Source of the DNA: a virus
Length of the DNA stretch: 64,000 bases
Reading direction: 5' to 3' (one strand)
IMG/VR virus record: IMGVR_UViG_3300028394_002011
This document shows, in pieces, positions 1 to 64,000 of this stretch. A program made the translations under genes and the position numbers. How positions within the stretch are numbered: position 1 is the stretch's first letter; every line of letters begins with the position of its first letter. The notes beneath the pieces were generated by a model. That model was given only the letters and a program-made list of their open reading frames with translations, was not told the DNA's origin and ran no database searches.

Positions 1-2
1 TT

Positions 3-3000
3 ATTCAAAGCGAAACAATTGCGTATCTTAATAAAAAATATGTAAATTATATTCCAATTGATTCAGCACGTTACAACTCAATCATAAGCAATATTGTAGA
101 TGGTATTGGTTACGATTTGGTATTAAACACAAATTACAATTCAGTAACGCAGGCTTCTAAATTGTTCAATCCCATTTACATAGACCTAGTTACAGAACAA
201 TTAACTCAGCTGTTGGATGGTATTGACTATGCCAAAAACATAATTTTAGCCTACAGTTACAGCACTGTCAATGCACAAAATTACATTGGCGCCGTCATTG
301 ACGCTATATGTTACGATCTAGTTTTTCAAGGGTCTTTCCAAAGCATACAAATTGCATTGGCGTTTGGTCAATACAATACCGGATTAGACCTTGACGAAAT
401 CAAAGCTACATTATCAAATTTACAAACTACTCTAGTAGCGATACCATCGGTAGCGTTGAGTACAAACGCTGTGTCATCCATCACTAATAATATCAACTTG
501 ATTAATAATTTGTTGACTACAGGCGACATACCAGCAGTATCATTTCCAAGCATACAAGGAACTGCATCTGGATTAGTTAGTGCAAGAGATCTGTTGTTGG
601 CTAACATACCGTTTATTCAAGCTGAAATCACTGCTTACTTAAAAGCAAACTTTCCAACAGTCGCATACAGCAAAACACGCAGTGAACGCGATATAAACTA
701 CATAGTTTGGAGTGTAGTATACGATTTGATGTATGGTGGGAATCAGCAAAGTGTATACACTGGTTTGCAATACTGGCAGGGCGGAGTTTATCAATTATTA
801 AGTTCAGAAAAAGAATCATGGGTTGCGGCTATTAATTATATAAACAATTTAGCACAAGCCATTATTATCAACGCTCAGCCTTCAACTGTCTATCAAACTA
901 GTTTTAGACAATACACAAATGAAACGGTGTTAGGCGGCTCAGCCGCTTCAGGCAGTATTTCAACAAACATAGCTTCTATTGCTAGCATTGTCAATGCAAA
1001 TAGTTTACCAACTCCTACAGTTGTGCTTCCCACAATCAGTGCGGTATCGTCTGTATTGCTAACAGCAAGAACTGATATTGTATCTCAGAAAACAGCATTA
1101 AAAACAGCGGCCACTACATACATTAATTCTAATACAAGTTTTTCTGTTATTAATAACGATGTTATAAATGGTATCATTACTGCTAATTTTGACACAATAA
1201 AAAATATATTGACACTGGGCCTTGGTTCTCGATCTGTCCCTACATATGTTAGTCCATCTGGATTAGCTTCAGGTTATACGTATGCCAGACAAGCACTATT
1301 AGCTAACAGCAATTTCTTAGTAGAAGAGACTTACGCTTGGCAACTGGTACAAACTCCTAGTTTTGTCCCATCAGAAGGAGTTGCATCTTTTAAGCGTAGG
1401 CTTAATTATTTTATAGAAGCAGTTGCATATGACATTACTTATGGCGGTAATTCAGGTAGTTTGCCAACTGGTTACGAATATTGGATTAACGGAGTATCGA
1501 CATTATCAAGCACTGAACGTAGCATCTATGCACAAGCTATTGGTCGTTTACAGAATATAGCATCGTTAGTATCGTCTAATTCTGTAGTAACTCCAACATT
1601 CCAAGGTGTTGTTAGTCAAACATTTAATATTATATGGGTTGGAGGTAACGCGGGCCAATCAATCATAAATGAAAGATTTTCAAACATTTCAACTATTATT
1701 CAAAATAATACGTCATTGGTTTATGTGTATCCATCTTTGGATGGATTTGATAGCGTATACAAAGCCGCAAGAACAACTATTACTGGTAATAAAACATCAA
1801 TATCTGCTAGTGTAATTAATTATTTAACTGCAAAATACAAAGGCGGATTTAACTATAATGAAGTAACTTGTTACAGAGATATTGGTTATATTATTGAAGG
1901 TATGCGTATTGATTTACTAACAGGTGGTAATTATCAAACTGTTACTGCTGGTAAAAGTTACTACAAAAGTGCCAGTGCTAGACTAGCTATTACAACACAA
2001 TTGACAGAAACTGTTGATGGTTTAACTTTTGCTAAGAACTTGGCATTACAAGTATTGAATCAAACTTCCGCCACTCGCTTTCAAACATTAGTTGCTCAAG
2101 TATTCAACGTGTCATTGACTGCATCTGCTCCGGCAAAAACTACATTTACTAATAATATGAATACTATCCTTAGTATTATTACTAACGGATATGGGTCAGC
2201 TCCTGCGGCATCGTTTGGTACTGGCATCTACACTGTTGTCTTTGGCAATGGCGGCAACGGCTATGTAGATCAAGGATCCCCAGGTAGTGTACATATTATT
2301 CCTGCTAAGATATTGTTAGGCAGTACATCAGGTGCGGCTGGTACTATTGTGAAATATTTGCCAGGTAGCGGCGCAAGTACAGATTCTATTCAAGTTAGAT
2401 TAACTAAACCTGCTTTCTTCCAAACATCTGAGCAAATGGAATTTGGAGAAACTGTCAAAGATCTCAATATTACTATTTTTGTTGAAAGTGGGGTCTATTA
2501 TGAAGACTATCCAATTCGATTGCCAGCTAACTGTAGTATTAAAGGTGATGAATTCCGTCGAACAATTATTCGTCCATTGGATAGAATTTCGCAATCCCCT
2601 TGGAGAAAGATTTTCTTTTATCGAGATGCTGTTATTGACGGATTACAAATTGGATTGACCAATACATCGGTTGATTATGCAACTGCCTCTAGCATTACAT
2701 TAGGCAGTACCACAGATAAAATTATTATCACGTTGGGTTCTGGGCAAGCTCAGGCCAATTGGATTGGAAAAATTGTTCAAGATAATAATGTTCCTCCCGG
2801 TAAAGCTGTAGTTGAATCCGTAGCAGGAAATACCATGAACTGCTCAGTTATCTATCCGTTCGCTGTAAAAACAACTTATGCTTCAGGCAATTGGCATTTG
2901 TATGGAACATATAATTACGGCAGACATTATTTGACCAATCCATTAGACATAACAAGCACTTCTAAAAATAATCGTGATATTGATGTGTTATTATGCGGCG

Positions 3001-6000
3001 ATGCAACTCGTGTTAGCAACTTGACATTCCAAGGTCATGGTGGATTTGCTATGGTACTGGATCCAGAAGGTCAAATTAAAACCAAGTCGCCTTATGGTCA
3101 AGTTTGTTCAAGTTTTAGCCAATCGGTAAATCGACAAGCATTCAGGGGCGGACAATTTGTTGACGGTTTTGCTGGTAGATTGTTTGGCACCATTACCAAT
3201 GTGGCCGATGCAGGTATCACTGTAACTGTAACTGGTTCTGTAAATAGTGGATTAGATATTCGTCCACCGCAAGCACCTTGTGTGTTTTATGTACAAGGTA
3301 ATCGTTTCCAAGTTAACGATGTTGTTAGTTTTGATCCAGCCACATACACAGTTGTATTAACATTGGATGTATCAACACCATTCAACACCGTCAACATTTA
3401 TAACACTGCTAATTTTTCAACTGCTGTAGGCTTGCGAATTGACGATTTAACTAATGACTTAGTACTGGGATCTAATTTCCAAAGTATCAAAACAGGATTA
3501 TATTATCTTCAAACTGCAAACGTTGTGGTGGGAATTAAACAGACATATCTGCTGGCCGGATTGAACAAAACTCGAGACTTGATGAATTCGGCTATTTCAA
3601 ATGGCACTTCTCGTGGTATCATAACCAGTCAGATGACCACTATCACTGACATGATATCTTCTGGCTTGGCAGCATTACCTGCGGCAACATTCCCAGAGCC
3701 CCTTGGTGTGGCTACTAACGTATCAGGTGCAGTAAACATATTAAAAGCCAACAAACAATTTATTCGAGACGAGCTAGTTGCATGGGTTGCAACTAATTTT
3801 GCCACTAGAGGATACTTGGGATATAGTGCATTTGATTTGAGTCAGCGCATGGGGTATTTGATCGATGCAATGACTTATGATTTGTTATACGGCGGCAACA
3901 GTGCAACTAGAGATATTGCACAATTTTATTACAGCAACAGTGTTAGTCAAATTGCAGGTTTGGAATATTTGTATTCGTCTGCAATTTCTAAACTAATATC
4001 TTTGGTAAAATCAGTGGCAGTAAATACTACTGTTACACCAACTGTAGGAAACATATCTCCTCAAGTTACTAATTTGCCTGCGGCCACTTCAGCGCAAGGA
4101 ACTATATTGGCCAACTTGGCTAGTTTGGCCATCGATTATATATTGGATGGTAATTTTAATAATTCCATAATTGGTACTATTACATCAGGATCTGCTAACA
4201 TAACCAATGTGTCATATAATCCTGCGCTAATAAATGGAGCAACAATTGCCAGCGCAGTCAATGCTGGTGTACCTGCAGGAACAACTATTGTATCATATGA
4301 TCCAGTAACTAATATTGTTGTTATGAGTGCAACTGCCACGGTAACTAGCACTAACTTAAAATTAACAGTGGGCGGTACTGTACCAAGTAGAATAGCACCT
4401 ACCACAGCTGGACAAAATAGCCAGCGCATAATCGATGCAGGCGCTATTGTGTCTGCAAAAACTTCTATACAAAATGGAGTCATCAGTTACCTAGATTCAG
4501 GTGGCGGCACTGGTATTAACGTTGAGATGGGCGGTAATCGATCAATGCTGGCCAATGACTTTGCTATGATTAACGATTTAGGTTATGCAATTGTGGCCAC
4601 CAACGGCGGTGTAACTGAACAAGTTTCAACATTTACATATTATTGTCATACTCACTATTGGGCCAACAACGGCGGACAAATTCGTTCTGTAGCAGGCTCC
4701 AATGCACATGGCAATTACGGTTTGAGATCTAGTGGCTACGATGTGACTGAATTGCCCGATTCTGTAAAATTGGCCAACGACATGGTCCAGACTGCACAGG
4801 TATACAAGCAGGGATTAGTTTCAACACAGATGGCTCCAACTGCCACTGCTCAGGCATTAGGAATTTGGATTATTGGTTATACATATACTCCTCCAAACAA
4901 TGCTGAGATTGAGATTGATCATACTGCGTCGGGTGGTTCTATCTATCGATATCTTATCAGTACTGTTGAACATACTACAATCACAGTTAACGGGCAGAAC
5001 GTACTTAAATTGAATTTAAGTACCGCTGGTACAAATAGTACTATTACCACAGGATTGGCATATGCATTATACGATGGGCAAATGCTAACCATTCGTGTTA
5101 ATCAAAATATTAAATTTAATGATATTGACAACGTCAAACCAACAAGACCAAGTACTGCTGTTCAGTACAGCGAAAATTTAGGCGACATTTACAGAATTAT
5201 TGCTTACAATTTGACAGAATCAACAGGAGAATTATTGCCAGCAAACGTTGCTGTTTTACAAAGTGATAGTTCGTTTAGCTATTATAAATTCACAACTGAT
5301 GGCACGAACATTACCCAATTAGATCCTAGTGATTCTAGTAAAACACAAGGTAGTAAAGTTGGTGACAATAAAATAGCAGTGTTGCAAATCAGTCAGCAAA
5401 ACCAAATTGACCAATTGAACAAAGGAATCTTTTTGACTGGTTGGAATGGCCGAGTACACCGTATCACTGGGTATACACCACCGTTGTTTATTGCAACTGG
5501 TGCATTCAGTAGTTATGATGATGCAACCCGCAGATTAATTGTAACCAACGTGGCAGGAAGTATTGACATTGGTGATGTTGTCACTGGTACTGGATTTAGC
5601 AGTGGACAAACTGTTTCAAATGTTACATTTAGTGGAACTGGAACTATAACGGCAACTGTTACATTAAGTGCGGTGGCAAATACCACTCCCGCTGGTACTA
5701 TTACATTTGGTGTTAGTAAAAACGGATATTTGAGTATAGATCCTAATGCTGTACTGAATAACTCAGCTGATGGCTCTGATGTATCATCGCTGAATTACAA
5801 CTCAAAAGCTAGTGGGCCTACTGGTACAAATTATACTCAAGTGTTTTTTGATGTGCCATTTACTACCACATTGCCTGTAGTGGACAGTTATTTAACAATT
5901 GCCAATCAAGCAAACACCAGTTACAACGGCACATATCAAGTGTTGTCGGTTATAAGCAAAACACAAATTTCTATTGCCAGCACTAGTGCATTATCAGTGG

Positions 6001-8807
6001 GTATGGTTATTTCTAGTTCTGCAACTGGTACATATGTGCCTAGTACTTGTGTTATTCAAAGCATTGACAGTTCTACATTATTCACAGTCAGTCCAGCGGC
6101 TTGGATTCCAAGCGGAAGTAGCATTGTGTCAACACTGGTAGCATACTTGTCAGGATTGACTATTAGTAATCCCGGAACTAACTATACCGTAGTTCCTCAA
6201 ATTGAAATATCGGGTGGTGGCGCATTGGTGCAAGCTATTGTGACCTGCACAGTTGCCAATGGCAGTATACAATCAGTAACTATTGTTAGCCCAGGATACG
6301 GTTATAGCACTACTCCTAACGTTACTGTTAGCTATGGCGATGCAGTATTAACTCCAGTTCTCTCTGAATCGCCTCAGATTAATTCTACAGTGACAGCAGG
6401 TAACATAACAACTAGATTGGGGTTAATTTATGCTAGTGATCCTGGTGCATTTACTGCGGGTGCTAGCAGGACAGTTAGTGGATTTTCCAGCATTACTGGA
6501 AGCGGCCCATATGCGGTTAACTTAACTATAAATTCTGGTTCAGTACCAACAGCCGGCACGTGGTATCAAGTTACAGGTAATACAAATACACTGTATAATG
6601 GTTTTTATAAAGTTGACACTACCGGCTCAACAACAACTAATATTAGATTAATTTATAATTTTAATCCAGGAACATGGAGTACTAGCACACCTACCACAGT
6701 GATATTGTCAGTGACCAGCGGAACTAGTACTCAATTGGGTATCAGCAAACCATTCAGTACCGGAACCGCAGTGACTTTAAGAGCAGGATATCCTATAAAT
6801 TCATCAGCTCAAGTTACTACACGTATTAGTACTTGTCGTGTTACTGGTCATGATTTACTAGACATCGGAACTGGTAGTTATACCACTACAAACTGGCCAA
6901 CTGTGATTTACGGTAACCCTGCCAAAATTTATCAACAATCTCAAGAAATTAAAGAAGAAGGTGTGGGTCGTGTGTTCTATGTGACCACTGACCAAAACGG
7001 TATCTTCCGTGTGGGACGTTTCTTTACAGTTGACCAGGGAACTGGATCAGTTACATTCTCCGCAAGTATTGCGTTGAGTAACTTGGACGGTTTAGGATTC
7101 AAACGTGGTGTTGTGGTCAGTGAATTTTCAACTGATCCAAGCATGACCAACAACGCCAGTGACACTGTTCCTGTACAAAGTGCTATTAGAAGTTACATTG
7201 ATAAACGTTTGGGCATTGACCACGGAGGCAGTCCGGTTGCACTTGCAAGTTTGATTGGTTCAGGATATGTGCCATTAAACGGCACATTGGCCATGAAATC
7301 CACTTTCAACATGGGCAACTTTAATATTGTTAACTTGGGCACACCAGGTACTGACTACGAAGCCGCAAATAAATTGTATGTTGACAGCAGAGTACTGGCA
7401 TACAATTCTATCAACAAGTTAGTTGATACCACTGTGGTTAGTCCGTCAACAAATAATATTCTTGTGTACGACCAAACAGTGAGCAAATGGAAAAATAAAA
7501 CCATTACTGGTGACGTAAATCTTGATTTTAATACCAGCACTGGAGTGTTGTCTGCTGTTATACAACCAAGTTCAATTGTCAATACACAAATTTCACCCAG
7601 TGCTGGTATTCTGCAAAGCAAGTTGTTAATGACTATTGCCGGAGTATCTGGATCAGCGCCAAGTGGCAATGCGGCTTCAATACAGTCAAGCAATGGCGTG
7701 GCCAGTTTTAACTCTAACGAATTTACATTGTTCAACGGCTGGGCCAGTTTACGAACAAGCTCCAGTGCAAGCACTGGCGTAACGTTGAGTAAAATTCAAC
7801 AGATCAGTAACGGAACCATATTGGGTAACAGAAGTGGGTCCACTGCAAGTCCTGTTGAATTAACTCCTGCACAGGTAGTGGGAGATGCAGGTGGACTTAC
7901 TAATTCGTTATTCAATGCCAGCGGTGCTGTGACAGTGGCATTTGATGGCGTAAACGTGGCAAACAATGTGTATGCGGTAACAGGCATTACTACCACACGA
8001 GCTGTTAACAGTCTTGTTAAAACAGACAGTTCAGGCGGCATTGATGTCAACTATATAAAGATAGGTGGATATAAAGCATTAGGAATTACATCTTTAACTA
8101 ATACATTTACTACACCTGGCGGATTTGATTACATGACTGTGCTGGGAACAACGTCAAGTAATTCCAACATGACTGTGTTTGGTACATTGGATGTCAGCAA
8201 TGGTACATTAAAAACCAACTTGTTGACCACTGACAAATCAGGAGCGCCAAGTGGCCCTAACGCAGGCAGTGCCAGTATCAACGGCTGGTGGGCCATGCAA
8301 GCATCCAGTCAGATTGACTTTAGTCTTGGTACATTAAAATCTTTGACACTGACCACTGGCGGCGAAACTGTTGCAGGTACAATGACTGGACGTTGGACTC
8401 TCGCAGGTGCAAGTAGACTACAAGCTACTTACGCTGACTTGGCAGAATATTATGAAGGCGATCAGGAGTACGAAGAAGGCACAGTGCTGGTGTTTGGTGG
8501 TGACAAAGAAGTTACCACAACAACACAAATAAATGACACACGAAGTGCTGGCGTAGTCAGTGCTAACCCAGCATATGTGATGAATGGTGAACAAACTGGC
8601 ATCAAGGTTTGTATTGCACTGGCCGGTCGTGTGCCATGCAAAGTAATTGGGCGTGTTAAGAAAGGTGACATGCTGACCACCAGTGCCACTGCTGGTTATG
8701 CTGTTAAGGCTTTGAATCCTACTTTGGGTGCAGTAATTGGTAAGGCACTGGAAGACAAAGACTACGGAGAAGCTGGTATGATACAAGTTGCTGTGGGGAG
8801 AGTATAA
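3..8807 (+). CDS. Giant tail fibre/spike protein (>2900 aa, 5'-truncated): helical repeats, beta-helix (pectin-lyase-like) segments, C-terminal autocleaving chaperone-like domain
   Basis: The frame of ORF 117..8807 is open back to position 3 (IQSETIAYLNKKY...), so the true start lies upstream of the window. T/S/G/N-rich; repeated FIxxExxAYL...RDxxYxxxAxxYDLxxGGN units; C-terminal ADLAEYY...GVVS..PAYVMN...ALAGRVPCKV...IGKALE module resembling the phi29 gp12 / Peptidase_G2-type chaperone. Confidence 0.8.
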   Translation: MQSETIAYLNKKYVNYIPIDSARYNSIISNIVDGIGYDLVLNTNYNSVTQASKLFNPIYIDLVTEQLTQLLDGIDYAKNIILAYSYSTVNAQNYIGAVIDAICYDLVFQGSFQSIQIALAFGQYNTGLDLDEIKATLSNLQTTLVAIPSVALSTNAVSSITNNINLINNLLTTGDIPAVSFPSIQGTASGLVSARDLLLANIPFIQAEITAYLKANFPTVAYSKTRSERDINYIVWSVVYDLMYGGNQQSVYTGLQYWQGGVYQLLSSEKESWVAAINYINNLAQAIIINAQPSTVYQTSFRQYTNETVLGGSAASGSISTNIASIASIVNANSLPTPTVVLPTISAVSSVLLTARTDIVSQKTALKTAATTYINSNTSFSVINNDVINGIITANFDTIKNILTLGLGSRSVPTYVSPSGLASGYTYARQALLANSNFLVEETYAWQLVQTPSFVPSEGVASFKRRLNYFIEAVAYDITYGGNSGSLPTGYEYWINGVSTLSSTERSIYAQAIGRLQNIASLVSSNSVVTPTFQGVVSQTFNIIWVGGNAGQSIINERFSNISTIIQNNTSLVYVYPSLDGFDSVYKAARTTITGNKTSISASVINYLTAKYKGGFNYNEVTCYRDIGYIIEGMRIDLLTGGNYQTVTAGKSYYKSASARLAITTQLTETVDGLTFAKNLALQVLNQTSATRFQTLVAQVFNVSLTASAPAKTTFTNNMNTILSIITNGYGSAPAASFGTGIYTVVFGNGGNGYVDQGSPGSVHIIPAKILLGSTSGAAGTIVKYLPGSGASTDSIQVRLTKPAFFQTSEQMEFGETVKDLNITIFVESGVYYEDYPIRLPANCSIKGDEFRRTIIRPLDRISQSPWRKIFFYRDAVIDGLQIGLTNTSVDYATASSITLGSTTDKIIITLGSGQAQANWIGKIVQDNNVPPGKAVVESVAGNTMNCSVIYPFAVKTTYASGNWHLYGTYNYGRHYLTNPLDITSTSKNNRDIDVLLCGDATRVSNLTFQGHGGFAMVLDPEGQIKTKSPYGQVCSSFSQSVNRQAFRGGQFVDGFAGRLFGTITNVADAGITVTVTGSVNSGLDIRPPQAPCVFYVQGNRFQVNDVVSFDPATYTVVLTLDVSTPFNTVNIYNTANFSTAVGLRIDDLTNDLVLGSNFQSIKTGLYYLQTANVVVGIKQTYLLAGLNKTRDLMNSAISNGTSRGIITSQMTTITDMISSGLAALPAATFPEPLGVATNVSGAVNILKANKQFIRDELVAWVATNFATRGYLGYSAFDLSQRMGYLIDAMTYDLLYGGNSATRDIAQFYYSNSVSQIAGLEYLYSSAISKLISLVKSVAVNTTVTPTVGNISPQVTNLPAATSAQGTILANLASLAIDYILDGNFNNSIIGTITSGSANITNVSYNPALINGATIASAVNAGVPAGTTIVSYDPVTNIVVMSATATVTSTNLKLTVGGTVPSRIAPTTAGQNSQRIIDAGAIVSAKTSIQNGVISYLDSGGGTGINVEMGGNRSMLANDFAMINDLGYAIVATNGGVTEQVSTFTYYCHTHYWANNGGQIRSVAGSNAHGNYGLRSSGYDVTELPDSVKLANDMVQTAQVYKQGLVSTQMAPTATAQALGIWIIGYTYTPPNNAEIEIDHTASGGSIYRYLISTVEHTTITVNGQNVLKLNLSTAGTNSTITTGLAYALYDGQMLTIRVNQNIKFNDIDNVKPTRPSTAVQYSENLGDIYRIIAYNLTESTGELLPANVAVLQSDSSFSYYKFTTDGTNITQLDPSDSSKTQGSKVGDNKIAVLQISQQNQIDQLNKGIFLTGWNGRVHRITGYTPPLFIATGAFSSYDDATRRLIVTNVAGSIDIGDVVTGTGFSSGQTVSNVTFSGTGTITATVTLSAVANTTPAGTITFGVSKNGYLSIDPNAVLNNSADGSDVSSLNYNSKASGPTGTNYTQVFFDVPFTTTLPVVDSYLTIANQANTSYNGTYQVLSVISKTQISIASTSALSVGMVISSSATGTYVPSTCVIQSIDSSTLFTVSPAAWIPSGSSIVSTLVAYLSGLTISNPGTNYTVVPQIEISGGGALVQAIVTCTVANGSIQSVTIVSPGYGYSTTPNVTVSYGDAVLTPVLSESPQINSTVTAGNITTRLGLIYASDPGAFTAGASRTVSGFSSITGSGPYAVNLTINSGSVPTAGTWYQVTGNTNTLYNGFYKVDTTGSTTTNIRLIYNFNPGTWSTSTPTTVILSVTSGTSTQLGISKPFSTGTAVTLRAGYPINSSAQVTTRISTCRVTGHDLLDIGTGSYTTTNWPTVIYGNPAKIYQQSQEIKEEGVGRVFYVTTDQNGIFRVGRFFTVDQGTGSVTFSASIALSNLDGLGFKRGVVVSEFSTDPSMTNNASDTVPVQSAIRSYIDKRLGIDHGGSPVALASLIGSGYVPLNGTLAMKSTFNMGNFNIVNLGTPGTDYEAANKLYVDSRVLAYNSINKLVDTTVVSPSTNNILVYDQTVSKWKNKTITGDVNLDFNTSTGVLSAVIQPSSIVNTQISPSAGILQSKLLMTIAGVSGSAPSGNAASIQSSNGVASFNSNEFTLFNGWASLRTSSSASTGVTLSKIQQISNGTILGNRSGSTASPVELTPAQVVGDAGGLTNSLFNASGAVTVAFDGVNVANNVYAVTGITTTRAVNSLVKTDSSGGIDVNYIKIGGYKALGITSLTNTFTTPGGFDYMTVLGTTSSNSNMTVFGTLDVSNGTLKTNLLTTDKSGAPSGPNAGSASINGWWAMQASSQIDFSLGTLKSLTLTTGGETVAGTMTGRWTLAGASRLQATYADLAEYYEGDQEYEEGTVLVFGGDKEVTTTTQINDTRSAGVVSANPAYVMNGEQTGIKVCIALAGRVPCKVIGRVKKGDMLTTSATAGYAVKALNPTLGAVIGKALEDKDYGEAGMIQVAVGRV

Positions 8808-11800
8808 TGACTAAATTAAATGTTAATATTGGACAAAGTGTCAACGATAAAACCGGTGACACACTTCGCTCAGCGTTTGATAAAATAAATCAAAACTTTA
8901 CTGAACTGTATACCTTGACAGGTGGCACTAGTGCAGACTTGAGAGAGCTGGCGCAGGACTATGCGGCACCCATGTTCAATCATGCCAGTCACACCAACAT
9001 CACTGTGACCTATGATGATGCCAATAACAAAATATTACTAACTGGGGCGGCGGCACAGGTACAAAGCAACTGGACTGCAACTACTGGTTTGGGTGTTATA
9101 CTTAACAAGCCAACTATACCAGCTAGCTTTGCTGGCTATGACAATGAAATACAGGTTAGTCAAGTGGATGGTGATGACACTACTGGTAATGGTGACTTGC
9201 TGACGCCAGTTGCCACGATTACCAAAGCACTGACTTTGGTAACTGGCGAAAGAAGAACCATAATTATTCACCCAGGCACATATACTGAAAGCCCAACAAT
9301 AACAGTTCAATACACAGTGTTGACTACTCTGGCAACTGTGGGTGGTAGTACTGTTATTTCCGGAACTGTGACCGCAACCACTGGCTGTACTATTTCAGGA
9401 CTAAAAATAACAAACTTGACCAGCACGGCGGCATCTGGTACTGGAAATGTAAACATACTCAACTGCGATATCAGTGGCACACTCACAAAGAGTGGCTCGG
9501 GCTTATACACCCTGGTTCGCTTTACTGACTTCGGTGCCGCAACTATTAGTGGAAGTGGATTGGTTGATATCTATGGTGGCACTACAACATTTGTAACAGT
9601 TAGCAACGCTGCCGCAAATGTGCTGATTAAAAACGGTACTACCGTTGCTCCAGTCGTAACTGCGGGAAGTTTAAGCATAGTACAGATGGTGGTAGTTGCG
9701 GCCGTGACCAATGCTGTGACTACCAATGCTGGAACAGTTATTACCATGGCAAATTGCCAAATAGTAAATTCAGCATTGAATAACGTTGCTCCAGTTTCGT
9801 TAAGTGGTTTCTACTCAATCTTCAACTGTGTATATGACAAGCCTAGTTCAACCTTAGTAGCCCTGTCAGCAACAGGTGGTTCAACCAATTCCGTTGATTA
9901 CTTTCAGTTCATTAATGCTGATAGATTGATTTTGGCATCAGGTGGTAGAATAACATTCCCAGATAGCACAACGCAGACCACAGCCTGGCTTGGCAGTGTA
10001 AGCAGTTTGGTCAACGGTACAAAGACAGTGAGCCTTGGCTCGGATGGCACATTGACGCTACCAGCACAGTCAGCTACACTGACCAATGTGAATCAAATTG
10101 TATCAGCTAAAATCTATCGAGCTGGTGCCAGTACAGATACAGCCACAATACAAACTGCTCTAGATAATTGGATGGAGGCTGAGCAGGCGTGGATAGATAT
10201 ACGTACTGAAGATGCAATATCAAATGCCGCGGTCGGAAAACCTGCAAGACCGTGGGCAGGCATGCCCAGCTATACAGCATATCAACAGATAATGCTGTAT
10301 AACCCAACTGGCGGACAATTATCAGTACCCGGTAATATGGCGCCCACAGCCAAGACCGCAAGCGATAATTACCTAGCATACAAAGAACTGCAACGCAACA
10401 TTGACATTGTGGCAGGCACCAACACATTCAGCTTTGAGAACACTGGCGCCTTGAGAGTTCCAGGTGTAATTACCAAAAACAATAATCTCACATTGGTCAG
10501 TGTAGGCACAACCGTCTATCAAGGGTTATCTGATCAAGGATTACCTGTAGAGGTTCGAAACGATCTAACAGCGGCAGTTGTTGCTGACGGAGAGAATGGC
10601 AGAGTGTTCGTAAGAACAGATGATGGAACAACATTACGCACTTGGCAGTTTGATAAAGATGGCCTCTTGACATTCCCCAACAACACAGTTCAGACCACAG
10701 CCTGGCTTGGCAGTGTAAGCAGTTTGGTCAACGGTGGCAGCACATTGAGTCTTGCTTCAACTGGTGTATTGACATTTCCCAGCAACACCATTAAATCTGC
10801 GGTAGACACTGCGCTTGCAGTTACCACTCAGGAAACAGTGGTTACCACCAGTCCGACCTATAACAATGCAACAGCCTTCTCAACAGGCATAACAGTATAC
10901 GGCACATTTATACAGGGATGGTATCAACGCAATAGTCAACAGATTGAGTTTGCCCTGTTCGGAACCCCTGCGTTTGTGACCTATGTGACTGGACTGGCTC
11001 TAGGCACGGGTATGGGTGTGGTGTATGAAACATCCGGTGGCCAGCCTAATTTGTTTACTGGCACCATAACACAGGCATTCATCGCCCTAGGGCAATACGA
11101 TCCAGCACATCCAACCTGGCAGCGTGTGAGTGGTAGAGTAGACGGCACACTGCCTAACAATACGGGTATCCGTAGTGTATCTTTTTCAACCTCAAGCACA
11201 GTTCCACATAATTTTACATTTGGCACAGATGGTAGTTTAAGATTGCCCAACGATGCTGTGATAAAAGATACTGCTGGCGATGCTGTAGCATTTGGACAAA
11301 ATGCTGGTACAAATGGTCAAGGCGATTATGCAGTAGCAGTTGGTAAAGATGCTGGTATCAACACCCAAGGTACTTTAGCAGTGGCAGTTGGTCTTTCGGC
11401 TGGAGAAACTAATCAGGGCGCAGGGGCGGTGTCGGTTGGTAGGCTTGCTGGCAATTTTAACCAGGGTGCAAATGCAGTAGCAGTTGGAGCATATGCTGGT
11501 AATAACGGTCAAGCTAACAATTCGATCATATTGAATGCTACTGGCTCTGCCTTGAATCAAACTACAGCCAACACATTCACAGTAGCTCCGGTTAGAAATG
11601 CCACTGGTACAAGTGGCATATTACAATACAACTCTACTACCAAAGAAGTCACATACAGCAATACGATCACTGTTAATAGTAGCACCTGGACCTTTGGCAC
11701 AGATGGTAATTTATCATTGCCCAACTCAGCTGTTATTGGTCAAGCAAGTGATGTTGAAATCACTGCCGCGGCCACAGCCTATACTGATAGTTTGACTTTT

Positions 11801-13462
11801 TGGGCTGGTGTACGAGCCAGTTATCAGGCACAGGCCGATAATTTGGGTCTCACATCTTCTAATTGGCCATTTATAGCGTGGAACGTAACCGGCCCAACTG
11901 CCACAGATTTTCAACAACAGCTTACAACAGCGTGGTCAAGACAGAATGCCTCGATATCCAGTCCACCACTGCCGCTGATATTTCAGCCTCCTATCACAAC
12001 CTCAGCGTATGCTGAACTTAGATATGCAATTACAGTTGTTGGAACTGCCTGGGATACTTGGCAAGCATTGCTGACCAGTGTGGAGATTACCTCAGGTAGC
12101 GAATCGATTACATTGTTGAGCAATGGCAAAGTGGTTGTTCCCAATATCATCCAAACTGATCCAGAAGAAGATCTTGTTATTAGAACTAGATATGCTAGTG
12201 CGACCAGCCCACCGAGCACAACAAGCTATACCAATCGAGATTTTACATTTAGTACCAATGGAAACTTAACTATTCCAATTGGCATTGCCAGCACCACAGG
12301 TAATTCACGAATTACACCAAATTCAACTGTGTCTAGTAAATTCTTTAACTTTTTTGTAGACGGCTCAAATGGGGCATATACCAGCTCTTTGTTAGACATG
12401 CCTGTGGCGGAAAATAACAAAACAGTTAGTGTTCAATTCTATCACTCTAATAACACTGTTGGCAATCTTTGGAATCAAGGTACAGATACTATTGGTCTAA
12501 CCAATTTCAACAATGCGTTTAATATCTTGGGATTGCGTACTGATATAAAACTTACGGCAGAGGATAGTTCAAGTAACCGATTTACGTGGACGTTTGATAA
12601 GACCGGAATATTAACAGTACCGGGCAGTGTAGTTGGTACAGCCACACAAAACGTATTCAATACCACATCAACCACAGTCAACGCATTTGGTGCGGCCACT
12701 ACGCTGAACATGGGCGCGGCAGGCGGCACTACTACCATTGCTGGCGACTTGGTTGTTAACGGTACCACAACCACTATCAATTCAACAACTGTCACAGTTG
12801 ATGACAAGAACATTGAACTTGGCAGTGTTGCATCACCAACCAACACCACAGCTGATGGCGGCGGTATCACACTGAAAGGTACTACTGATAAAACCATAGT
12901 CTGGGACAATGCCAATACCAACTGGACTGCAAGTGAACATTGGAACATTGCTTCAGGCAAGTCCTACAAGATCAACAATGTTGCTGTACTAACTGCTACA
13001 GCCGTGTTGAATGATGCAAGTCAAACTTCTGTCACCATTGCTGGCAATGCTACTACTGCATTGACTATCGGTGCTAGCGGTGCACCTATTACTGGCTTTG
13101 CGGCAACTGCTACCACATCAAGTACAGCTTCTAGTCTAGGTTATCTTGGCTTGCCACAAAGTGCTACAGCTACCACTGCCACATTGGCCATAGGTGATGC
13201 TGGCAAACACATTTATGTAACTACAGCAAGTCAGACCATAACCATTCCAGCCAATGCATCAGTGGCTTATCCAATAGGAACCACTCTTACATTCATAGCA
13301 GGACCAAGTGCTACCACAGTCAGCATTGCTATCACATCAGACACACTGAGATTAGCAGGTGGCACAAGCACTGGCACAAGAACACTGGCTGCAAATGGTA
13401 TGGCCACAGCAGTCAAAGTGGCAAGTACCACTTGGTACATCAACGGAACAGGACTAACATAA
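8807..13462 (+). CDS. Mosaic tail fibre/adhesin protein (1551 aa)
   Basis: N-terminal NDKTGDTLRSAFDKINQNFTELY (T4 gp9/gp10-like anchor motif); recurring WTFGTDGxLxLP / TFPDxTxQTTAW linkers; YadA-head-like AVAVGxxAG repeats; stop/start overlap with the upstream gene. Confidence 0.8.
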   Translation: MTKLNVNIGQSVNDKTGDTLRSAFDKINQNFTELYTLTGGTSADLRELAQDYAAPMFNHASHTNITVTYDDANNKILLTGAAAQVQSNWTATTGLGVILNKPTIPASFAGYDNEIQVSQVDGDDTTGNGDLLTPVATITKALTLVTGERRTIIIHPGTYTESPTITVQYTVLTTLATVGGSTVISGTVTATTGCTISGLKITNLTSTAASGTGNVNILNCDISGTLTKSGSGLYTLVRFTDFGAATISGSGLVDIYGGTTTFVTVSNAAANVLIKNGTTVAPVVTAGSLSIVQMVVVAAVTNAVTTNAGTVITMANCQIVNSALNNVAPVSLSGFYSIFNCVYDKPSSTLVALSATGGSTNSVDYFQFINADRLILASGGRITFPDSTTQTTAWLGSVSSLVNGTKTVSLGSDGTLTLPAQSATLTNVNQIVSAKIYRAGASTDTATIQTALDNWMEAEQAWIDIRTEDAISNAAVGKPARPWAGMPSYTAYQQIMLYNPTGGQLSVPGNMAPTAKTASDNYLAYKELQRNIDIVAGTNTFSFENTGALRVPGVITKNNNLTLVSVGTTVYQGLSDQGLPVEVRNDLTAAVVADGENGRVFVRTDDGTTLRTWQFDKDGLLTFPNNTVQTTAWLGSVSSLVNGGSTLSLASTGVLTFPSNTIKSAVDTALAVTTQETVVTTSPTYNNATAFSTGITVYGTFIQGWYQRNSQQIEFALFGTPAFVTYVTGLALGTGMGVVYETSGGQPNLFTGTITQAFIALGQYDPAHPTWQRVSGRVDGTLPNNTGIRSVSFSTSSTVPHNFTFGTDGSLRLPNDAVIKDTAGDAVAFGQNAGTNGQGDYAVAVGKDAGINTQGTLAVAVGLSAGETNQGAGAVSVGRLAGNFNQGANAVAVGAYAGNNGQANNSIILNATGSALNQTTANTFTVAPVRNATGTSGILQYNSTTKEVTYSNTITVNSSTWTFGTDGNLSLPNSAVIGQASDVEITAAATAYTDSLTFWAGVRASYQAQADNLGLTSSNWPFIAWNVTGPTATDFQQQLTTAWSRQNASISSPPLPLIFQPPITTSAYAELRYAITVVGTAWDTWQALLTSVEITSGSESITLLSNGKVVVPNIIQTDPEEDLVIRTRYASATSPPSTTSYTNRDFTFSTNGNLTIPIGIASTTGNSRITPNSTVSSKFFNFFVDGSNGAYTSSLLDMPVAENNKTVSVQFYHSNNTVGNLWNQGTDTIGLTNFNNAFNILGLRTDIKLTAEDSSSNRFTWTFDKTGILTVPGSVVGTATQNVFNTTSTTVNAFGAATTLNMGAAGGTTTIAGDLVVNGTTTTINSTTVTVDDKNIELGSVASPTNTTADGGGITLKGTTDKTIVWDNANTNWTASEHWNIASGKSYKINNVAVLTATAVLNDASQTSVTIAGNATTALTIGASGAPITGFAATATTSSTASSLGYLGLPQSATATTATLAIGDAGKHIYVTTASQTITIPANASVAYPIGTTLTFIAGPSATTVSIAITSDTLRLAGGTSTGTRTLAANGMATAVKVASTTWYINGTGLT
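9974..10018 (+). repeat. 45-bp exact direct repeat, copy 1 (tail fibre gene)
   Basis: cagaccacagcctggcttggcagtgtaagcagtttggtcaacggt, identical to 10691-10735; encodes QTTAWLGSVSSLVNG. Confidence 0.95.
10691..10735 (+). repeat. 45-bp exact direct repeat, copy 2 (tail fibre gene)
   Basis: Identical to 9974-10018, in the same reading frame. Confidence 0.95.
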
Positions 13463-13463
13463 T

Positions 13464-14168
13464 ATGACAGGCGTATCAGCATTAATGACCAGCTATGGCG
13501 GAACGAGTGGACCCGCATTGGTATTAGATCTAGATGCGGCCAATTATTCGGCAGTTCCAGTCAATGGCAGTACAATAGCAGGCACTGGGGCTTTTGCTAT
13601 AACCACAAGCAATACCAACAGCAGTATGGCGTGGGCATCAACTGCTGGTGGCATATTCCGCAAGACCACTGCCAACGACACAGATATGTTGAGGTTTGGC
13701 CCAAATTATTCATCCTCTTCACAGGCCTATACAGTGATGATGGTTTACCGATCACAGTCAGGCACAGCAGGTAGATTGTTGAACGCCAATACTGCTAGTC
13801 CGGACTGGTTAATGGGACTATGGGGTAATTCCGGTGGGGTACAAGATATCTTCTTCAACGGGTCATTTTTAGGCAGTAGTAGCACAGCTCAAACAGGTGC
13901 TTGGAGATTTGCTTGGATGACATCTAACGGCACTACTACCACAAATGCCTATGCGGCCGGCAGTACTGCTCCTACCGGCACTCACGGAACTAGAGCTGGT
14001 GTCAGTGGATTTAACGGCCTAAGATTGTTTGGTAGATATGTCAGTTCCGTCCAAAATACAGAAGTTGTAACTGCTGATGTGGGCTTGGTCAAGGTCTGGG
14101 ACGGCGTATTGACCTTGGCACAGATACAGGCACAGCATGAAGCATACAGAACAAGATTTGGATATTAA
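13464..14168 (+). CDS. LamG/concanavalin A-like lectin domain protein (putative fibre-tip adhesin)
   Basis: LVLDLDAAN N-terminus and ADVGLVKVWDGVLTLAQIQAQHEAYRTRFG C-terminus, typical of phage LamG domains; directly follows the fibre gene. Confidence 0.7.
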   Translation: MTGVSALMTSYGGTSGPALVLDLDAANYSAVPVNGSTIAGTGAFAITTSNTNSSMAWASTAGGIFRKTTANDTDMLRFGPNYSSSSQAYTVMMVYRSQSGTAGRLLNANTASPDWLMGLWGNSGGVQDIFFNGSFLGSSSTAQTGAWRFAWMTSNGTTTTNAYAAGSTAPTGTHGTRAGVSGFNGLRLFGRYVSSVQNTEVVTADVGLVKVWDGVLTLAQIQAQHEAYRTRFGY

Positions 14169-14941
14169 TGAAAGCATTTGTTATCATACTACAAGAAAGT
14201 GAACACAGCCGTAAGGTTGGTGCTGAAGCCATTGAGGCTGCTCGCAAGTTTGGCATTGAACCCGAAGTACACAACGCGGTACTGGGATACAATGCTCCAG
14301 AACTATTTGCCAAGTATGGCATTACTAGATTCTTAACTAGGGACTTGATTGACAATCCTGGACATCAAGGTTGCTTTCTCAGCCATTTTGAACTGTGGAT
14401 GAAATGTGTCAAGTTGGACGAACCCATTATTATCTTGGAACACGATGGTGTTTTTATTCGCCCACTACCAGATGACTTGTTGGACAAGTTTAGTGGTGTA
14501 CTGAAACTGGAACCATACGATGTGTTTGTGGACAGTTATGAAGGCAAAGTGGATGCCAGTTTGAATGATCCAGTAGATGTATGGCATCCGCCAGCAAGAA
14601 ACACTTGGCACGGTGTGGGAGAGTTCCTCTGGGGTGCTTACGGATACATTATCAAACCACACGCCGCTATGGAACTAATACAGTTTGCCCGTAGAATAGG
14701 TGCGGCTCCCACTGATGTACACATTGGTCGCAACATTGTGGACATTAAAGCAACTACAGCAACAGTGGTTAGAATGAGCAAGACCTATACTGAAAACGAT
14801 GTAAAAGGCATGAGTAGCACCAGCAACTTGCATCAGTACGTGCCGGGACACAATCGCATGGCGCTAGCACCTTATTTGAGCCCTAAAAAGTATGCTGAAC
14901 TCATCAAGACTTTAGAGTTCCTAGAAACGGTAAATATATAA
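14168..14941 (+). CDS. Glycosyltransferase family 25
   Basis: GCFLSHFELW, IIILEHDG (EDD-like) and GAYGYIIKPHAA motifs of GT25; TAATG overlap with the LamG gene. Confidence 0.8.
   Translation: MKAFVIILQESEHSRKVGAEAIEAARKFGIEPEVHNAVLGYNAPELFAKYGITRFLTRDLIDNPGHQGCFLSHFELWMKCVKLDEPIIILEHDGVFIRPLPDDLLDKFSGVLKLEPYDVFVDSYEGKVDASLNDPVDVWHPPARNTWHGVGEFLWGAYGYIIKPHAAMELIQFARRIGAAPTDVHIGRNIVDIKATTATVVRMSKTYTENDVKGMSSTSNLHQYVPGHNRMALAPYLSPKKYAELIKTLEFLETVNI
14931..14936 (+). promoter_or_regulatory. T4-like late promoter core TAAATA
   Basis: TAAATA 19 nt upstream of the ATG at 14955. The same hexamer precedes other structural genes (19697, 25580, 28192, 33983, 38238). Confidence 0.5.
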
Positions 14942-14954
14942 AACGGAGCAGAAC

Positions 14955-15506
14955 ATGCCAATACAACGAATTGAAATAGGTGGATATGCAAATGACGGTA
15001 CTGGTGACGATTTGCGCACGGCATTTAACAAGGTTAATGCTAACTTTGCGCTGTTGGACAGCGATGCACAGATCAATGACGGTGTTAACCTGGGATCTGG
15101 CACTGCTGTACTAAAGGGTAAAACCAGCACTATATTACAGTTTAAAAGTATTACCAGTACAGATAACTCAGTTACACTGACCGCAACTGATAACACAGTA
15201 AATTTAAAAGCCAACACACGATTAGTAGAAGATATTACGCCCGCACTGGGCGGCAATTTAAATTTAAATAACAGAGATATTGTCGGAGCAGGCGATGTAA
15301 AAGCCAGTGTTTATGGAATTGATATTGTAGCTCTTAACTCTATGATAGCCTTGCTGATCGAATCCAACAACAACATTGCTATTGACTTTGGATCATTTAA
15401 CAATCCTACAGGTTACGAAACTAACGCTCGTGGTTATACATTTGACATGGGCACCTTTATTGGTCCGCAATCCGCTAACAGATTTAGTTTTGGCACATTT
15501 GTTTAA
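14955..15506 (+). CDS. Baseplate/tail-fibre connector-like protein
   Basis: N-terminal ANDGTGDDLRTAFNKVNANF, a T4 gp9/gp10-like motif shared with ORF 8807. Confidence 0.6.
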   Translation: MPIQRIEIGGYANDGTGDDLRTAFNKVNANFALLDSDAQINDGVNLGSGTAVLKGKTSTILQFKSITSTDNSVTLTATDNTVNLKANTRLVEDITPALGGNLNLNNRDIVGAGDVKASVYGIDIVALNSMIALLIESNNNIAIDFGSFNNPTGYETNARGYTFDMGTFIGPQSANRFSFGTFV

Positions 15507-15518
15507 CAGAGAAAATGC

Positions 15519-18500
15519 ATGGCATTGAATATTTGGTCACAACCGTCAGGCTACTCATTTGGAACATTCCAAGAACAAGCTATTTTTAATAGGCCATTGC
15601 CATTAGTCCCGGCTGCCGGTTATGGCGGTGTTCCTCCGCCTAGTTATGACGGTACTGGGCATCATCCAAATTTTCCATTACGTAACTCAGCAGGCAGTTC
15701 TTTTAGTCGTTATCCGGTAAACAGCTATACAGACGGTATGCATGCCATGCGTACTGATTTACCAAATGCACGTACTGTTAGTAATCAAGTTGTATGGGAT
15801 CAAGTAAATGAAGGTGAAACTACTGATCCAACTGGCTATAGTGGATTTATGTACGCATGGGGTCAATTCATAACTCATGAGCTAGCATTCGAAAGAACTG
15901 GTGGTGCTAATATAGATGTTATAGTACCTGCTGGAGATACTAACCTAACACCAGGAAGTCATATTCCTGTATCTCGTGCGCAAGTTGCCGCAGGCACTGG
16001 GATCAATGGCGTTGTTGCACTACCAATCAACGATGTAACCGGATGGATCGATGGTAGTGTAGTTTACGGTATCGCTTATCCTCCAGATGTTACGCCAGTG
16101 AGTGGATTTACAAATCCACTGCTAATTCGAGAAGGCGGCCAAAATGCAACGACCGGAAAGTTATCAACTTCGGCAGGTGGACAATACGGACCTATTGATC
16201 CTACTACAGGACAATTTATATTCGGTGATCCTCGCGGCGCTGAAAATCCAGATTTAACGTCAATACAAACTTTGTTTATACGTGAACACAATTGGCATGC
16301 TACTAGATTAGCACAACTGCATCCCACTTGGAGTGGGGAACAGATTTATCAACGTGCTCGTAGTATCGTAATCGCCGAAGAACAAGTTATCACATATAAA
16401 GAATGGTTGCCAAAAGTTTTAGGAGCAACGGCTATACCTGCTTACACAGGATTTAAACCCGATGTTGATGCTAGTATTAAAGTTGAATTTGCCGCTGCCG
16501 CGTTAAGATTTGGTCATAGTATTGTTTCGGGCGCACAGGATCGTATAGATGAACAAGGTAATGATACAGAAGCATTAGCGTTAGCCGATGCATTTTTCCT
16601 AACTCCTGCGCAATTTGAACGTAATGGTGGTGCAGACGGATTCTTGCGTAAACTGGCGGCAGACATTTCAAACAAGTTAGACGTACATATTATTGAAGAT
16701 TTGCGTAATTTATTAGATGATCCTCCTGCCGCACTAGATTTAGCCGCAACAAATATTCAACGTGGGAGAGATTTAGGTCTTCCAAGTTTAAATCAAATGC
16801 GTACTGCATTAGGCCTTACCCCTTATACAGCTTTTAATCAGATTACATCTGATATTACTGTATCAACGGCATTACAAACAGCGTATGTCAATATTGATAA
16901 TATAGATTTATGGGTAGGTGGTCTAGCTGAAAATCGTGTAGTCGGATCAATGGTCGGAGAAACTTTCCGTACTATAATGATTGATCAATTTATCCGTCTC
17001 CGCGATGGTGATAATCAATGGTACGAAAATCAACCCTGGGCACCAGGAGACCTTACATGGTTAAGAAATTCTACCCTAGCAGATATTATATTACGAAATA
17101 CAGATACTGTTAAAATACAACCAGATGTATTTGTTGCTGTTGAACGTGCAGATTTATATTCAGGAGTAGTAACTAGCGCCGTTGCAAGAACTGGCGGTGG
17201 TGATATTCCAGGATCAAATACTATCCCGTTTAATCTAAATGTTATATCAGGATCATTACCTCCAGGATTAAACATTGTTGGTAATACAATTACAGGTACT
17301 CCATATTCAGTAGCTGACATCACTGTGTTTACATTTTGTGTGAGAGCAACATCTACCTCAGGCGAAATAGCTGACCGAACATATTCTATAACCATAGACG
17401 GAGCAGATGCTCCAGAATTTATAACTACAACTGGAAGATTGGCAGTTGGCACACATAAGCAAATGTATGTGTTGGACCAGACTTATATCAATTATCAAAT
17501 TGAAGCATTCGACTTAGATACAAGTGCTGGTCAAAAATTAACATATTTTATATCCTCAGGCGATGGAAATCTGCCGCCAGGATTGACCATGTCGTCAGAT
17601 GGAAAAATTAGCGGATTTATTTTACCTGCTATAAAGATTAAACCAGCAGATAATAACGGCACTTACGACGAAACATACTACGATGCGGCAGCTTTTGACT
17701 TTGGTCTACGAGCAACCAACGGATTTGATAGTTACATTTACGATAGAGTTTTTTATGATTATAATTTACCCAATCTTCGACCATCAACACTAAATGTTAA
17801 TTATCAATTTAAAGTAACTGTGTCCGATGGTACCAGTATTGCTCAGAGAATTTTTAAAATATTTGTTGTGGGCGATGGCCAATTTAGAGCAGACACCACT
17901 ACCACAGATGGATTTGCCGATGAGCTATTCACCGCTGACGTTACTTATCTTAGACAGCCAGCATGGCTTACCAACCCCAACATAGGATTATTTAGAGCCA
18001 ATAACTATCTAACTGTACCAGTTGCACTGTATGATGACTCCAATGTGTTTTATAATTTAGAATTGATCAATCAGGAAGTAAAAGCTCAAGCAGTCAATAT
18101 TTTACCTTCAGACAATTTTAAAAACGGAAATAAAATAACTGTAACTAACGTTACTGGAACCATACAGCCTGGATATTATTGCCACTTTGAAGGCATAATC
18201 CCAGGTGCAACTGATCAACTTTATAAAATCAGTGTGGTGGAGAATTTAGGCAATGGGCGTTATCGTCTCACTATCCTAACACCGCTACAAGTAAGCATAC
18301 CAACAGGAACCAGTTTTTATATTGGAACATTGAGTGTGTTACCCAAAGGTACCAATTTTGATATACAGACTGCTACAGTATACGGACTGGTTCCATATCA
18401 GCCAGCTATCACAAAAACTTATAACTTTACTATCACTGCCACCAGATTTGGAGACAAACAAGACAGTGCAACTGCATCCAGAACATTTACTATTGGTATT

Positions 18501-19736
18501 ATTGGCGAGATTGACAGTGTAATAACATGGCTAACTGATGCCGACTTGGGCAACATCAATGCAAACTTTATTTCTAATTTACATGTGGCCGCTTCAAGTA
18601 CCATCCCTGATGCAATTATTTCCTATACGTTAACAAGTGGATCACTGCCTCCAGGGTTATCGCTAAATTATGACGGAGAAATTATAGGCAAGGTCAATCA
18701 ATTTTATGATGCTGTTTCTGGATCAAAAGGCCTTACGAGATTTTACGACACAGTTGGCTCAAGTAGAAAATTTATAACTTTTGATTTTGATACTACCAGT
18801 ATAGACAAGCAATATACGTTTACCGTGCAAGCTAGAGATCAATATGACTATAGTGCAACTACTCGCACATTTACCTTGTACATTGATACCCCAAACGATA
18901 TAAGTTTCAGTAATATCAGAACCAAGCCGTTCTTAAAACAATCACAACGAGCTCTTTGGAAATCATTCATTACTGATACTTCTATTTTTACACCTAGTAG
19001 CATTTATAGAACCAATGATGCTAATTTTGGAGTTCAGACTGATTTAAACATGATGGTATATGCTGGTATAGAAACCAAAGATGCCGCTAGGTTTGTTGGT
19101 GCAATTGGTTTGAATCACAAAAGAAAACGATTTGCTTTTGGCCCAGTTAAATCCGCAGTTGCTATTCAGCCCGGTACTACCGATACAGTATATGAAGTGA
19201 TATATGTCAGTGTTGTGGACCCGCAAGAGCCAAACGGCAACTATTTGCCAAGAAATATTCAATTACCAGGGCTGTCTAGCGATACTATAACTATCGATAG
19301 CAGTACCAATATTTGGAGTAGAACTTTGGATTCATTAGGTGCCGACAGTCCGGAAAACATTAGGCCGGAGCCAATAATCACAGCCGACAGCACAGGTTAC
19401 GAAGTTTCAAATCCCAATGTCAATACCTATTTTCCAAACAGTATTACCAATTGGCGTAGCAGGATTAAAGATACGGGTGCAACAGAGAGGAACTACATGC
19501 CTTTATGGATGCGTAGTATACAACCTGGGAATAGTCAAGAATTAGGATTTGTGTTGGCTATTCCAATTTGTTACTGCGAAGCGGGCAAAAGTGCTGATAT
19601 TTTATTAAATATCCAACACAGCGAATTTGATTTTAAATCTTTAGATTACACAGTGGACAGATACATAATAGATTCTGTCACCGGTTCGATTAACGATAAA
19701 TATCTTGTATTTAGAAACGATAGGATAACAGTATGA
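15519..19736 (+). CDS. Baseplate-wedge-like Ig-repeat structural protein with inserted animal-type heme peroxidase domain (1405 aa)
   Basis: About 15642-17155 encodes WGQFITHEL (distal Gln/His), GDPRGAEN (catalytic Arg, Glu), LRFGHS (proximal His), NIQRGRDLGLP, IDLWVGGLAE and QFIRLRDGD. The remainder has three SGxLPPGL putative-Ig repeats. Structural gene context. Confidence 0.85.
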   Translation: MALNIWSQPSGYSFGTFQEQAIFNRPLPLVPAAGYGGVPPPSYDGTGHHPNFPLRNSAGSSFSRYPVNSYTDGMHAMRTDLPNARTVSNQVVWDQVNEGETTDPTGYSGFMYAWGQFITHELAFERTGGANIDVIVPAGDTNLTPGSHIPVSRAQVAAGTGINGVVALPINDVTGWIDGSVVYGIAYPPDVTPVSGFTNPLLIREGGQNATTGKLSTSAGGQYGPIDPTTGQFIFGDPRGAENPDLTSIQTLFIREHNWHATRLAQLHPTWSGEQIYQRARSIVIAEEQVITYKEWLPKVLGATAIPAYTGFKPDVDASIKVEFAAAALRFGHSIVSGAQDRIDEQGNDTEALALADAFFLTPAQFERNGGADGFLRKLAADISNKLDVHIIEDLRNLLDDPPAALDLAATNIQRGRDLGLPSLNQMRTALGLTPYTAFNQITSDITVSTALQTAYVNIDNIDLWVGGLAENRVVGSMVGETFRTIMIDQFIRLRDGDNQWYENQPWAPGDLTWLRNSTLADIILRNTDTVKIQPDVFVAVERADLYSGVVTSAVARTGGGDIPGSNTIPFNLNVISGSLPPGLNIVGNTITGTPYSVADITVFTFCVRATSTSGEIADRTYSITIDGADAPEFITTTGRLAVGTHKQMYVLDQTYINYQIEAFDLDTSAGQKLTYFISSGDGNLPPGLTMSSDGKISGFILPAIKIKPADNNGTYDETYYDAAAFDFGLRATNGFDSYIYDRVFYDYNLPNLRPSTLNVNYQFKVTVSDGTSIAQRIFKIFVVGDGQFRADTTTTDGFADELFTADVTYLRQPAWLTNPNIGLFRANNYLTVPVALYDDSNVFYNLELINQEVKAQAVNILPSDNFKNGNKITVTNVTGTIQPGYYCHFEGIIPGATDQLYKISVVENLGNGRYRLTILTPLQVSIPTGTSFYIGTLSVLPKGTNFDIQTATVYGLVPYQPAITKTYNFTITATRFGDKQDSATASRTFTIGIIGEIDSVITWLTDADLGNINANFISNLHVAASSTIPDAIISYTLTSGSLPPGLSLNYDGEIIGKVNQFYDAVSGSKGLTRFYDTVGSSRKFITFDFDTTSIDKQYTFTVQARDQYDYSATTRTFTLYIDTPNDISFSNIRTKPFLKQSQRALWKSFITDTSIFTPSSIYRTNDANFGVQTDLNMMVYAGIETKDAARFVGAIGLNHKRKRFAFGPVKSAVAIQPGTTDTVYEVIYVSVVDPQEPNGNYLPRNIQLPGLSSDTITIDSSTNIWSRTLDSLGADSPENIRPEPIITADSTGYEVSNPNVNTYFPNSITNWRSRIKDTGATERNYMPLWMRSIQPGNSQELGFVLAIPICYCEAGKSADILLNIQHSEFDFKSLDYTVDRYIIDSVTGSINDKYLVFRNDRITV
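19697..19702 (+). promoter_or_regulatory. T4-like late promoter core TAAATA
   Basis: gaTAAATAt about 30 nt upstream of ORF 19733. Confidence 0.4.
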
Positions 19737-20824
19737 CCAGTCAAATAAATGTCGGAACAATTAACACATCTTACCCAGTTGCAGGTGTTGACAATAACAG
19801 CCAAGGGTTTCGTGATAATTTTACAGCTATTTCAGCAGGATTAGCCATTGCCAAAACAGAACTTACCGCATTGCAAACCAATGCAGTGTTAAAAGCCAAC
19901 CTCACAACCAACGCAGTTGTTAACAACGACCTAAATGGTAGCACTATAAGCAATGGCTTGTACAATAGATTTTACGGCGTGTATTTTAGCGGAGGCACTG
20001 TTTCAACAGCTTCTAATGTAGATTTAATTAACGGTCCTGTGCAGAGATTCATTCTAGCAGGAGATGCAACTTTAACATTTACAGGATGGCCAACTGCGGG
20101 CAAAATGGGATTAATTCGTGTATTGATTGCCAGCGATCAAAACGGAGTGCGAACACCAGGATTTGCAACTAGTGGTGGCGGATCTATTAGATATGATGTG
20201 GCATATCCCACATTGCCAAACAGCACAACTTATGGATTTAAAGTTGGTGGGGAAAGTGTTAAAAGCGTCACCGTTACTGAACCAGGAAGTAAATATATTA
20301 CTCCCACTACTATTTCTTTTACTAGTCCAACATTAGCTGGTGGTACAGTTGCAACCGCAACTGCCAAGTACAAAGTTCTGTCAGCAACTGCTAGTTCAGG
20401 TTCGCTAGGTTCTAATTATGCCAACGGTGATTTGCTAGTTGTAAATCAAGACACAAGTATTGTGTTATCAGTCACTGGAGTTAACGGTTCAGGTGGTATT
20501 ACCAACGTCAGCGTCAGTACTAACGGCCCGTTGGCAATACCACTGGCTGGTTCAAAAACTGTTACAGCATTAACTGGCATAGGTTCAGGAGCAAGAGTAG
20601 ATTTAGTATGTGCTATTGACAGTATAATTGTTACAGATGGCGGAGACGGCTGGACTACTGTGCCACCGCAAGTTACTATAGGAGCTCCTGCGGTTACTGG
20701 AGTACAAGCAACTGCAACTGCTGTATTAACAACCATAACTAATGATAACGTTAAAGTTATAGAAGCATGGAGTATCGACGGCGGTCTCAATGTATATCTT
20801 CGATATTTAGGCGAATACAATTAA
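19733..20824 (+). CDS. Putative virion structural (tail/baseplate) protein
   Basis: T/G/V-rich beta-type sequence with SVTVTEPGSKY / SIIVTDGGDGW repeats; translationally coupled to the structural operon. Confidence 0.55.
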   Translation: MTSQINVGTINTSYPVAGVDNNSQGFRDNFTAISAGLAIAKTELTALQTNAVLKANLTTNAVVNNDLNGSTISNGLYNRFYGVYFSGGTVSTASNVDLINGPVQRFILAGDATLTFTGWPTAGKMGLIRVLIASDQNGVRTPGFATSGGGSIRYDVAYPTLPNSTTYGFKVGGESVKSVTVTEPGSKYITPTTISFTSPTLAGGTVATATAKYKVLSATASSGSLGSNYANGDLLVVNQDTSIVLSVTGVNGSGGITNVSVSTNGPLAIPLAGSKTVTALTGIGSGARVDLVCAIDSIIVTDGGDGWTTVPPQVTIGAPAVTGVQATATAVLTTITNDNVKVIEAWSIDGGLNVYLRYLGEYN

Positions 20825-21054
20825 TGCATCCATTAATATCAAATTTAGAAAATTTGAAAGACAGTGAGATTGATTTTAAAATCAACGATCTTACTAAAAA
20901 ATATTTTCAATCCGCAAATCCAGATTTGCGACAACAAGTGTCATTGGCTTTGGATACATATAAAACTGAGCAAGCTAGAAGGCAACGTGCTGAATGGCAA
21001 AAAATGATTGATAATCGCGATAAAAATCTTGACAAGCTAATCAACATACAGTAA
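20824..21054 (+). CDS. Hypothetical helical protein (76 aa)
   Basis: True start is probably the ATG at 20824 (TAATG overlap with the upstream stop), not 20767. Confidence 0.6.
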   Translation: MHPLISNLENLKDSEIDFKINDLTKKYFQSANPDLRQQVSLALDTYKTEQARRQRAEWQKMIDNRDKNLDKLINIQ

Positions 21055-21057
21055 AAT
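21029..21057 (+). promoter_or_regulatory. Sigma70-type promoter
   Basis: TTGACA (21029-34), 17-nt spacer, TAAAAT (21052-57), just upstream of ORF 21065. Confidence 0.7.
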
Positions 21058-21064
21058 ATAGGCT

Positions 21065-21577
21065 ATGCGCCTAGACAAATACAGTAATCCTATATTTTCA
21101 GAACAAGACCTGTTTGATGCTTTGTATCAAAGTTATCAATTTGATGCAACGGATACCTTACTAGTTGATCAGCGATCTGACGCAATCAAACAACTGGAAT
21201 CCAAAATAGGATTTAAATTCCTAGAACCTTACGATACTCACTTTGAAGTCAGTGACTACGATTTTGCTTGCCAATCAAATTGGTACATGCCCGAAGAATA
21301 CAAAACACTGGATATAGAAGCGTGGATTTGGCAACAAACACCACCCTGGGATCCGCAACACACCAGAGTTACTGAAGAACTATCAGCATTCAAAGAACGC
21401 AATATGCTGGATTTATTGCGTTGGCTCAAATATTTTGTAGATACTTGCGATAAAAACAATGTGGTTTGGGGAGTAGGCAGAGGATCCAGTGTGGCCAGTT
21501 ATATACTCTATTTGATAGGGGTACACCATATCGATAGTATTAAATATAATCTTGACTGGCAGGAATTCCTGAGATAA
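21065..21577 (+). CDS. Stand-alone DNA polymerase III alpha (DnaE)-like fragment (170 aa)
   Basis: VWGVGRGSSVASYILYLIGVHHIDSIKYNL matches the DnaE VGxGRGSxAGSLVAYxLGITxIDPxxYxL block; no PHP domain and no catalytic DxD. Confidence 0.7.
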   Translation: MRLDKYSNPIFSEQDLFDALYQSYQFDATDTLLVDQRSDAIKQLESKIGFKFLEPYDTHFEVSDYDFACQSNWYMPEEYKTLDIEAWIWQQTPPWDPQHTRVTEELSAFKERNMLDLLRWLKYFVDTCDKNNVVWGVGRGSSVASYILYLIGVHHIDSIKYNLDWQEFLR

Positions 21578-21604
21578 GTACTAGTATAATTAAGGAGATT
21601 TAAA

Positions 21605-21907
21605 ATGGAACAACAACCAAAACAAATATATCGTTCAATGCAGGGCAAAGAAGTCGATATGAATCGATTAGTAAACGTAAACGAACTTACACCAGCTGTG
21701 GGTAATCTTAAAGTTAATGCACGTGGTGACGAACTAGGCGCTGGCGGAAAAATTATCAGAAAACGCGAAGACATCCTAAGAGAAGCAGAAGCCAACAGAA
21801 TTGTACCCGATCAGATTAATGTACGTCAAGTTGAAGAAGTTGCTACTGCAAAACCAGTGATTGCTAAGAAAAATGTAGCAGACATGGATCCAGAAGGCAA
21901 CGAATGA
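21605..21907 (+). CDS. Hypothetical protein
   Basis: Strong SD (taaggag) upstream; ATGA-coupled to groES. Confidence 0.65.
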   Translation: MEQQPKQIYRSMQGKEVDMNRLVNVNELTPAVGNLKVNARGDELGAGGKIIRKREDILREAEANRIVPDQINVRQVEEVATAKPVIAKKNVADMDPEGNE

Positions 21908-22314
21908 AAAGAACACCAGTATATGCCAGCAAACTAAGACCAATTCGAGATAACATTGTTATTGTTGATATGGATTTTGGTGCGCAAGTAACTAAAGGCG
22001 GAATTGTTCTACCCAGCGATGATGGTAAAAGCGAGGGTGTTAAAAGTCGATGGGGTCGAGTGTATTCCGTTGGGCCGGAACAAATTGATGTAAAAGTAGG
22101 CGAGTGGATCTTGCTTGAACATGGTCGATGGAGTCGTGGATTTACTGTGTTGGACGATGACGGTAATGATATGATTATCCGTCGTGCTGATCCCAACGGT
22201 ATACTGGCCGTTGCTGATGAAAAACCAAATGAAACTATTTTTGGATCACACAGCACAGTAACACACGCAACATTCGATCCTGCATCTTTTTCAAGACCAA
22301 GTTTTGAACAATAA
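21904..22314 (+). CDS. groES: GroES/Cpn10-like co-chaperonin
   Basis: LRPIRDNIV...TKGGIVLP...GRVYSVGP...VKVGEWIL pattern of the Cpn10 family. Confidence 0.85.
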   Translation: MKRTPVYASKLRPIRDNIVIVDMDFGAQVTKGGIVLPSDDGKSEGVKSRWGRVYSVGPEQIDVKVGEWILLEHGRWSRGFTVLDDDGNDMIIRRADPNGILAVADEKPNETIFGSHSTVTHATFDPASFSRPSFEQ

Positions 22315-22875
22315 ATGATAATTGAGTCTGTATTTCCAACATTTGTGCTTCAGGACTCAAATATTGAGTTGGCAAACACATTGCTTCCGCTGTGTAATAA
22401 GTATACGTCGCTAACTAAGGACAATTTACTTAATATTGATAATTTTCCGTCAACGCTGGGATCAGATGATCTTAATCCTGTTGTAATGTCGGATCCGGTT
22501 GTACAACAGACATTGAGTATGATCATCATGACCTATGCTGTTCAACTGGCTGAAGCTTCAGAAATGGATTACAATCAAATAGAATTTAAACCTTACGGTT
22601 TTTTTAGTTCTATGAATAAAAATGCTTATCTAAGAAGGCACATGCATCATCGATGTACATTTTCTGGAATCATTTATTTAGAAGTGGGCAAAGATGTTCC
22701 GCCATTAGTGTTGTTTAATCCAAAACCAATATCAGTGTTTAATGGTGAAATACAAAATACAAAATTTATTGAGCCTCAAGCTGGAAAGATTGTAATGTGG
22801 AATTCGTGGATAGAACATGAAGTTCCACAAAAATTAAACGATAATCCTAGAAAAGCATTTTCATTTAATATTTGA
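22315..22875 (+). CDS. 2OG-Fe(II) oxygenase-like protein (TIGR02466-like)
   Basis: HMH..FSGIIYL, PQAGKIVMWNSWIEHEV and RKAFSFN: HxH/D...H...R double-stranded beta-helix motifs. Confidence 0.75.
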   Translation: MIIESVFPTFVLQDSNIELANTLLPLCNKYTSLTKDNLLNIDNFPSTLGSDDLNPVVMSDPVVQQTLSMIIMTYAVQLAEASEMDYNQIEFKPYGFFSSMNKNAYLRRHMHHRCTFSGIIYLEVGKDVPPLVLFNPKPISVFNGEIQNTKFIEPQAGKIVMWNSWIEHEVPQKLNDNPRKAFSFNI

Positions 22876-22887
22876 GTAATATTTTCC

Positions 22888-22916
22888 TTGACTATCGCTA
22901 ACGTTCATAGTACAAT
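22888..22916 (+). promoter_or_regulatory. Sigma70-type promoter
   Basis: TTGACT (22888-93), 17-nt spacer, TACAAT (22911-16); SD aagga precedes the ATG at 22948. Confidence 0.7.
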
Positions 22917-22947
22917 TAGAGCAAGAGTTTCTAATTAAGGATATACA

Positions 22948-23862
22948 ATGAAAGAACTATGGGTAGAAAAATATCGTCCTAACACTATCGATGGTTACGT
23001 GTTTAGAGATAACCATCAAAAAGAACAAGTAGAATCTTGGATTAAACAAAAATCAATTCCGCATTTGTTGTTTAGCGGTAACGCTGGCATTGGTAAAACT
23101 ACCCTTGCCAGAGTGTTGTTCAATGAACTACAAATTAATGATCTAGATGTTTTAGAAATCAATGCGTCACGTACCAACTCAGTTGAAGATGTTCGTGATA
23201 AGATTGTAAACTTTGTACAGATGATTCCATTTGGAGACTTTAAGGTTGTGCTGTTAGACGAAGCAGACTATTTGAGTCCCAATGCACAAGCGGCGTTACG
23301 TGGCGTTATGGAAGAGTATCACACAACTGCTAGGTTTATTCTTACTTGTAACTATCCCAATAGGATTATTCCTGCACTACACAGTCGCTGTCAAGGTTTT
23401 CATATTGAACGTGTTGACATTGCAGAATTTACTGCCCGTGTTGCTACTATTCTTATGGAAGAATCCGTAGAGTTTGATTTGGACACGCTAGACACATTTG
23501 TCAAAGCAACTTACCCCGATCTTCGCAAGTGTATTAACACTACACAAATGAACAGTATGGATGGAAAATTGCATACTCCTGAGAAAGCAGATAGCGGACA
23601 AGCTGATTATAAGTTAGACATGGTTCGATTGTTTAAATCAGGAAAAATTACAGAAGGTCGTAAACTTGTGTGTAGTCAAGCACGACCAGAAGAGATGGAA
23701 GAAATCTTCCGTTGGTTATATGATAATGTGGAAATTTTTGGAGATGAAGCCGTTCAAGACAAGGCAATTCTTATTATTAAACAAGGACTGGTAGATCATA
23801 CATTAATTATTGATCCAGAAATTAATCTTGCGGCAACCTTAATTAGACTGAGTCACCTATGA
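22948..23862 (+). CDS. Clamp loader AAA+ subunit (RFC small subunit / T4 gp44-like)
   Basis: LWVEKYRP, Walker [10 protein letters not shown], Walker B LLDEAD, SRC motif (LHSRC). Confidence 0.9.
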
Positions 23863-24182
23863 CATATTTGGTATTAGAGAATTGTATTAAATGCAAACAT
23901 ACTGATTGTGTAGAAGTTTGTCCTGTTGATTGTTTTAAAGAAGGTCCTAACTTTCTTGTTATTGATCCAGACGAATGTATTGACTGTGGTGTGTGCGTTC
24001 CTGAGTGCCCAATCGATGCTATTGTTCCCGATACTGATAAAACTGTTGATGTTGTGTTTTGGACTGAGCTTAATACACGGCTTGCTAAAAAATGGCCTAC
24101 CATTACTAAACGTAAACCTGCGCTACCTGATGCAGAAGAATGGAAGGACAAGCCTAATAAACTTGATCTATTAGAAGAGTGA
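23859..24182 (+). CDS. fdxA: 7Fe ferredoxin (FdxA type)
   Basis: [18 protein letters not shown]...[12 protein letters not shown]...WPTIT...LPDAEEW, the Azotobacter FdI-like pattern. Confidence 0.9.
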
Positions 24183-24691
24183 AGGATAAATTAAAACAGG
24201 CATACATGAAGACTGCCGAAATATTTGCAGAACTCAGTCATGCTCGTAGGCTTCATGTTGGCGCTATTGTAGTCAAGGATGATAGGATTATCTCTATTGG
24301 CTACAATGGTATGCCTGCGGGTTGGGATAACGATTGTGAAAATGTAGAATGGTGTAGTGCTGGTGGATGGTTAAGTGCAGAAGAAATTGAAGAAGGTTGG
24401 CCATACGAAGGTACTTACATAGATGCCGATGGTATCACAATGCAAGGCCGCTATCGATTAAAAACTAAACCAGAGGTATTACATGCAGAAACTAACGCCA
24501 TTGCAAAACTTGCGAAAAGTACAGAATCTGGTGATGGGGCTGTATTGTTTGTTACTCATAGCCCATGCTTGGACTGTGCAAAACTTATATTTCAAAGTGG
24601 CATTCGCAGTGTATTCTATCGTAACAGTTATCGTAGTACTGATGGTACTACGTTCCTTGAACGATCAGGAATAACTGTAACACAACTGTAA
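24179..24691 (+). CDS. dCMP deaminase
   Basis: SIGYNG, HAE and SPCLDC zinc motifs; GTG start. Confidence 0.9.
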
Positions 24692-24716
24692 AAAAGGACC
24701 CGAAGGTCCTTTTTTT
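24690..24716. terminator. Bidirectional intrinsic terminator
   Basis: aaaaaa-GGACC-cgaa-GGTCC-tttttt, between the convergent dCMP deaminase and phoH genes. Confidence 0.85.
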
Positions 24717-25449
24717 ATGAATCACCGTATAATGCTAAAACCTCCTTAACAGCATTATGACGTTCAATATCTTTGGCATTAAATTGAACAATGTCAATAT
24801 GTTTCAATCCTGGTTTTCCTCCAAGTAAATTACAAAAATTGATTAATCCATTATCGTTTAATCTATCTGCTTGAGCTAAATCTCCTGTTACTACCATTCT
24901 AGAATTATCTCCAAGTCTGGTCAACAACATTTTCATTTGGTTTACAGTTGTATTCTGACATTCGTCAGCGATAATGTAAGCGTTTTTAAATGTGCGGCCT
25001 CGCATATAAGCGAGCGGGCTTATTTCGATAGTTCCATCCTCCAACATTTTTGCAATGTCTTTTTGCTGGTAATACTCTCCTAAGACGTCAAATATAGGTC
25101 TTGTCCATGGCGCCATTTTTTCATTTAGCGTTCCTGGCAAAAATCCCAAATCTTCATCTACACTCACGGCGGGTCTTGTCACAATGATCTTGTCAACTTT
25201 ACCCTCTTGAAATAATCTAATCCCGTTCTGTACGGCTAGCATAGTTTTACCTGTGCCGGCTGGACCAATGGCTAAAATAATGCTTTTAGCATCATCCTGC
25301 AATTTTCTTACGTATAATTCTTGATTAGAGTTTCTTGGTGATAATTGTACACGTTGCTTCTTTTGAGGCAAGTATGGTTGAAAATCAATTATGTTAACTT
25401 CTGATGTAAAACGTTTTTTCACTCGTTGCGTTACTCGCTGTTTACTCAT
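24715..25449 (-). CDS. phoH: PhoH-family ATPase
   Basis: GPAGTGKT Walker A, LGFLPG, YMRGRTF, DECQN, GDLAQAD, HNAV. Confidence 0.92.
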   Translation of the reverse strand: MSKQRVTQRVKKRFTSEVNIIDFQPYLPQKKQRVQLSPRNSNQELYVRKLQDDAKSIILAIGPAGTGKTMLAVQNGIRLFQEGKVDKIIVTRPAVSVDEDLGFLPGTLNEKMAPWTRPIFDVLGEYYQQKDIAKMLEDGTIEISPLAYMRGRTFKNAYIIADECQNTTVNQMKMLLTRLGDNSRMVVTGDLAQADRLNDNGLINFCNLLGGKPGLKHIDIVQFNAKDIERHNAVKEVLALYGDS

Positions 25450-25526
25450 CTAAGTTGCTCCTACTTTACTTGGTTAAGTAGGACTTGTAGCGACCGCCCT
25501 TGATAACTACAGAGGTCCTACATTTT

Positions 25527-25585
25527 TATTTACTCGATCCGCAGAATAATAAACTGTTATGTTATCGTTTAAAACCAGCTAAATA
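25527..25585. promoter_or_regulatory. Divergent pair of late-promoter cores (TAAATA on - strand at 25527-32 and on + strand at 25580-85)
   Basis: TATTTA (reverse complement TAAATA) points to phoH; TAAATA points to ORF 25614. Confidence 0.5.
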
Positions 25586-25613
25586 AGTATAGAAACTTCT
25601 GGGACTTACCATA

Positions 25614-26204
25614 ATGCATGATATAATAGACGTCATTAACAATATACAAACACTGTATGAAAACAACTCTAATCTAGCTGTTTTAAAAGATTTTGAGCGT
25701 GTTCTAGACGAGATGGACACTTATGTATTCGAAAACTGGGTTGACGGCGAGTTGGCATATGGGCCTCGAGTTGACCGTCACTGGATAACTGCTAGTTTTA
25801 TGTGGCCTCAAGACAAGATGCCTGATCCCAATGCAGGCAAGAGACTAATAGATTTAGGTTGCAAAGTAAGATATCAAAAAAGTCATCTACTTGAACCACG
25901 TAAAATCCGCACACATGAAGATATTCGTCCAGGAAGTAAAAAAGGCAAATTAGATCGTAAGCCTATCTGGCTTGTTGAAATTCAGATGCCAAAAAAAGTA
26001 GCGTTTGATGTTTACAAAGGCTACATGGACAAGATGAAAAACGAAAATCAATCAGGAACTGCTCCAAGTGAAGCTCAGGGTCCAGCAACAGCGGCTCCTA
26101 CTACTCCGGCAGCTCCTGGTGGAATGGCTCCGCCGGGCGGCGCTCCAGCAGGTGGCGGTATGCCGGGTGGCGCTCCAGCAGGTGGAATGGCTCCGGTAGC
26201 GTAA
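25614..26204 (+). CDS. Hypothetical late protein with Gly/Pro/Ala-rich tail
   Basis: Good ORF downstream of TAAATA; C-terminal PGGAPAGG repeats. Confidence 0.65.
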   Translation: MHDIIDVINNIQTLYENNSNLAVLKDFERVLDEMDTYVFENWVDGELAYGPRVDRHWITASFMWPQDKMPDPNAGKRLIDLGCKVRYQKSHLLEPRKIRTHEDIRPGSKKGKLDRKPIWLVEIQMPKKVAFDVYKGYMDKMKNENQSGTAPSEAQGPATAAPTTPAAPGGMAPPGGAPAGGGMPGGAPAGGMAPVA

Positions 26205-26212
26205 GGATCAAT

Positions 26213-26944
26213 ATGAAAATTACTGAAAGTTTGAGAGCAGGCGACTTGCGCCACATGATTAAAAAAGTATTTGGCGTTGACAGCTACAAAAGCAAAGTTG
26301 GCAACGACGAAGAAGTTATTGTTTTAAGTTTTGTAGTGGCCGAAGAAGATCCTGCTAAAGATTTAGAAAATTTTATTGAGATGGGCTACGATTTTGTACT
26401 TGACGCAGATGTCACGCCAGGCGAAACAGACGACGGTGAGTTTTTAGTTTTTGTAGAATTAGAACGCGGTAGGCATGCGGCTGAACAAATTATGGAAATT
26501 ATCAACGGAGTTACTAAGCTAACAGAATTTGATTATATGAGATTCCGTTATTTTAAAAATTTTAAAAGCCAAGAAGCAACTGAAGAAAATATTGCATCGA
26601 TCGTTCCTACAGATAAAAATTCTTATAAAATTGCTACAGAAAGAACTGGTTTGAATAACTTCAGTGAGTTTTTTGCTAAAAGTTATGCTGATAAAGTAAC
26701 AGTACTAGACGAGTCTATTACATTTAGACGATCTGTTAATCAACCAGTATCGTTTAATATCGTTGACAGTGGATCAAGGCAAAATGTATACAATAATATA
26801 CAAGGGCCTATTATGTTAGAAGGAAAAGATATCTCAGAAGTATTATTTCTAACTAAAACAATTGGTAACTATAATATTACCAAAATTAATAGTAAGTTTA
26901 TATTTGAAAACAACGGATGGGCCGTTGCACTTGAAAGGATTTAA
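26213..26944 (+). CDS. Hypothetical protein
   Basis: 243-aa ORF with SD aagga; no motif recognised. Confidence 0.65.
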   Translation: MKITESLRAGDLRHMIKKVFGVDSYKSKVGNDEEVIVLSFVVAEEDPAKDLENFIEMGYDFVLDADVTPGETDDGEFLVFVELERGRHAAEQIMEIINGVTKLTEFDYMRFRYFKNFKSQEATEENIASIVPTDKNSYKIATERTGLNNFSEFFAKSYADKVTVLDESITFRRSVNQPVSFNIVDSGSRQNVYNNIQGPIMLEGKDISEVLFLTKTIGNYNITKINSKFIFENNGWAVALERI

Positions 26945-26946
26945 TA

Positions 26947-27576
26947 ATGTCAAACTTTGATTTTGAATTTACAGAAAATAAATTATCACAAATTATCACA
27001 AATAATCAGTATGTTAATCATTGGTATGAAGCACTAGCATTGCTACTTCCCGATTACGATATCAATACTGTGCCACGTGTTGCGGCATTCTTGGCGCAGA
27101 CCGCACACGAATCCGGCGGTTATAAAGCATTGAAGGAAAACTTAAACTATCGTGCAGAAACATTGATGAAAGTTTGGCCACGTTACTTTCCCAATATTGA
27201 TGTAGCTCGACAGTATGCACAACAACCAGAACGCATTGCAAATCGCGCATATGGCGGGCGTATGGGTAACGGTCCTGAGGCGTCAGGCGACGGTTTCCGT
27301 TATTGTGGGCGTGGTCTAATTCAATTAACCGGCAAAGACAACTATACTCGATTTGCAGAAAGTATTGAAACTCCTGTGGAAGAGATTCCAGAATTTCTTG
27401 GAACATTTGAAGGCGCTGTGCAAAGTGCTTGCTGGTTTTGGGAAACTAATAACTTAAATCAGTTTGCTGATAGCGGAGACATGCTAACATTGACTAAACG
27501 TATTAATGGTGGCACATTGGGTTTAGATGATCGCATCAAGCATTATAATCATGCCATGCACATTTTAGGAAGCTAA
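26947..27576 (+). CDS. Glycoside hydrolase family 19 endolysin
   Basis: FLAQTAHESGG, ENLNY, GRGLIQLTGKDNY, TKRINGG: GH19 lysozyme/chitinase motifs; first gene of a lysis cassette. Confidence 0.88.
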   Translation: MSNFDFEFTENKLSQIITNNQYVNHWYEALALLLPDYDINTVPRVAAFLAQTAHESGGYKALKENLNYRAETLMKVWPRYFPNIDVARQYAQQPERIANRAYGGRMGNGPEASGDGFRYCGRGLIQLTGKDNYTRFAESIETPVEEIPEFLGTFEGAVQSACWFWETNNLNQFADSGDMLTLTKRINGGTLGLDDRIKHYNHAMHILGS

Positions 27577-27577
27577 C

Positions 27578-28198
27578 ATGGGCCAACTTGGATGGATGCT
27601 AAGTCTCATTCCAGATAATTTGTTTGTTTGGATTTATTATATAATCCTAACAGCAGGTGTTGCACTTTACATTGCTAGTAAACTGGTAAAGTGGCTTCCT
27701 TTAATGGGTCAATATAAATTACCAGCGGAATTAGTTGGTGTTGTATTGTTAGTAGTAGGAGCGTATTTTTACGGTGGGCACGGCGTACAACAAGCATGGT
27801 TGGCCAGAGTCCAAGAATTAGAAGCCAAAGTTAAAATTGCAGAAGAAAAAAGTCAGCAAGTTAACAAAGTTATAGAAACTAAAATAGTTGAAAAAATTAA
27901 AGTAGTCAAGGAAAATGTTTATGTCAACAGAGAAATCATTAAAGAAGTTGCCGGCAAGCAGTTGGATGCTAGTTGTAGCTTGCCTAAGTCTACTGTCAGC
28001 TTGCACGACAGCGCCAGTCGTAATGAAGTGGCCGGACGTGCCGCCGCAACTGATGGAACCCCCAGCGAAGTTAAAGCCAGTCAACTCCTCGACAGAGTCG
28101 TTGAAAACTACGGAAGCTGTTACGAAAACGCAGCCAAACTAGAAGCATGGCAAGAATGGTACAAGGAACAAAAGAAAATCTTTGAATCAGTTAAATAG
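27578..28198 (+). CDS. Inner-membrane spanin (Rz-like)
   Basis: N-terminal hydrophobic helices, periplasmic coiled coil (ARVQELEAKVKIAEEK), two Cys; lies between endolysin and holin. Confidence 0.7.
   Translation: MGQLGWMLSLIPDNLFVWIYYIILTAGVALYIASKLVKWLPLMGQYKLPAELVGVVLLVVGAYFYGGHGVQQAWLARVQELEAKVKIAEEKSQQVNKVIETKIVEKIKVVKENVYVNREIIKEVAGKQLDASCSLPKSTVSLHDSASRNEVAGRAAATDGTPSEVKASQLLDRVVENYGSCYENAAKLEAWQEWYKEQKKIFESVK
27921..28142 (+). CDS. Outer-membrane lipoprotein spanin (Rz1-like), embedded in +1 frame of Rz
   Basis: Basic N-region, hydrophobic core and lipobox LLSA|C, followed by Pro-rich KWPDVPPQLMEPPAKLKP; SD aagga 8 nt before ATG 27921. Confidence 0.7.
   Translation: MSTEKSLKKLPASSWMLVVACLSLLSACTTAPVVMKWPDVPPQLMEPPAKLKPVNSSTESLKTTEAVTKTQPN
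28192..28197 (+). promoter_or_regulatory. Late promoter core TAAATA
   Basis: Upstream of the holin gene, followed by SD aggag. Confidence 0.4.
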
Positions 28199-28222
28199 TA
28201 GTATAATTTAGGAGCGAACTAA

Positions 28223-28780
28223 ATGTCAGAAGAAGTCAAAAGCGCAAGCGAGCAAAAGAAAGAAGATTGGATGAACAGCAAGTGGCGTCCAATGATGGGT
28301 TGGATGTACATGTTAGTCTGTATGATGGACATGGTTGTATTTCCAATCTTATGGAGTCTATTACAAACATTTACCCACACTCAAATAACACAATGGAATC
28401 CACTAACACTACAAGGTGCTGGATTATTCCACATTGCTATGGGTGCAGTTCTTGGTATTGCGGCATTTGGTCGCACACAAGAAAAACTAAATGGAGCAAA
28501 CAATGGTGGACTTGCACCCGTATCACAGAGCGTCACAACAACATTTGGCTCACCTCAAACAGGATTTGGTGCCTCACCTGGGGGTTTCAGTACTCCAGCA
28601 CCAACAGGATTCAACCAACCAGCGCCAAGTGGCTTTGGCGGAGGCGGGTTTGGAAGCGCACCTTCAGCGCCATCGACAAGTTTTACGCCAGCACCAAGTT
28701 GGGGGACAACTCCAACAGGAGTAACAACAACAGCTGGTGGTAAGAAAATAGTACCTCAGGATCCAGATCCTGTTTTATAA
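28223..28780 (+). CDS. Putative holin with Gly/Phe/Pro-rich C-terminal tail
   Basis: KWRPMMGW...FPILW and GLFHIAMGAVLGIAAFGRTQEK transmembrane segments (GTA/3TM-holin-like); position in the lysis cassette. Confidence 0.65.
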   Translation: MSEEVKSASEQKKEDWMNSKWRPMMGWMYMLVCMMDMVVFPILWSLLQTFTHTQITQWNPLTLQGAGLFHIAMGAVLGIAAFGRTQEKLNGANNGGLAPVSQSVTTTFGSPQTGFGASPGGFSTPAPTGFNQPAPSGFGGGGFGSAPSAPSTSFTPAPSWGTTPTGVTTTAGGKKIVPQDPDPVL

Positions 28781-28790
28781 GGAAAATAAA

Positions 28791-29003
28791 ATGAAATTAA
28801 TTTTAGCATTGATGATGAGTTTTGGTATTGCTGTATGTGCATATGCCGGTGGCGAGACCAAAGAAGTTTGTAAAGACAAATTGGACAAGGCTGGTAAAGT
28901 TGTAAATGGTAAGGACGGTAAGCCAGTTCAAGTGTGCAAGAAGATCAAAGTACATGAAAAAGCCGAAGGTCACGCAGTTCCAGAGCCAGCTAAAAAGAAA
29001 TAA
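28791..29003 (+). CDS. Small exported protein
   Basis: Signal peptide MKLILALMMSFGIAVCAYA followed by a Lys-rich body with a Cys pair. Confidence 0.6.
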   Translation: MKLILALMMSFGIAVCAYAGGETKEVCKDKLDKAGKVVNGKDGKPVQVCKKIKVHEKAEGHAVPEPAKKK

Positions 29004-29016
29004 TTAGCTCAGACTC

Positions 29017-29063
29017 TTGACGGGTCAAGTCTAATATAGTATAATTACTGTATTACTTGACCC
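29017..29063 (+). promoter_or_regulatory. Sigma70 promoter embedded in a long inverted repeat
   Basis: TTGACG (29017-22), 17-nt spacer, TATAAT (29040-45). gggtcaag (29022-29) pairs with cttgaccc (29056-63), and taatatagta pairs with tactgtatta. Confidence 0.7.
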
Positions 29064-29069
29064 ATTATT

Positions 29070-29747
29070 ATGACTGAACAACCGATTATGATTAGCCCTT
29101 TTGGGCCCGTATTTTTAAAATTTCATTTACCTGATGATATACTTACGGCCGTGCTTGCCGAGAGCGAAGCAATGAAGGCAAAGACACAAGACGAAGCATA
29201 TCTTAAAGAATACGACTGGTCAGAATATCTTGTAGGGAAAAATACAAATCAACTGTTGTTGAATTATGATTTTTTTGTTGAATCAAATTTACAATCGTTT
29301 TTAGTAGCATTAGGAGAGTATTATTTACAAAGTCATCATACTGCGGATCAGTCAGTTAAAGAAACAAAATTAGCAATTGCATCTGCTTGGTTAAATATTA
29401 CTCGAAAACACGACTATAATTGTTTACACGATCATAATAAAAGTCCATTATCCGGTATTATATATCTAAAAGAAGATCCTAGCATAGCCAAAGAAATTGA
29501 TGCGTTAGAAGAGCTTTCTAAAATTAAAGGCGGAAGTTATTTGCCGGGCGTGACACATTTTATATACAGTGCAAACAAAAACTTTCTAGATTCAACTAGT
29601 TTTTCTTTTAGAGGAAAACCTGGAGATGTATTAATTTTTCCCGGTTGGATGTCTCATTTGGTTAATCCTTTTACTGCTGATGGTGAAAGAATGACTCTGG
29701 CATTTAACTTTCATAACGATGAAAATGTTATTCATAAATATCCTTAA
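29070..29747 (+). CDS. 2OG-Fe(II) oxygenase-like protein (TIGR02466-like)
   Basis: SAWLN...HDH...LSGIIYL...GDVLIFPGWMSHLV...RMTLAFN. Confidence 0.78.
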   Translation: MTEQPIMISPFGPVFLKFHLPDDILTAVLAESEAMKAKTQDEAYLKEYDWSEYLVGKNTNQLLLNYDFFVESNLQSFLVALGEYYLQSHHTADQSVKETKLAIASAWLNITRKHDYNCLHDHNKSPLSGIIYLKEDPSIAKEIDALEELSKIKGGSYLPGVTHFIYSANKNFLDSTSFSFRGKPGDVLIFPGWMSHLVNPFTADGERMTLAFNFHNDENVIHKYP

Positions 29748-29759
29748 GGAATTACATCA

Positions 29760-30611
29760 ATGACTGATTATTATCAAACCCTTGGAGTTAATGAACAAGC
29801 AACTCCTGAAGAAATTAAAAAAGCCTACAGAAGTTTGGCCAATAAGCATCACCCGGACAAAGGCGGTGATCAAGCCAAGTTTAAAGATATTAGTGTGGCA
29901 TACGACACACTAAGCGATCAAAATAAACGTGCTGAATACGATCAACAAAGAATGGGTGGCCCACAAGTACGTTTCCATACTGGCGGTTGGGATCCATTTG
30001 AACAAGCGTTTGGGCAGAACAATCCATTTGCTGGGCATCCGTTTGGAGATATTTTTGGCAGACATGGTGGCCGTGGTCGAAATAGAGATTTAAATATCCA
30101 ATGTCAAATTACATTAATGGATTCGTTCGTAGGCAAACAACTAGAAGCAAATTATAAACTGCCCAGTGGACGCACACAAACCGTTGTTATTAATGTGCCG
30201 CCTGGTATTGGACATGCTGAAACTATCAGATATCAAGGACTTGGTGACGACAGTATTCCAAATGCACCCCGTGGTAATTTGAATGTTACTATTGTGATAT
30301 TGCCCGATGCTAACTTTACCCGTGTGGGCGATGACATTTACACAAAAGTATACATTAGTCCTATTGACGCTATGGTTGGTTGCAGAAAACAAGTAAAAAC
30401 ATTATCAGGACAACCATTGGACCTTGATTTACGTGCTGGTATCGAAGACGGTTCAGAATTTGCCAGTCATGGTAATGGATTTCCAAATGTAAGCACTGGG
30501 CACAAAGGTCGTTTTGTATCCGTTGTTAAAATTCGAACACCAGCCGTTACAGACCCGTCATTGGTGGAAAGACTTCGTTCAATTAATAATGAAATTAATA
30601 AAACATCCTAA
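29760..30611 (+). CDS. dnaJ: DnaJ/CbpA-like co-chaperone (class II, no zinc finger)
   Basis: DYYQTLGV...[19 protein letters not shown]-domain (HPD motif), G/F-rich linker, C-terminal substrate domain. Confidence 0.9.
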
Positions 30612-31092
30612 TCCAATATTAAAACAATCAGCAACGCCTTGGCAATTTGAAAGTGCAGAAGATTGTGAACAGGCGGCACGTGTCGAGCAAGAGATGCTTA
30701 GTTTAATGAAGATATCAAACGGTATAGGACTTGCCGCACAACAAGTTGGATTGTTGAAACGTGTATTTGTCATGCGTACTCAGGATGGTCGAGAGTGTGG
30801 GCTGTTTAATCCCGTTATCCTTGAAGTAAATAATGAAAAAGCCGTAGGGGACGAAGGATGTTTGAGTTTTCCAGATTTATGGTTAAAAGTTGAACGCAGT
30901 ACAAGTTTGATTGCAAAATACCTTGACAATACAGGCATAGAGCGTATAATACAATTAGAGGGTCTAGATGCCAGATGTTTCTTACACGAACTAGATCATT
31001 TGGATGGCGTATGTTTTACAGATGGACTAAGTCCACTTAAACTAGCAATGGCAATTAAAAAACAGAGGAAATTAAATGGTAGAACCAAGTGA
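30589..31092 (+). CDS. def: Peptide deformylase
   Basis: [17 protein letters not shown] and HELDHLDG motifs; likely start ATG 30589 ([11 protein letters not shown]). Confidence 0.93.
30923..30950 (+). promoter_or_regulatory. Consensus sigma70 promoter inside def, pointing at clpA
   Basis: TTGACA (30923-28), 16-nt spacer, TATAAT (30945-50), about 125 nt before the clpA start. Confidence 0.6.
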
Positions 31093-33349
31093 TAATTTGC
31101 AGGCAGTATTTGAAAAAGCATTAGAGACTGCTAAAAAATTGCATCATGAATATTTAACAATCGAACATATCTTTTTAGCTATGCTGACTGAAGAATCGTT
31201 TGTTAGTTGTTTACAAAGTTTTGGTTCTAAGCCTGAGACAATGAAAACAGAATTAACCGATTATTTGAAAAACAAATGCGGTGAGATTACTGTGCAAGAT
31301 GTTGTTGTTAAACCAAAGAAAACTCAAAGTGTAGAACGTGTGTTAAATCGTGCGTTTACACAAGTGTTGTTCAACGGACGCCAGCGCATTGAGCCCACTG
31401 ATGTGTTTGTTGCAATGATGGGTGAAAAACGCAGTTGGGCATATTTTTATATTGCAAAAGCTGGCATTGATAGAGACAAGTTTGCTGACTTCTTGAATAA
31501 CAGCGTGGATGATCCTGAAGAGGAAGAACCTCAAGAAGGCGGTCAACCAAGTAAAGCTCTGCAAGCGTTTACTACAAACTTAAATGCTCAAGTAGAAAAA
31601 AATAAAATTGACCCAGTTATTGGTCGTGTTGACGAACTAGAAAATATTGCACTTGCAATGGGTCGTCGTAATAAAAATAATGTTATCTTAGTTGGAGATC
31701 CGGGTGTAGGTAAGACTGCCATAGCAGAAGGACTAGCCTACAATATTGTCAAGGGTGCTGTTCCAGACTTCTTAAAAGACTACACTGTTTATAATTTAGA
31801 TATCTCAGCTATGCTAGCTGGATCTAAATATCGCGGAGACTTTGAAGAAAGATTTAAAGCAGTTATCAAAGCTCTTCAAAAGAAAGGCAAGACTGTGTTG
31901 TTTATCGACGAAGCACACATGATCTCTGGTGCAGGATCTGCTGGTAACAGTGCAAACGACCTTGCCAACATGATGAAACCTGCATTGAGCAAAGGCAATA
32001 TCAAAGTTGTTGCTAGTACAACATGGGAAGAATATCGCAAGCACTTTGAAAAGGATCGTGCATTGATGCGTCGTTTCCAACGTATTACTGTTGATGAACC
32101 AACAATTGAAGTTACTACACAGATCCTTAAGGGTATTAAAAAATACTATGAAGGATTCCATAATGTTAAAATTAAAGACGATGCATTACATTCAGCAATC
32201 AAGCTAAGTGTAAAATATCAAACAGATAAGAAACTTCCAGATAAGGCCATTGATTTGATTGACTTGGCTTGTAGTCGTTTCAATCTTAAACTTGCAGACG
32301 AGCGTGTCATTACCGAACGCGAAATTCAATACGAACTTGCTAAGATGGTACAAATTCCTGAAGAACAAGTTTCTGAAACTGAAAGTGCAAGTATTTCTAA
32401 ATTGCAAGACAACGTCAGCGCAGATGTGTTTGGACAAGACACTGCTGTGGAAGAAATTGTGGACAAGATTATTGTTGCACAGGCAGGACTTAAGAGTGAA
32501 AACAAACCTGTTGGATCATTTGTATTCATGGGGCCAACTGGTTGCGGTAAGACCGAAACTGCCAAGTCGCTGGCCAAGCACTTGGGTGTTAAACTGTTGC
32601 GTTTTGACATGTCAGAGTATCAAGAGAAGCATAGCATCTCCAAGCTGATTGGTAGCCCACCTGGGTATGTTGGCTTTGAAGAAAATGCTGGTTTATTGAT
32701 TACACAGATTCAAGAAAATCCTAATGCTGTTCTGTTGTTCGACGAAGTTGAAAAGTCACATCCAGATGTCAGCACAGTCTTGTTACAAATTATGGATAAC
32801 GGTTTTATTACTGGATCCAATGGTAAAAAAGCCGACTGTCGCAACATTGTGTTGATTCTTACTACCAATGCCGGCGCACAGGATGCCGAAAAGAATACTA
32901 TTGGATTTGGGTCGCAAAGTAAAGACTACAGCGATAAAGATTTGAAAAAGTTCTTTACTCCAGAATTTCGTAATCGACTTGATGCTGTTGTTACGTTCAA
33001 CAAACTCAATAAAGAAACAATGGTTAAAGTTGTTACTAAGTTTATTGACGAGTTGCGTGATCAAGTTAAAGAAAAAGGTATTCGTATCAAAATCAATAAC
33101 GAAGCCACAAACTGGCTTATTGCCAAAGGATTCGATCCCAAGATGGGTGCCCGTCCACTACAGCGTGTTATTGACAAGGAAATCAAACGTGACCTTGCTC
33201 GCATGATGTTGTTTGGAGACCTCAAGAACGGCGGGTGGCTGACTATCTCCATTAATGAAGATAAAATAGCATTAGTAGCTAAAGGTAAAGCATCTAAAGC
33301 GCCAATGTTGGCAATTGAAACTACTGACCATGCAGTTCAAGCAGACTAA
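31076..33349 (+). CDS. clpA: ClpA-type Hsp100 ATPase
   Basis: Clp N-domain (HEYLTIEH), two AAA modules (GDPGVGKT, GPTGCGKT), RRFQ, KLIGSPPGYVG, IGF loop (NTIGFGS), MGARPL. Confidence 0.92.
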   Translation: MVEPSDNLQAVFEKALETAKKLHHEYLTIEHIFLAMLTEESFVSCLQSFGSKPETMKTELTDYLKNKCGEITVQDVVVKPKKTQSVERVLNRAFTQVLFNGRQRIEPTDVFVAMMGEKRSWAYFYIAKAGIDRDKFADFLNNSVDDPEEEEPQEGGQPSKALQAFTTNLNAQVEKNKIDPVIGRVDELENIALAMGRRNKNNVILVGDPGVGKTAIAEGLAYNIVKGAVPDFLKDYTVYNLDISAMLAGSKYRGDFEERFKAVIKALQKKGKTVLFIDEAHMISGAGSAGNSANDLANMMKPALSKGNIKVVASTTWEEYRKHFEKDRALMRRFQRITVDEPTIEVTTQILKGIKKYYEGFHNVKIKDDALHSAIKLSVKYQTDKKLPDKAIDLIDLACSRFNLKLADERVITEREIQYELAKMVQIPEEQVSETESASISKLQDNVSADVFGQDTAVEEIVDKIIVAQAGLKSENKPVGSFVFMGPTGCGKTETAKSLAKHLGVKLLRFDMSEYQEKHSISKLIGSPPGYVGFEENAGLLITQIQENPNAVLLFDEVEKSHPDVSTVLLQIMDNGFITGSNGKKADCRNIVLILTTNAGAQDAEKNTIGFGSQSKDYSDKDLKKFFTPEFRNRLDAVVTFNKLNKETMVKVVTKFIDELRDQVKEKGIRIKINNEATNWLIAKGFDPKMGARPLQRVIDKEIKRDLARMMLFGDLKNGGWLTISINEDKIALVAKGKASKAPMLAIETTDHAVQAD

Positions 33350-33962
33350 AAAACTGTTTTACGGAAAGTACCAGTACAAAATTGTATTGGTATTTTCTGG
33401 CGCTCATTTGTTTAGAAACGCACCCAGCGATGTTATTGCTGACCGCATAAAAAATGTAAAATTAGAAACTGATGTGTATTCTAGAAAACGTTGGACTATC
33501 AAAACTGAAGAAGAGTTGCAATATGCTATCAAGTTAGAGCATGTGCTTTCTGCGTTAGACAACATAGAAATACGTGTAGAAACTCCATGGGTCACAGTGT
33601 ATACTAATAACAAACAAGATGTTGACAAATTAATCAAATTAGATGCATCTCGAGTAAAGTATATTTGCCAGCCGGCAACCGGCACAACTCTAGAAGAAAA
33701 CACAGTTATTTTGCCCAAGATAAAATACGATTACAGAGTAACACTGGGCAAAACTTTGCAAGAATACAGCACTTTTATCACATGGGCTAGTAATAATTCC
33801 AAGATAAAACTAACTAAATCCTGTAAAATTCAGCTTTTAAGAAACAATAGTTGGGGCGGCAGTTACTTTTACATTACAGGTGATAATAATTTGCTCATGG
33901 CAAAGATGCATCTTAGCGGCGTAATTTCCAAAGTTGAGCGGGTCGTAAACGAGAAAGCCTAA
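33330..33962 (+). CDS. Hypothetical protein
   Basis: About 210-aa ORF overlapping the end of clpA; ATG 33330 preferred as start. Confidence 0.6.
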   Translation: MQFKQTKKLFYGKYQYKIVLVFSGAHLFRNAPSDVIADRIKNVKLETDVYSRKRWTIKTEEELQYAIKLEHVLSALDNIEIRVETPWVTVYTNNKQDVDKLIKLDASRVKYICQPATGTTLEENTVILPKIKYDYRVTLGKTLQEYSTFITWASNNSKIKLTKSCKIQLLRNNSWGGSYFYITGDNNLLMAKMHLSGVISKVERVVNEKA

Positions 33963-33982
33963 ACAGTAATTGTGTTTTACGA

Positions 33983-33988
33983 TAAATA
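33983..33988 (+). promoter_or_regulatory. Late promoter core TAAATA heading the head-protein cluster
   Basis: gaTAAATAc in the intergenic gap before ORF 34047. Confidence 0.55.
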
Positions 33989-34046
33989 CTCTAAAGGCGA
34001 GCATCTGCTGCCATGTATGTAATTTTTGTTAAAACCGGGCTTTATA

Positions 34047-34418
34047 ATGCGTATACGTGAACTATTAGAAAATAAATTCTTTAAAGATTTAGATTTTGTT
34101 AAATCTACTGAAAAGGGTAGAGAACTGGACTATGACCTTGTAGAAGACTTGACTCATTTCATGCATCATGACGATGATGTGTATCGACGTCATGTTTATC
34201 CCAGCATTGCCCGCTGCCTTGACAGGGCCAACAGCAATCGTTCAATAAATCCTGATGTTTTTAAGCCAGCAGTTGTAAGTAGCTATCAGCAATATGTTAA
34301 ACGATTCCCCATACGTGAACTGCCTGAATCGTTAGACGACAAAACTGTTACTAGTATTTGCAAAAAAATGCAAGAAGACTTTAAACAGCATCTAGCTGAT
34401 GGCAAGTACAAGGACTAA
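34047..34418 (+). CDS. Putative internal head protein
   Basis: N-terminus MRIRELLE resembles a capsid-targeting / prohead-protease-cleaved leader; start ATG 34047. Confidence 0.55.
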   Translation: MRIRELLENKFFKDLDFVKSTEKGRELDYDLVEDLTHFMHHDDDVYRRHVYPSIARCLDRANSNRSINPDVFKPAVVSSYQQYVKRFPIRELPESLDDKTVTSICKKMQEDFKQHLADGKYKD

Positions 34419-34420
34419 TT

Positions 34421-35635
34421 GTGTTACTAAGAGAATTGTTTATACGTGAGGCTGTTGAACCTGTCAAAGCAAAAGTTGGCAGAGCATTTAACCACGTAGA
34501 AGATTTGACTTTTTTACACGGCACTGCTGGTGTAATCAAAGCTCTTGAGCATATACGCAAGGCAGGAAGTGCTAGTTCAGAAAATACCAGATTTAAATGG
34601 GACGGAGCACCGCAAATTTATTGGGGCTACACTAAAGACGGACAGTTTATCTTATGCGGTCACAACGGTTGGAGTCGTGGCGGAACAGGCACTAGCGATA
34701 TAAGCGATTTTACCAGTGTGCGTGGCATTTATAATTTTATTTTGAACAAAAGCGGTGATGCTAGCAACGATCCTGCCAAGCAAGCAGAACGCAAGCAGTT
34801 TGCCACAGAGTTTAGTCACTTATACGAAATTTTCAAAGCTTCTACCAAAGTTCCACGTAAAGGTAAAGAAATTTATTTTTATGCCGATGGTCTATTTACA
34901 ACACCTCCAGAAGAAGTGGATGGTGTGTATGAATTAAATCCTAATTTAAAAAGTCAAACACAATATCACATTGCTGTCGACTCTACACTAGGTCAGCGTA
35001 TTGCGGAAGGTGCACAGGCCATGGTTGCCGCACACGGTAGCTTTGATAAATTTGGTGCTGATGATCGTGAACAAAAACCAGTTAGAGATTTTACTACATA
35101 TATGAATCCAATACCCGAGTTAATTGTATTGAGTCCATACTATGCCAAAGTACAACCAAAATTAGATACCAAAGCTATTGATAAAATTGAAATGGATCTT
35201 AAACAAGATAAAGCAACTATCGATGCGTTCTTATCACCTATTCCAAAAGTATCAAACTTTAAAGGTATTATATATCGTTACATGAATGAAAAATCCAAAG
35301 CAGGACAGTTAGCCAATGTTGGTGATGATTTTATGACTTGGGTTGACTTAGGTGCAAGTGGTATGGTCAAATCCGACAGCATGAAGTTGAATATTAGATC
35401 CCGTATAGATGCTGTTCCGGCTGGCGTTACTACTGTGTTCAATTATGTTAAGCGAATTATGAATTTGAAAAATCAACTGTTATCGCAATTAGAAATGAAT
35501 CCTCCAGAAATTAAAGTTATCAATTCCGAAGGATGGGTACAGTACGATTCAGCAGGTGATATGCATACTAAATTTGTTCCACGAGATAACGTTCAACACG
35601 GTAGCGGGGAAACATTATCAAGGTGGGTACCATGA
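34421..35635 (+). CDS. RNA-ligase-like nucleotidyltransferase (DUF6267-like), putative head-packaged
   Basis: HVEDL, KWDG (motif I, adenylated Lys), YADGLF (motif III-like), SEGWV (motif IV), TKFVPR (motif V-like); N-terminus MLLRELFIRE. Confidence 0.65.
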   Translation: MLLRELFIREAVEPVKAKVGRAFNHVEDLTFLHGTAGVIKALEHIRKAGSASSENTRFKWDGAPQIYWGYTKDGQFILCGHNGWSRGGTGTSDISDFTSVRGIYNFILNKSGDASNDPAKQAERKQFATEFSHLYEIFKASTKVPRKGKEIYFYADGLFTTPPEEVDGVYELNPNLKSQTQYHIAVDSTLGQRIAEGAQAMVAAHGSFDKFGADDREQKPVRDFTTYMNPIPELIVLSPYYAKVQPKLDTKAIDKIEMDLKQDKATIDAFLSPIPKVSNFKGIIYRYMNEKSKAGQLANVGDDFMTWVDLGASGMVKSDSMKLNIRSRIDAVPAGVTTVFNYVKRIMNLKNQLLSQLEMNPPEIKVINSEGWVQYDSAGDMHTKFVPRDNVQHGSGETLSRWVP

Positions 35636-36726
35636 AGTTAAGAGAAATGTTTGAGGGCGAACAGCCAACTAATATTATTAAAACTATTGGGATTTCTTTT
35701 GGGCGATTCAATCCTCCGCACAAAGGTCATAAAGGTGTGTGGAAAGCGGCCAGTAAAAATCCAATTTGGTATGTAGGAACTAACGACAGCACTAGCGGTC
35801 CTAAAGACCCATTACCATATGATGTTAAATTACAGTGCATGGCCGCAGTATTTCCGCCAGTTGCAGGGCATGTTGTTCCTGAACAAAGTTTATTAACATT
35901 AGCCACTAGCGTTTATAACAAGTATGGTGAGAATGTACATTTGAAAGTATATACCGATGAAACATGGTTAGCTGACGTATTGGTCAAATACAATGGCGCC
36001 GAAAGCGAGCATGGTATGTATAAATTTAAAAATATTGAACATGTTCCAACAGAACGATTAGCAAGTGCAACGGATTTACGTAAGGCTGTAAGAACTGGTG
36101 ACCGTAATGCGTTCTATAAAGACATGGGCGTTGATCCTAGCGTAACTGTTGACATTGATGGAGAAGCAAAACCTATATTTGATGTAGTTGCACATTATTT
36201 GAATCAGTATCCAGAAAAAGTTAAAAAAACAGTTAAAGCAAAAGAAAATGCCGCAGGTGTTGGTATTATTACAAAACAAAATAGCACAGTTGACGTAAAC
36301 AAAAATACACCAAAGAAAAATCTTCGTGCATTTCAACTAGCAGAACAAATTAGAGAAATGACTGCAATGCTTGAATCTTCTCAAGCTAAGATGACTAAAA
36401 GACAACAACAACCTACAAGAGGTGTTAATACTTACGGCGATAGCGAACATGTTAGCGGCGATTACACTGCATATCGATTAGGCATGGCCGTGGCCGGTGC
36501 TAACGGCAAAGACCCTATTGAGATGAAGGCTAAGAGCTGGATTGGTAAACAAAAAACAACTCATCCTTATACACAAGAAGAACAAGACATGCTTAAACAA
36601 GCATATAAGGTTGTTGGTGCTAATTATAAGGATACAAATAAAGGCGATATGAAGAGTCGAGAATTGGATTCTACTCATAAAGTCAGTCCTGTAGCAAAAC
36701 CTAAACGAAACAAATATGGAGTTTAA
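35632..36726 (+). CDS. HIGH-motif (cytidylyltransferase/NMNAT-like) nucleotidyltransferase fused to a C-terminal module, putative head-packaged
   Basis: SFGRFNPPHKGH (HxGH), KDPL, ASATDLRKA; N-terminus MKLREMFE; ATGA overlap with the upstream gene. Confidence 0.75.
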   Translation: MKLREMFEGEQPTNIIKTIGISFGRFNPPHKGHKGVWKAASKNPIWYVGTNDSTSGPKDPLPYDVKLQCMAAVFPPVAGHVVPEQSLLTLATSVYNKYGENVHLKVYTDETWLADVLVKYNGAESEHGMYKFKNIEHVPTERLASATDLRKAVRTGDRNAFYKDMGVDPSVTVDIDGEAKPIFDVVAHYLNQYPEKVKKTVKAKENAAGVGIITKQNSTVDVNKNTPKKNLRAFQLAEQIREMTAMLESSQAKMTKRQQQPTRGVNTYGDSEHVSGDYTAYRLGMAVAGANGKDPIEMKAKSWIGKQKTTHPYTQEEQDMLKQAYKVVGANYKDTNKGDMKSRELDSTHKVSPVAKPKRNKYGV

Positions 36727-37165
36727 AGTGGACGAAAAATATCATTTAGCATTAAAAACAACATTTGCCAGCGAATATGCATTTGCATTAAAAGCACAGA
36801 ACTTTCACTGGAATACAGAAGGTCCATTATTTTATCAACATCATTTGTTGTTTGAAAGAATCTACGATGAGGTATATGGAGTAGTTGACAAGTTTGCAGA
36901 AGAACTACGTTCTTTACAAATCTATGCACCTGCTAGTTTATCTAAATTCAGTATGTTGACCAAAGTTGAAGACGAAAACTCCGTTCCAGATTTCCAAGGT
37001 ATGTTACGTGAACTGTTAGCCGACAGCGATAAAATGGCTAACATGTTTAAAATTGTTTTTACCATGGCCGAAGAAGCTGGTGATCACGGATTAAGTAACT
37101 TCTTTGCGGATCGTCAAGATGCACATAAGAAGCATAGTTGGTTTCTAAGAGCAAGTTTAAAATGA
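36716..37165 (+). CDS. dps: Dps-family ferritin-like DNA-protection protein
   Basis: KAQNFHWNTEGPLFYQHHLLFERIY...DKFAEELR...HKKHSWFL: Dps ferroxidase signature. Confidence 0.9.
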   Translation: MEFKVDEKYHLALKTTFASEYAFALKAQNFHWNTEGPLFYQHHLLFERIYDEVYGVVDKFAEELRSLQIYAPASLSKFSMLTKVEDENSVPDFQGMLRELLADSDKMANMFKIVFTMAEEAGDHGLSNFFADRQDAHKKHSWFLRASLK

Positions 37166-37449
37166 AACAATATAGGATCACTACACAGGATTTAAATCAA
37201 AGTACAGATGACGATTGTTATCTCGATCCCAATGATCCTATACACGAATTAAAAGCACTAGCTGGCCTTGGCGGGTTAGGTGGTGAAGCAAGATTACATG
37301 AATATCGTGCTAGTTTAGGCAGTAACGTTAGCGTAACTGGCAATAACAACGGCGAGATACAACGTAAGAATAATATTAAACCAGGAACTCCTGAATGGTT
37401 CAAACTATGGTTTAGTTTACCGTACATGACTGGGGAGAAAAAATTATGA
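37162..37449 (+). CDS. Hypothetical protein (head cluster)
   Basis: ATGA overlap with dps; contains IHELKALAGL motif. Confidence 0.6.
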   Translation: MKQYRITTQDLNQSTDDDCYLDPNDPIHELKALAGLGGLGGEARLHEYRASLGSNVSVTGNNNGEIQRKNNIKPGTPEWFKLWFSLPYMTGEKKL

Positions 37450-38240
37450 AAATGACAGAGTTAGATAATAGTGTTCGACAAGATATTGCAGAAGGGTGGA
37501 GTCAAAAGTACAAAAACAGTATCAATTGCAGTCATCCTAAAGGATTCAGTCAAAAAGCTCACTGTGCTGGCAAGAAGAAACACACGGAAAGTATTGAGAT
37601 GGAAATGACATGTCCCGACTGCGGTATGTGCCAATCACACGGTACTCTTAATGAAATTAAGAAAGGACAAAAAGACAGCAATGGCTTTACCAAGTGCTGG
37701 CCTGGTAAACATGCCGAAGGCACCAAGAAAGGAAAAAATGGTAAGCCTGTAAGAAACTGTGTGCCCAATGAAGGTGTGGCGGAAAGTCGACACAACTACG
37801 ATGATAATCGTACTGGATTTAGACGACCTGAAAGAGACATGGATGACGAGTCTAACTTGCTGTACATTTACAAAGATGGTAGAGTTATGCAAAAGATGGT
37901 TTCTAATCGTGTTGAACGCGAAGCTCGTGCTCAAGGGTACAGAGATACACCTGAACAAGCATTAAAGATGCATGGTATTGTTAAGAGCAAATTTAAACCA
38001 GGCAAATGGGTACAAAAACAAGGCGATAGCTGGACCGAAGTATTTCCGTTTGGAAAACCTGACGGATTGCAAGAATTTGCCAGCGCACCTGGAAATATGA
38101 CTACTGCGGCCAATGTAGGCGTTGGTGCAGTATACAAGAACAAACCAGTAAAACAGCCTAAGAACAAAGATGGTACTGCTAAAAATGCCCTTGATATGAA
38201 GGGTGCCAACCTATTGGGCGGCGGCAGCGTCAAAAGATAA
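37446..38240 (+). CDS. Mosaic putative internal head protein
   Basis: Short modules separated by IAEG, LNE, VAES and LQEF sites; CPDCGMC and CW...NCVP Cys motifs. Confidence 0.6.
   Translation: MKMTELDNSVRQDIAEGWSQKYKNSINCSHPKGFSQKAHCAGKKKHTESIEMEMTCPDCGMCQSHGTLNEIKKGQKDSNGFTKCWPGKHAEGTKKGKNGKPVRNCVPNEGVAESRHNYDDNRTGFRRPERDMDDESNLLYIYKDGRVMQKMVSNRVEREARAQGYRDTPEQALKMHGIVKSKFKPGKWVQKQGDSWTEVFPFGKPDGLQEFASAPGNMTTAANVGVGAVYKNKPVKQPKNKDGTAKNALDMKGANLLGGGSVKR
37771..37785 (+). repeat. 15-nt repeat aaggtgtggcggaaa, copy 1 (encodes GVAE)
   Basis: Identical to 41553-41567. Confidence 0.6.
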
Positions 38241-38243
38241 ATA
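38238..38243 (+). promoter_or_regulatory. Late promoter core TAAATA
   Basis: gaTAAATAtt 25 nt before ATG 38268; SD ggag present. Confidence 0.5.
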
Positions 38244-38267
38244 TTACAAGTTAACGGAGTTACAAAT

Positions 38268-39881
38268 ATGTCAGATCAAATGAACCCAATGGGACCAGCA
38301 GAGCCAGAAATCATGTCGCAAGACGCGGAAAATGTAATTGGATTACAGCCCGGACAGTCCGATCGCGAAGGTGCAATGGCCAAAGCTGATTTATACAAGA
38401 TTGCAAACTATTCACACAAGCTGTTCAAACAGATTAATGATGAAGATCAGATGGAAGCCTGGGTGCAAGCCAAGATTACCAAAGCCGCTGACTATATTGC
38501 ATCCGTTTACCATTATCTTGAATATGAAATGAAGTTTAGCCAGTATGGCAAAGCTCTTGAAGACAGCGAAGTTTATACCGAAAGCCAAAAGCGTATTATT
38601 AATAATCGCCTGATGGAAGCTAAATCTAAAGTTAAAGAACTTAAGAAAGTACACGCAGAAAAAATCAAAGCCGATGCCGACGACAAAATTGCCGAAGGTA
38701 TTTTGAGTGGTGGACATCGTGAATGTACAGAATGTGGCGGCAGTGGAATGGTTTACGAAGAGCCTAAAGCAATTCCAGATCATGTTAAATCAAAAGTTGA
38801 AAAATACAATCGTCAAGCCAAAGCGTTCCATGCTGCCAGCAAGCGTCTTGATCGTAACAAGAATGGCATTCCAGACGACGAAGAAATGGAAGAAGGTTTT
38901 GAAGCAGATGCCAAAGTTGGTTCTACAAAGAAAACTGCTACTGGTGAATTAACTAAAACTGACACCGGTGTCAAGCATAAGAATACCAGCTACAAAGATG
39001 ACGGTGACGAGCTTGATTCAATTGCTAAATCAGGCAAAGGTAAAGCAAGTCACGCTAAAGCACAATCAGCTGAAGAGAAAGCAAAACGAGCTCCAGCACA
39101 AAAGCAAAGTCCAAAGAGTGCTAAGACATGGGGCATGAAAGACAGCGAAAAATTTGACAACCGAGATGGTGCTCCTGCTAAACCAAAGAAAGCTAAAGAA
39201 GAAGAGCTTGATGAAGGTAAAAAGAAAGGCGATGGTAACTTGGCCAACAATGCCAAACCATACGACAAAGTAACACGCGGTGATGTTATTGCCGGACGTC
39301 TTGGTAAAGATGAAAAAGGTGGCAAGGTTAAAGAAGCTAAAGAAGAAAAATTTGATGCATTGAAACACGTTAAGAACCCGACTAAAGGCGAAAAAGAAGC
39401 TGCCAAAGATGTTAAGCGTGGTAGTTATGCTGATCGTGCCGCAATGTTAAAGTCAGCTGAAGCTGATGATAGATTAAAAGAAGCAAGCAAGCCAAGCGCA
39501 GGATTAACTAAAGGTGAAAAGTCTGCGGTAGTTAAGAAAGCTAAAGCAGGTGGCGACATTGGTAAGCCAGGTAAGAGCTTTGACAAAGTAGCCAAGGCTG
39601 CTGGTGGTGGTGAGAAAGGTGAAAAGATTGCCGCTGCCGCTATGTGGAAGAACATCAAAGAAACCCAAGCATACATTGCTGAAAAATCAGCTGTTCAGAA
39701 AAAAGACAAACCTACCAAAGGCAATGATGTGGCTGATGAGGGTAACGAATTTTCAGGCGAATTAGACGCGGCTAGAAAAGCTGGCAAGACTGAATTCAAA
39801 GTGGATGGAAAAACATACCCTGTTAAAGAATCAGCTGATTTAAATCGCATGAAAGAATTCCTAACACGTTTAAACGGATAA
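38268..39881 (+). CDS. Highly charged scaffold/internal head-like protein (537 aa)
   Basis: K/E/A/D-rich; many hydrophobic-x-E sites (IAEG, LDEG, VKEA, LKEA, IKET, VKES); C-terminal ESADLNRMKEFLTRLNG. Confidence 0.6.
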   Translation: MSDQMNPMGPAEPEIMSQDAENVIGLQPGQSDREGAMAKADLYKIANYSHKLFKQINDEDQMEAWVQAKITKAADYIASVYHYLEYEMKFSQYGKALEDSEVYTESQKRIINNRLMEAKSKVKELKKVHAEKIKADADDKIAEGILSGGHRECTECGGSGMVYEEPKAIPDHVKSKVEKYNRQAKAFHAASKRLDRNKNGIPDDEEMEEGFEADAKVGSTKKTATGELTKTDTGVKHKNTSYKDDGDELDSIAKSGKGKASHAKAQSAEEKAKRAPAQKQSPKSAKTWGMKDSEKFDNRDGAPAKPKKAKEEELDEGKKKGDGNLANNAKPYDKVTRGDVIAGRLGKDEKGGKVKEAKEEKFDALKHVKNPTKGEKEAAKDVKRGSYADRAAMLKSAEADDRLKEASKPSAGLTKGEKSAVVKKAKAGGDIGKPGKSFDKVAKAAGGGEKGEKIAAAAMWKNIKETQAYIAEKSAVQKKDKPTKGNDVADEGNEFSGELDAARKAGKTEFKVDGKTYPVKESADLNRMKEFLTRLNG

Positions 39882-39885
39882 TCAT

Positions 39886-40386
39886 ATGCGTATAACTGAT
39901 GTTGAACCAGGATTTATTTTTGAAGGTGAAAATCCGCAGTATGCACAACTACAACATTTATTGACAACTGCAAAAGAGCCTTGGGAAAGAAACCAAATCA
40001 AGTGGCGTATTGAAAATCTACGTAGTACCGAAGCAATGGCCGGAGAGCCCGGTGCTGGTATGGGCGCACCCAGAGATGCAAAGGGCAATTATATCCCCGT
40101 GTTGCCCACTAACGAATGGATGGGGAGAAATCCCAGCATTGTTAAAACGTTACCTTCTGATTGCTTACCTCCAAGTATGCAACAGCCTGGAGTATTAGAT
40201 AAGATCGGCAATGTTATTGGTAAAGGTGCCGATGCTGTTTTCAACTGGGTCGATAAGCAACCTAACAGCAGATCGAGTATTGAACAACAAAAACAACAAA
40301 ATCGTGATGATGCATCAGGTATAATGCGAGAAAGTGTTGAACTAAATCGCATCAAGTCATTAACTAGCAAAGTATTAAAAGGTTAA
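39886..40386 (+). CDS. Putative internal head protein
   Basis: N-terminus MRITDVE...FEGE; C-terminal ESVELNRIKSL motif shared with ORF 38268. Confidence 0.55.
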   Translation: MRITDVEPGFIFEGENPQYAQLQHLLTTAKEPWERNQIKWRIENLRSTEAMAGEPGAGMGAPRDAKGNYIPVLPTNEWMGRNPSIVKTLPSDCLPPSMQQPGVLDKIGNVIGKGADAVFNWVDKQPNSRSSIEQQKQQNRDDASGIMRESVELNRIKSLTSKVLKG

Positions 40387-40390
40387 TACT

Positions 40391-42160
40391 ATGGACATGA
40401 AGAAAATTTTACAGGCAATGGACGGCATTTCTACAAAGCCTGTAGAAGGTGCCGACAGTATGGCTAAATTTCTTCGTGTGGTTAGTGAAGCTGAGATTAA
40501 TCAGCCAGCGGTTAGACCAGTCAAAGTTCCAGAAATTCCACAACTACCCGCACAAGACGGTGATCAGGGCGATGGATCTAGAGTAACAACAAATACAGAT
40601 GGTACTAAAACTTATGCAGGTGCTTGGGGCACGTTTACTTATGATGCTCAAGGCAAGGCTATAAAATACAGTACTCCTTCATTCTCCGGAGCGAGCCAAA
40701 CAATTGATTTAACTAATAATCAAACTACACAAAATTACAATGCCGGACCAATGAATACTACCCAAACTGTCGATGCTAACGGTAATGTAGTATCACATAA
40801 TACCGAATATGACTTAGGGGTAGGTAAAATGGCCATGGGTCAAGATGCTAAAGGTATTAAATCTAAAGAATATACCCCGGCTGATGGAGAGCAAAGCATA
40901 GCATCCAAAGACATGTATGCACTGGGTAATAAAGATAAAGAAGCTACTTATAATCGTGCAATGACGCAAGTTAAAGGCACACCTGTACAAGAAAATAGTT
41001 TAAGCAAGTTTTTATCCATTGTGAGAAAAAATGATGTTGGCATCTTGAGCGAAGCAGTAGGAGATCCTGCTAATGTTTTGGATCAAGTAAATTCTTACAT
41101 ACAACTTAGTTCTGGTTTGTATCAAAAAAGTATGAGTAGTATAGAAATTAAAAAAGGACTAGTACTCCCAATTACGTTTAAGCCCTTGCCGCCATCTGGG
41201 GATTCTGCTAAGTTAATTCAAACAAATATTAATTCAGCTAATGCACGTTTGCCAAGAGAACTACAACTTTCTACAGATCAGTTATCAGATATTGTAGGCG
41301 GTGCTGACAAACCATATGCTGGTCCTACTCTAAGCGAAGGCGCTAATCCACACAAAGTGGCATTGCCAGTACAAATGGCCATGCAACATTATCAGCAACC
41401 TAAAACAAAAACACAACCGCGTGAACGTTTGATTGACAAATACTTTGTGGAAGCTGAAACTGCGATTATTCAACGCACGGAAGAAAAACGTGCATTGATC
41501 AATCAATATGCTAAAACTATTGCTGAACGTGTACTAATGAAAGAGTCCGCGCAAGGTGTGGCGGAAAATGATGTGCCAAATGATCCAAATAAATTAACAG
41601 CATCTATGCTGATGGGCGGCGAGTATAAAGAACTTGATCTAACACCACTTATAGCAAAAAACAATTGGGTAGGCACGCCAAAACAAGTTATTAATCAGGC
41701 CGATAAATGGTTAAGTGATTTTTTAAGACAACGTGGTAACATGTATTCTAATCTAAAAATCAAATATAAAGGTCTAACAATGACCTCCAGTAAAATAGGT
41801 GATGTAGATGCACCAGATCTAGAATTTGAATCAATAGCAGAAGCACCAATTGCCATGGATCCAGCTGAGCCAAACAATCCAACTATACACAATCACCAAA
41901 AAGCCAACTCCATGTCATTGAAAGGTCGCATAGCACAAGCTCGTGCGCAATTAAAAGAACTAGCTGAACTAGCAGAAAGCGACAGTCTGCTTGCTTGGGA
42001 AGAAATTTGTAAGAAAGCCAAAGGTGGCATGTTTATGGGTTTAGAACAAAATCTAGAACAAATCCGTCATGGCATTGAAGAACTTGCTAAACAACGCCGT
42101 AAAGGTGGGACTTCCAGTCGTGGAATAGATAAACACATAGGCGAAGGAAAAAGAAAATGA
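40391..42160 (+). CDS. Mosaic putative internal head protein (589 aa)
   Basis: Modules bounded by VSEA, VQEN, LSEA, LSEG, VAEN and IAEA; includes a T/N/Q/G-rich beta-repeat insert. Confidence 0.6.
   Translation: MDMKKILQAMDGISTKPVEGADSMAKFLRVVSEAEINQPAVRPVKVPEIPQLPAQDGDQGDGSRVTTNTDGTKTYAGAWGTFTYDAQGKAIKYSTPSFSGASQTIDLTNNQTTQNYNAGPMNTTQTVDANGNVVSHNTEYDLGVGKMAMGQDAKGIKSKEYTPADGEQSIASKDMYALGNKDKEATYNRAMTQVKGTPVQENSLSKFLSIVRKNDVGILSEAVGDPANVLDQVNSYIQLSSGLYQKSMSSIEIKKGLVLPITFKPLPPSGDSAKLIQTNINSANARLPRELQLSTDQLSDIVGGADKPYAGPTLSEGANPHKVALPVQMAMQHYQQPKTKTQPRERLIDKYFVEAETAIIQRTEEKRALINQYAKTIAERVLMKESAQGVAENDVPNDPNKLTASMLMGGEYKELDLTPLIAKNNWVGTPKQVINQADKWLSDFLRQRGNMYSNLKIKYKGLTMTSSKIGDVDAPDLEFESIAEAPIAMDPAEPNNPTIHNHQKANSMSLKGRIAQARAQLKELAELAESDSLLAWEEICKKAKGGMFMGLEQNLEQIRHGIEELAKQRRKGGTSSRGIDKHIGEGKRK
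41553..41567 (+). repeat. 15-nt repeat aaggtgtggcggaaa, copy 2 (encodes GVAE)
   Basis: Identical to 37771-37785. Confidence 0.6.
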
Positions 42161-43665
42161 ATTTTAGAGAACTCATTAATAAATTAGATCACATAAATGA
42201 AGCAGAAGGTCTTACTCTACAAAGTATTGCCGCTATAGAAAAAGCCGCAATGGATAAAGCTACTGACGAAAAAGCCAAAGGTGGATGGACCGGATTTACC
42301 ACATGGGATCCACGCACTGCTGGTAACGTTGCATTAGCCAAATTGGCGCAACAAAATAATTTTGAAGGTCTGTTTAATAGTGACGGTAATTTTGTAGTTG
42401 CTTTTGGTGATAGAACTTGGAGCTCGCAAGGCGACGGTAACGGCACTGCTCCGAGAGTTGTTCCACCAACACCAGATGATTGGAAGCCACTAGCCGCTAA
42501 AGGTTTAATTCCGCAAAACGCTAAAGGTCCAGCAGGATTAACTAACTGGTTAACAAGTGGTGGCGCACAAAAAGAATTTGATGCTGTTAAACAACGATCA
42601 GCAGATGCGGCAGCTAATACAACAGGCCCGGTTGATGCGGCGCAGGCTCCTAAAATATCAGCTACTGACGAAGGCGCAAAAATGACCCAATTAGAAGGGC
42701 TAGTTGATCAGTATCTTAAATTAAAAGAAGATATTAAAACTGGTGCTAATAAGACACCTGTTGCGGCCAAGAAAGATCCTATGGACGATAGTGATGATGC
42801 ATATGCAAAACCATTCGATCCGTCATGGGGTGGCACTAAGCCAACTCCAGGAGAAAAATTTCCGCCAAATGCAGGTGGTTCATGGAGCAACGAAAAACAA
42901 GCAGGCATTCCAGGTGTTGTTAAAGAAACAGCATTAGCCGCGGCCCTAGTTGAAAGTTTTGGCTATCAAAAAAAAACGGTTCTGATGCCGTTTGATAGTA
43001 ATCTCAAAGAAGCTAAAGACGACTTTGACCCAGACGAATACTTAAACAACAAATACGGCGACCCAAAAAATATAACTTCTGGTCGTGTTGATCGGCGCTC
43101 TTGGCAAGAAAAAAATGTAATAACAACAATTCCCAATGCAATATGGAACGAAGGCACTCTAACATGGGAAGATGAAATCATCCCAGGAGTATATACTTTT
43201 GCAGATTTAGGTTTTGATTTGGGACTTACTCTTGGCATTGTGGTAGCTGGTGCAATAATGGCTCCGTTTACTGCTGGCAGTTCTGCGGTTGCAGGAACTG
43301 TGATTGCTGGCAGTATACTTGTTAGAGCATTGATCAAAGTAGCAAGAGTTGTTCAACATGTTGTACGAAATATGGCTAAACCGTTCAAAGGAAACGTTAG
43401 CAACTTCTTCAAAGAAATTGGTAAAATTGTAAGGACTATAGTTGATAAGTTTTGGGATCTGTTAGCAACTAAGTTTGCCGCAAAAGCCTTATCCTGGACA
43501 ATTTTAGTTACAATAGGATTTAATGGTGCGGCAGAATTGATGAAAGCTCACTGGCCTGCGGGTTACAAAGCGACAACAGATGCTCGAGACTGGACGCTAG
43601 ATAAAGCACGTCCGGCGGTTGATTGGGTACGAAAACAAACAGGATGGGAGGAAGGCCTACAATGA
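42157..43665 (+). CDS. Putative head/ejected protein with hydrophobic helical hairpin (502 aa)
   Basis: MNFRELINKLDHINEA leader; LGLTLGIVVAGAIMAPFTAGSSAVAGTVIAGSILVRALI and ALSWTILVTIGFNG hydrophobic segments. Confidence 0.55.
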   Translation: MNFRELINKLDHINEAEGLTLQSIAAIEKAAMDKATDEKAKGGWTGFTTWDPRTAGNVALAKLAQQNNFEGLFNSDGNFVVAFGDRTWSSQGDGNGTAPRVVPPTPDDWKPLAAKGLIPQNAKGPAGLTNWLTSGGAQKEFDAVKQRSADAAANTTGPVDAAQAPKISATDEGAKMTQLEGLVDQYLKLKEDIKTGANKTPVAAKKDPMDDSDDAYAKPFDPSWGGTKPTPGEKFPPNAGGSWSNEKQAGIPGVVKETALAAALVESFGYQKKTVLMPFDSNLKEAKDDFDPDEYLNNKYGDPKNITSGRVDRRSWQEKNVITTIPNAIWNEGTLTWEDEIIPGVYTFADLGFDLGLTLGIVVAGAIMAPFTAGSSAVAGTVIAGSILVRALIKVARVVQHVVRNMAKPFKGNVSNFFKEIGKIVRTIVDKFWDLLATKFAAKALSWTILVTIGFNGAAELMKAHWPAGYKATTDARDWTLDKARPAVDWVRKQTGWEEGLQ

Positions 43666-45359
43666 ATAATCTAACTACACACATGGCAAATCTCAGGGAT
43701 ATCCTTGCCACCATAGAAAATAAAAATTTAAACGAAGGTGCGGCGGGTGAAACTGTTGAAATTTTTGCAAAACGATTACTTGGAAAAACTGGTAAGGAAC
43801 TGGTAAAAGAGCTAGGGCCACGTGTTGAAATTACTACTGTGATAAAAAAACCAAAAATAGATTTTAAAACTAAAAAACCAACCGGTGAATTTACTACTGG
43901 TCCAGAAATTACAGAAGTCTGGGAACATATGCCTGGGACTGAATTGTATGCTATTAAAACCGTTAACGGTAAAGTACCCAACAACATCATAACCAGAACA
44001 GCTGATGTTCTTAAAACTGAAGTTGAGCTAGCAGCCAAAGAAGGAAGAATTGCTATCAGTACTAGTGAAAATGTAGGTAAAGATGTAGTCAAACCAACAA
44101 CACCAGGAATTGATCCCGCTGCCGAAGCCACTGCAAAAGCTGAAAAATTAAGTATTGCTGAATTAGAAAAAAGAATTGCATCCGGAGAAGGCACTGCAAT
44201 AGAACGCAAAGCATTTGCAAAAGAATTAGAAAAGAAAAAAGCAAGCGCACCACCGGCAGAAGTTAAGAAAGATAAATTTGATGATAGTGCAGAAATTGCA
44301 AGAAAAAAAGCAGAAGGCATGAGTAGAGAAGAACTTGAAGCCGCACTAAAAAATAAAGACATCCCAGCAGTAACACGAAAAGAATTCGAAGCTGAATTGG
44401 CCAAGCGTCCAAAAGTTGATGCGCCTGCAACTATCGATGACGTAGTTGTTAAAAAGACCATTGAAAAAGAAAAAGCTGAAGTTAAAGAATTATTAGATAA
44501 TGGCACAGTCAAAGTAAAAGATGAAAATTTATTAACTAAAAAGCCTAACGAAACTCCTACTGAACAATTAGAACGTACACTAAAAGAAGATCCTGCGTAT
44601 AAAGGCGCATGGGAAGGCATAGAAGGTACCGAAAAAGAAATTGGATTTTGGAAATGGTTTAAAGGCAGAGGCTTAGTAACTCTTGCTGTGGCGCTAGGTG
44701 TAGCAGGTTCTTATCAGTATTTAAAAAATAATAAAAGCGATAAGAACGACGAAGAAGAAGTACTAGATGGTCCAACAAACGCTGATGAAATTAAGGGTGG
44801 TGAGGAAGAAGCTAGAAAAGCCGAAGAAGCTAGAAAAGCTAAAGAAGCAGAAGAAGCTAAGAAAAAAGCTGATGGCGAAAAAACTGGCACTGATACTGGT
44901 GCTGATACTGGCACTGAGAAGAAAGATTCAGGTCAAGCTACAAAGGTAACTACTGACAAAGAAAAAACTGATGTTCAACCAACAACTGAGCAAAATGCAG
45001 AATTAACAAAATTAAAAACACAAATTGACACACTTATTGCAGAATTAGAAAAATCCAAAGACCCTGCAATACAAAAACGCCTGGCGGCTGTTAAAGCAAA
45101 ATTAGGACAAGTTAATCAATCTGCTAAAACAACTAACGATGAACCAAACGATGCACCTGGGTGGTACGATATTGGACGAGGTTTTAGACGTTGGTACGGA
45201 AAAACCGGAGTTGATCCAGAAACCGGTCGAGTTGTAACAACTGGCACTACAGATATTATTCCGATAGATAAACGTAAACGAGACAAGTATGACGATATGG
45301 CGCAATCAGATTTAGCCAATCAATTAAGAAAAAAAGAACAAGCTCAAAAATCAAAATAA
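43662..45359 (+). CDS. Putative head/ejected protein with one transmembrane helix
   Basis: Start ATG 43662 (ATGA overlap); NLRDILATIENKNLNEG leader; GLVTLAVALGVAGSYQYL segment flanked by K/E-rich coiled regions. Confidence 0.55.
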   Translation: MNNLTTHMANLRDILATIENKNLNEGAAGETVEIFAKRLLGKTGKELVKELGPRVEITTVIKKPKIDFKTKKPTGEFTTGPEITEVWEHMPGTELYAIKTVNGKVPNNIITRTADVLKTEVELAAKEGRIAISTSENVGKDVVKPTTPGIDPAAEATAKAEKLSIAELEKRIASGEGTAIERKAFAKELEKKKASAPPAEVKKDKFDDSAEIARKKAEGMSREELEAALKNKDIPAVTRKEFEAELAKRPKVDAPATIDDVVVKKTIEKEKAEVKELLDNGTVKVKDENLLTKKPNETPTEQLERTLKEDPAYKGAWEGIEGTEKEIGFWKWFKGRGLVTLAVALGVAGSYQYLKNNKSDKNDEEEVLDGPTNADEIKGGEEEARKAEEARKAKEAEEAKKKADGEKTGTDTGADTGTEKKDSGQATKVTTDKEKTDVQPTTEQNAELTKLKTQIDTLIAELEKSKDPAIQKRLAAVKAKLGQVNQSAKTTNDEPNDAPGWYDIGRGFRRWYGKTGVDPETGRVVTTGTTDIIPIDKRKRDKYDDMAQSDLANQLRKKEQAQKSK

Positions 45360-45364
45360 TAATT

Positions 45365-45389
45365 ATGGCGGATTTATTCCGCCATTTTT
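45365..45389 (+). terminator. Intrinsic terminator ending the head-protein cluster
   Basis: ATGGCGGA-tttat-TCCGCCAT-tttt, immediately after the stop at 45359. Confidence 0.8.
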
Positions 45390-45410
45390 ACCTCAAAAAT
45401 ATCATAGAGG

Positions 45411-45439
45411 TTGTATTACGAAGATAACTAGTATATAAT
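45411..45439 (+). promoter_or_regulatory. Sigma70-type promoter
   Basis: TTGTAT, 17-nt spacer, TATAAT; SD taaggag precedes ATG 45464. Confidence 0.65.
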
Positions 45440-45463
45440 AGGCTTATAGTTAAGGAGACTTAC

Positions 45464-45721
45464 ATGTCAGGACGTTCATACGGTGCAGAAGAAAAGGCAA
45501 AACTAGAAAGATTGATTACAGAAGGTAGTACAGTACTTCGCGAAATTGAAGACTTGCAAGTAGGCTTAAAAGAAACAGTACAGGCAGTGGCAGAAGAATT
45601 ACAAGTAAAACCCAGTGTTATTAACAAAGCCATTAAAATTGCACACAAAGGCGATTGGCAGGCACATAATGCAGACTGGGAAGAAATTGAAGCAATTTTA
45701 GATATTACAAAACGTATCTAA
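45464..45721 (+). CDS. Small helical DNA-binding protein (T4 DsbA/GapR-like)
   Basis: 85 aa, amphipathic helices, LKETVQAVAEELQVKPSVINKAIKIAHK pattern; upstream of the polymerase gene. Confidence 0.45.
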   Translation: MSGRSYGAEEKAKLERLITEGSTVLREIEDLQVGLKETVQAVAEELQVKPSVINKAIKIAHKGDWQAHNADWEEIEAILDITKRI

Positions 45722-45743
45722 TAAGTAGTACATATAAGGGCAA

Positions 45744-45789
45744 GCGGGCCATAAACCGCAAGTTAGGTATTTGTCAGCCAAAAATGACA
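45744..45789 (+). promoter_or_regulatory. Tandem stem-loops in the DNA polymerase leader (putative translational operator)
   Basis: GCGG-gccataaa-CCGC (45744-59) and TGTCA-gccaaaaa-TGACA (45772-89); the second ends 3 nt before SD GGAGA (45793-97). Confidence 0.55.
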
Positions 45790-45802
45790 TATGGAGAATA
45801 TA

Positions 45803-48472
45803 TTGAGCTATGTAGACGCATGGTTTGACCGCGAGAATGATGTTATTAAAGTGGTCGAACGTAATAAAAAACAAGAACGTGAGTTCCGTGACATTCCTGT
45901 CAAGCACACGTTTTACTTTAAAGACCCTAAGGGCAAATTCCAAAGTATTTACGGTGATCCACTCACACGTATTATTTGTAAAAATACCAAAGAGCTAAGA
46001 AAAGAACAAGCTATCAACAGTAGCAAAAAACTGTTTGAAGCAGACATTAATCCCATCTTTGTTTGCCTAAGCGAAAACTATCTAAACGCAGAACCTCCCA
46101 AATTAAATGTAGCATTTTTTGACATTGAGGTAGACTTTGATCCAGAACGTGGCTACGCATCGCCAGATGATGCGTTCATGCCAATTACTGCAATTGCTGT
46201 CTACCTACAATGGATGGAAACTATGATATGTTTGGCTGTTCCGCCCAAGAAGGTTAAAATGGCGGATGCCAAAGAAATGGTCAAAGACTTTGACAACGTA
46301 ATGCTATATGAAACAGAAGCAGAGATGTTGGATGTGTTCTTGGACTTGATCAAAGATGCGGATGTACTAAGTGGTTGGAACAGTGAAGGCTTTGATATCC
46401 CTTACACCGTTAATCGTGTGACCAAGGCACTAAGCAAAGAAGATACAAGACGTTTTTGTTTGTTTGACCAATTGCCAAAGAAACGTGAATATGAAAAGTA
46501 TGGAAGACAAGCTGTTACATACGACTTTATTGGTCGTGTACACTTGGATAGTCTTGAACTGTATCGAAAGTATACTTATGAAGAACGACATACCTATCGT
46601 CTGGATGCTATTGCAGAATATGAGCTAGGTGAGCGTAAGACACAATACGAAGGTACATTGGATCAGTTGTACAACAATGATTTTAGAACTTTCATTGAAT
46701 ACAACATTAACGACTGTATGCTTCTTGAAAAGTTAGACAAGAAATTAAAGTTTATGGATCTTGCCAACACCTTGGCACATGAATGTACTGTGTTGTTGCA
46801 GACTACAATGGGTGCTGTGGCTGTGACTGAGCAGGCTATTATTAACGAAGCACACCGCAGAGGTTTCCAAGTTCCTAACAGAACTAAAATGGACGACAGA
46901 GAAGGCAACGAGGGTGCCGCAGGTGCTTATGTTGCTTATCCTAAAGAAGGTATTCATGACTGGATTGGTTCACTAGACATTAACTCACTGTATCCTAGTG
47001 CTATTAGAGCACTTAACATGGGGCCAGAGACTATTGTAGGACAGTTACGTCAAACACTTACACAAGAATACATCGATAATCTTGTAGCAAAAGGTAAGAG
47101 TTTTGCGGCCGCTTGGGAAGGTGTGTTTGGATCATTAGAGTATACTGCTGTGATGAATCAAGAAATTGGCACAGACATTACTATCGACTGGGAAAACGGC
47201 GATACGGATGTTGTTAGTGCCGCAGAAGTGTATAGATTAATTTACGAAAGCAATCAGCCTTGGATTCTAAGTGCTAACGGTACTATCTTTACTTATGAAA
47301 AAGAAGGGATCATTCCTGGGTTGTTAAAGCGTTGGTATGCTGAACGTAAAGAGATGCAGGCTAAACTTAAAGAAGCCATCAAGGCAGGTAACAAGGTTGA
47401 AGAAGAATACTGGGACAAACGACAACTAGTCAAGAAAATTAACTTGAACAGTTTGTATGGTGCTATTCTTAACAACGGTTGTAGATTCTTTGACAAACGT
47501 ATTGGGCAATCAACTACACTAACAGGTCGTGCTATTGCTAAACACATGGCCAGTAAAGTTAATGAGATTATTGCAGGCGAGTATAACCATACAGGTAAAG
47601 CTATTATCTACGGTGATACCGACTCATGTTATTTTTCAGCATATAAAACATTGGAAAAAGAAATCAATGCAGGGCAACTGCCGTGGACTAAAGAATCAGT
47701 TGTTCAGTTGTACGACCAAATTGGCGAAGAAGTTAATAGTACGTTCCCACAATTTATGTTAGATGCATTTCACGTGCCTAAGTCGCGTGGAGAAGTTATC
47801 AAAGCAGGTCGTGAGATTGTTGGCAGTAAGAGTTTGTTTATTACTAAAAAACGTTATGCTGTATTGTACTACGATAAAGAAGGCAAACGTGCAGATGTCG
47901 AAGGTAAGCCTGGCAAGATCAAGGCTATGGGCTTAGATCTTAAACGTAGTGATACTCCAGAATTTATTCAAAACTTTTTAAGTGATGTACTTGAATTGGT
48001 ATTAACAGGTGCGACTGAACAACAAGTATTGGATCATATTAGTGAATTCCGTATTCGTTTCAAAGCTAGACCAGGTTGGGAGAAAGGTAGTCCAAAACGT
48101 GCTAATAACATTACAGACTACCAAGCTAAAGAAGCCAAAGCTGGCAAGACTAACATGCCCGGACACGTTCGTGCAAGTATTAATTGGAACACATTAAAAC
48201 GCATGTACGGTGACAAATATAGTATGGCTATTACAGACGGTGCTAAAGTTATTGTATGTAAACTAAAACCTAATGCACTAGGTTTTACTAGTGTTGCTTA
48301 TCCGGTAGACGAGTTGCGACTTCCGCAGTGGTTTAAAGATTTAGCATTTGATCACGCAGAGATGGAGCAGACTATTATTGATAATAAGCTAGCCAACCTA
48401 ATTGGTGTTCTTAACTGGGATATTAACAGTACAGAAGAAAAGAATACCTTTAACAGTTTTTTCGAGTTCTAA
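45803..48472 (+). CDS. Family B DNA polymerase (T4 gp43-like)
   Basis: FFDIEVD (ExoI), GWNSEGFD (ExoII), SLDINSLYPS, KINLNSLYG, IYGDTDS, KKRYA. TTG 45803 sits 5 nt after SD GGAGA, so it is preferred to ATG 45791. Confidence 0.95.
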   Translation: MSYVDAWFDRENDVIKVVERNKKQEREFRDIPVKHTFYFKDPKGKFQSIYGDPLTRIICKNTKELRKEQAINSSKKLFEADINPIFVCLSENYLNAEPPKLNVAFFDIEVDFDPERGYASPDDAFMPITAIAVYLQWMETMICLAVPPKKVKMADAKEMVKDFDNVMLYETEAEMLDVFLDLIKDADVLSGWNSEGFDIPYTVNRVTKALSKEDTRRFCLFDQLPKKREYEKYGRQAVTYDFIGRVHLDSLELYRKYTYEERHTYRLDAIAEYELGERKTQYEGTLDQLYNNDFRTFIEYNINDCMLLEKLDKKLKFMDLANTLAHECTVLLQTTMGAVAVTEQAIINEAHRRGFQVPNRTKMDDREGNEGAAGAYVAYPKEGIHDWIGSLDINSLYPSAIRALNMGPETIVGQLRQTLTQEYIDNLVAKGKSFAAAWEGVFGSLEYTAVMNQEIGTDITIDWENGDTDVVSAAEVYRLIYESNQPWILSANGTIFTYEKEGIIPGLLKRWYAERKEMQAKLKEAIKAGNKVEEEYWDKRQLVKKINLNSLYGAILNNGCRFFDKRIGQSTTLTGRAIAKHMASKVNEIIAGEYNHTGKAIIYGDTDSCYFSAYKTLEKEINAGQLPWTKESVVQLYDQIGEEVNSTFPQFMLDAFHVPKSRGEVIKAGREIVGSKSLFITKKRYAVLYYDKEGKRADVEGKPGKIKAMGLDLKRSDTPEFIQNFLSDVLELVLTGATEQQVLDHISEFRIRFKARPGWEKGSPKRANNITDYQAKEAKAGKTNMPGHVRASINWNTLKRMYGDKYSMAITDGAKVIVCKLKPNALGFTSVAYPVDELRLPQWFKDLAFDHAEMEQTIIDNKLANLIGVLNWDINSTEEKNTFNSFFEF

Positions 48473-48473
48473 T

Positions 48474-49247
48474 ATGAAAATTATAATTGCAGGATACGGA
48501 TTTGTTGGTAAAGCAGTTGGACAAACATTACAAACTAAACACGAAATTGTAATTGTTGATCCAAAATATACCGAAGAACAAATAAAAGACCATCCAGATG
48601 CAGACGGATTAATTATCTGTGTGAATACTCCTACCACAGAAGATGGCATATGTGATGTCCGAAACATCGCTGATATTTTAGATACAGTGCCAATTTTTAT
48701 GCCGGTAATGATTAAAAGCACTGTAACACCTAGTGCGCTGGAAGCATTCGATGATGTATATAAAGATCATTCCGTTGTGTATAGTCCAGAATTTTTACGG
48801 GCGGCTACTTCTGCTAAGGACTTTGCCGAACAAAAGTTTATGATTATTGGCGGTGAAGATCCTGAAGGATTTTGGCAGGAGACTTTTAGTTCAGTATTGC
48901 CTAATTGTAAACTGTTTTTTCAATGTACTAAATTAGAAGCATCTATGACCAAGTACAGTATAAACTCTTTCCTAGCGGCAAAAGTAGCCTTTTTTAATCA
49001 ACTGTTTGATATATGTGAGGCAAATGGTGCAGACTATTCAATAGTGCGTCAAATGATTACACATGATCAAAGAATTGGTTCCAGTCATACCTTAGTACCT
49101 GGGCTTGATGGGGAACGTGGTTTTGGTGGTGCGTGTTTTCCTAAAGACACTCAAGCATTTATAAAATATGCCAAAACTATCAATGCACCGTTTAGTATTT
49201 TAGAAGCTTCGGCGGAATACAATGAAACGGTAAGAAAAAATGCTTGA
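48474..49247 (+). CDS. UDP-glucose/GDP-mannose dehydrogenase family protein, short form
   Basis: IIIAGYGFVG Rossmann motif, CVNTP, KSTVTP, PEFLR, KYSINSFLA, GFGGACFPKD (catalytic Cys); 257 aa, C-terminal domain absent. Confidence 0.85.
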   Translation: MKIIIAGYGFVGKAVGQTLQTKHEIVIVDPKYTEEQIKDHPDADGLIICVNTPTTEDGICDVRNIADILDTVPIFMPVMIKSTVTPSALEAFDDVYKDHSVVYSPEFLRAATSAKDFAEQKFMIIGGEDPEGFWQETFSSVLPNCKLFFQCTKLEASMTKYSINSFLAAKVAFFNQLFDICEANGADYSIVRQMITHDQRIGSSHTLVPGLDGERGFGGACFPKDTQAFIKYAKTINAPFSILEASAEYNETVRKNA

Positions 49248-49272
49248 CATAATCAAAAAACCTAAGTATAAT
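49244..49272 (+). promoter_or_regulatory. Perfect consensus sigma70 promoter
   Basis: TTGACA (49244-49), 17-nt spacer, TATAAT (49267-72); heads the tightly coupled clamp-to-modification operon. Confidence 0.85.
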
Positions 49273-49280
49273 CATAACAT

Positions 49281-50024
49281 ATGGAGAATCTCATGAAAGA
49301 CTTTTTACAAGACCTAGTAGCACATACACATAGTTTGGGCTTTTTACCTTTGGTCAAGGTAAGTGCAACCGACAAAGAAACTATAATCGAATCTATGGCC
49401 GAAGATCGTAGTGTTATTTTAAATGCCAAAGCACACGAACCAGTTAGTGACTTTGAAGGCACATTTGGTATGCCTAACTTGAACAAGTTGGATATCCATC
49501 TTAAGTGTCCAGAATACAAAGAAGGTGCAACTATTAAAGTAGTTAAACAACAACGTAACGGAGAAGAAGTTCCAACAGGGTTGCATTTTATTAATGCAAC
49601 TGCTGACTTTGAAAACGATTATCGTTTCATGAACCAGGACATTATTAACGACAAATTGAAGTCAGCTAAATTCAAAGGCGCACAATGGGATATCGAATTT
49701 ATTCCTGCGGTTGCAAGTATTCAAAAATTGAAGTTCCAATCAAACGCACACAGCGAAGAGTCAGTATTCCAAGTTAAAACAGAAAATGGGCATTTGGTGT
49801 TTAGTTTTGGGGATTCAAGTACACACGCTGGAAGTTTTATTTTCCAAGCAAACGTTGTTGGTAAATTGAAACAAACTTGGTCGTGGCCTGTTAATCAAGT
49901 TCAAAGTATTCTTGGACTAAGTGGGACTGCTACTATGCGTATTGCGGATGGCGGATTGTTAAACATCAATATCGACAGTGGTGTTGCAGTATATGATTAT
50001 ATTTTGCCAGCACAATCCAAATAA
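49281..50024 (+). CDS. Sliding clamp (gp45/PCNA-like)
   Basis: About 245 aa with FGMPNLNKL and C-terminal YDYILPAQ; near polB, and a clamp loader is encoded in the window. Confidence 0.6.
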   Translation: MENLMKDFLQDLVAHTHSLGFLPLVKVSATDKETIIESMAEDRSVILNAKAHEPVSDFEGTFGMPNLNKLDIHLKCPEYKEGATIKVVKQQRNGEEVPTGLHFINATADFENDYRFMNQDIINDKLKSAKFKGAQWDIEFIPAVASIQKLKFQSNAHSEESVFQVKTENGHLVFSFGDSSTHAGSFIFQANVVGKLKQTWSWPVNQVQSILGLSGTATMRIADGGLLNINIDSGVAVYDYILPAQSK

Positions 50025-50227
50025 TGGAAACTAAAAAAAGAACAGTAGTGAGAATGTTAACATACCGTATTACAGCATGGTTGTTTACAATACTCTGGAC
50101 ATACATGTTCACCAGCGATATCAGTAGTGCTACTGGGTTTGCCACAGCACTACACGTTCTTTTAAGTATTGACTACTACATACATGAAAGAATATGGTTA
50201 AAAATAAAGTGGGGCAGAATTGAATAA
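50024..50227 (+). CDS. DUF2061-like small membrane protein
   Basis: ETKKRTVVRMLTYRI...YYIHERIWLKIKWG pattern. Confidence 0.7.
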   Translation: METKKRTVVRMLTYRITAWLFTILWTYMFTSDISSATGFATALHVLLSIDYYIHERIWLKIKWGRIE

Positions 50228-51944
50228 GAACTTAACAGCACATCAAAGCGATTACGCATACTTCTTGCCGGCCACGTCAGGATTTTACAGCACATACATA
50301 GGCAAACAACGTTATAACAATTACGTAGATCCTGCACGTATTCCTGCTAGCTTTGGCCCCATGGGTATTGAAGCAATGAATTATTTGAATCCCAATGCGG
50401 CATTTTACTTTGATCATTGTTTGTATTCAGCAGGTCATGCTAACTTAGATTTAACTAAGCCTGACCCAAGCGAAGATATGTTTCGTAATAGAGACCGTAA
50501 AACTAGTTGGGTATTAGGTGACTCTGGCGGTTTTCAGATTGGTAAAGGTGTATGGGCCGGAGAATGGAATGATCCATCCGGGCCAGTAGTTGCACAACGC
50601 ATGGCCGAAGCAGTTGCCAAGGGTGTAGAATTAGTGCCGCAATTACATCCAACTGGACATCCTAAAACAGACAAAAATGGTAATCCAAAATATACTAAAA
50701 TTGATCACGTTAAACTCTATCAAGCACAATTAGATGCGGCACAGAAAAAGCGTGAACAAGTATTAGCATGGATGGATGCACTGATGGATTATGGCATGGT
50801 GCTCGATATTCCAGCATGGGTCGGTCGTAGTCCAGTAGGTGCTAAGAATAGCGGTGTTGGAGATTACGATCAAGCCGTTGCCGCTACAAAATACAATAAC
50901 GAATATTTCATTAAGCATCGCACAGGTGCTTGTAAATTCTTGAATGTATTGCAAGGCGAAAATCACGCACAGGCAGAAAATTGGTATCAGCAAATGAAAG
51001 ACTTTTGCGACCCAAAGAAATACGACAAGCCATTTAATGGGTGGGCCATGGGTGGTCAGAATATGTGTGACGTAGACCTAGTACTGCGTAGACTTGTTGC
51101 ATTAAAGTTTGACGGATTATTAGAAGAAGGTCATCAAGACTGGATGCATTTTCTTGGAACAAGTAAATTAGAATGGGCATTATTACTCACAGATATTCAA
51201 CGTGCTATTCGTAAATATCATAATCCTAAATTTACAATTAGTTTTGATTGTGCTAGTCCTTTCCTTGCTACTGCTAATGGACAAATTTATGTTCAAACAG
51301 AAATTACAGATAGAGAAAAATGGCTCTATCGTATGTTGCCAAGTTTAGACCATAAGAAATACAGTAAAGACACTAGACTGTTTCAAGATGTAGTTGTGCA
51401 AGATGGACATTTTAAATCATTTACTACTAGTCCGTTAATGGACGGTGTAGAAGTTAAAGACATTTGCATCTATGGTCCTAACGATGTAAACAAAATTGGC
51501 AAGATTGGTAAGACCAGCTGGGACAGTTTTACTTATGCCATCATGATGGGGCATAATGTTTGGCTACATTTGAACAGCGTACAAGAAGCCAATCGTCAAT
51601 ATGATGCTGGATTATGTCCTGGCATGTTAGATGTTACTACAGCTATACCAAAACCATTTACAGATTACTCTCCGTTACCAAATAAATTTAGAGATGTTGT
51701 AGACGCTATCTTTAGTGCGCCAGATAGAGATTCGGCAATGGCAATTATCGATTATTATGATAAATTTTGGCAAGCTATACCTGGTACACGTGGCGCAACC
51801 GGTAAGAAAACAGTCAACGCATCAACTATATATTCCAAATTCTTTGAAGAAGTTGACCAAGATACTGTACAATTAGAAGATGATCCTGAATTTGATGATA
51901 ACAAACTAGACGAATTAGAGGCCGGTGTACATGACATTACCTGA
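50220..51944 (+). CDS. dpdA: TGT-fold 7-deazaguanine transglycosylase (DpdA-like)
   Basis: GDSGGFQ, MVLDIP, NVLQG, GWAMGG, HFLGTS, SFDCASP (nucleophile Asp) and HN motifs in TGT order; same region as folE, queE and a QueD paralogue. Confidence 0.75.
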   Translation: MNKNLTAHQSDYAYFLPATSGFYSTYIGKQRYNNYVDPARIPASFGPMGIEAMNYLNPNAAFYFDHCLYSAGHANLDLTKPDPSEDMFRNRDRKTSWVLGDSGGFQIGKGVWAGEWNDPSGPVVAQRMAEAVAKGVELVPQLHPTGHPKTDKNGNPKYTKIDHVKLYQAQLDAAQKKREQVLAWMDALMDYGMVLDIPAWVGRSPVGAKNSGVGDYDQAVAATKYNNEYFIKHRTGACKFLNVLQGENHAQAENWYQQMKDFCDPKKYDKPFNGWAMGGQNMCDVDLVLRRLVALKFDGLLEEGHQDWMHFLGTSKLEWALLLTDIQRAIRKYHNPKFTISFDCASPFLATANGQIYVQTEITDREKWLYRMLPSLDHKKYSKDTRLFQDVVVQDGHFKSFTTSPLMDGVEVKDICIYGPNDVNKIGKIGKTSWDSFTYAIMMGHNVWLHLNSVQEANRQYDAGLCPGMLDVTTAIPKPFTDYSPLPNKFRDVVDAIFSAPDRDSAMAIIDYYDKFWQAIPGTRGATGKKTVNASTIYSKFFEEVDQDTVQLEDDPEFDDNKLDELEAGVHDIT

Positions 51945-52176
51945 CGAAAGATATCGAGCAGTAGTTCAAACTCAAAAATTTTTAGTTGAGATTCTGAATA
52001 CTCCTCGAGTTCCGAAAGCCATCAAAGACCGTGCAAGAAGTTGTTTGCGTCATTATCCTACTGATTGGGATATGCAACGTACCGCACTTCAGGCGCCTGA
52101 TGTATTTGCCGAACGTATGGAAGATGTGACTCGGATGTTTAAAAAGTACGAGGAAAATAAAAATGAGCAAGCGTAG
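51931..52176 (+). CDS. Hypothetical protein
   Basis: MTLPDERYRAV...CLRHYP; overlaps both neighbours. Confidence 0.65.
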   Translation: MTLPDERYRAVVQTQKFLVEILNTPRVPKAIKDRARSCLRHYPTDWDMQRTALQAPDVFAERMEDVTRMFKKYEENKNEQA

Positions 52177-53047
52177 TCTCGTTATCGGCATGGGTATTGG
52201 ACAGTTATACAAAACTGTGTTAGAGAAACTTGGACATGATGTGGTTACAGTAGATATGGATCCATCTAAAGGTGCAGATTTTACTGACGTAAAAGATGCT
52301 ATTAGAAAATATAATTTATTTGATACTGCACACATTTGTACTCCAAACTTTACACACAAATCAATAGCTGAAGAAGTTGCCACATATACCAAAATAGTGT
52401 TTGTTGAAAAGCCAGGATTCAAAACAAGTAACGACTGGACTGGTATGATTAAGACCAGACCGTTTACACGTTTTATGATGGTCAAAAATAATATGTGGCG
52501 AGACAACATTGTTGAGTTAAAAGATTTAGCAAATAAATCTAAAAAAGTTAATCTTAATTGGATTAACAAAGATCGTATACCAAATCCAGGTAGTTGGTTT
52601 ACTAATAAAGAACTGGCATTTGGTGGTGTTAGTAGAGATTTAATGCCTCACTTGTTAAGTTGGTTTATAGTATTGGCGCCAGACTGGATTAGAGCTAACT
52701 TGACTAAGCAAACTGCATTTAAAAGGTGGACACTGGGTCAATTGACTGGCACAGATTACGGAACTGTTAATGTTAATGGCACGTATGATGTGGATGATTT
52801 TTGTCAAATTAATTTTACAGACAAATGGCAACTAACTGCTGATTGGCGAGATTTAAAATCTGATAAAAGAAATATTGAATTTGTCATGGAAGACAACAGT
52901 GTAGTAACAGTTGAATTAGGTTTGTGTCCCGAAGATGCGTATTATAATATGATCAAAGATGCTATTGATAACGTAGATAATCATTCTTTTTGGCTTAATC
53001 AATATAATCAAGATACATGGATACACGAAAGGATACAACATCTATGA
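52163..53047 (+). CDS. Gfo/Idh/MocA-family NAD(P) oxidoreductase
   Basis: LVIGMGIG, HICTPNFTH, FVEKPG, GGVSRDLMPH. Confidence 0.8.
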   Translation: MSKRSLVIGMGIGQLYKTVLEKLGHDVVTVDMDPSKGADFTDVKDAIRKYNLFDTAHICTPNFTHKSIAEEVATYTKIVFVEKPGFKTSNDWTGMIKTRPFTRFMMVKNNMWRDNIVELKDLANKSKKVNLNWINKDRIPNPGSWFTNKELAFGGVSRDLMPHLLSWFIVLAPDWIRANLTKQTAFKRWTLGQLTGTDYGTVNVNGTYDVDDFCQINFTDKWQLTADWRDLKSDKRNIEFVMEDNSVVTVELGLCPEDAYYNMIKDAIDNVDNHSFWLNQYNQDTWIHERIQHL

Positions 53048-53934
53048 TAAGATGTTTACAAACTACAGGCCAAGGTTACTTTGAAGAAGTAACTTATGAA
53101 TTGCCCCCACTAGGGCCTACTGATATTTGTGTACAGGCTATCATGACCGGTGTATGTCGTAGCGACATTGATATGATGCAAGGTAATTTTGGACCACTTC
53201 CGTTAAGTATGCAAGGTCACGAAGGCTTGGGTCAAGTAATTGAAATGGGTGCAAGTGTAACTGGTCTTGCAAAAGGCGATTTTGTTGCTACTCGTGGTGA
53301 GCCAGCATACGCAGACTATTACAATGTACGTGCTAACGAATACGTACAAGTTCCAGAAGCGCATCCAAAATATATTTTAGAACCAGTTGCTTGTGGTATT
53401 AATTGTGTTAGTCAAGCATACGAAGAATTTGAACGCAGATCCAAAGGTAAATGTTTGATCTTAGGTAGCGGATTTCTTGCTTGGGTTGTTTTTAATAATT
53501 TAAAACATCATTTTCCAGATATGGATGTTGACGCATTAGGATCTAATAACATAGATCTCTGGGGAGACACTTTGTTATTGGGGACCAGTGAAAGTTATGA
53601 CATTGTCGTGGACTTATCAGGAAAATATGATATAGGTACAGATATTAACCTAAATAACGAAGCACTAATTATAGATGCCGTTGGTAAAGCAGTAACCAAA
53701 GAAGAAGCACAACAGCAACTTTGGAAAGCTGTTACCACAGTTAAACCTAGTCCAAGAACGTCTCGATTTATCACAGCCATGCATCAAGCACGTTGGATGA
53801 TTGAAAACGGTGAACTTGAGGTTGATTCTTTTTGGACTAGAGGTTATAATAGAAACATAGAGTGGCAACAAGCGTTTGCGGATGGTAAGGATCGTCCAAA
53901 CGGTTACAGCAGAGGTTATATCAAATGGGACTAA
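53044..53934 (+). CDS. Zn-dependent medium-chain dehydrogenase (MDR, sugar/polyol DH-like)
   Basis: GVCRSD, GHEG, LEPVAC, LILGSG; no structural-zinc Cys lobe; start ATG 53044 (ATGA overlap). Confidence 0.8.
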   Translation: MIRCLQTTGQGYFEEVTYELPPLGPTDICVQAIMTGVCRSDIDMMQGNFGPLPLSMQGHEGLGQVIEMGASVTGLAKGDFVATRGEPAYADYYNVRANEYVQVPEAHPKYILEPVACGINCVSQAYEEFERRSKGKCLILGSGFLAWVVFNNLKHHFPDMDVDALGSNNIDLWGDTLLLGTSESYDIVVDLSGKYDIGTDINLNNEALIIDAVGKAVTKEEAQQQLWKAVTTVKPSPRTSRFITAMHQARWMIENGELEVDSFWTRGYNRNIEWQQAFADGKDRPNGYSRGYIKWD

Positions 53935-54464
53935 ACACTGAAGAACGACAAGACGTCGTATACTTTACAGGTTATGAAGTCGAGCATACTATTTGTTATG
54001 GTATGTTTACACTATTTGTAGTGGGCACTCCTCCACTTGAAGAAATTTTGCGTAAGGCAGACGACACTCAAGCATTGTTAGACGAGTCTAAACGCATTAA
54101 ACACATTTACTTTGGCACTAGTCAAAGTTTTAATCCTAAATCGATTAGTCACGAAGAATATAAAGCGTGGGATGAAGTTATTATAGGCTGTCTAAAAGCA
54201 GACTATTGGGTTTCATTGGACTTTGGTGTTGAACACATTGAAGGTGTATTGGAATCTGCTTATAACGAATATCCTCGCTTTGTCCCCATGATTAGTGTCA
54301 AGCTACCTTACATTAATCAACTCAACTATAACGCCACACTTAAACTGGACGACCGAACTTGGGGTGCTACAAATCCAGGTGTGTGGACACATCACCTACA
54401 GAGCTTAATGGGTAAAGACAAGTATACTCATTGGGATCAGTACACACAAGATACAGCATTATGA
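53925..54464 (+). CDS. Hypothetical protein in the deazaguanine operon
   Basis: 179-aa ORF overlapping both neighbours; no family recognised. Confidence 0.65.
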   Translation: MGLNTEERQDVVYFTGYEVEHTICYGMFTLFVVGTPPLEEILRKADDTQALLDESKRIKHIYFGTSQSFNPKSISHEEYKAWDEVIIGCLKADYWVSLDFGVEHIEGVLESAYNEYPRFVPMISVKLPYINQLNYNATLKLDDRTWGATNPGVWTHHLQSLMGKDKYTHWDQYTQDTAL

Positions 54465-55009
54465 TTAAACGTATACCGGCAGGAACCCTGCTACCAAAAA
54501 AAAGAAATGACGGCTCTGACGGTCGATTTATCGAAGACGCATACGAAAAAGCAGGAAACATTATAGATCGTGTTGGGCCTGTAGATATGCCAACAGAAGG
54601 TACTGAAATAAAAAGTCATAGTATATACAGCAATTCGTCTTACTCTCAAGGTTCTATAACTATAGATAATATAAAAACTTTGCCGTGGAATAAAACTGAT
54701 ATCTATAAAAAAGTTCAGAAACAAGAAGTAGTTTTAACAGATCCAATTTTTAGGATTACTAAAGAACCTATAAGTGTTGATATGACTGATAACGAAATAC
54801 AAGAAAAATTTGAACAAGACTACAATTATATTGCCAAACAAGTATTGCAAGGTAATTCTTCTAAAGACATTTATGGACCTAATAAGTATCTAGTTGGAGA
54901 TTGTTGGGGCCATGAAAATTCTGTTAGAATTAGAATTCCAGTTAAATCTATGAAAAAAATTATAAGCATCTCTCGTACATCTCAATCTAGAGAAAGGTTC
55001 TTTGACTAA
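54461..55009 (+). CDS. PD-(D/E)XK restriction-like endonuclease (MutH/Sau3AI/NaeI-like)
   Basis: GRFIED helix followed by VDMP..G.EIKS (D...ExK); visibly more A-rich than its neighbours; start ATG 54461. Confidence 0.55.
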   Translation: MIKRIPAGTLLPKKRNDGSDGRFIEDAYEKAGNIIDRVGPVDMPTEGTEIKSHSIYSNSSYSQGSITIDNIKTLPWNKTDIYKKVQKQEVVLTDPIFRITKEPISVDMTDNEIQEKFEQDYNYIAKQVLQGNSSKDIYGPNKYLVGDCWGHENSVRIRIPVKSMKKIISISRTSQSRERFFD

Positions 55010-55010
55010 A

Positions 55011-55406
55011 ATGATTATTAAACAAGACCTTCGACCACTTAAAATGATTTGGGTTACCTTTCAAAAAGAAGGAATCCATTGTTATCCGGCCGCGGCCACA
55101 GACCCTAACTTAGCAACAGGAGATCAATATGATGTATCGTTTCTTGCTAGTCCTCATCGTCATATCTTTCATTTTAGGGTATGGCTTAGTGTCACCCACA
55201 ATGACAGAGATGTGGAGTTCATCCAGTTTAAGCGATGGCTTGAACAACTGTATTCTAGCACACAAGGTGTTTTGTCGCTAGATCACAAGAGTTGCGAAAT
55301 GATGTCGGACGAATTGTACGACACTATTTCACAAAAGTATCCAAGCCGTGAGGTTTGGATTGAAGTCTCCGAAGACGGAGAAAATGGTTCGTTTATCAAG
55401 TACTAA
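55011..55406 (+). CDS. dpdL: QueD-paralogue T-fold protein with DpdL-type signature
   Basis: LASPHRHIF (LxxxHRHxF) in place of the QueD CxxxHGH; EFIQFK, LDH, SCE and VSEDGEN match the T-fold layout. Confidence 0.6.
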   Translation: MIIKQDLRPLKMIWVTFQKEGIHCYPAAATDPNLATGDQYDVSFLASPHRHIFHFRVWLSVTHNDRDVEFIQFKRWLEQLYSSTQGVLSLDHKSCEMMSDELYDTISQKYPSREVWIEVSEDGENGSFIKY

Positions 55407-55417
55407 GGAAAGCTACA

Positions 55418-55666
55418 ATGGCTAAGAATTACAAAGACATCAATTATTTTGAAACTCGCCCGGATATCGTTAAGATTTTCGATGAACTAGAATCCTTTCT
55501 TAACTTCTGTAGGATTGAATTGTTCCCTTACAACGAAGCTGACCTGTACAACAGAGAAAGCTGGGTGTGGCGCAACTACGAAAAGAGCAAGCGTCCAAAG
55601 AAAGCATGGACCGGCGAGAAAAAACCTTATCAAGGCAATCGTCCGTTTGTTAACAGAAACCAATGA
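55418..55666 (+). CDS. Hypothetical protein
   Basis: 82 aa, SD aagga, coupled to the glycosyltransferase gene. Confidence 0.6.
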   Translation: MAKNYKDINYFETRPDIVKIFDELESFLNFCRIELFPYNEADLYNRESWVWRNYEKSKRPKKAWTGEKKPYQGNRPFVNRNQ

Positions 55667-56763
55667 ACGTATTCATAATTGATCTAGAAGCTGTTGAAAC
55701 ACGGTACACGGGACAATGGAAGTCCCATGTACCTAACCTCTTACGAAAGGCAGGACACCATGTTCAAATTATCTCTGGTCCTACGGACATTCCTACAGCC
55801 ACTACTCCTGGCGCCTTTCTTAATTTTGGTGGTACCAATATATACAAGGCTAGTCAGGTTGAGCAAATGGGCCGTTTATTTTGTAACGGAGCCGTTCATC
55901 CCGGCGATCACTTTGTTTTTACTGATGCTTGGCATCCTGGTATCATAAATTTAAAATACATGAGTGAGTTATTGGGTATTCCAATAACCACACATGGCTT
56001 ATGGCATGCTGGCAGTTATGATCCTCAAGATTTCCTAGGACGTCTTGTTGGAAACAAACCTTGGGTACGTAATGCGGAGAAAAGTTTCTTCCACGCATTT
56101 GACCACAACTATTTTGCTACCGATTTTCATATTGAGTTATTTCATAGGGAATTACTTAACGGCGGGTTCCAAACAGAAAATCCCTGGTATGAAGAGGAAC
56201 TGAGTGAGATACTAGCCGGCGAGTATACTAAAATTATACGTACTGGTTGGCCCATGGAATATATGCACGATACTTTGTTACCGTACAAGGGTATGCAAAA
56301 ACGTGACTTAATTTTATTTCCGCACAGGATTTCTCCAGAAAAACAAGTTGAAATTTTTAGAGATCTCGCTACTCATTTACCACAATACGAATTTGTAGTT
56401 TGTCAAGATCAACATCTAACAAAAAATGAATATCATAACTTGTTAGGCGAAGCAAAGATGGTGTTTAGTGCTAACTTACAAGAAACTTTAGGCATTAGTT
56501 GCTACGAAGGTGCAGTAGTTGATGCTATACCACTAGTACCTGATAGACTTAGTTATACTGAGATGTATTCGGATACGTTTAAGTACCCAAGTGTATGGAC
56601 TGAAAATTTTGAATCATATCAAACACATCGTCCTAATTTATGTTTTGCAATTATGCAACACATGGATCATTATTCTACACGTATTCCGCAAATTAAAAAA
56701 CAAACGGAGGTGTTACATGAGCAGTTCTTCTCAGCAACCAGACTCATCGATAACATTAAGTGA
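55663..56763 (+). CDS. GT-B glycosyltransferase (GT4-like)
   Basis: FPHRISPEKQ and ETLGISCYE (E-x7-E) motifs followed by AIPLVPD. Confidence 0.8.
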   Translation: MNVFIIDLEAVETRYTGQWKSHVPNLLRKAGHHVQIISGPTDIPTATTPGAFLNFGGTNIYKASQVEQMGRLFCNGAVHPGDHFVFTDAWHPGIINLKYMSELLGIPITTHGLWHAGSYDPQDFLGRLVGNKPWVRNAEKSFFHAFDHNYFATDFHIELFHRELLNGGFQTENPWYEEELSEILAGEYTKIIRTGWPMEYMHDTLLPYKGMQKRDLILFPHRISPEKQVEIFRDLATHLPQYEFVVCQDQHLTKNEYHNLLGEAKMVFSANLQETLGISCYEGAVVDAIPLVPDRLSYTEMYSDTFKYPSVWTENFESYQTHRPNLCFAIMQHMDHYSTRIPQIKKQTEVLHEQFFSATRLIDNIK

Positions 56764-57133
56764 CACTTACACTATCGATGTAAGCAACATGTCTACTTTT
56801 AATTTTACCAATAATGATACTATTACATTAACTGGTTATAGCCCTTGCACCGTGTCGTATCCTACTCATTATAGTAGCCCGTCAACTTTGACTACTACAC
56901 AAATTTCAAGTTTGACTACTGCACAACTGGGTTCAATAACTAGTATAGATACATCAGCGTTTACAATAAGTTTTCCGGAAGAGTGGGTCAATTGTTTTCC
57001 TGAGTTTAAACGTATTGAAAAAATGTGTGAAGAATATCCTGGATTAAAGATAGCCTACGAAAAATTTGTAACAACTTATAAACTAGTAACAGATCACTAT
57101 GATACTCCAAAAGATAAAAGACCTAAGCCTTAA
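56717..57133 (+). CDS. Hypothetical Ser/Thr-rich protein
   Basis: SD ggagg precedes ATG 56717; C-terminal IEKMCEEYPGLKIAYEKF block. Confidence 0.6.
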   Translation: MSSSSQQPDSSITLSDTYTIDVSNMSTFNFTNNDTITLTGYSPCTVSYPTHYSSPSTLTTTQISSLTTAQLGSITSIDTSAFTISFPEEWVNCFPEFKRIEKMCEEYPGLKIAYEKFVTTYKLVTDHYDTPKDKRPKP

Positions 57134-57575
57134 TTGGTTGGAGAGGCTAGACCGCAAACGCATCATTATGGATCGGCAGTGTAACGAGCCGTTGTTGACT
57201 CGTTATTACTTATTTTTAAAAGAACGTAAGCATTTTCCATTCAATGTGTTCTTACACAAGTTTCACAAAGGCGATCCTGGTGATGTGCATGATCATCCGT
57301 GGCCGTATGCTACACTAATATTAAAAGGCGGTTACTATGAATACACTCCTAATTTCGAACATGGCAAGATGGTTGGAGAAACTAAGCATTGGCGTGGTCC
57401 TGGTCACTGGCGCATTTGCAGTGCTAACAGCTACCATCGTATCGAATTGGTTCTTGGAATAACTGCTTGGACTTTGTTTATGCCAGGTCCGCAACGTCAA
57501 GAATGGGGATTTTTAGTGAACAACAAATGGATACACAATGACCAATACCTTGAAGACCGTAAACAAAATGTCTAG
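57099..57575 (+). CDS. Cupin-fold protein
   Basis: LHKF...HDHPW...ILKGGYYE...HRIEL...WTLF: two-motif metal-binding cupin; start codon uncertain. Confidence 0.7.
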   Translation: MILQKIKDLSLNWLERLDRKRIIMDRQCNEPLLTRYYLFLKERKHFPFNVFLHKFHKGDPGDVHDHPWPYATLILKGGYYEYTPNFEHGKMVGETKHWRGPGHWRICSANSYHRIELVLGITAWTLFMPGPQRQEWGFLVNNKWIHNDQYLEDRKQNV

Positions 57576-57963
57576 GACTCCACCACAAGCTGTAGTTGGT
57601 ATTACTACGCATGGGTTGTACGGTGCCGTTCCTCCGCAATTAAGCGGGCAGGTTTATACAACTAACACTACAGCTGGACAGTTTTTAACATCAACTGGTA
57701 ACGGCACAAGCTGGACTAATAACCCCGTTGACAATGTAATGGTTGTTAGTAATAATCCGGCCGAATTAGAAGTTAAAGGTCGAATGGTATTAAACGGGAG
57801 AGATTTGGAAGAACGGTTGGACACAATCGAAAAAGTCTTGCAAATTCCTGAAAGAGATGTTATACTTGAGAAGAAACATCCAAAGTTAAAAAAGTTATAT
57901 GACGACTATATTAACGCATTGGGTAAGTATAGAACATTTGAATCAATCAAAGGAGATGAATAA
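57568..57963 (+). CDS. Hypothetical protein
   Basis: Low-complexity N-terminus plus LEERLDTIEKVLQIPERD..LEKKHPKLK block. Confidence 0.6.
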   Translation: MSRTPPQAVVGITTHGLYGAVPPQLSGQVYTTNTTAGQFLTSTGNGTSWTNNPVDNVMVVSNNPAELEVKGRMVLNGRDLEERLDTIEKVLQIPERDVILEKKHPKLKKLYDDYINALGKYRTFESIKGDE

Positions 57964-58196
57964 TGGAATTACATGAATCAGTTAAAGGTACGTATACAGA
58001 AACCCTTATCAAAGAACAAGACGGATTTCGTCTTGTGTTAAAAAAACACGAAGTACTTGCTCCTAAAGGGTTGTTCAGCGTCAACATGGAACAACAAACA
58101 TTAGGACTCAACGGCGAAGTTCGAGATACAGCAGTATATAATTTCTTTATGACCAAAGAAGAAATATCAAAATTGGCTTCAGCGTTAACAGCATGA
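57963..58196 (+). CDS. Hypothetical protein
   Basis: TAATG coupling; SD aaggag. Confidence 0.6.
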   Translation: MELHESVKGTYTETLIKEQDGFRLVLKKHEVLAPKGLFSVNMEQQTLGLNGEVRDTAVYNFFMTKEEISKLASALTA

Positions 58197-58684
58197 ACAA
58201 GATCTATTACACTTGGCAACAAGTAGAAGGTGCATGTTTAGAAATTGCTAGACAAATGCATGTTCATTATTGGCGGCCAGATTATATAGTGGGCATTACA
58301 CGCGGCGGTCTTGTTCCTGCTAATTTATTGAGTCAGTACACAGGCATTAAAATGAACAGCCTAGACATTAGTCTACGAGATGGCGGCGATTGTGTTAGTA
58401 ATTTGGGTATGGCCGAAGATGCATTTAACGGTAAAAAGATTCTTATAGTCGATGATATTAACGATCAAGGATCCACTGTTAATTGGATTAAACAAGATTG
58501 GCCAAGTGGTTGTTTTCCCGACGATCCTAAATGGGTAGGCATCTGGGGAGATAATGTTCGATTTGCAGTTTTAACACACAATCAATCAAGTCAGTTTAAA
58601 GATCCAGACTATTATGTATGGGCTGTAAACAAAGCAGAAGAAGATTGTTGGTTAGTTTATCCTTGGGAGGAGTTTTGGTTATGA
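58193..58684 (+). CDS. Purine phosphoribosyltransferase (Gpt-like)
   Basis: YTWQQV...IVGITRGGLVPA and PRPP loop ILIVDDINDQGST, as in xanthine-guanine PRTase. Confidence 0.8.
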   Translation: MNKIYYTWQQVEGACLEIARQMHVHYWRPDYIVGITRGGLVPANLLSQYTGIKMNSLDISLRDGGDCVSNLGMAEDAFNGKKILIVDDINDQGSTVNWIKQDWPSGCFPDDPKWVGIWGDNVRFAVLTHNQSSQFKDPDYYVWAVNKAEEDCWLVYPWEEFWL

Positions 58685-58878
58685 CATCAGCATTTATTAA
58701 ATTAATTTTAGGCATTGCACTAATTGTAATTGTTGTTGTGTTTGGCCCCATTGTAGGAATATGGAGCTTAAACACGCTATTTCCTGTGTTGCAGATACCA
58801 TTAACAGTAGAAACATGGTGTGCATTTTTCTTACTATTTGGAAGCATAACAGGCTTACGAATTGGTACAAACAAGTAA
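58681..58878 (+). CDS. Small membrane protein
   Basis: Two hydrophobic helices; start ATG 58681. Confidence 0.55.
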   Translation: MTSAFIKLILGIALIVIVVVFGPIVGIWSLNTLFPVLQIPLTVETWCAFFLLFGSITGLRIGTNK

Positions 58879-58887
58879 AGGAATAAT

Positions 58888-59073
58888 ATGGCAAATCCAA
58901 CTCCACCAGAAATATTGATTGCTGATTTTCAAACTAAGATTGATATAGTTGAAAACGATATTAAAAAATTGCAAGCAGACGGCTCTAGTCCGCGCAAAGT
59001 TGAAGCATTAACAGAATATAAAAAATATTTAGAAGACCAACTTAACTCAATGACCCATGGCGACAGATCTTGA
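58888..59073 (+). CDS. Hypothetical coiled-coil protein
   Basis: 61 aa, SD aagga. Confidence 0.5.
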   Translation: MANPTPPEILIADFQTKIDIVENDIKKLQADGSSPRKVEALTEYKKYLEDQLNSMTHGDRS

Positions 59074-59440
59074 AAGAGCACTTGATGAAAACAGAGCACC
59101 GTGGACCGGTATTGAATACCGAACTAAAGACTATTGGGTCTTTCGAGATGCATACCCTGTCACAGAAGGACATTTGCTTTTTGTGCCTACCAAAGAAGAC
59201 TGGGACCATCTCTGGGACTGCTACAAAGCCGCATACAAATTTGGCTACATGGGTGTCGAATCAGGCAAGTGGGACGCTTTCAATGTCGGACAAAACTGTG
59301 GCGAGGCTGCTGGTCAAACAGTAATGTATCCACACGTTCATATGATTCCAAGACGTAAGGGAGATATGCAAGATCCCCGTGGAGGAGTTAGACATGTTAT
59401 ACCAGAAAAAGGAAACTATAAAAATGCAAATAAGAGTTAA
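59057..59440 (+). CDS. HIT-family nucleotide hydrolase
   Basis: DAYPVTEGHLLFVP, FNVGQNCGEAAGQTVMYPHVHMIPR (first His of the triad replaced by Tyr). Confidence 0.85.
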   Translation: MATDLERALDENRAPWTGIEYRTKDYWVFRDAYPVTEGHLLFVPTKEDWDHLWDCYKAAYKFGYMGVESGKWDAFNVGQNCGEAAGQTVMYPHVHMIPRRKGDMQDPRGGVRHVIPEKGNYKNANKS

Positions 59441-59591
59441 AGAAAATCCAGAAGAGTTTGGAAAATGCGGTTGTGGTCGTAGTCCAACAGGCAAGTGTTG
59501 TGGCTGGCATGGTCTAACCGAAGAACAATATGCAGACCGTAAAGAGAAGTACGAAACAGGACAACAGGACCTAAGTGGCAAAGACATCTAA
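59424..59591 (+). CDS. CDGSH-like iron-sulfur/zinc finger mini-protein
   Basis: CGCGRSPTGKCCGWH follows C-x-C-x2-S-x4-C-x-G-x-H; start ATG 59424. Confidence 0.55.
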   Translation: MQIRVKENPEEFGKCGCGRSPTGKCCGWHGLTEEQYADRKEKYETGQQDLSGKDI

Positions 59592-59781
59592 TACTGTTAC
59601 TGTACTATGGGATAACCAGAATGGATTCTGGTGGAATGAAACCTGCGCTATTGTGTTAGAAGTATTTGGATTACCTGGAGATCGGTACATTACCAAACCC
59701 AGTCATGATGCCATGTTCTTTGATTTTAAAAACGAGAAGGATGCTGACTTATGCAGAATTTTACTAAGCGAGAGACTGTAG
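59575..59781 (+). CDS. Hypothetical protein
   Basis: GTG start; FWWNETCAIVLEVFGLPGDRY. Confidence 0.55.
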   Translation: MAKTSNTVTVLWDNQNGFWWNETCAIVLEVFGLPGDRYITKPSHDAMFFDFKNEKDADLCRILLSERL

Positions 59782-59966
59782 AAATAGCCGTAATTGCTAT
59801 TGCATTTTTAATATCAATTCCGATAATATTTTTATCATTGCCAAAAAAAGGCGATGTAATACGATACGATTGTTCAATATCCGAAATTAGCCCTGACTTT
59901 CCTTTAGAAGTTAAGGAACAATGCCGAAAACTTCGAGCAGAAAATATCTTGCAAAAACCTAAATAA
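59751..59966 (+). CDS. Small membrane-anchored protein with Cys pair
   Basis: One hydrophobic helix, then YDCSISEISPDFP..VKEQC; start uncertain. Confidence 0.5.
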   Translation: MQNFTKRETVEIAVIAIAFLISIPIIFLSLPKKGDVIRYDCSISEISPDFPLEVKEQCRKLRAENILQKPK

Positions 59967-59977
59967 ACCTATATAAT
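59949..59977 (+). promoter_or_regulatory. Sigma70-type promoter (with an internal TAAATA) for folE
   Basis: TTGCAA, 17-nt spacer, TATAAT; SD aggag precedes ATG 59996. Confidence 0.65.
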
Positions 59978-59995
59978 ACAAACATAGGAGTAATA

Positions 59996-60820
59996 ATGAC
60001 TAGAGAATTTAAACCCGATCCCGTAATGAACGGTGGCATTGATACAGAATTTAAAACTGACGAATATCAACCGTTAGGCAAAGAAGTATATGTAAAGGCC
60101 GCAGACATGATGTCTGATAAAGGCTATTCAGAAGGTTACCTCGGTGCAAATATTCGTGCTAGAATGAAACGTGATAAAAAACGTTTCTGGGCAGGAGATA
60201 ATATCAGCGATTATCTCCACGAAGGCGACAAAGAAAAATTAATCGACGAAGCAACAGAAGCCTTTGAAGAAGTACTCGATCGATTGCTTATTGATCGAGA
60301 AAACGATCCAAACTCAAAAGGCACAGCACGTAGACTTGCCAAGATGTACTTTAATGAAATAATGGCAGGTAGATATGAACCAGCACCAGACGCAACAGCA
60401 TTTCCAAATGATACGAAGGACCGTTACGAAGGTATGTTGGTTGTCCGTAGTGAGCTTCGCAGTATGTGTAGCCATCATCACCAACCCGTTACTGGCGTTG
60501 CTTATATTGGTATTATTGCGGCTGAGAAACTCATCGGACTTAGCAAGTATACAAGGATCGCTCAGTGGTGTGCCCGTCGAGGTACTCTCCAGGAGGAACT
60601 TTGTAATGACATTGCTAGGGAAATCCAAAAAGCCACAGGCGCTGAAAACTTAGGCGTATATATTCAGGCTATACATGGTTGTTGTGAAAATCGTGGAATT
60701 ATGGCACACTCAAGTCTTACACAGACTACTGTGCTACAAGGTACATTTAAGACTGACCCTGGAGCGAAGAAAGAATTTTTTGACAATATTAAAATGCAAC
60801 AGGAGTTTGCCCCAAGATGA
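59996..60820 (+). CDS. folE: GTP cyclohydrolase I with N-terminal extension
   Basis: TARRLAKMY, SMCSHHHQP, IGLSKYTRI, LQEEL, HGCCENRGI, EFF: Zn-binding C/H/C set. Confidence 0.93.
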   Translation: MTREFKPDPVMNGGIDTEFKTDEYQPLGKEVYVKAADMMSDKGYSEGYLGANIRARMKRDKKRFWAGDNISDYLHEGDKEKLIDEATEAFEEVLDRLLIDRENDPNSKGTARRLAKMYFNEIMAGRYEPAPDATAFPNDTKDRYEGMLVVRSELRSMCSHHHQPVTGVAYIGIIAAEKLIGLSKYTRIAQWCARRGTLQEELCNDIAREIQKATGAENLGVYIQAIHGCCENRGIMAHSSLTQTTVLQGTFKTDPGAKKEFFDNIKMQQEFAPR

Positions 60821-61035
60821 CGACAGCCCAAGATTTAACTAATCAATTAATACATCGTGCAAAAAATCTAAAAGAGTTTGTGGTAGAAAGAGATTTTGAT
60901 AGCATACCCGGTGGTATTGTTAGATTCAACATACAACATACAATAGGACAATCTGCTCGGTTATTTGTGCCTGCACTTACGCAAGCGGAAGCAGAAGAAA
61001 TGGTAGACGAATGGTTTGAGGAGGATGTAGAATGA
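60817..61035 (+). CDS. Hypothetical protein
   Basis: ATGA-coupled to folE. Confidence 0.55.
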   Translation: MTTAQDLTNQLIHRAKNLKEFVVERDFDSIPGGIVRFNIQHTIGQSARLFVPALTQAEAEEMVDEWFEEDVE

Positions 61036-61205
61036 ATCCAAAATATCTTTATACTATTAAGTGGACACAACCGTATGCCACTTGCCAAATGCGTCCGTAT
61101 CTTAGACACCTTCGCGAAGAATACGAAATTCAAATTGAAGCTAGGTTGGCCCGTGGTGAATTTGATGATGCAAAGAAAGTGATAAAAAGGATCATGTCAT
61201 TATGA
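61032..61205 (+). CDS. Hypothetical protein (57 aa, absent from the ORF track)
   Basis: MNPKYLYTIKWTQPYATCQMRPYLRHLREEYEIQIEARLARGEFDDAKKVIKRIMSL*; ATGA overlaps at both ends. Confidence 0.6.
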   Translation: MNPKYLYTIKWTQPYATCQMRPYLRHLREEYEIQIEARLARGEFDDAKKVIKRIMSL

Positions 61206-61528
61206 AATGGTTTAAAAGAATGATAGTCAAGTGGGTGCGAGAAGATTGGGAAAACGCTGGCCAAGACTCTCGTACAGAAGAAGATTGTTATGCAACTCCT
61301 AAAATGGGCCGCGGCAATCCTATCAGTACGATCAGTGGTCGTGCTCATATCGATAGCGAACCCACACTGCAATTCAAAGTTTATAGTGCAGTTGGTGGTA
61401 AGGTTGTGGAGTTCCATCGCTATGATCCTAAAACTGATCGTAATGATCGCCAGGTATACATTATTGGTAAAGACGAAGACTTTGGCGAAAAGATTGCTAA
61501 AATTTCAATGTTGGAGTCACTACGATGA
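61202..61528 (+). CDS. Hypothetical protein
   Basis: LQFKVYSAVGGKVVEF...YII...DFGEKIAKI; coupled to its neighbours. Confidence 0.6.
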   Translation: MKWFKRMIVKWVREDWENAGQDSRTEEDCYATPKMGRGNPISTISGRAHIDSEPTLQFKVYSAVGGKVVEFHRYDPKTDRNDRQVYIIGKDEDFGEKIAKISMLESLR

Positions 61529-61875
61529 AAATACAAGTGCCAGCCGAAGGCATTATGAAAACAAACGATTGGGGTGACAGTAGAGTCTACCGAATTGCTT
61601 GTAATTGCGGAGATGAAAATCACAATCACAACATGTGGGTAGAAGCAGATGATTGCGATATTGTTGTAACCATTTACACTACAGGCAAAACAAATTGGTG
61701 GAGTAAAACACGGTGGTATCATATTTGGACACTGTTGACCAAAGGATACATCGACACTGAATCTTCAGTTCACTTGACAAACCAGCAGGCTTTCAACTAT
61801 GCTAACACATTATTAAGTGCCGTACAAGACTTAGAACAATTTAGGAAAAAGAATGAGCAAACTAAAAATAGCTGA
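61525..61875 (+). CDS. Hypothetical protein with CxC...H motif
   Basis: YRIACNCGDENHNH; coupled to queE. Confidence 0.6.
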   Translation: MKIQVPAEGIMKTNDWGDSRVYRIACNCGDENHNHNMWVEADDCDIVVTIYTTGKTNWWSKTRWYHIWTLLTKGYIDTESSVHLTNQQAFNYANTLLSAVQDLEQFRKKNEQTKNS

Positions 61876-62704
61876 ATTATTTTATAGCATACAGGGTGAA
61901 GGACGCTACATGGGTGTACCGTCCGTTTTCTTACGAACATTTGGTTGTAATTTCAAATGTGCAGGCTTTGGTATGCCTAGAGGACAACTGAGTACTGAAA
62001 CAGAGTCAATTGCTGAACGTATTGCAGAATTTAAAACTTACAACGATTTGCCATTAGTAAGCACAGGTTGTGACAGTTATGCCAGCTGGGATCCACGTTT
62101 TAAAGACCTAAGCCCTTTGATGGAAACAGATGGCATTGCAGAACAGATTGTAGAAATACTGCCACATAAAACATGGGTTGACGAGCATTTGGTTATTACT
62201 GGCGGTGAACCGCTACTAGGTTGGCAACGTGCTTATCCTGATTTACTGGATCATGTTTATATGAGGCAATTGAAAGAAATTACTTTTGAAACAAATGGAA
62301 CTCAACTATTAACACCCGAATTTAAAGAATACTTGCAGGATTGGACCATGCGTATGCCTGGTGAACGGTGTGTGACATTTAGTGTTAGTGCCAAATTAAG
62401 TTGCAGTGGTGAGGCAAGACACGAAGCTATTAAACCTGAAGTTGTTAATGACTATCAAGATGTGGGCTATGTGTATTTGAAATTTGTAGTGGCAACTGAA
62501 GAAGATGCAGAAGAAGCAATTGAAACCGCAGACATTTATAGAGAAAATGGATTTACTGGTCCAGTATACTTAATGCCCGTTGGTGGTGTTGAAAGTGTTT
62601 ATGCATTGAACAATCGCCGTGTTGCAGAACTTGCTATGAAAAATGGCTTGCGCTACAGCGATAGACTACAAGTGCCGTTGTTTAAAAACGAGTGGGGAAC
62701 TTGA
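61853..62704 (+). CDS. queE: 7-carboxy-7-deazaguanine synthase (radical SAM)
   Basis: ELFYSIQGEG...VFLRTFGCNFKC...GCDS, VITGGEP, FETNG, SVSAKL, YLMPVG, RLQVPL. Confidence 0.88.
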   Translation: MSKLKIAELFYSIQGEGRYMGVPSVFLRTFGCNFKCAGFGMPRGQLSTETESIAERIAEFKTYNDLPLVSTGCDSYASWDPRFKDLSPLMETDGIAEQIVEILPHKTWVDEHLVITGGEPLLGWQRAYPDLLDHVYMRQLKEITFETNGTQLLTPEFKEYLQDWTMRMPGERCVTFSVSAKLSCSGEARHEAIKPEVVNDYQDVGYVYLKFVVATEEDAEEAIETADIYRENGFTGPVYLMPVGGVESVYALNNRRVAELAMKNGLRYSDRLQVPLFKNEWGT

Positions 62705-63138
62705 TGAAAAAATTAATCAAACGATTATTTGGTATTGATAAACTTGAAGCTGAAAAAACTCAAGCGCAAGAAGCACTGGCTCTAGCACAAGCAGAAACAA
62801 CCAAAGCTCAAGAATTAGAAGCTCAAGCTAAATTAACACCAAAAGAACGTGCTACTGCCAAAGGCGAGCCTTGGGTAGCTGTACTGGACACTCATGTAAA
62901 CAAAGATAATATACGTAATGGATTCTTTGAGCTTGACTGGAATGAGATATTTGTGTTAGAATTAAAACGTGCAGGATACGGCTACGATGGAGATCCTGAT
63001 GAAGAAATTGTAGATCGTTGGTTTAGAGATTTGGCAAGAAACATGTTGGGCGAAGCTGGAGTAGCTGATCCCGGACGTGTAGGTGCTGGATATATTAATG
63101 TAACAAAACTTGCCGATGGCAAAGCAGAGATAGAATGA
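62704..63138 (+). CDS. Hypothetical protein
   Basis: GEPWVAV...GFFELDWN...IVDRWF; TGATG coupling to queE. Confidence 0.65.
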   Translation: MKKLIKRLFGIDKLEAEKTQAQEALALAQAETTKAQELEAQAKLTPKERATAKGEPWVAVLDTHVNKDNIRNGFFELDWNEIFVLELKRAGYGYDGDPDEEIVDRWFRDLARNMLGEAGVADPGRVGAGYINVTKLADGKAEIE

Positions 63139-64000
63139 CACATATTATAGTTGATACTGCTAACACGTTCTTTCGTGCTAGACATGTGGTGCAAGGCAGT
63201 GCTGATATCAAACTTGGCATGGCTTTTCATATTACTTTCAACTCTATTAAAAAAGCATGGCAAGACTTTGGCGGTAGTCATGTGGTGTTCTGCCTCGAAG
63301 GTCGTAGCTGGCGTAAGGACTTTTATACTCCGTATAAGGCCAATCGTAAAGAAGCTAGAGATGCGTTAACTGAAAAACAACAAGAAGAAGACAAGTTGTT
63401 TTGGGAAGCATTTGACGAATTCAAAAAGTTTGTCACAGAAAAGACCAACTGCACTGTGATGCAACATCCTAATCTAGAAGCAGATGACTTAATTGCTGGC
63501 TGGGTACAAGCACATCCAGATACAAAACATGTTATCATCAGCACAGATGGGGATTTTGCACAATTGATTAACGCTAATGTGAGCCAATATAATGGCGTAG
63601 GCGATTTGCATATTACACACGAGGGCACCTTTGATGCTAAAGGTAAACCTGTTAAGGATAAAAAGACCGGTGAGCCTAAGGCCGCACAAGATCCAGAATG
63701 GATGCTGTTTGAAAAATGTATGCGTGGCGATACCAGCGACAACGTCTTTTCTGCATATCCTGGTGTACGTACTAAAGGCAGTAAAAACAAAGTTGGTCTA
63801 ATTGAAGCGTTTGAAGATCGTAAAAGCAAAGGCTACTCGTGGAACAATCTCATGCTTCAGCGTTGGACCGATCATAACGGTTTAGAACATCGTGTGCTAG
63901 AAGATTATCAACGCAACATACAGTTGTGCGACTTGACTGCACAGCCCGCTGAGATTAAAGAAAAGATTATGGAAACTGTGAAAGCAAATGCTGTTTCTAA
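63135..64000 (+). CDS. RNase H / 5'-3' exonuclease (T4 rnh-like, FEN/PIN fold), 3'-truncated
   Basis: Read by hand (no stop in the window, so absent from the track): MTHIIVDTANTFFR...WRKDFYTPYKANR...LEADDLIAG...IISTDGDFAQL...GDTSDNVFS. Confidence 0.88.
   Translation, partial: MTHIIVDTANTFFRARHVVQGSADIKLGMAFHITFNSIKKAWQDFGGSHVVFCLEGRSWRKDFYTPYKANRKEARDALTEKQQEEDKLFWEAFDEFKKFVTEKTNCTVMQHPNLEADDLIAGWVQAHPDTKHVIISTDGDFAQLINANVSQYNGVGDLHITHEGTFDAKGKPVKDKKTGEPKAAQDPEWMLFEKCMRGDTSDNVFSAYPGVRTKGSKNKVGLIEAFEDRKSKGYSWNNLMLQRWTDHNGLEHRVLEDYQRNIQLCDLTAQPAEIKEKIMETVKANAVS

Follow-up and report, generated by a model that had tools for sequence, protein, structure and literature searches.

An uncultured freshwater jumbo phage of the Rak2/Atu_ph07 type encodes a protein of 1405 aa in which a complete heme peroxidase domain is embedded, and alignments indicate that the insert is a removable cassette, lodged in a loop about 37 residues from the N-terminus of an Ig-repeat carrier. 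The gene lies in a stretch of 64,000 nt from IMG/VR record IMGVR_UViG_3300028394_002011, called the window below. Its parts are listed here, relative where indicated to G001, a 356 kb genome and the closest one compared.

15519 to 19736, + strand: peroxidase-bearing carrier gene, an open ORF of 1405 aa (ORF list, translation, Pfam domains).
15519 to 15629, + strand: conserved N-terminal segment, residues 1-37 (M-A-L-N-I-W-x-Q-P-S-G-Y ... P-L-P-L-V ... G-Y-G-G), common to insert-free carriers.
15612 to 17333, + strand: recombinant tract covering residues 32-605, with sequence of peroxidase-bearing alleles inside a G001-type gene (identity steps).
15630 to 17234, + strand: insert relative to G001, residues 38-572, made of N-linker, peroxidase domain and C-linker (protein and DNA alignments with G001).
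15642 to 17155, + strand: heme peroxidase domain PF03098 (Pfam E 8.9e-118; PDB 8S6C E 1.5e-81; no Cys; dN/dS about 0.1).
17202 to 17396, + strand: first He_PIG Ig-like domain, at residues 562-626 (matched by Pfam from profile position 30 onwards).
17235 to 18854, + strand: Ig/cadherin-like repeat body of the carrier (AlphaFold model m594d195da6ab, pLDDT 72.9; Foldseek).
18855 to 19733, + strand: C-terminal domain with a predicted 2H-phosphoesterase-like fold, devoid of HxT/S motifs and common to Atu_ph07 gp329 (model mcde73e18a6f9, pLDDT 76.6).

The initial annotation had reported a complete heme peroxidase domain within this 1405-aa Ig-repeat protein, and Pfam bears this out: PF03098 (An_peroxidase) spans residues 42-538 and profile positions 3-530 of 530, with an E-value of 8.9e-118 and 394.6 bits against a cut-off of 25. 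The best solved relatives were CyanoPOX (8S6C, E 1.5e-81, query positions 3-502) and DdPoxA (6ERC, E 9e-72). By its matches, the domain is classed as a full-length member of the peroxidase-cyclooxygenase superfamily. As to its family, the two top solved matches are DdPoxA (family 6 according to PMC5787809) and CyanoPOX, a short bacterial peroxidase. The motifs WGQFITHEL, GDPRGAEN, LRFGHS, QRGRD and QFIRLRDGD were all found in the translation, in the order announced, and the codons of the distal His120 and the proximal His333 are indeed at 15876 and 16515. The residues of the active site are distributed as follows.

15864 to 15881, + strand: distal site with Gln116, Thr119 (MPO-Asp94 position), His120 and Glu121 (Ca ligand position), from the alignment to 8S6C and 6ERC.
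16038 to 16058, + strand: Ca-binding loop Thr174-x-Trp176-x-Asp178-x-Ser180 (column conservation).
16233 to 16247, + strand: catalytic Arg239, heme-ester Glu242 and Asn243 (MPO-Met243 position), in 32/32 phage sequences.
16515 to 16517, + strand: proximal His333, in 32/32 phage sequences and 130/130 others.
16752 to 16772, + strand: proximal Asn412 and the Arg415/Arg417/Asp418 block (N-I-Q-R-G-R-D), from column conservation.

The distal triad (Q116, H120, R239) aligns to both 8S6C and 6ERC, and the proximal triad (H333, N412, R415) is present by column conservation. A distal Ca2+ site is predicted from residue conservation, with T174, W176, D178 and S180 conserved and either Glu or Asp at position 121. 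Catalytic, proximal and Ca-site residues are all invariant in the phage clade, among about 30 sequences whose identity goes down to 68%. The two-ester arrangement of the LPO, EPO, LspPOX and peroxidasin type was not found in the domain: Glu242 is present, and the Asp is replaced by Thr119, as had been noticed at the outset for the MPO-Asp94 position. Gln116, Thr119 and His120 are found in 30/30 phage sequences; the MPO-Asp94 position is occupied by Asp in 124 of the 130 others. MopA Mn(II) oxidases are large proteins that combine a pair of peroxidase domains with Ca-binding repeats of the hemolysin type. This architecture was not found either, as Pfam detected a single PF03098 stretch and no RTX repeat family.

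By analogy with DdPoxA, the combination of Glu242 and Thr119 would leave the phage enzyme with a single heme ester bond. DdPoxA has one ester via Glu and an Ile at the Asp position; it oxidises iodide and thiocyanate fast, bromide poorly, and chloride not at all (PMC5787809). If this one-ester enzyme is a fair guide, oxidation of chloride or bromide by the phage domain is unlikely. For CyanoPOX, which was made as a holo-enzyme in E. coli, the best substrate is iodide (PMC11776367).

Intact catalytic residues had been put forward as a sign of selection on activity, and the rates agree. The dN/dS of the peroxidase domain was 0.07-0.13, with most dS values saturated; the sole unsaturated pair, with L016, gave a dN of 0.018, a dS of 0.16 and a dN/dS of 0.11, and is the only reliable estimate. 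In the same proteins, amino acid identity was 69-82% for the peroxidase, versus 48-62% for the carrier. Together with the key residues being invariant in the phage clade, these values indicate that the domain is under purifying selection.

Phage peroxidase domains form one clade, with a support of 0.93, and GC3 is 0.218 in the domain versus 0.292 in the carrier, a value also below that of the neighbouring genes. The single clade and the GC3 point to one capture by this phage lineage, followed by a long residence. The closest cellular sequences are bacterial PF03098 proteins of Alphaproteobacteria, freshwater picocyanobacteria and Mycobacteriaceae, 46-53% identical over the whole domain; closer than these is only one group, a pair of permuted genes located on short contigs of high GC. 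A recent transfer from a high-GC donor was rejected, given the low GC3 of the domain and an identity of at most 53% to the nearest cellular sequences. The phylogeny suggested initially as a way to find the donor groups the phage domains, but it does not name a donor phylum, the three candidates being about equally distant.

The insert is missing in one relative exactly at the domain borders, and an assembly chimera or a recent contaminant, in which bacterial peroxidase DNA had been mis-joined to a phage contig, would produce such a pattern. We give this explanation a negligible probability. The PF03098 domain was found at 25 IMG/VR loci, with at least 20 complete fusion ORFs of 1343-1639 aa, all with the identical type of N-terminus, so that the same in-frame fusion is present on at least 20 independently assembled contigs. 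These contigs come from many samples, and the independent ENA assembly P0132 has the same fusion. The phage-like GC3 of the domain, lower than that of its carrier, and its distance to the nearest cellular sequences also speak against a chimera. For practical purposes, the many independent fusion contigs rule out the chimeric assembly that the initial annotation had feared.

A tblastn search of 50,697 deposited phage genomes, with the phage domain and a bacterial homologue as queries, gave no match to PF03098, and the whole gene gave no megablast match in deposited phage genomes. Nothing relevant was found in the literature on phage or viral heme peroxidases, and no oxidative heme enzyme on a phage particle came out of the literature and phage-genome searches. 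The Liberibacter prophage 'peroxidase' SC2_gp095 was rejected as a precedent, as it is listed as a glutathione peroxidase.

Comparison with G001 defines the insert. This genome encodes a carrier of 871 aa that matches residues 1-37 (86-91% identity, over its own residues 1-35) and residues 573-1405 (99% identity), with nothing between, and PF03098 is absent from its entire 356 kb. The N-terminus is the same in all fusion ORFs and in the carrier consensus. Protein and DNA alignments thus confirm the clean insertion that had been proposed, in frame and relative to a 99%-identical carrier. Since the closest relative lacks the domain, the peroxidase is accessory. The alignments also reveal a mosaic. 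Residues 573-605, just after the insert, are identical to P0132 at 32 positions of 33, and to the G001 type at 26 of 33; from residue 606 to 1405, the situation is reversed, with 795 identities of 800 to the G001 type and 745 to P0132. A step in DNA identity is found near 17327. We conclude from these steps that the gene of the window is a mosaic, residues 32-605 belonging to a peroxidase-bearing allele and the remainder to the G001 type.

More generally, the presence or absence of the peroxidase changes at least 13 times on the tree of 145 carriers. A related peroxidase, 53% identical, occupies a different loop of the distant carrier P0137, and another one, 72% identical, is found within the tail-fibre-like protein P0135. 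Carrier homologues also accept unrelated inserts: ubiquitin-like, CBM5/12, and small modules of unassigned kind. The sequences indicate that homologous recombination in the carrier sequence on either side transfers the cassette from one allele to another, or removes it.

The carrier itself had been called a baseplate-type or wedge protein, a description that we could not retain. PHROGs returned no baseplate family for the peroxidase-bearing protein, and the folds are of the cadherin/Ig and 2H types; it is better described as a He_PIG/Ig-repeat protein in a tail-fibre-like cluster. He_PIG is found by Pfam in two stretches, with 67.1 bits against a cut-off of 24, and likewise in the homologues. 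The He_PIG match also begins late in the G001 carrier, at profile position 34, and in both alleles Pfam leaves the first third of the profile without an alignment to residues 1-33. The insert may lie within the first He_PIG domain. With the modelled repeat body (pLDDT 72.9), Foldseek matched only cadherin/Ig arrays. Fold searches with the carrier gave only Ig/cadherin arrays and 2H-fold chains, with no baseplate or fibre protein among them, although such lists do not suffice to exclude a wedge family. For the C-terminal model, the best VIA match was to Usb1 (Z 11.4, rmsd 3.8, 173 aligned residues), and 20 2H-fold chains had a Z of at least 7, the next chain falling to 4.6. The model therefore predicts a 2H fold. 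The H-x-[TS] motif, and with it the two catalytic motifs of 2H phosphoesterases, is absent from residues 1113-1405, which rules out a catalytic 2H enzyme at the C-terminus. A BFVD search matched this domain to an Atu_ph07 protein, with an E-value of 1.9e-11.

The gene belongs to a dense series of structural genes, whose stops and starts overlap or nearly abut. Three of the neighbours are informative.

8807 to 13462, + strand: upstream fibre-like structural protein, 1551 aa (phrog_6002 'virion structural protein', E 2e-17; N-terminal gp9/gp10-type motif).
14955 to 15506, + strand: upstream neighbour of 183 aa, whose N-terminal motif is of the T4 gp9/gp10 type (PHROGs baseplate wedge and tail fibre connector families, matched by the N-terminal residues only, E 1e-5 to 1e-6).
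19733 to 20824, + strand: downstream neighbour, 363 aa, whose start overlaps the stop of the peroxidase gene (N-terminus 50% identical to Atu_ph07 gp328, blastp E 7e-12).

In Atu_ph07, gp329 and gp328 are the positional counterparts of the carrier and of the downstream gene, and both are listed in the virion proteome table of this phage (PMC6102473 Table S5). The detection of gp329 in the virion amounts to 3 peptides and 2% coverage, and gp329 is 24% identical to the carrier, in the C-terminal part only. We infer that the carrier, with its peroxidase, is displayed on the virion. Around the gene, sigma-70-like sites and terminators were no commoner than in shuffles; the window lacks the T4 late-promoter word TATAAATA, and no tRNAs were found.

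Two other views of the protein have to be weighed here: the peroxidase fold may have been retained for binding or for structure, or the protein may act inside the infected cell, off the particle. In their favour, the carrier tolerates many unrelated inserts, and the virion location is itself presumed. Mere binding, however, would not need the residues for heme ligation and compound I formation (Gln, His and Arg, the proximal His-Asn-Arg triad, Glu242, and those of the Ca loop), which are invariant in about 30 sequences, and the gene lies within the packed series of structural genes. Taken together, we consider these two views improbable.

For the whole set of observations, the explanation that we favour, with a confidence slightly above even, is that the cassette is a virion-displayed one-ester peroxidase acting at the host surface; virion display, the single ester and the host-surface action are its three presumed elements. 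Having no cysteine, the domain should fold and acquire its heme inside the cytoplasm of the host, as CyanoPOX does in E. coli, and would then be carried on the virion. Ambient or host-made H2O2 would be used to oxidise iodide, thiocyanate, phenolics or tyrosines, rather than chloride or bromide. Such chemistry, acting locally on the host surface while the phage adsorbs, is the role that we consider most likely, and it might modify, loosen or cross-link envelope polymers. The role at the host surface is suggested by analogy with the modules found on the same carrier in relatives, of which Atu_ph07 has a subtilase and others CBM5/12. A counterpoint to the proposed chemistry is the scarcity of iodide and thiocyanate in lake water.

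Alternatively, the displayed peroxidase could protect the virion itself, by consuming H2O2 near the particle with phenolic or humic donors, and so shield the large capsid, the fibres or the DNA from photochemical peroxide in a sunlit lake. An accessory domain fits an environment-dependent trait, the catalytic site is intact and selected, and relatives occur in many separate metagenome samples, a Lake Biwa MAG being the one named relative that hints at a habitat. A few enzyme copies on a fibre, however, cannot lower bulk H2O2 around the particle, peroxidases also make radicals and oxidants that could damage the virion, and the hydrolytic or binding modules of relatives (subtilase, CBM5/12) point to the host surface. 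We therefore hold self-protection to be unlikely.

The same low rank is given to a cross-linking enzyme, which would form dityrosine-like bonds as peroxidasin and ovoperoxidase do, and either stiffen the assembled fibre network of the phage itself or attach the fibre covalently to a host surface protein. The association of a peroxidase with Ig-like domains, seen with Pfam, recalls peroxidasin (PMC3533774), and to judge from DdPoxA and CyanoPOX a one-ester enzyme should still be competent for one-electron oxidation of tyrosine or phenol. But the sulfilimine chemistry of peroxidasin needs HOBr, which one-ester enzymes make poorly (PMC5787809), G001 makes the same fibre set without the domain, and no substrate motif was identified.

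Beyond the favoured action of a displayed one-ester peroxidase at the host surface, a broader proposal is possible, although we would not call it probable: some jumbo phages may carry a redox heme enzyme as a weapon on the adsorption apparatus, for an H2O2-driven oxidative attack on the host envelope or covalent bonding to it, the Asp-to-Thr change tuning a one-ester, low-potential chemistry. If this is true, infection would be tied to ambient peroxide, and hence to light and oxygen in lakes. The locus is also a clear case of a natural display slot, in which one loop of a widespread Ig-repeat protein takes a 530-aa heme enzyme or small modules, swapped by homologous recombination; this has practical interest for phage engineering.

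Among known systems, peroxidasin (family 2) resembles the phage protein in joining a peroxidase to Ig-type domains on an extracellular scaffold; it differs by its LRR, C2-type Ig and vWFC domains, by having the two ester residues, and by its HOBr chemistry, and the phage protein shows none of these features. CyanoPOX (Cyanobacterium sp. TDX16, 8S6C) is the best solved match and of bacterial size, whereas it is a stand-alone enzyme with both ester residues (Asp80, Glu202) and modest identity. DdPoxA (Dictyostelium discoideum, 6ERC, family 6) is homologous over the full length, with the distal Gln-His-Arg, the proximal His-Asn-Arg and the ester Glu kept, and the second-ester Asp replaced by a non-acidic residue (PMC5787809). 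In contrast to the phage domain, which has a Thr at this position, no Cys, and is embedded in a 1405-aa protein, DdPoxA is secreted, glycosylated, stand-alone and eukaryotic, with an Ile at the Asp position. The phage clade would be a second, independent lineage of predicted one-ester enzymes beside DdPoxA and, being cysteine-free, should express easily. Bacterial PF03098 proteins differ in that the Asp is kept in 78/78 of those whose extracted domain includes the distal motif, Thr being found in two permuted ones (L089 and L093); many have secretion signals or RTX-type tails, and none is fused to a phage carrier.

Closest to the carrier is gp329 of the Agrobacterium jumbo phage Atu_ph07 ('extracellular serine proteinase precursor'), with its N-proximal enzyme, He_PIG repeats, shared C-terminal domain and same downstream gene. 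Its enzyme, however, is a subtilase (Peptidase_S8) at the true N-terminus rather than a peroxidase in a loop, and identity is about 24%, in the C-terminal third only. Phage tail-spike and fibre depolymerases, and other virion-borne enzymes, likewise place an enzyme module on a protein of the adsorption apparatus, with exchange of cassettes among related phages. The known enzymes of phage particles are hydrolases, lyases and esterases, and no heme redox enzyme is known among them. If our reading is correct, oxidative chemistry would join the means by which phages handle the cell surface, distinct from the known hydrolytic and lytic virion enzymes.

The open reading frame that holds the peroxidase domain (hereafter the carrier) contains the following features:

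15519..19736, plus strand: carrier ORF, open, 1405 aa.
Carrier residues 42-538: An_peroxidase (PF03098), profile positions 3-530 of 530 (Pfam, E 8.9e-118).
Carrier residues 562-626: He_PIG, C-terminal to An_peroxidase (Pfam).

All the peroxidase motifs named in the initial annotation were found in the carrier translation, in the order claimed, and the His codons do lie at 15876 and 16515. Compared with solved structures, the domain matched CyanoPOX (8S6C, E 1.5e-81) and DdPoxA (6ERC, E 9e-72) along its whole length, followed by dual oxidase, MPO, LPO and EPO at ~1e-50.

The nearest virus record to the window, G001 (356 kb, 96% complete), encodes an 871-aa allele of the carrier, which shares 99% identity with residues 573-1405 and 86-91% with residues 1-37. 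The residues between are absent, and PF03098 was not found in the whole G001 genome; relative to this homologue, which has both flanks and nothing between, the insertion is clean, as had been expected. At the DNA level, identity with G001 stops directly after the P-L-P-L-V codons; 3' of the insert, it returns at ~80% over roughly 90 nt and is near-perfect from ~17327. An IMG/VR scan detected 25 contigs with the domain (68-97% identity), on which all complete fusion ORFs were 1343-1639 aa long and had the same N-terminus as the carrier. The 90% protein cluster of the carrier mixes 871-aa and 1333-1406-aa members, and one of these, P0132, bears the same fusion and comes from a different archive. 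A mis-join or chimeric assembly is ruled out by this recurrence in IMG/VR contigs and in another archive.

P0132 also served to locate the exchange. Residues 32-605 of the carrier are of the P0132 type (96% identity in the peroxidase, 32/33 matches over residues 573-605), and residues 606-1405 are of the G001 type (795/800 identical, versus 745/800 for P0132). The carrier protein of the window is a mosaic of two allele types; we therefore conclude that the cassette, together with short carrier flanks, was swapped between alleles of one gene by homologous recombination.

The last 831 residues of the carrier have at least 1631 relatives, mostly 860-950 aa long and without insert; among the top 120 carrier relatives, about one in 12 has PF03098. 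On a tree of 145 carriers, built only on columns from residue 606 onward, the 28 peroxidase-bearing proteins were dispersed, requiring at least 13 state changes, whereas the phage peroxidase domains form a single clade (support 0.93). One peroxidase clade on scattered carriers points to a single capture, followed by repeated loss or by transfer between alleles. The peroxidase slot is a general one: other homologues, such as P0027 and P0033, have a ~70-aa module there. In 34 homologues (among them P0018, P0019, P0023, P0027 and P0033), a 59-77-aa module of a family that was not recognised fills a second variable slot, 15 residues upstream and ~15 residues from the N-terminus. In P0057, P0060, P0077 and P0087 (~915 aa), a CBM5/12 carbohydrate-binding module occupies a mid-protein loop at position ~335-400. 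P0016 (945 aa), whose carrier is 86% identical and lacks the peroxidase, has a ubiquitin-family domain (PF00240, E 1.9e-12) ahead of the conserved N-terminus. The peroxidase itself is found in other architectures: in the distant carrier P0137 (1555 aa), a 53%-identical copy interrupts a later He_PIG domain at one of its loops (carrier position ~487-506), and P0135, a 761-aa tail-fibre-like protein whose two ends bear repeated fibre-type motifs, contains a 72%-identical one. These two architectures show that the wanted part is the enzyme itself.

Among cellular sequences, the closest (46-53% identical) belong to Alphaproteobacteria, freshwater picocyanobacteria and Mycobacteriaceae, and none of these three groups offered a clear donor. 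The immediate sister group to the phage clade, with support 1.0, is a gene pair, L089:1-2711 and L093 (ORF from ~874 of frame 0), on short contigs of 62-63% GC binned as Chloroflexota. Their PF03098 proteins have a signal peptide, share the Thr described below and are circularly permuted: the distal-His segment (G-Q-F-L-T-H-E-I) is at the C-terminus, after the phage-type post-domain linker. A tandem duplication of a phage-type domain seems to have given rise to this gene form. With a GC3 of 0.218, the peroxidase domain lies below the carrier and neighbouring genes, so the capture is an old one. Using the phage domain and a bacterial homologue as tblastn queries, we did not detect PF03098 in 50,697 deposited phage genomes, nor did searches of the literature yield a heme peroxidase from a phage or virion. 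A Liberibacter prophage "peroxidase" was discarded as a precedent, being listed as a glutathione peroxidase.

Residue conservation was analysed on an alignment of 32 phage-type and 130 other top hits. Q116, H120, R239, E242, H333, the Ca-loop residues W176 and D178, R417 and D418 are invariant in the phage clade; N412, R415 and T174 differ in one sequence each, and position S180 is Ser, Thr or Cys. Against twelve relatives, the domain gave a dN/dS of 0.07-0.21, and the sole pair with unsaturated dS (L016) gave 0.11 (dN 0.018, dS 0.16). Together with the invariant catalytic residues, these values uphold the earlier claim of selection. A non-catalytic role of the domain, or a role of the protein outside the virion, is unlikely in our estimate; against a merely structural function stands the invariance of the catalytic residues. 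The position of MPO-Asp94, the second heme-ester site of two-ester enzymes, is Thr in 30/30 phage sequences (Thr119 here) and Asp in 124/130 others; Asp is kept in 78/78 bacterial genome homologues whose extracted domain covers the motif. DdPoxA, in which this Asp is likewise missing, binds its heme through one Glu ester only, and its Fe(III)/Fe(II) potential is low; as an oxidant it is very fast on iodide and thiocyanate, poor on bromide and inactive on chloride (PMC5787809). By this analogy, the phage domain should be a one-ester peroxidase of the DdPoxA kind. It contains no cysteine, hence no disulfides. CyanoPOX, the closest solved relative, takes up heme in the E. coli cytoplasm, with iodide as best substrate (PMC11776367). 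As to what such an enzyme would do, oxidative cross-linking is a rather improbable use, and we give little credence to a displayed peroxidase that shields the particle from peroxide.

The description of the carrier as "baseplate-type" was not borne out: PHROGs returned no baseplate family, and residues 573-1405, as modelled by AlphaFold (pLDDT 72.9), matched only cadherin/Ig arrays in Foldseek. Modelled alone (pLDDT 76.6), the C-terminal 293 residues (18855-19733) adopt a 2H-phosphoesterase-like fold, with Z 11.4 against Usb1 (VIA); twenty 2H chains reached Z of at least 7, the next match 4.6, and the Foldseek E-values for this fold were weak. No H-x-T/S motif, of which 2H phosphoesterases have two, was found in this domain, which is thus probably structural. 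Its matches in BFVD are "Ig" proteins from uncultured phages and gp329 of the Agrobacterium jumbo phage Atu_ph07. This domain forms the end of gp329; a Klebsiella phage K64-1 protein also ends with it, as a more remote relative.

Gene context speaks for a tail-fibre module. All genes between the window start and 20824 share one strand and either overlap or are a few bases apart; both upstream proteins (183 aa and 1551 aa) begin with a T4 gp9/gp10-type motif, and the larger of them matches a "virion structural protein" PHROG. Its ORF (8807-13462) and the giant ORF 3-8807 (at least 2934 aa, open at the window start) contain no Pfam family. Within the fibre-gene run, 14168-14941 encodes a GT25-family glycosyltransferase (PF01755, E 2.7e-12) that also weakly matches a "2OG-Fe(II) oxygenase" PHROG. 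Elsewhere, a 757-aa ATP-dependent protease (31076-33349; phrog_4871, E ~1e-251) adjoins replication genes, 45791-48472 encodes a full family-B polymerase, and a 170-aa ORF (21065-21577) matches only the end of the "DNA polymerase" PHROG phrog_11127 (E 1e-37).

By its DNA polymerase, the phage is placed nearest to Sinorhizobium phage Phosso and Atu_ph07, then to the Rak2-like coliphages. The virion proteome table of Atu_ph07 includes gp329, with only 3 peptides, and gp328 (PMC6102473). On the indirect evidence of the fibre-like context and of these counterparts in virions, it is plausible that the carrier is part of the virion. The best-supported reading, which we hold with moderate confidence, is an active, virion-displayed one-ester heme peroxidase that performs its oxidative chemistry locally, on the surface of the host. 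Its role would parallel that of the hydrolytic or binding modules found on this carrier in relatives. In Atu_ph07, gp329 combines a subtilase and He_PIG repeats with the carrier's C-terminal domain, and is followed by gp328, whose N-terminus is 50% identical to the product of the gene downstream of the carrier (19733..20824).
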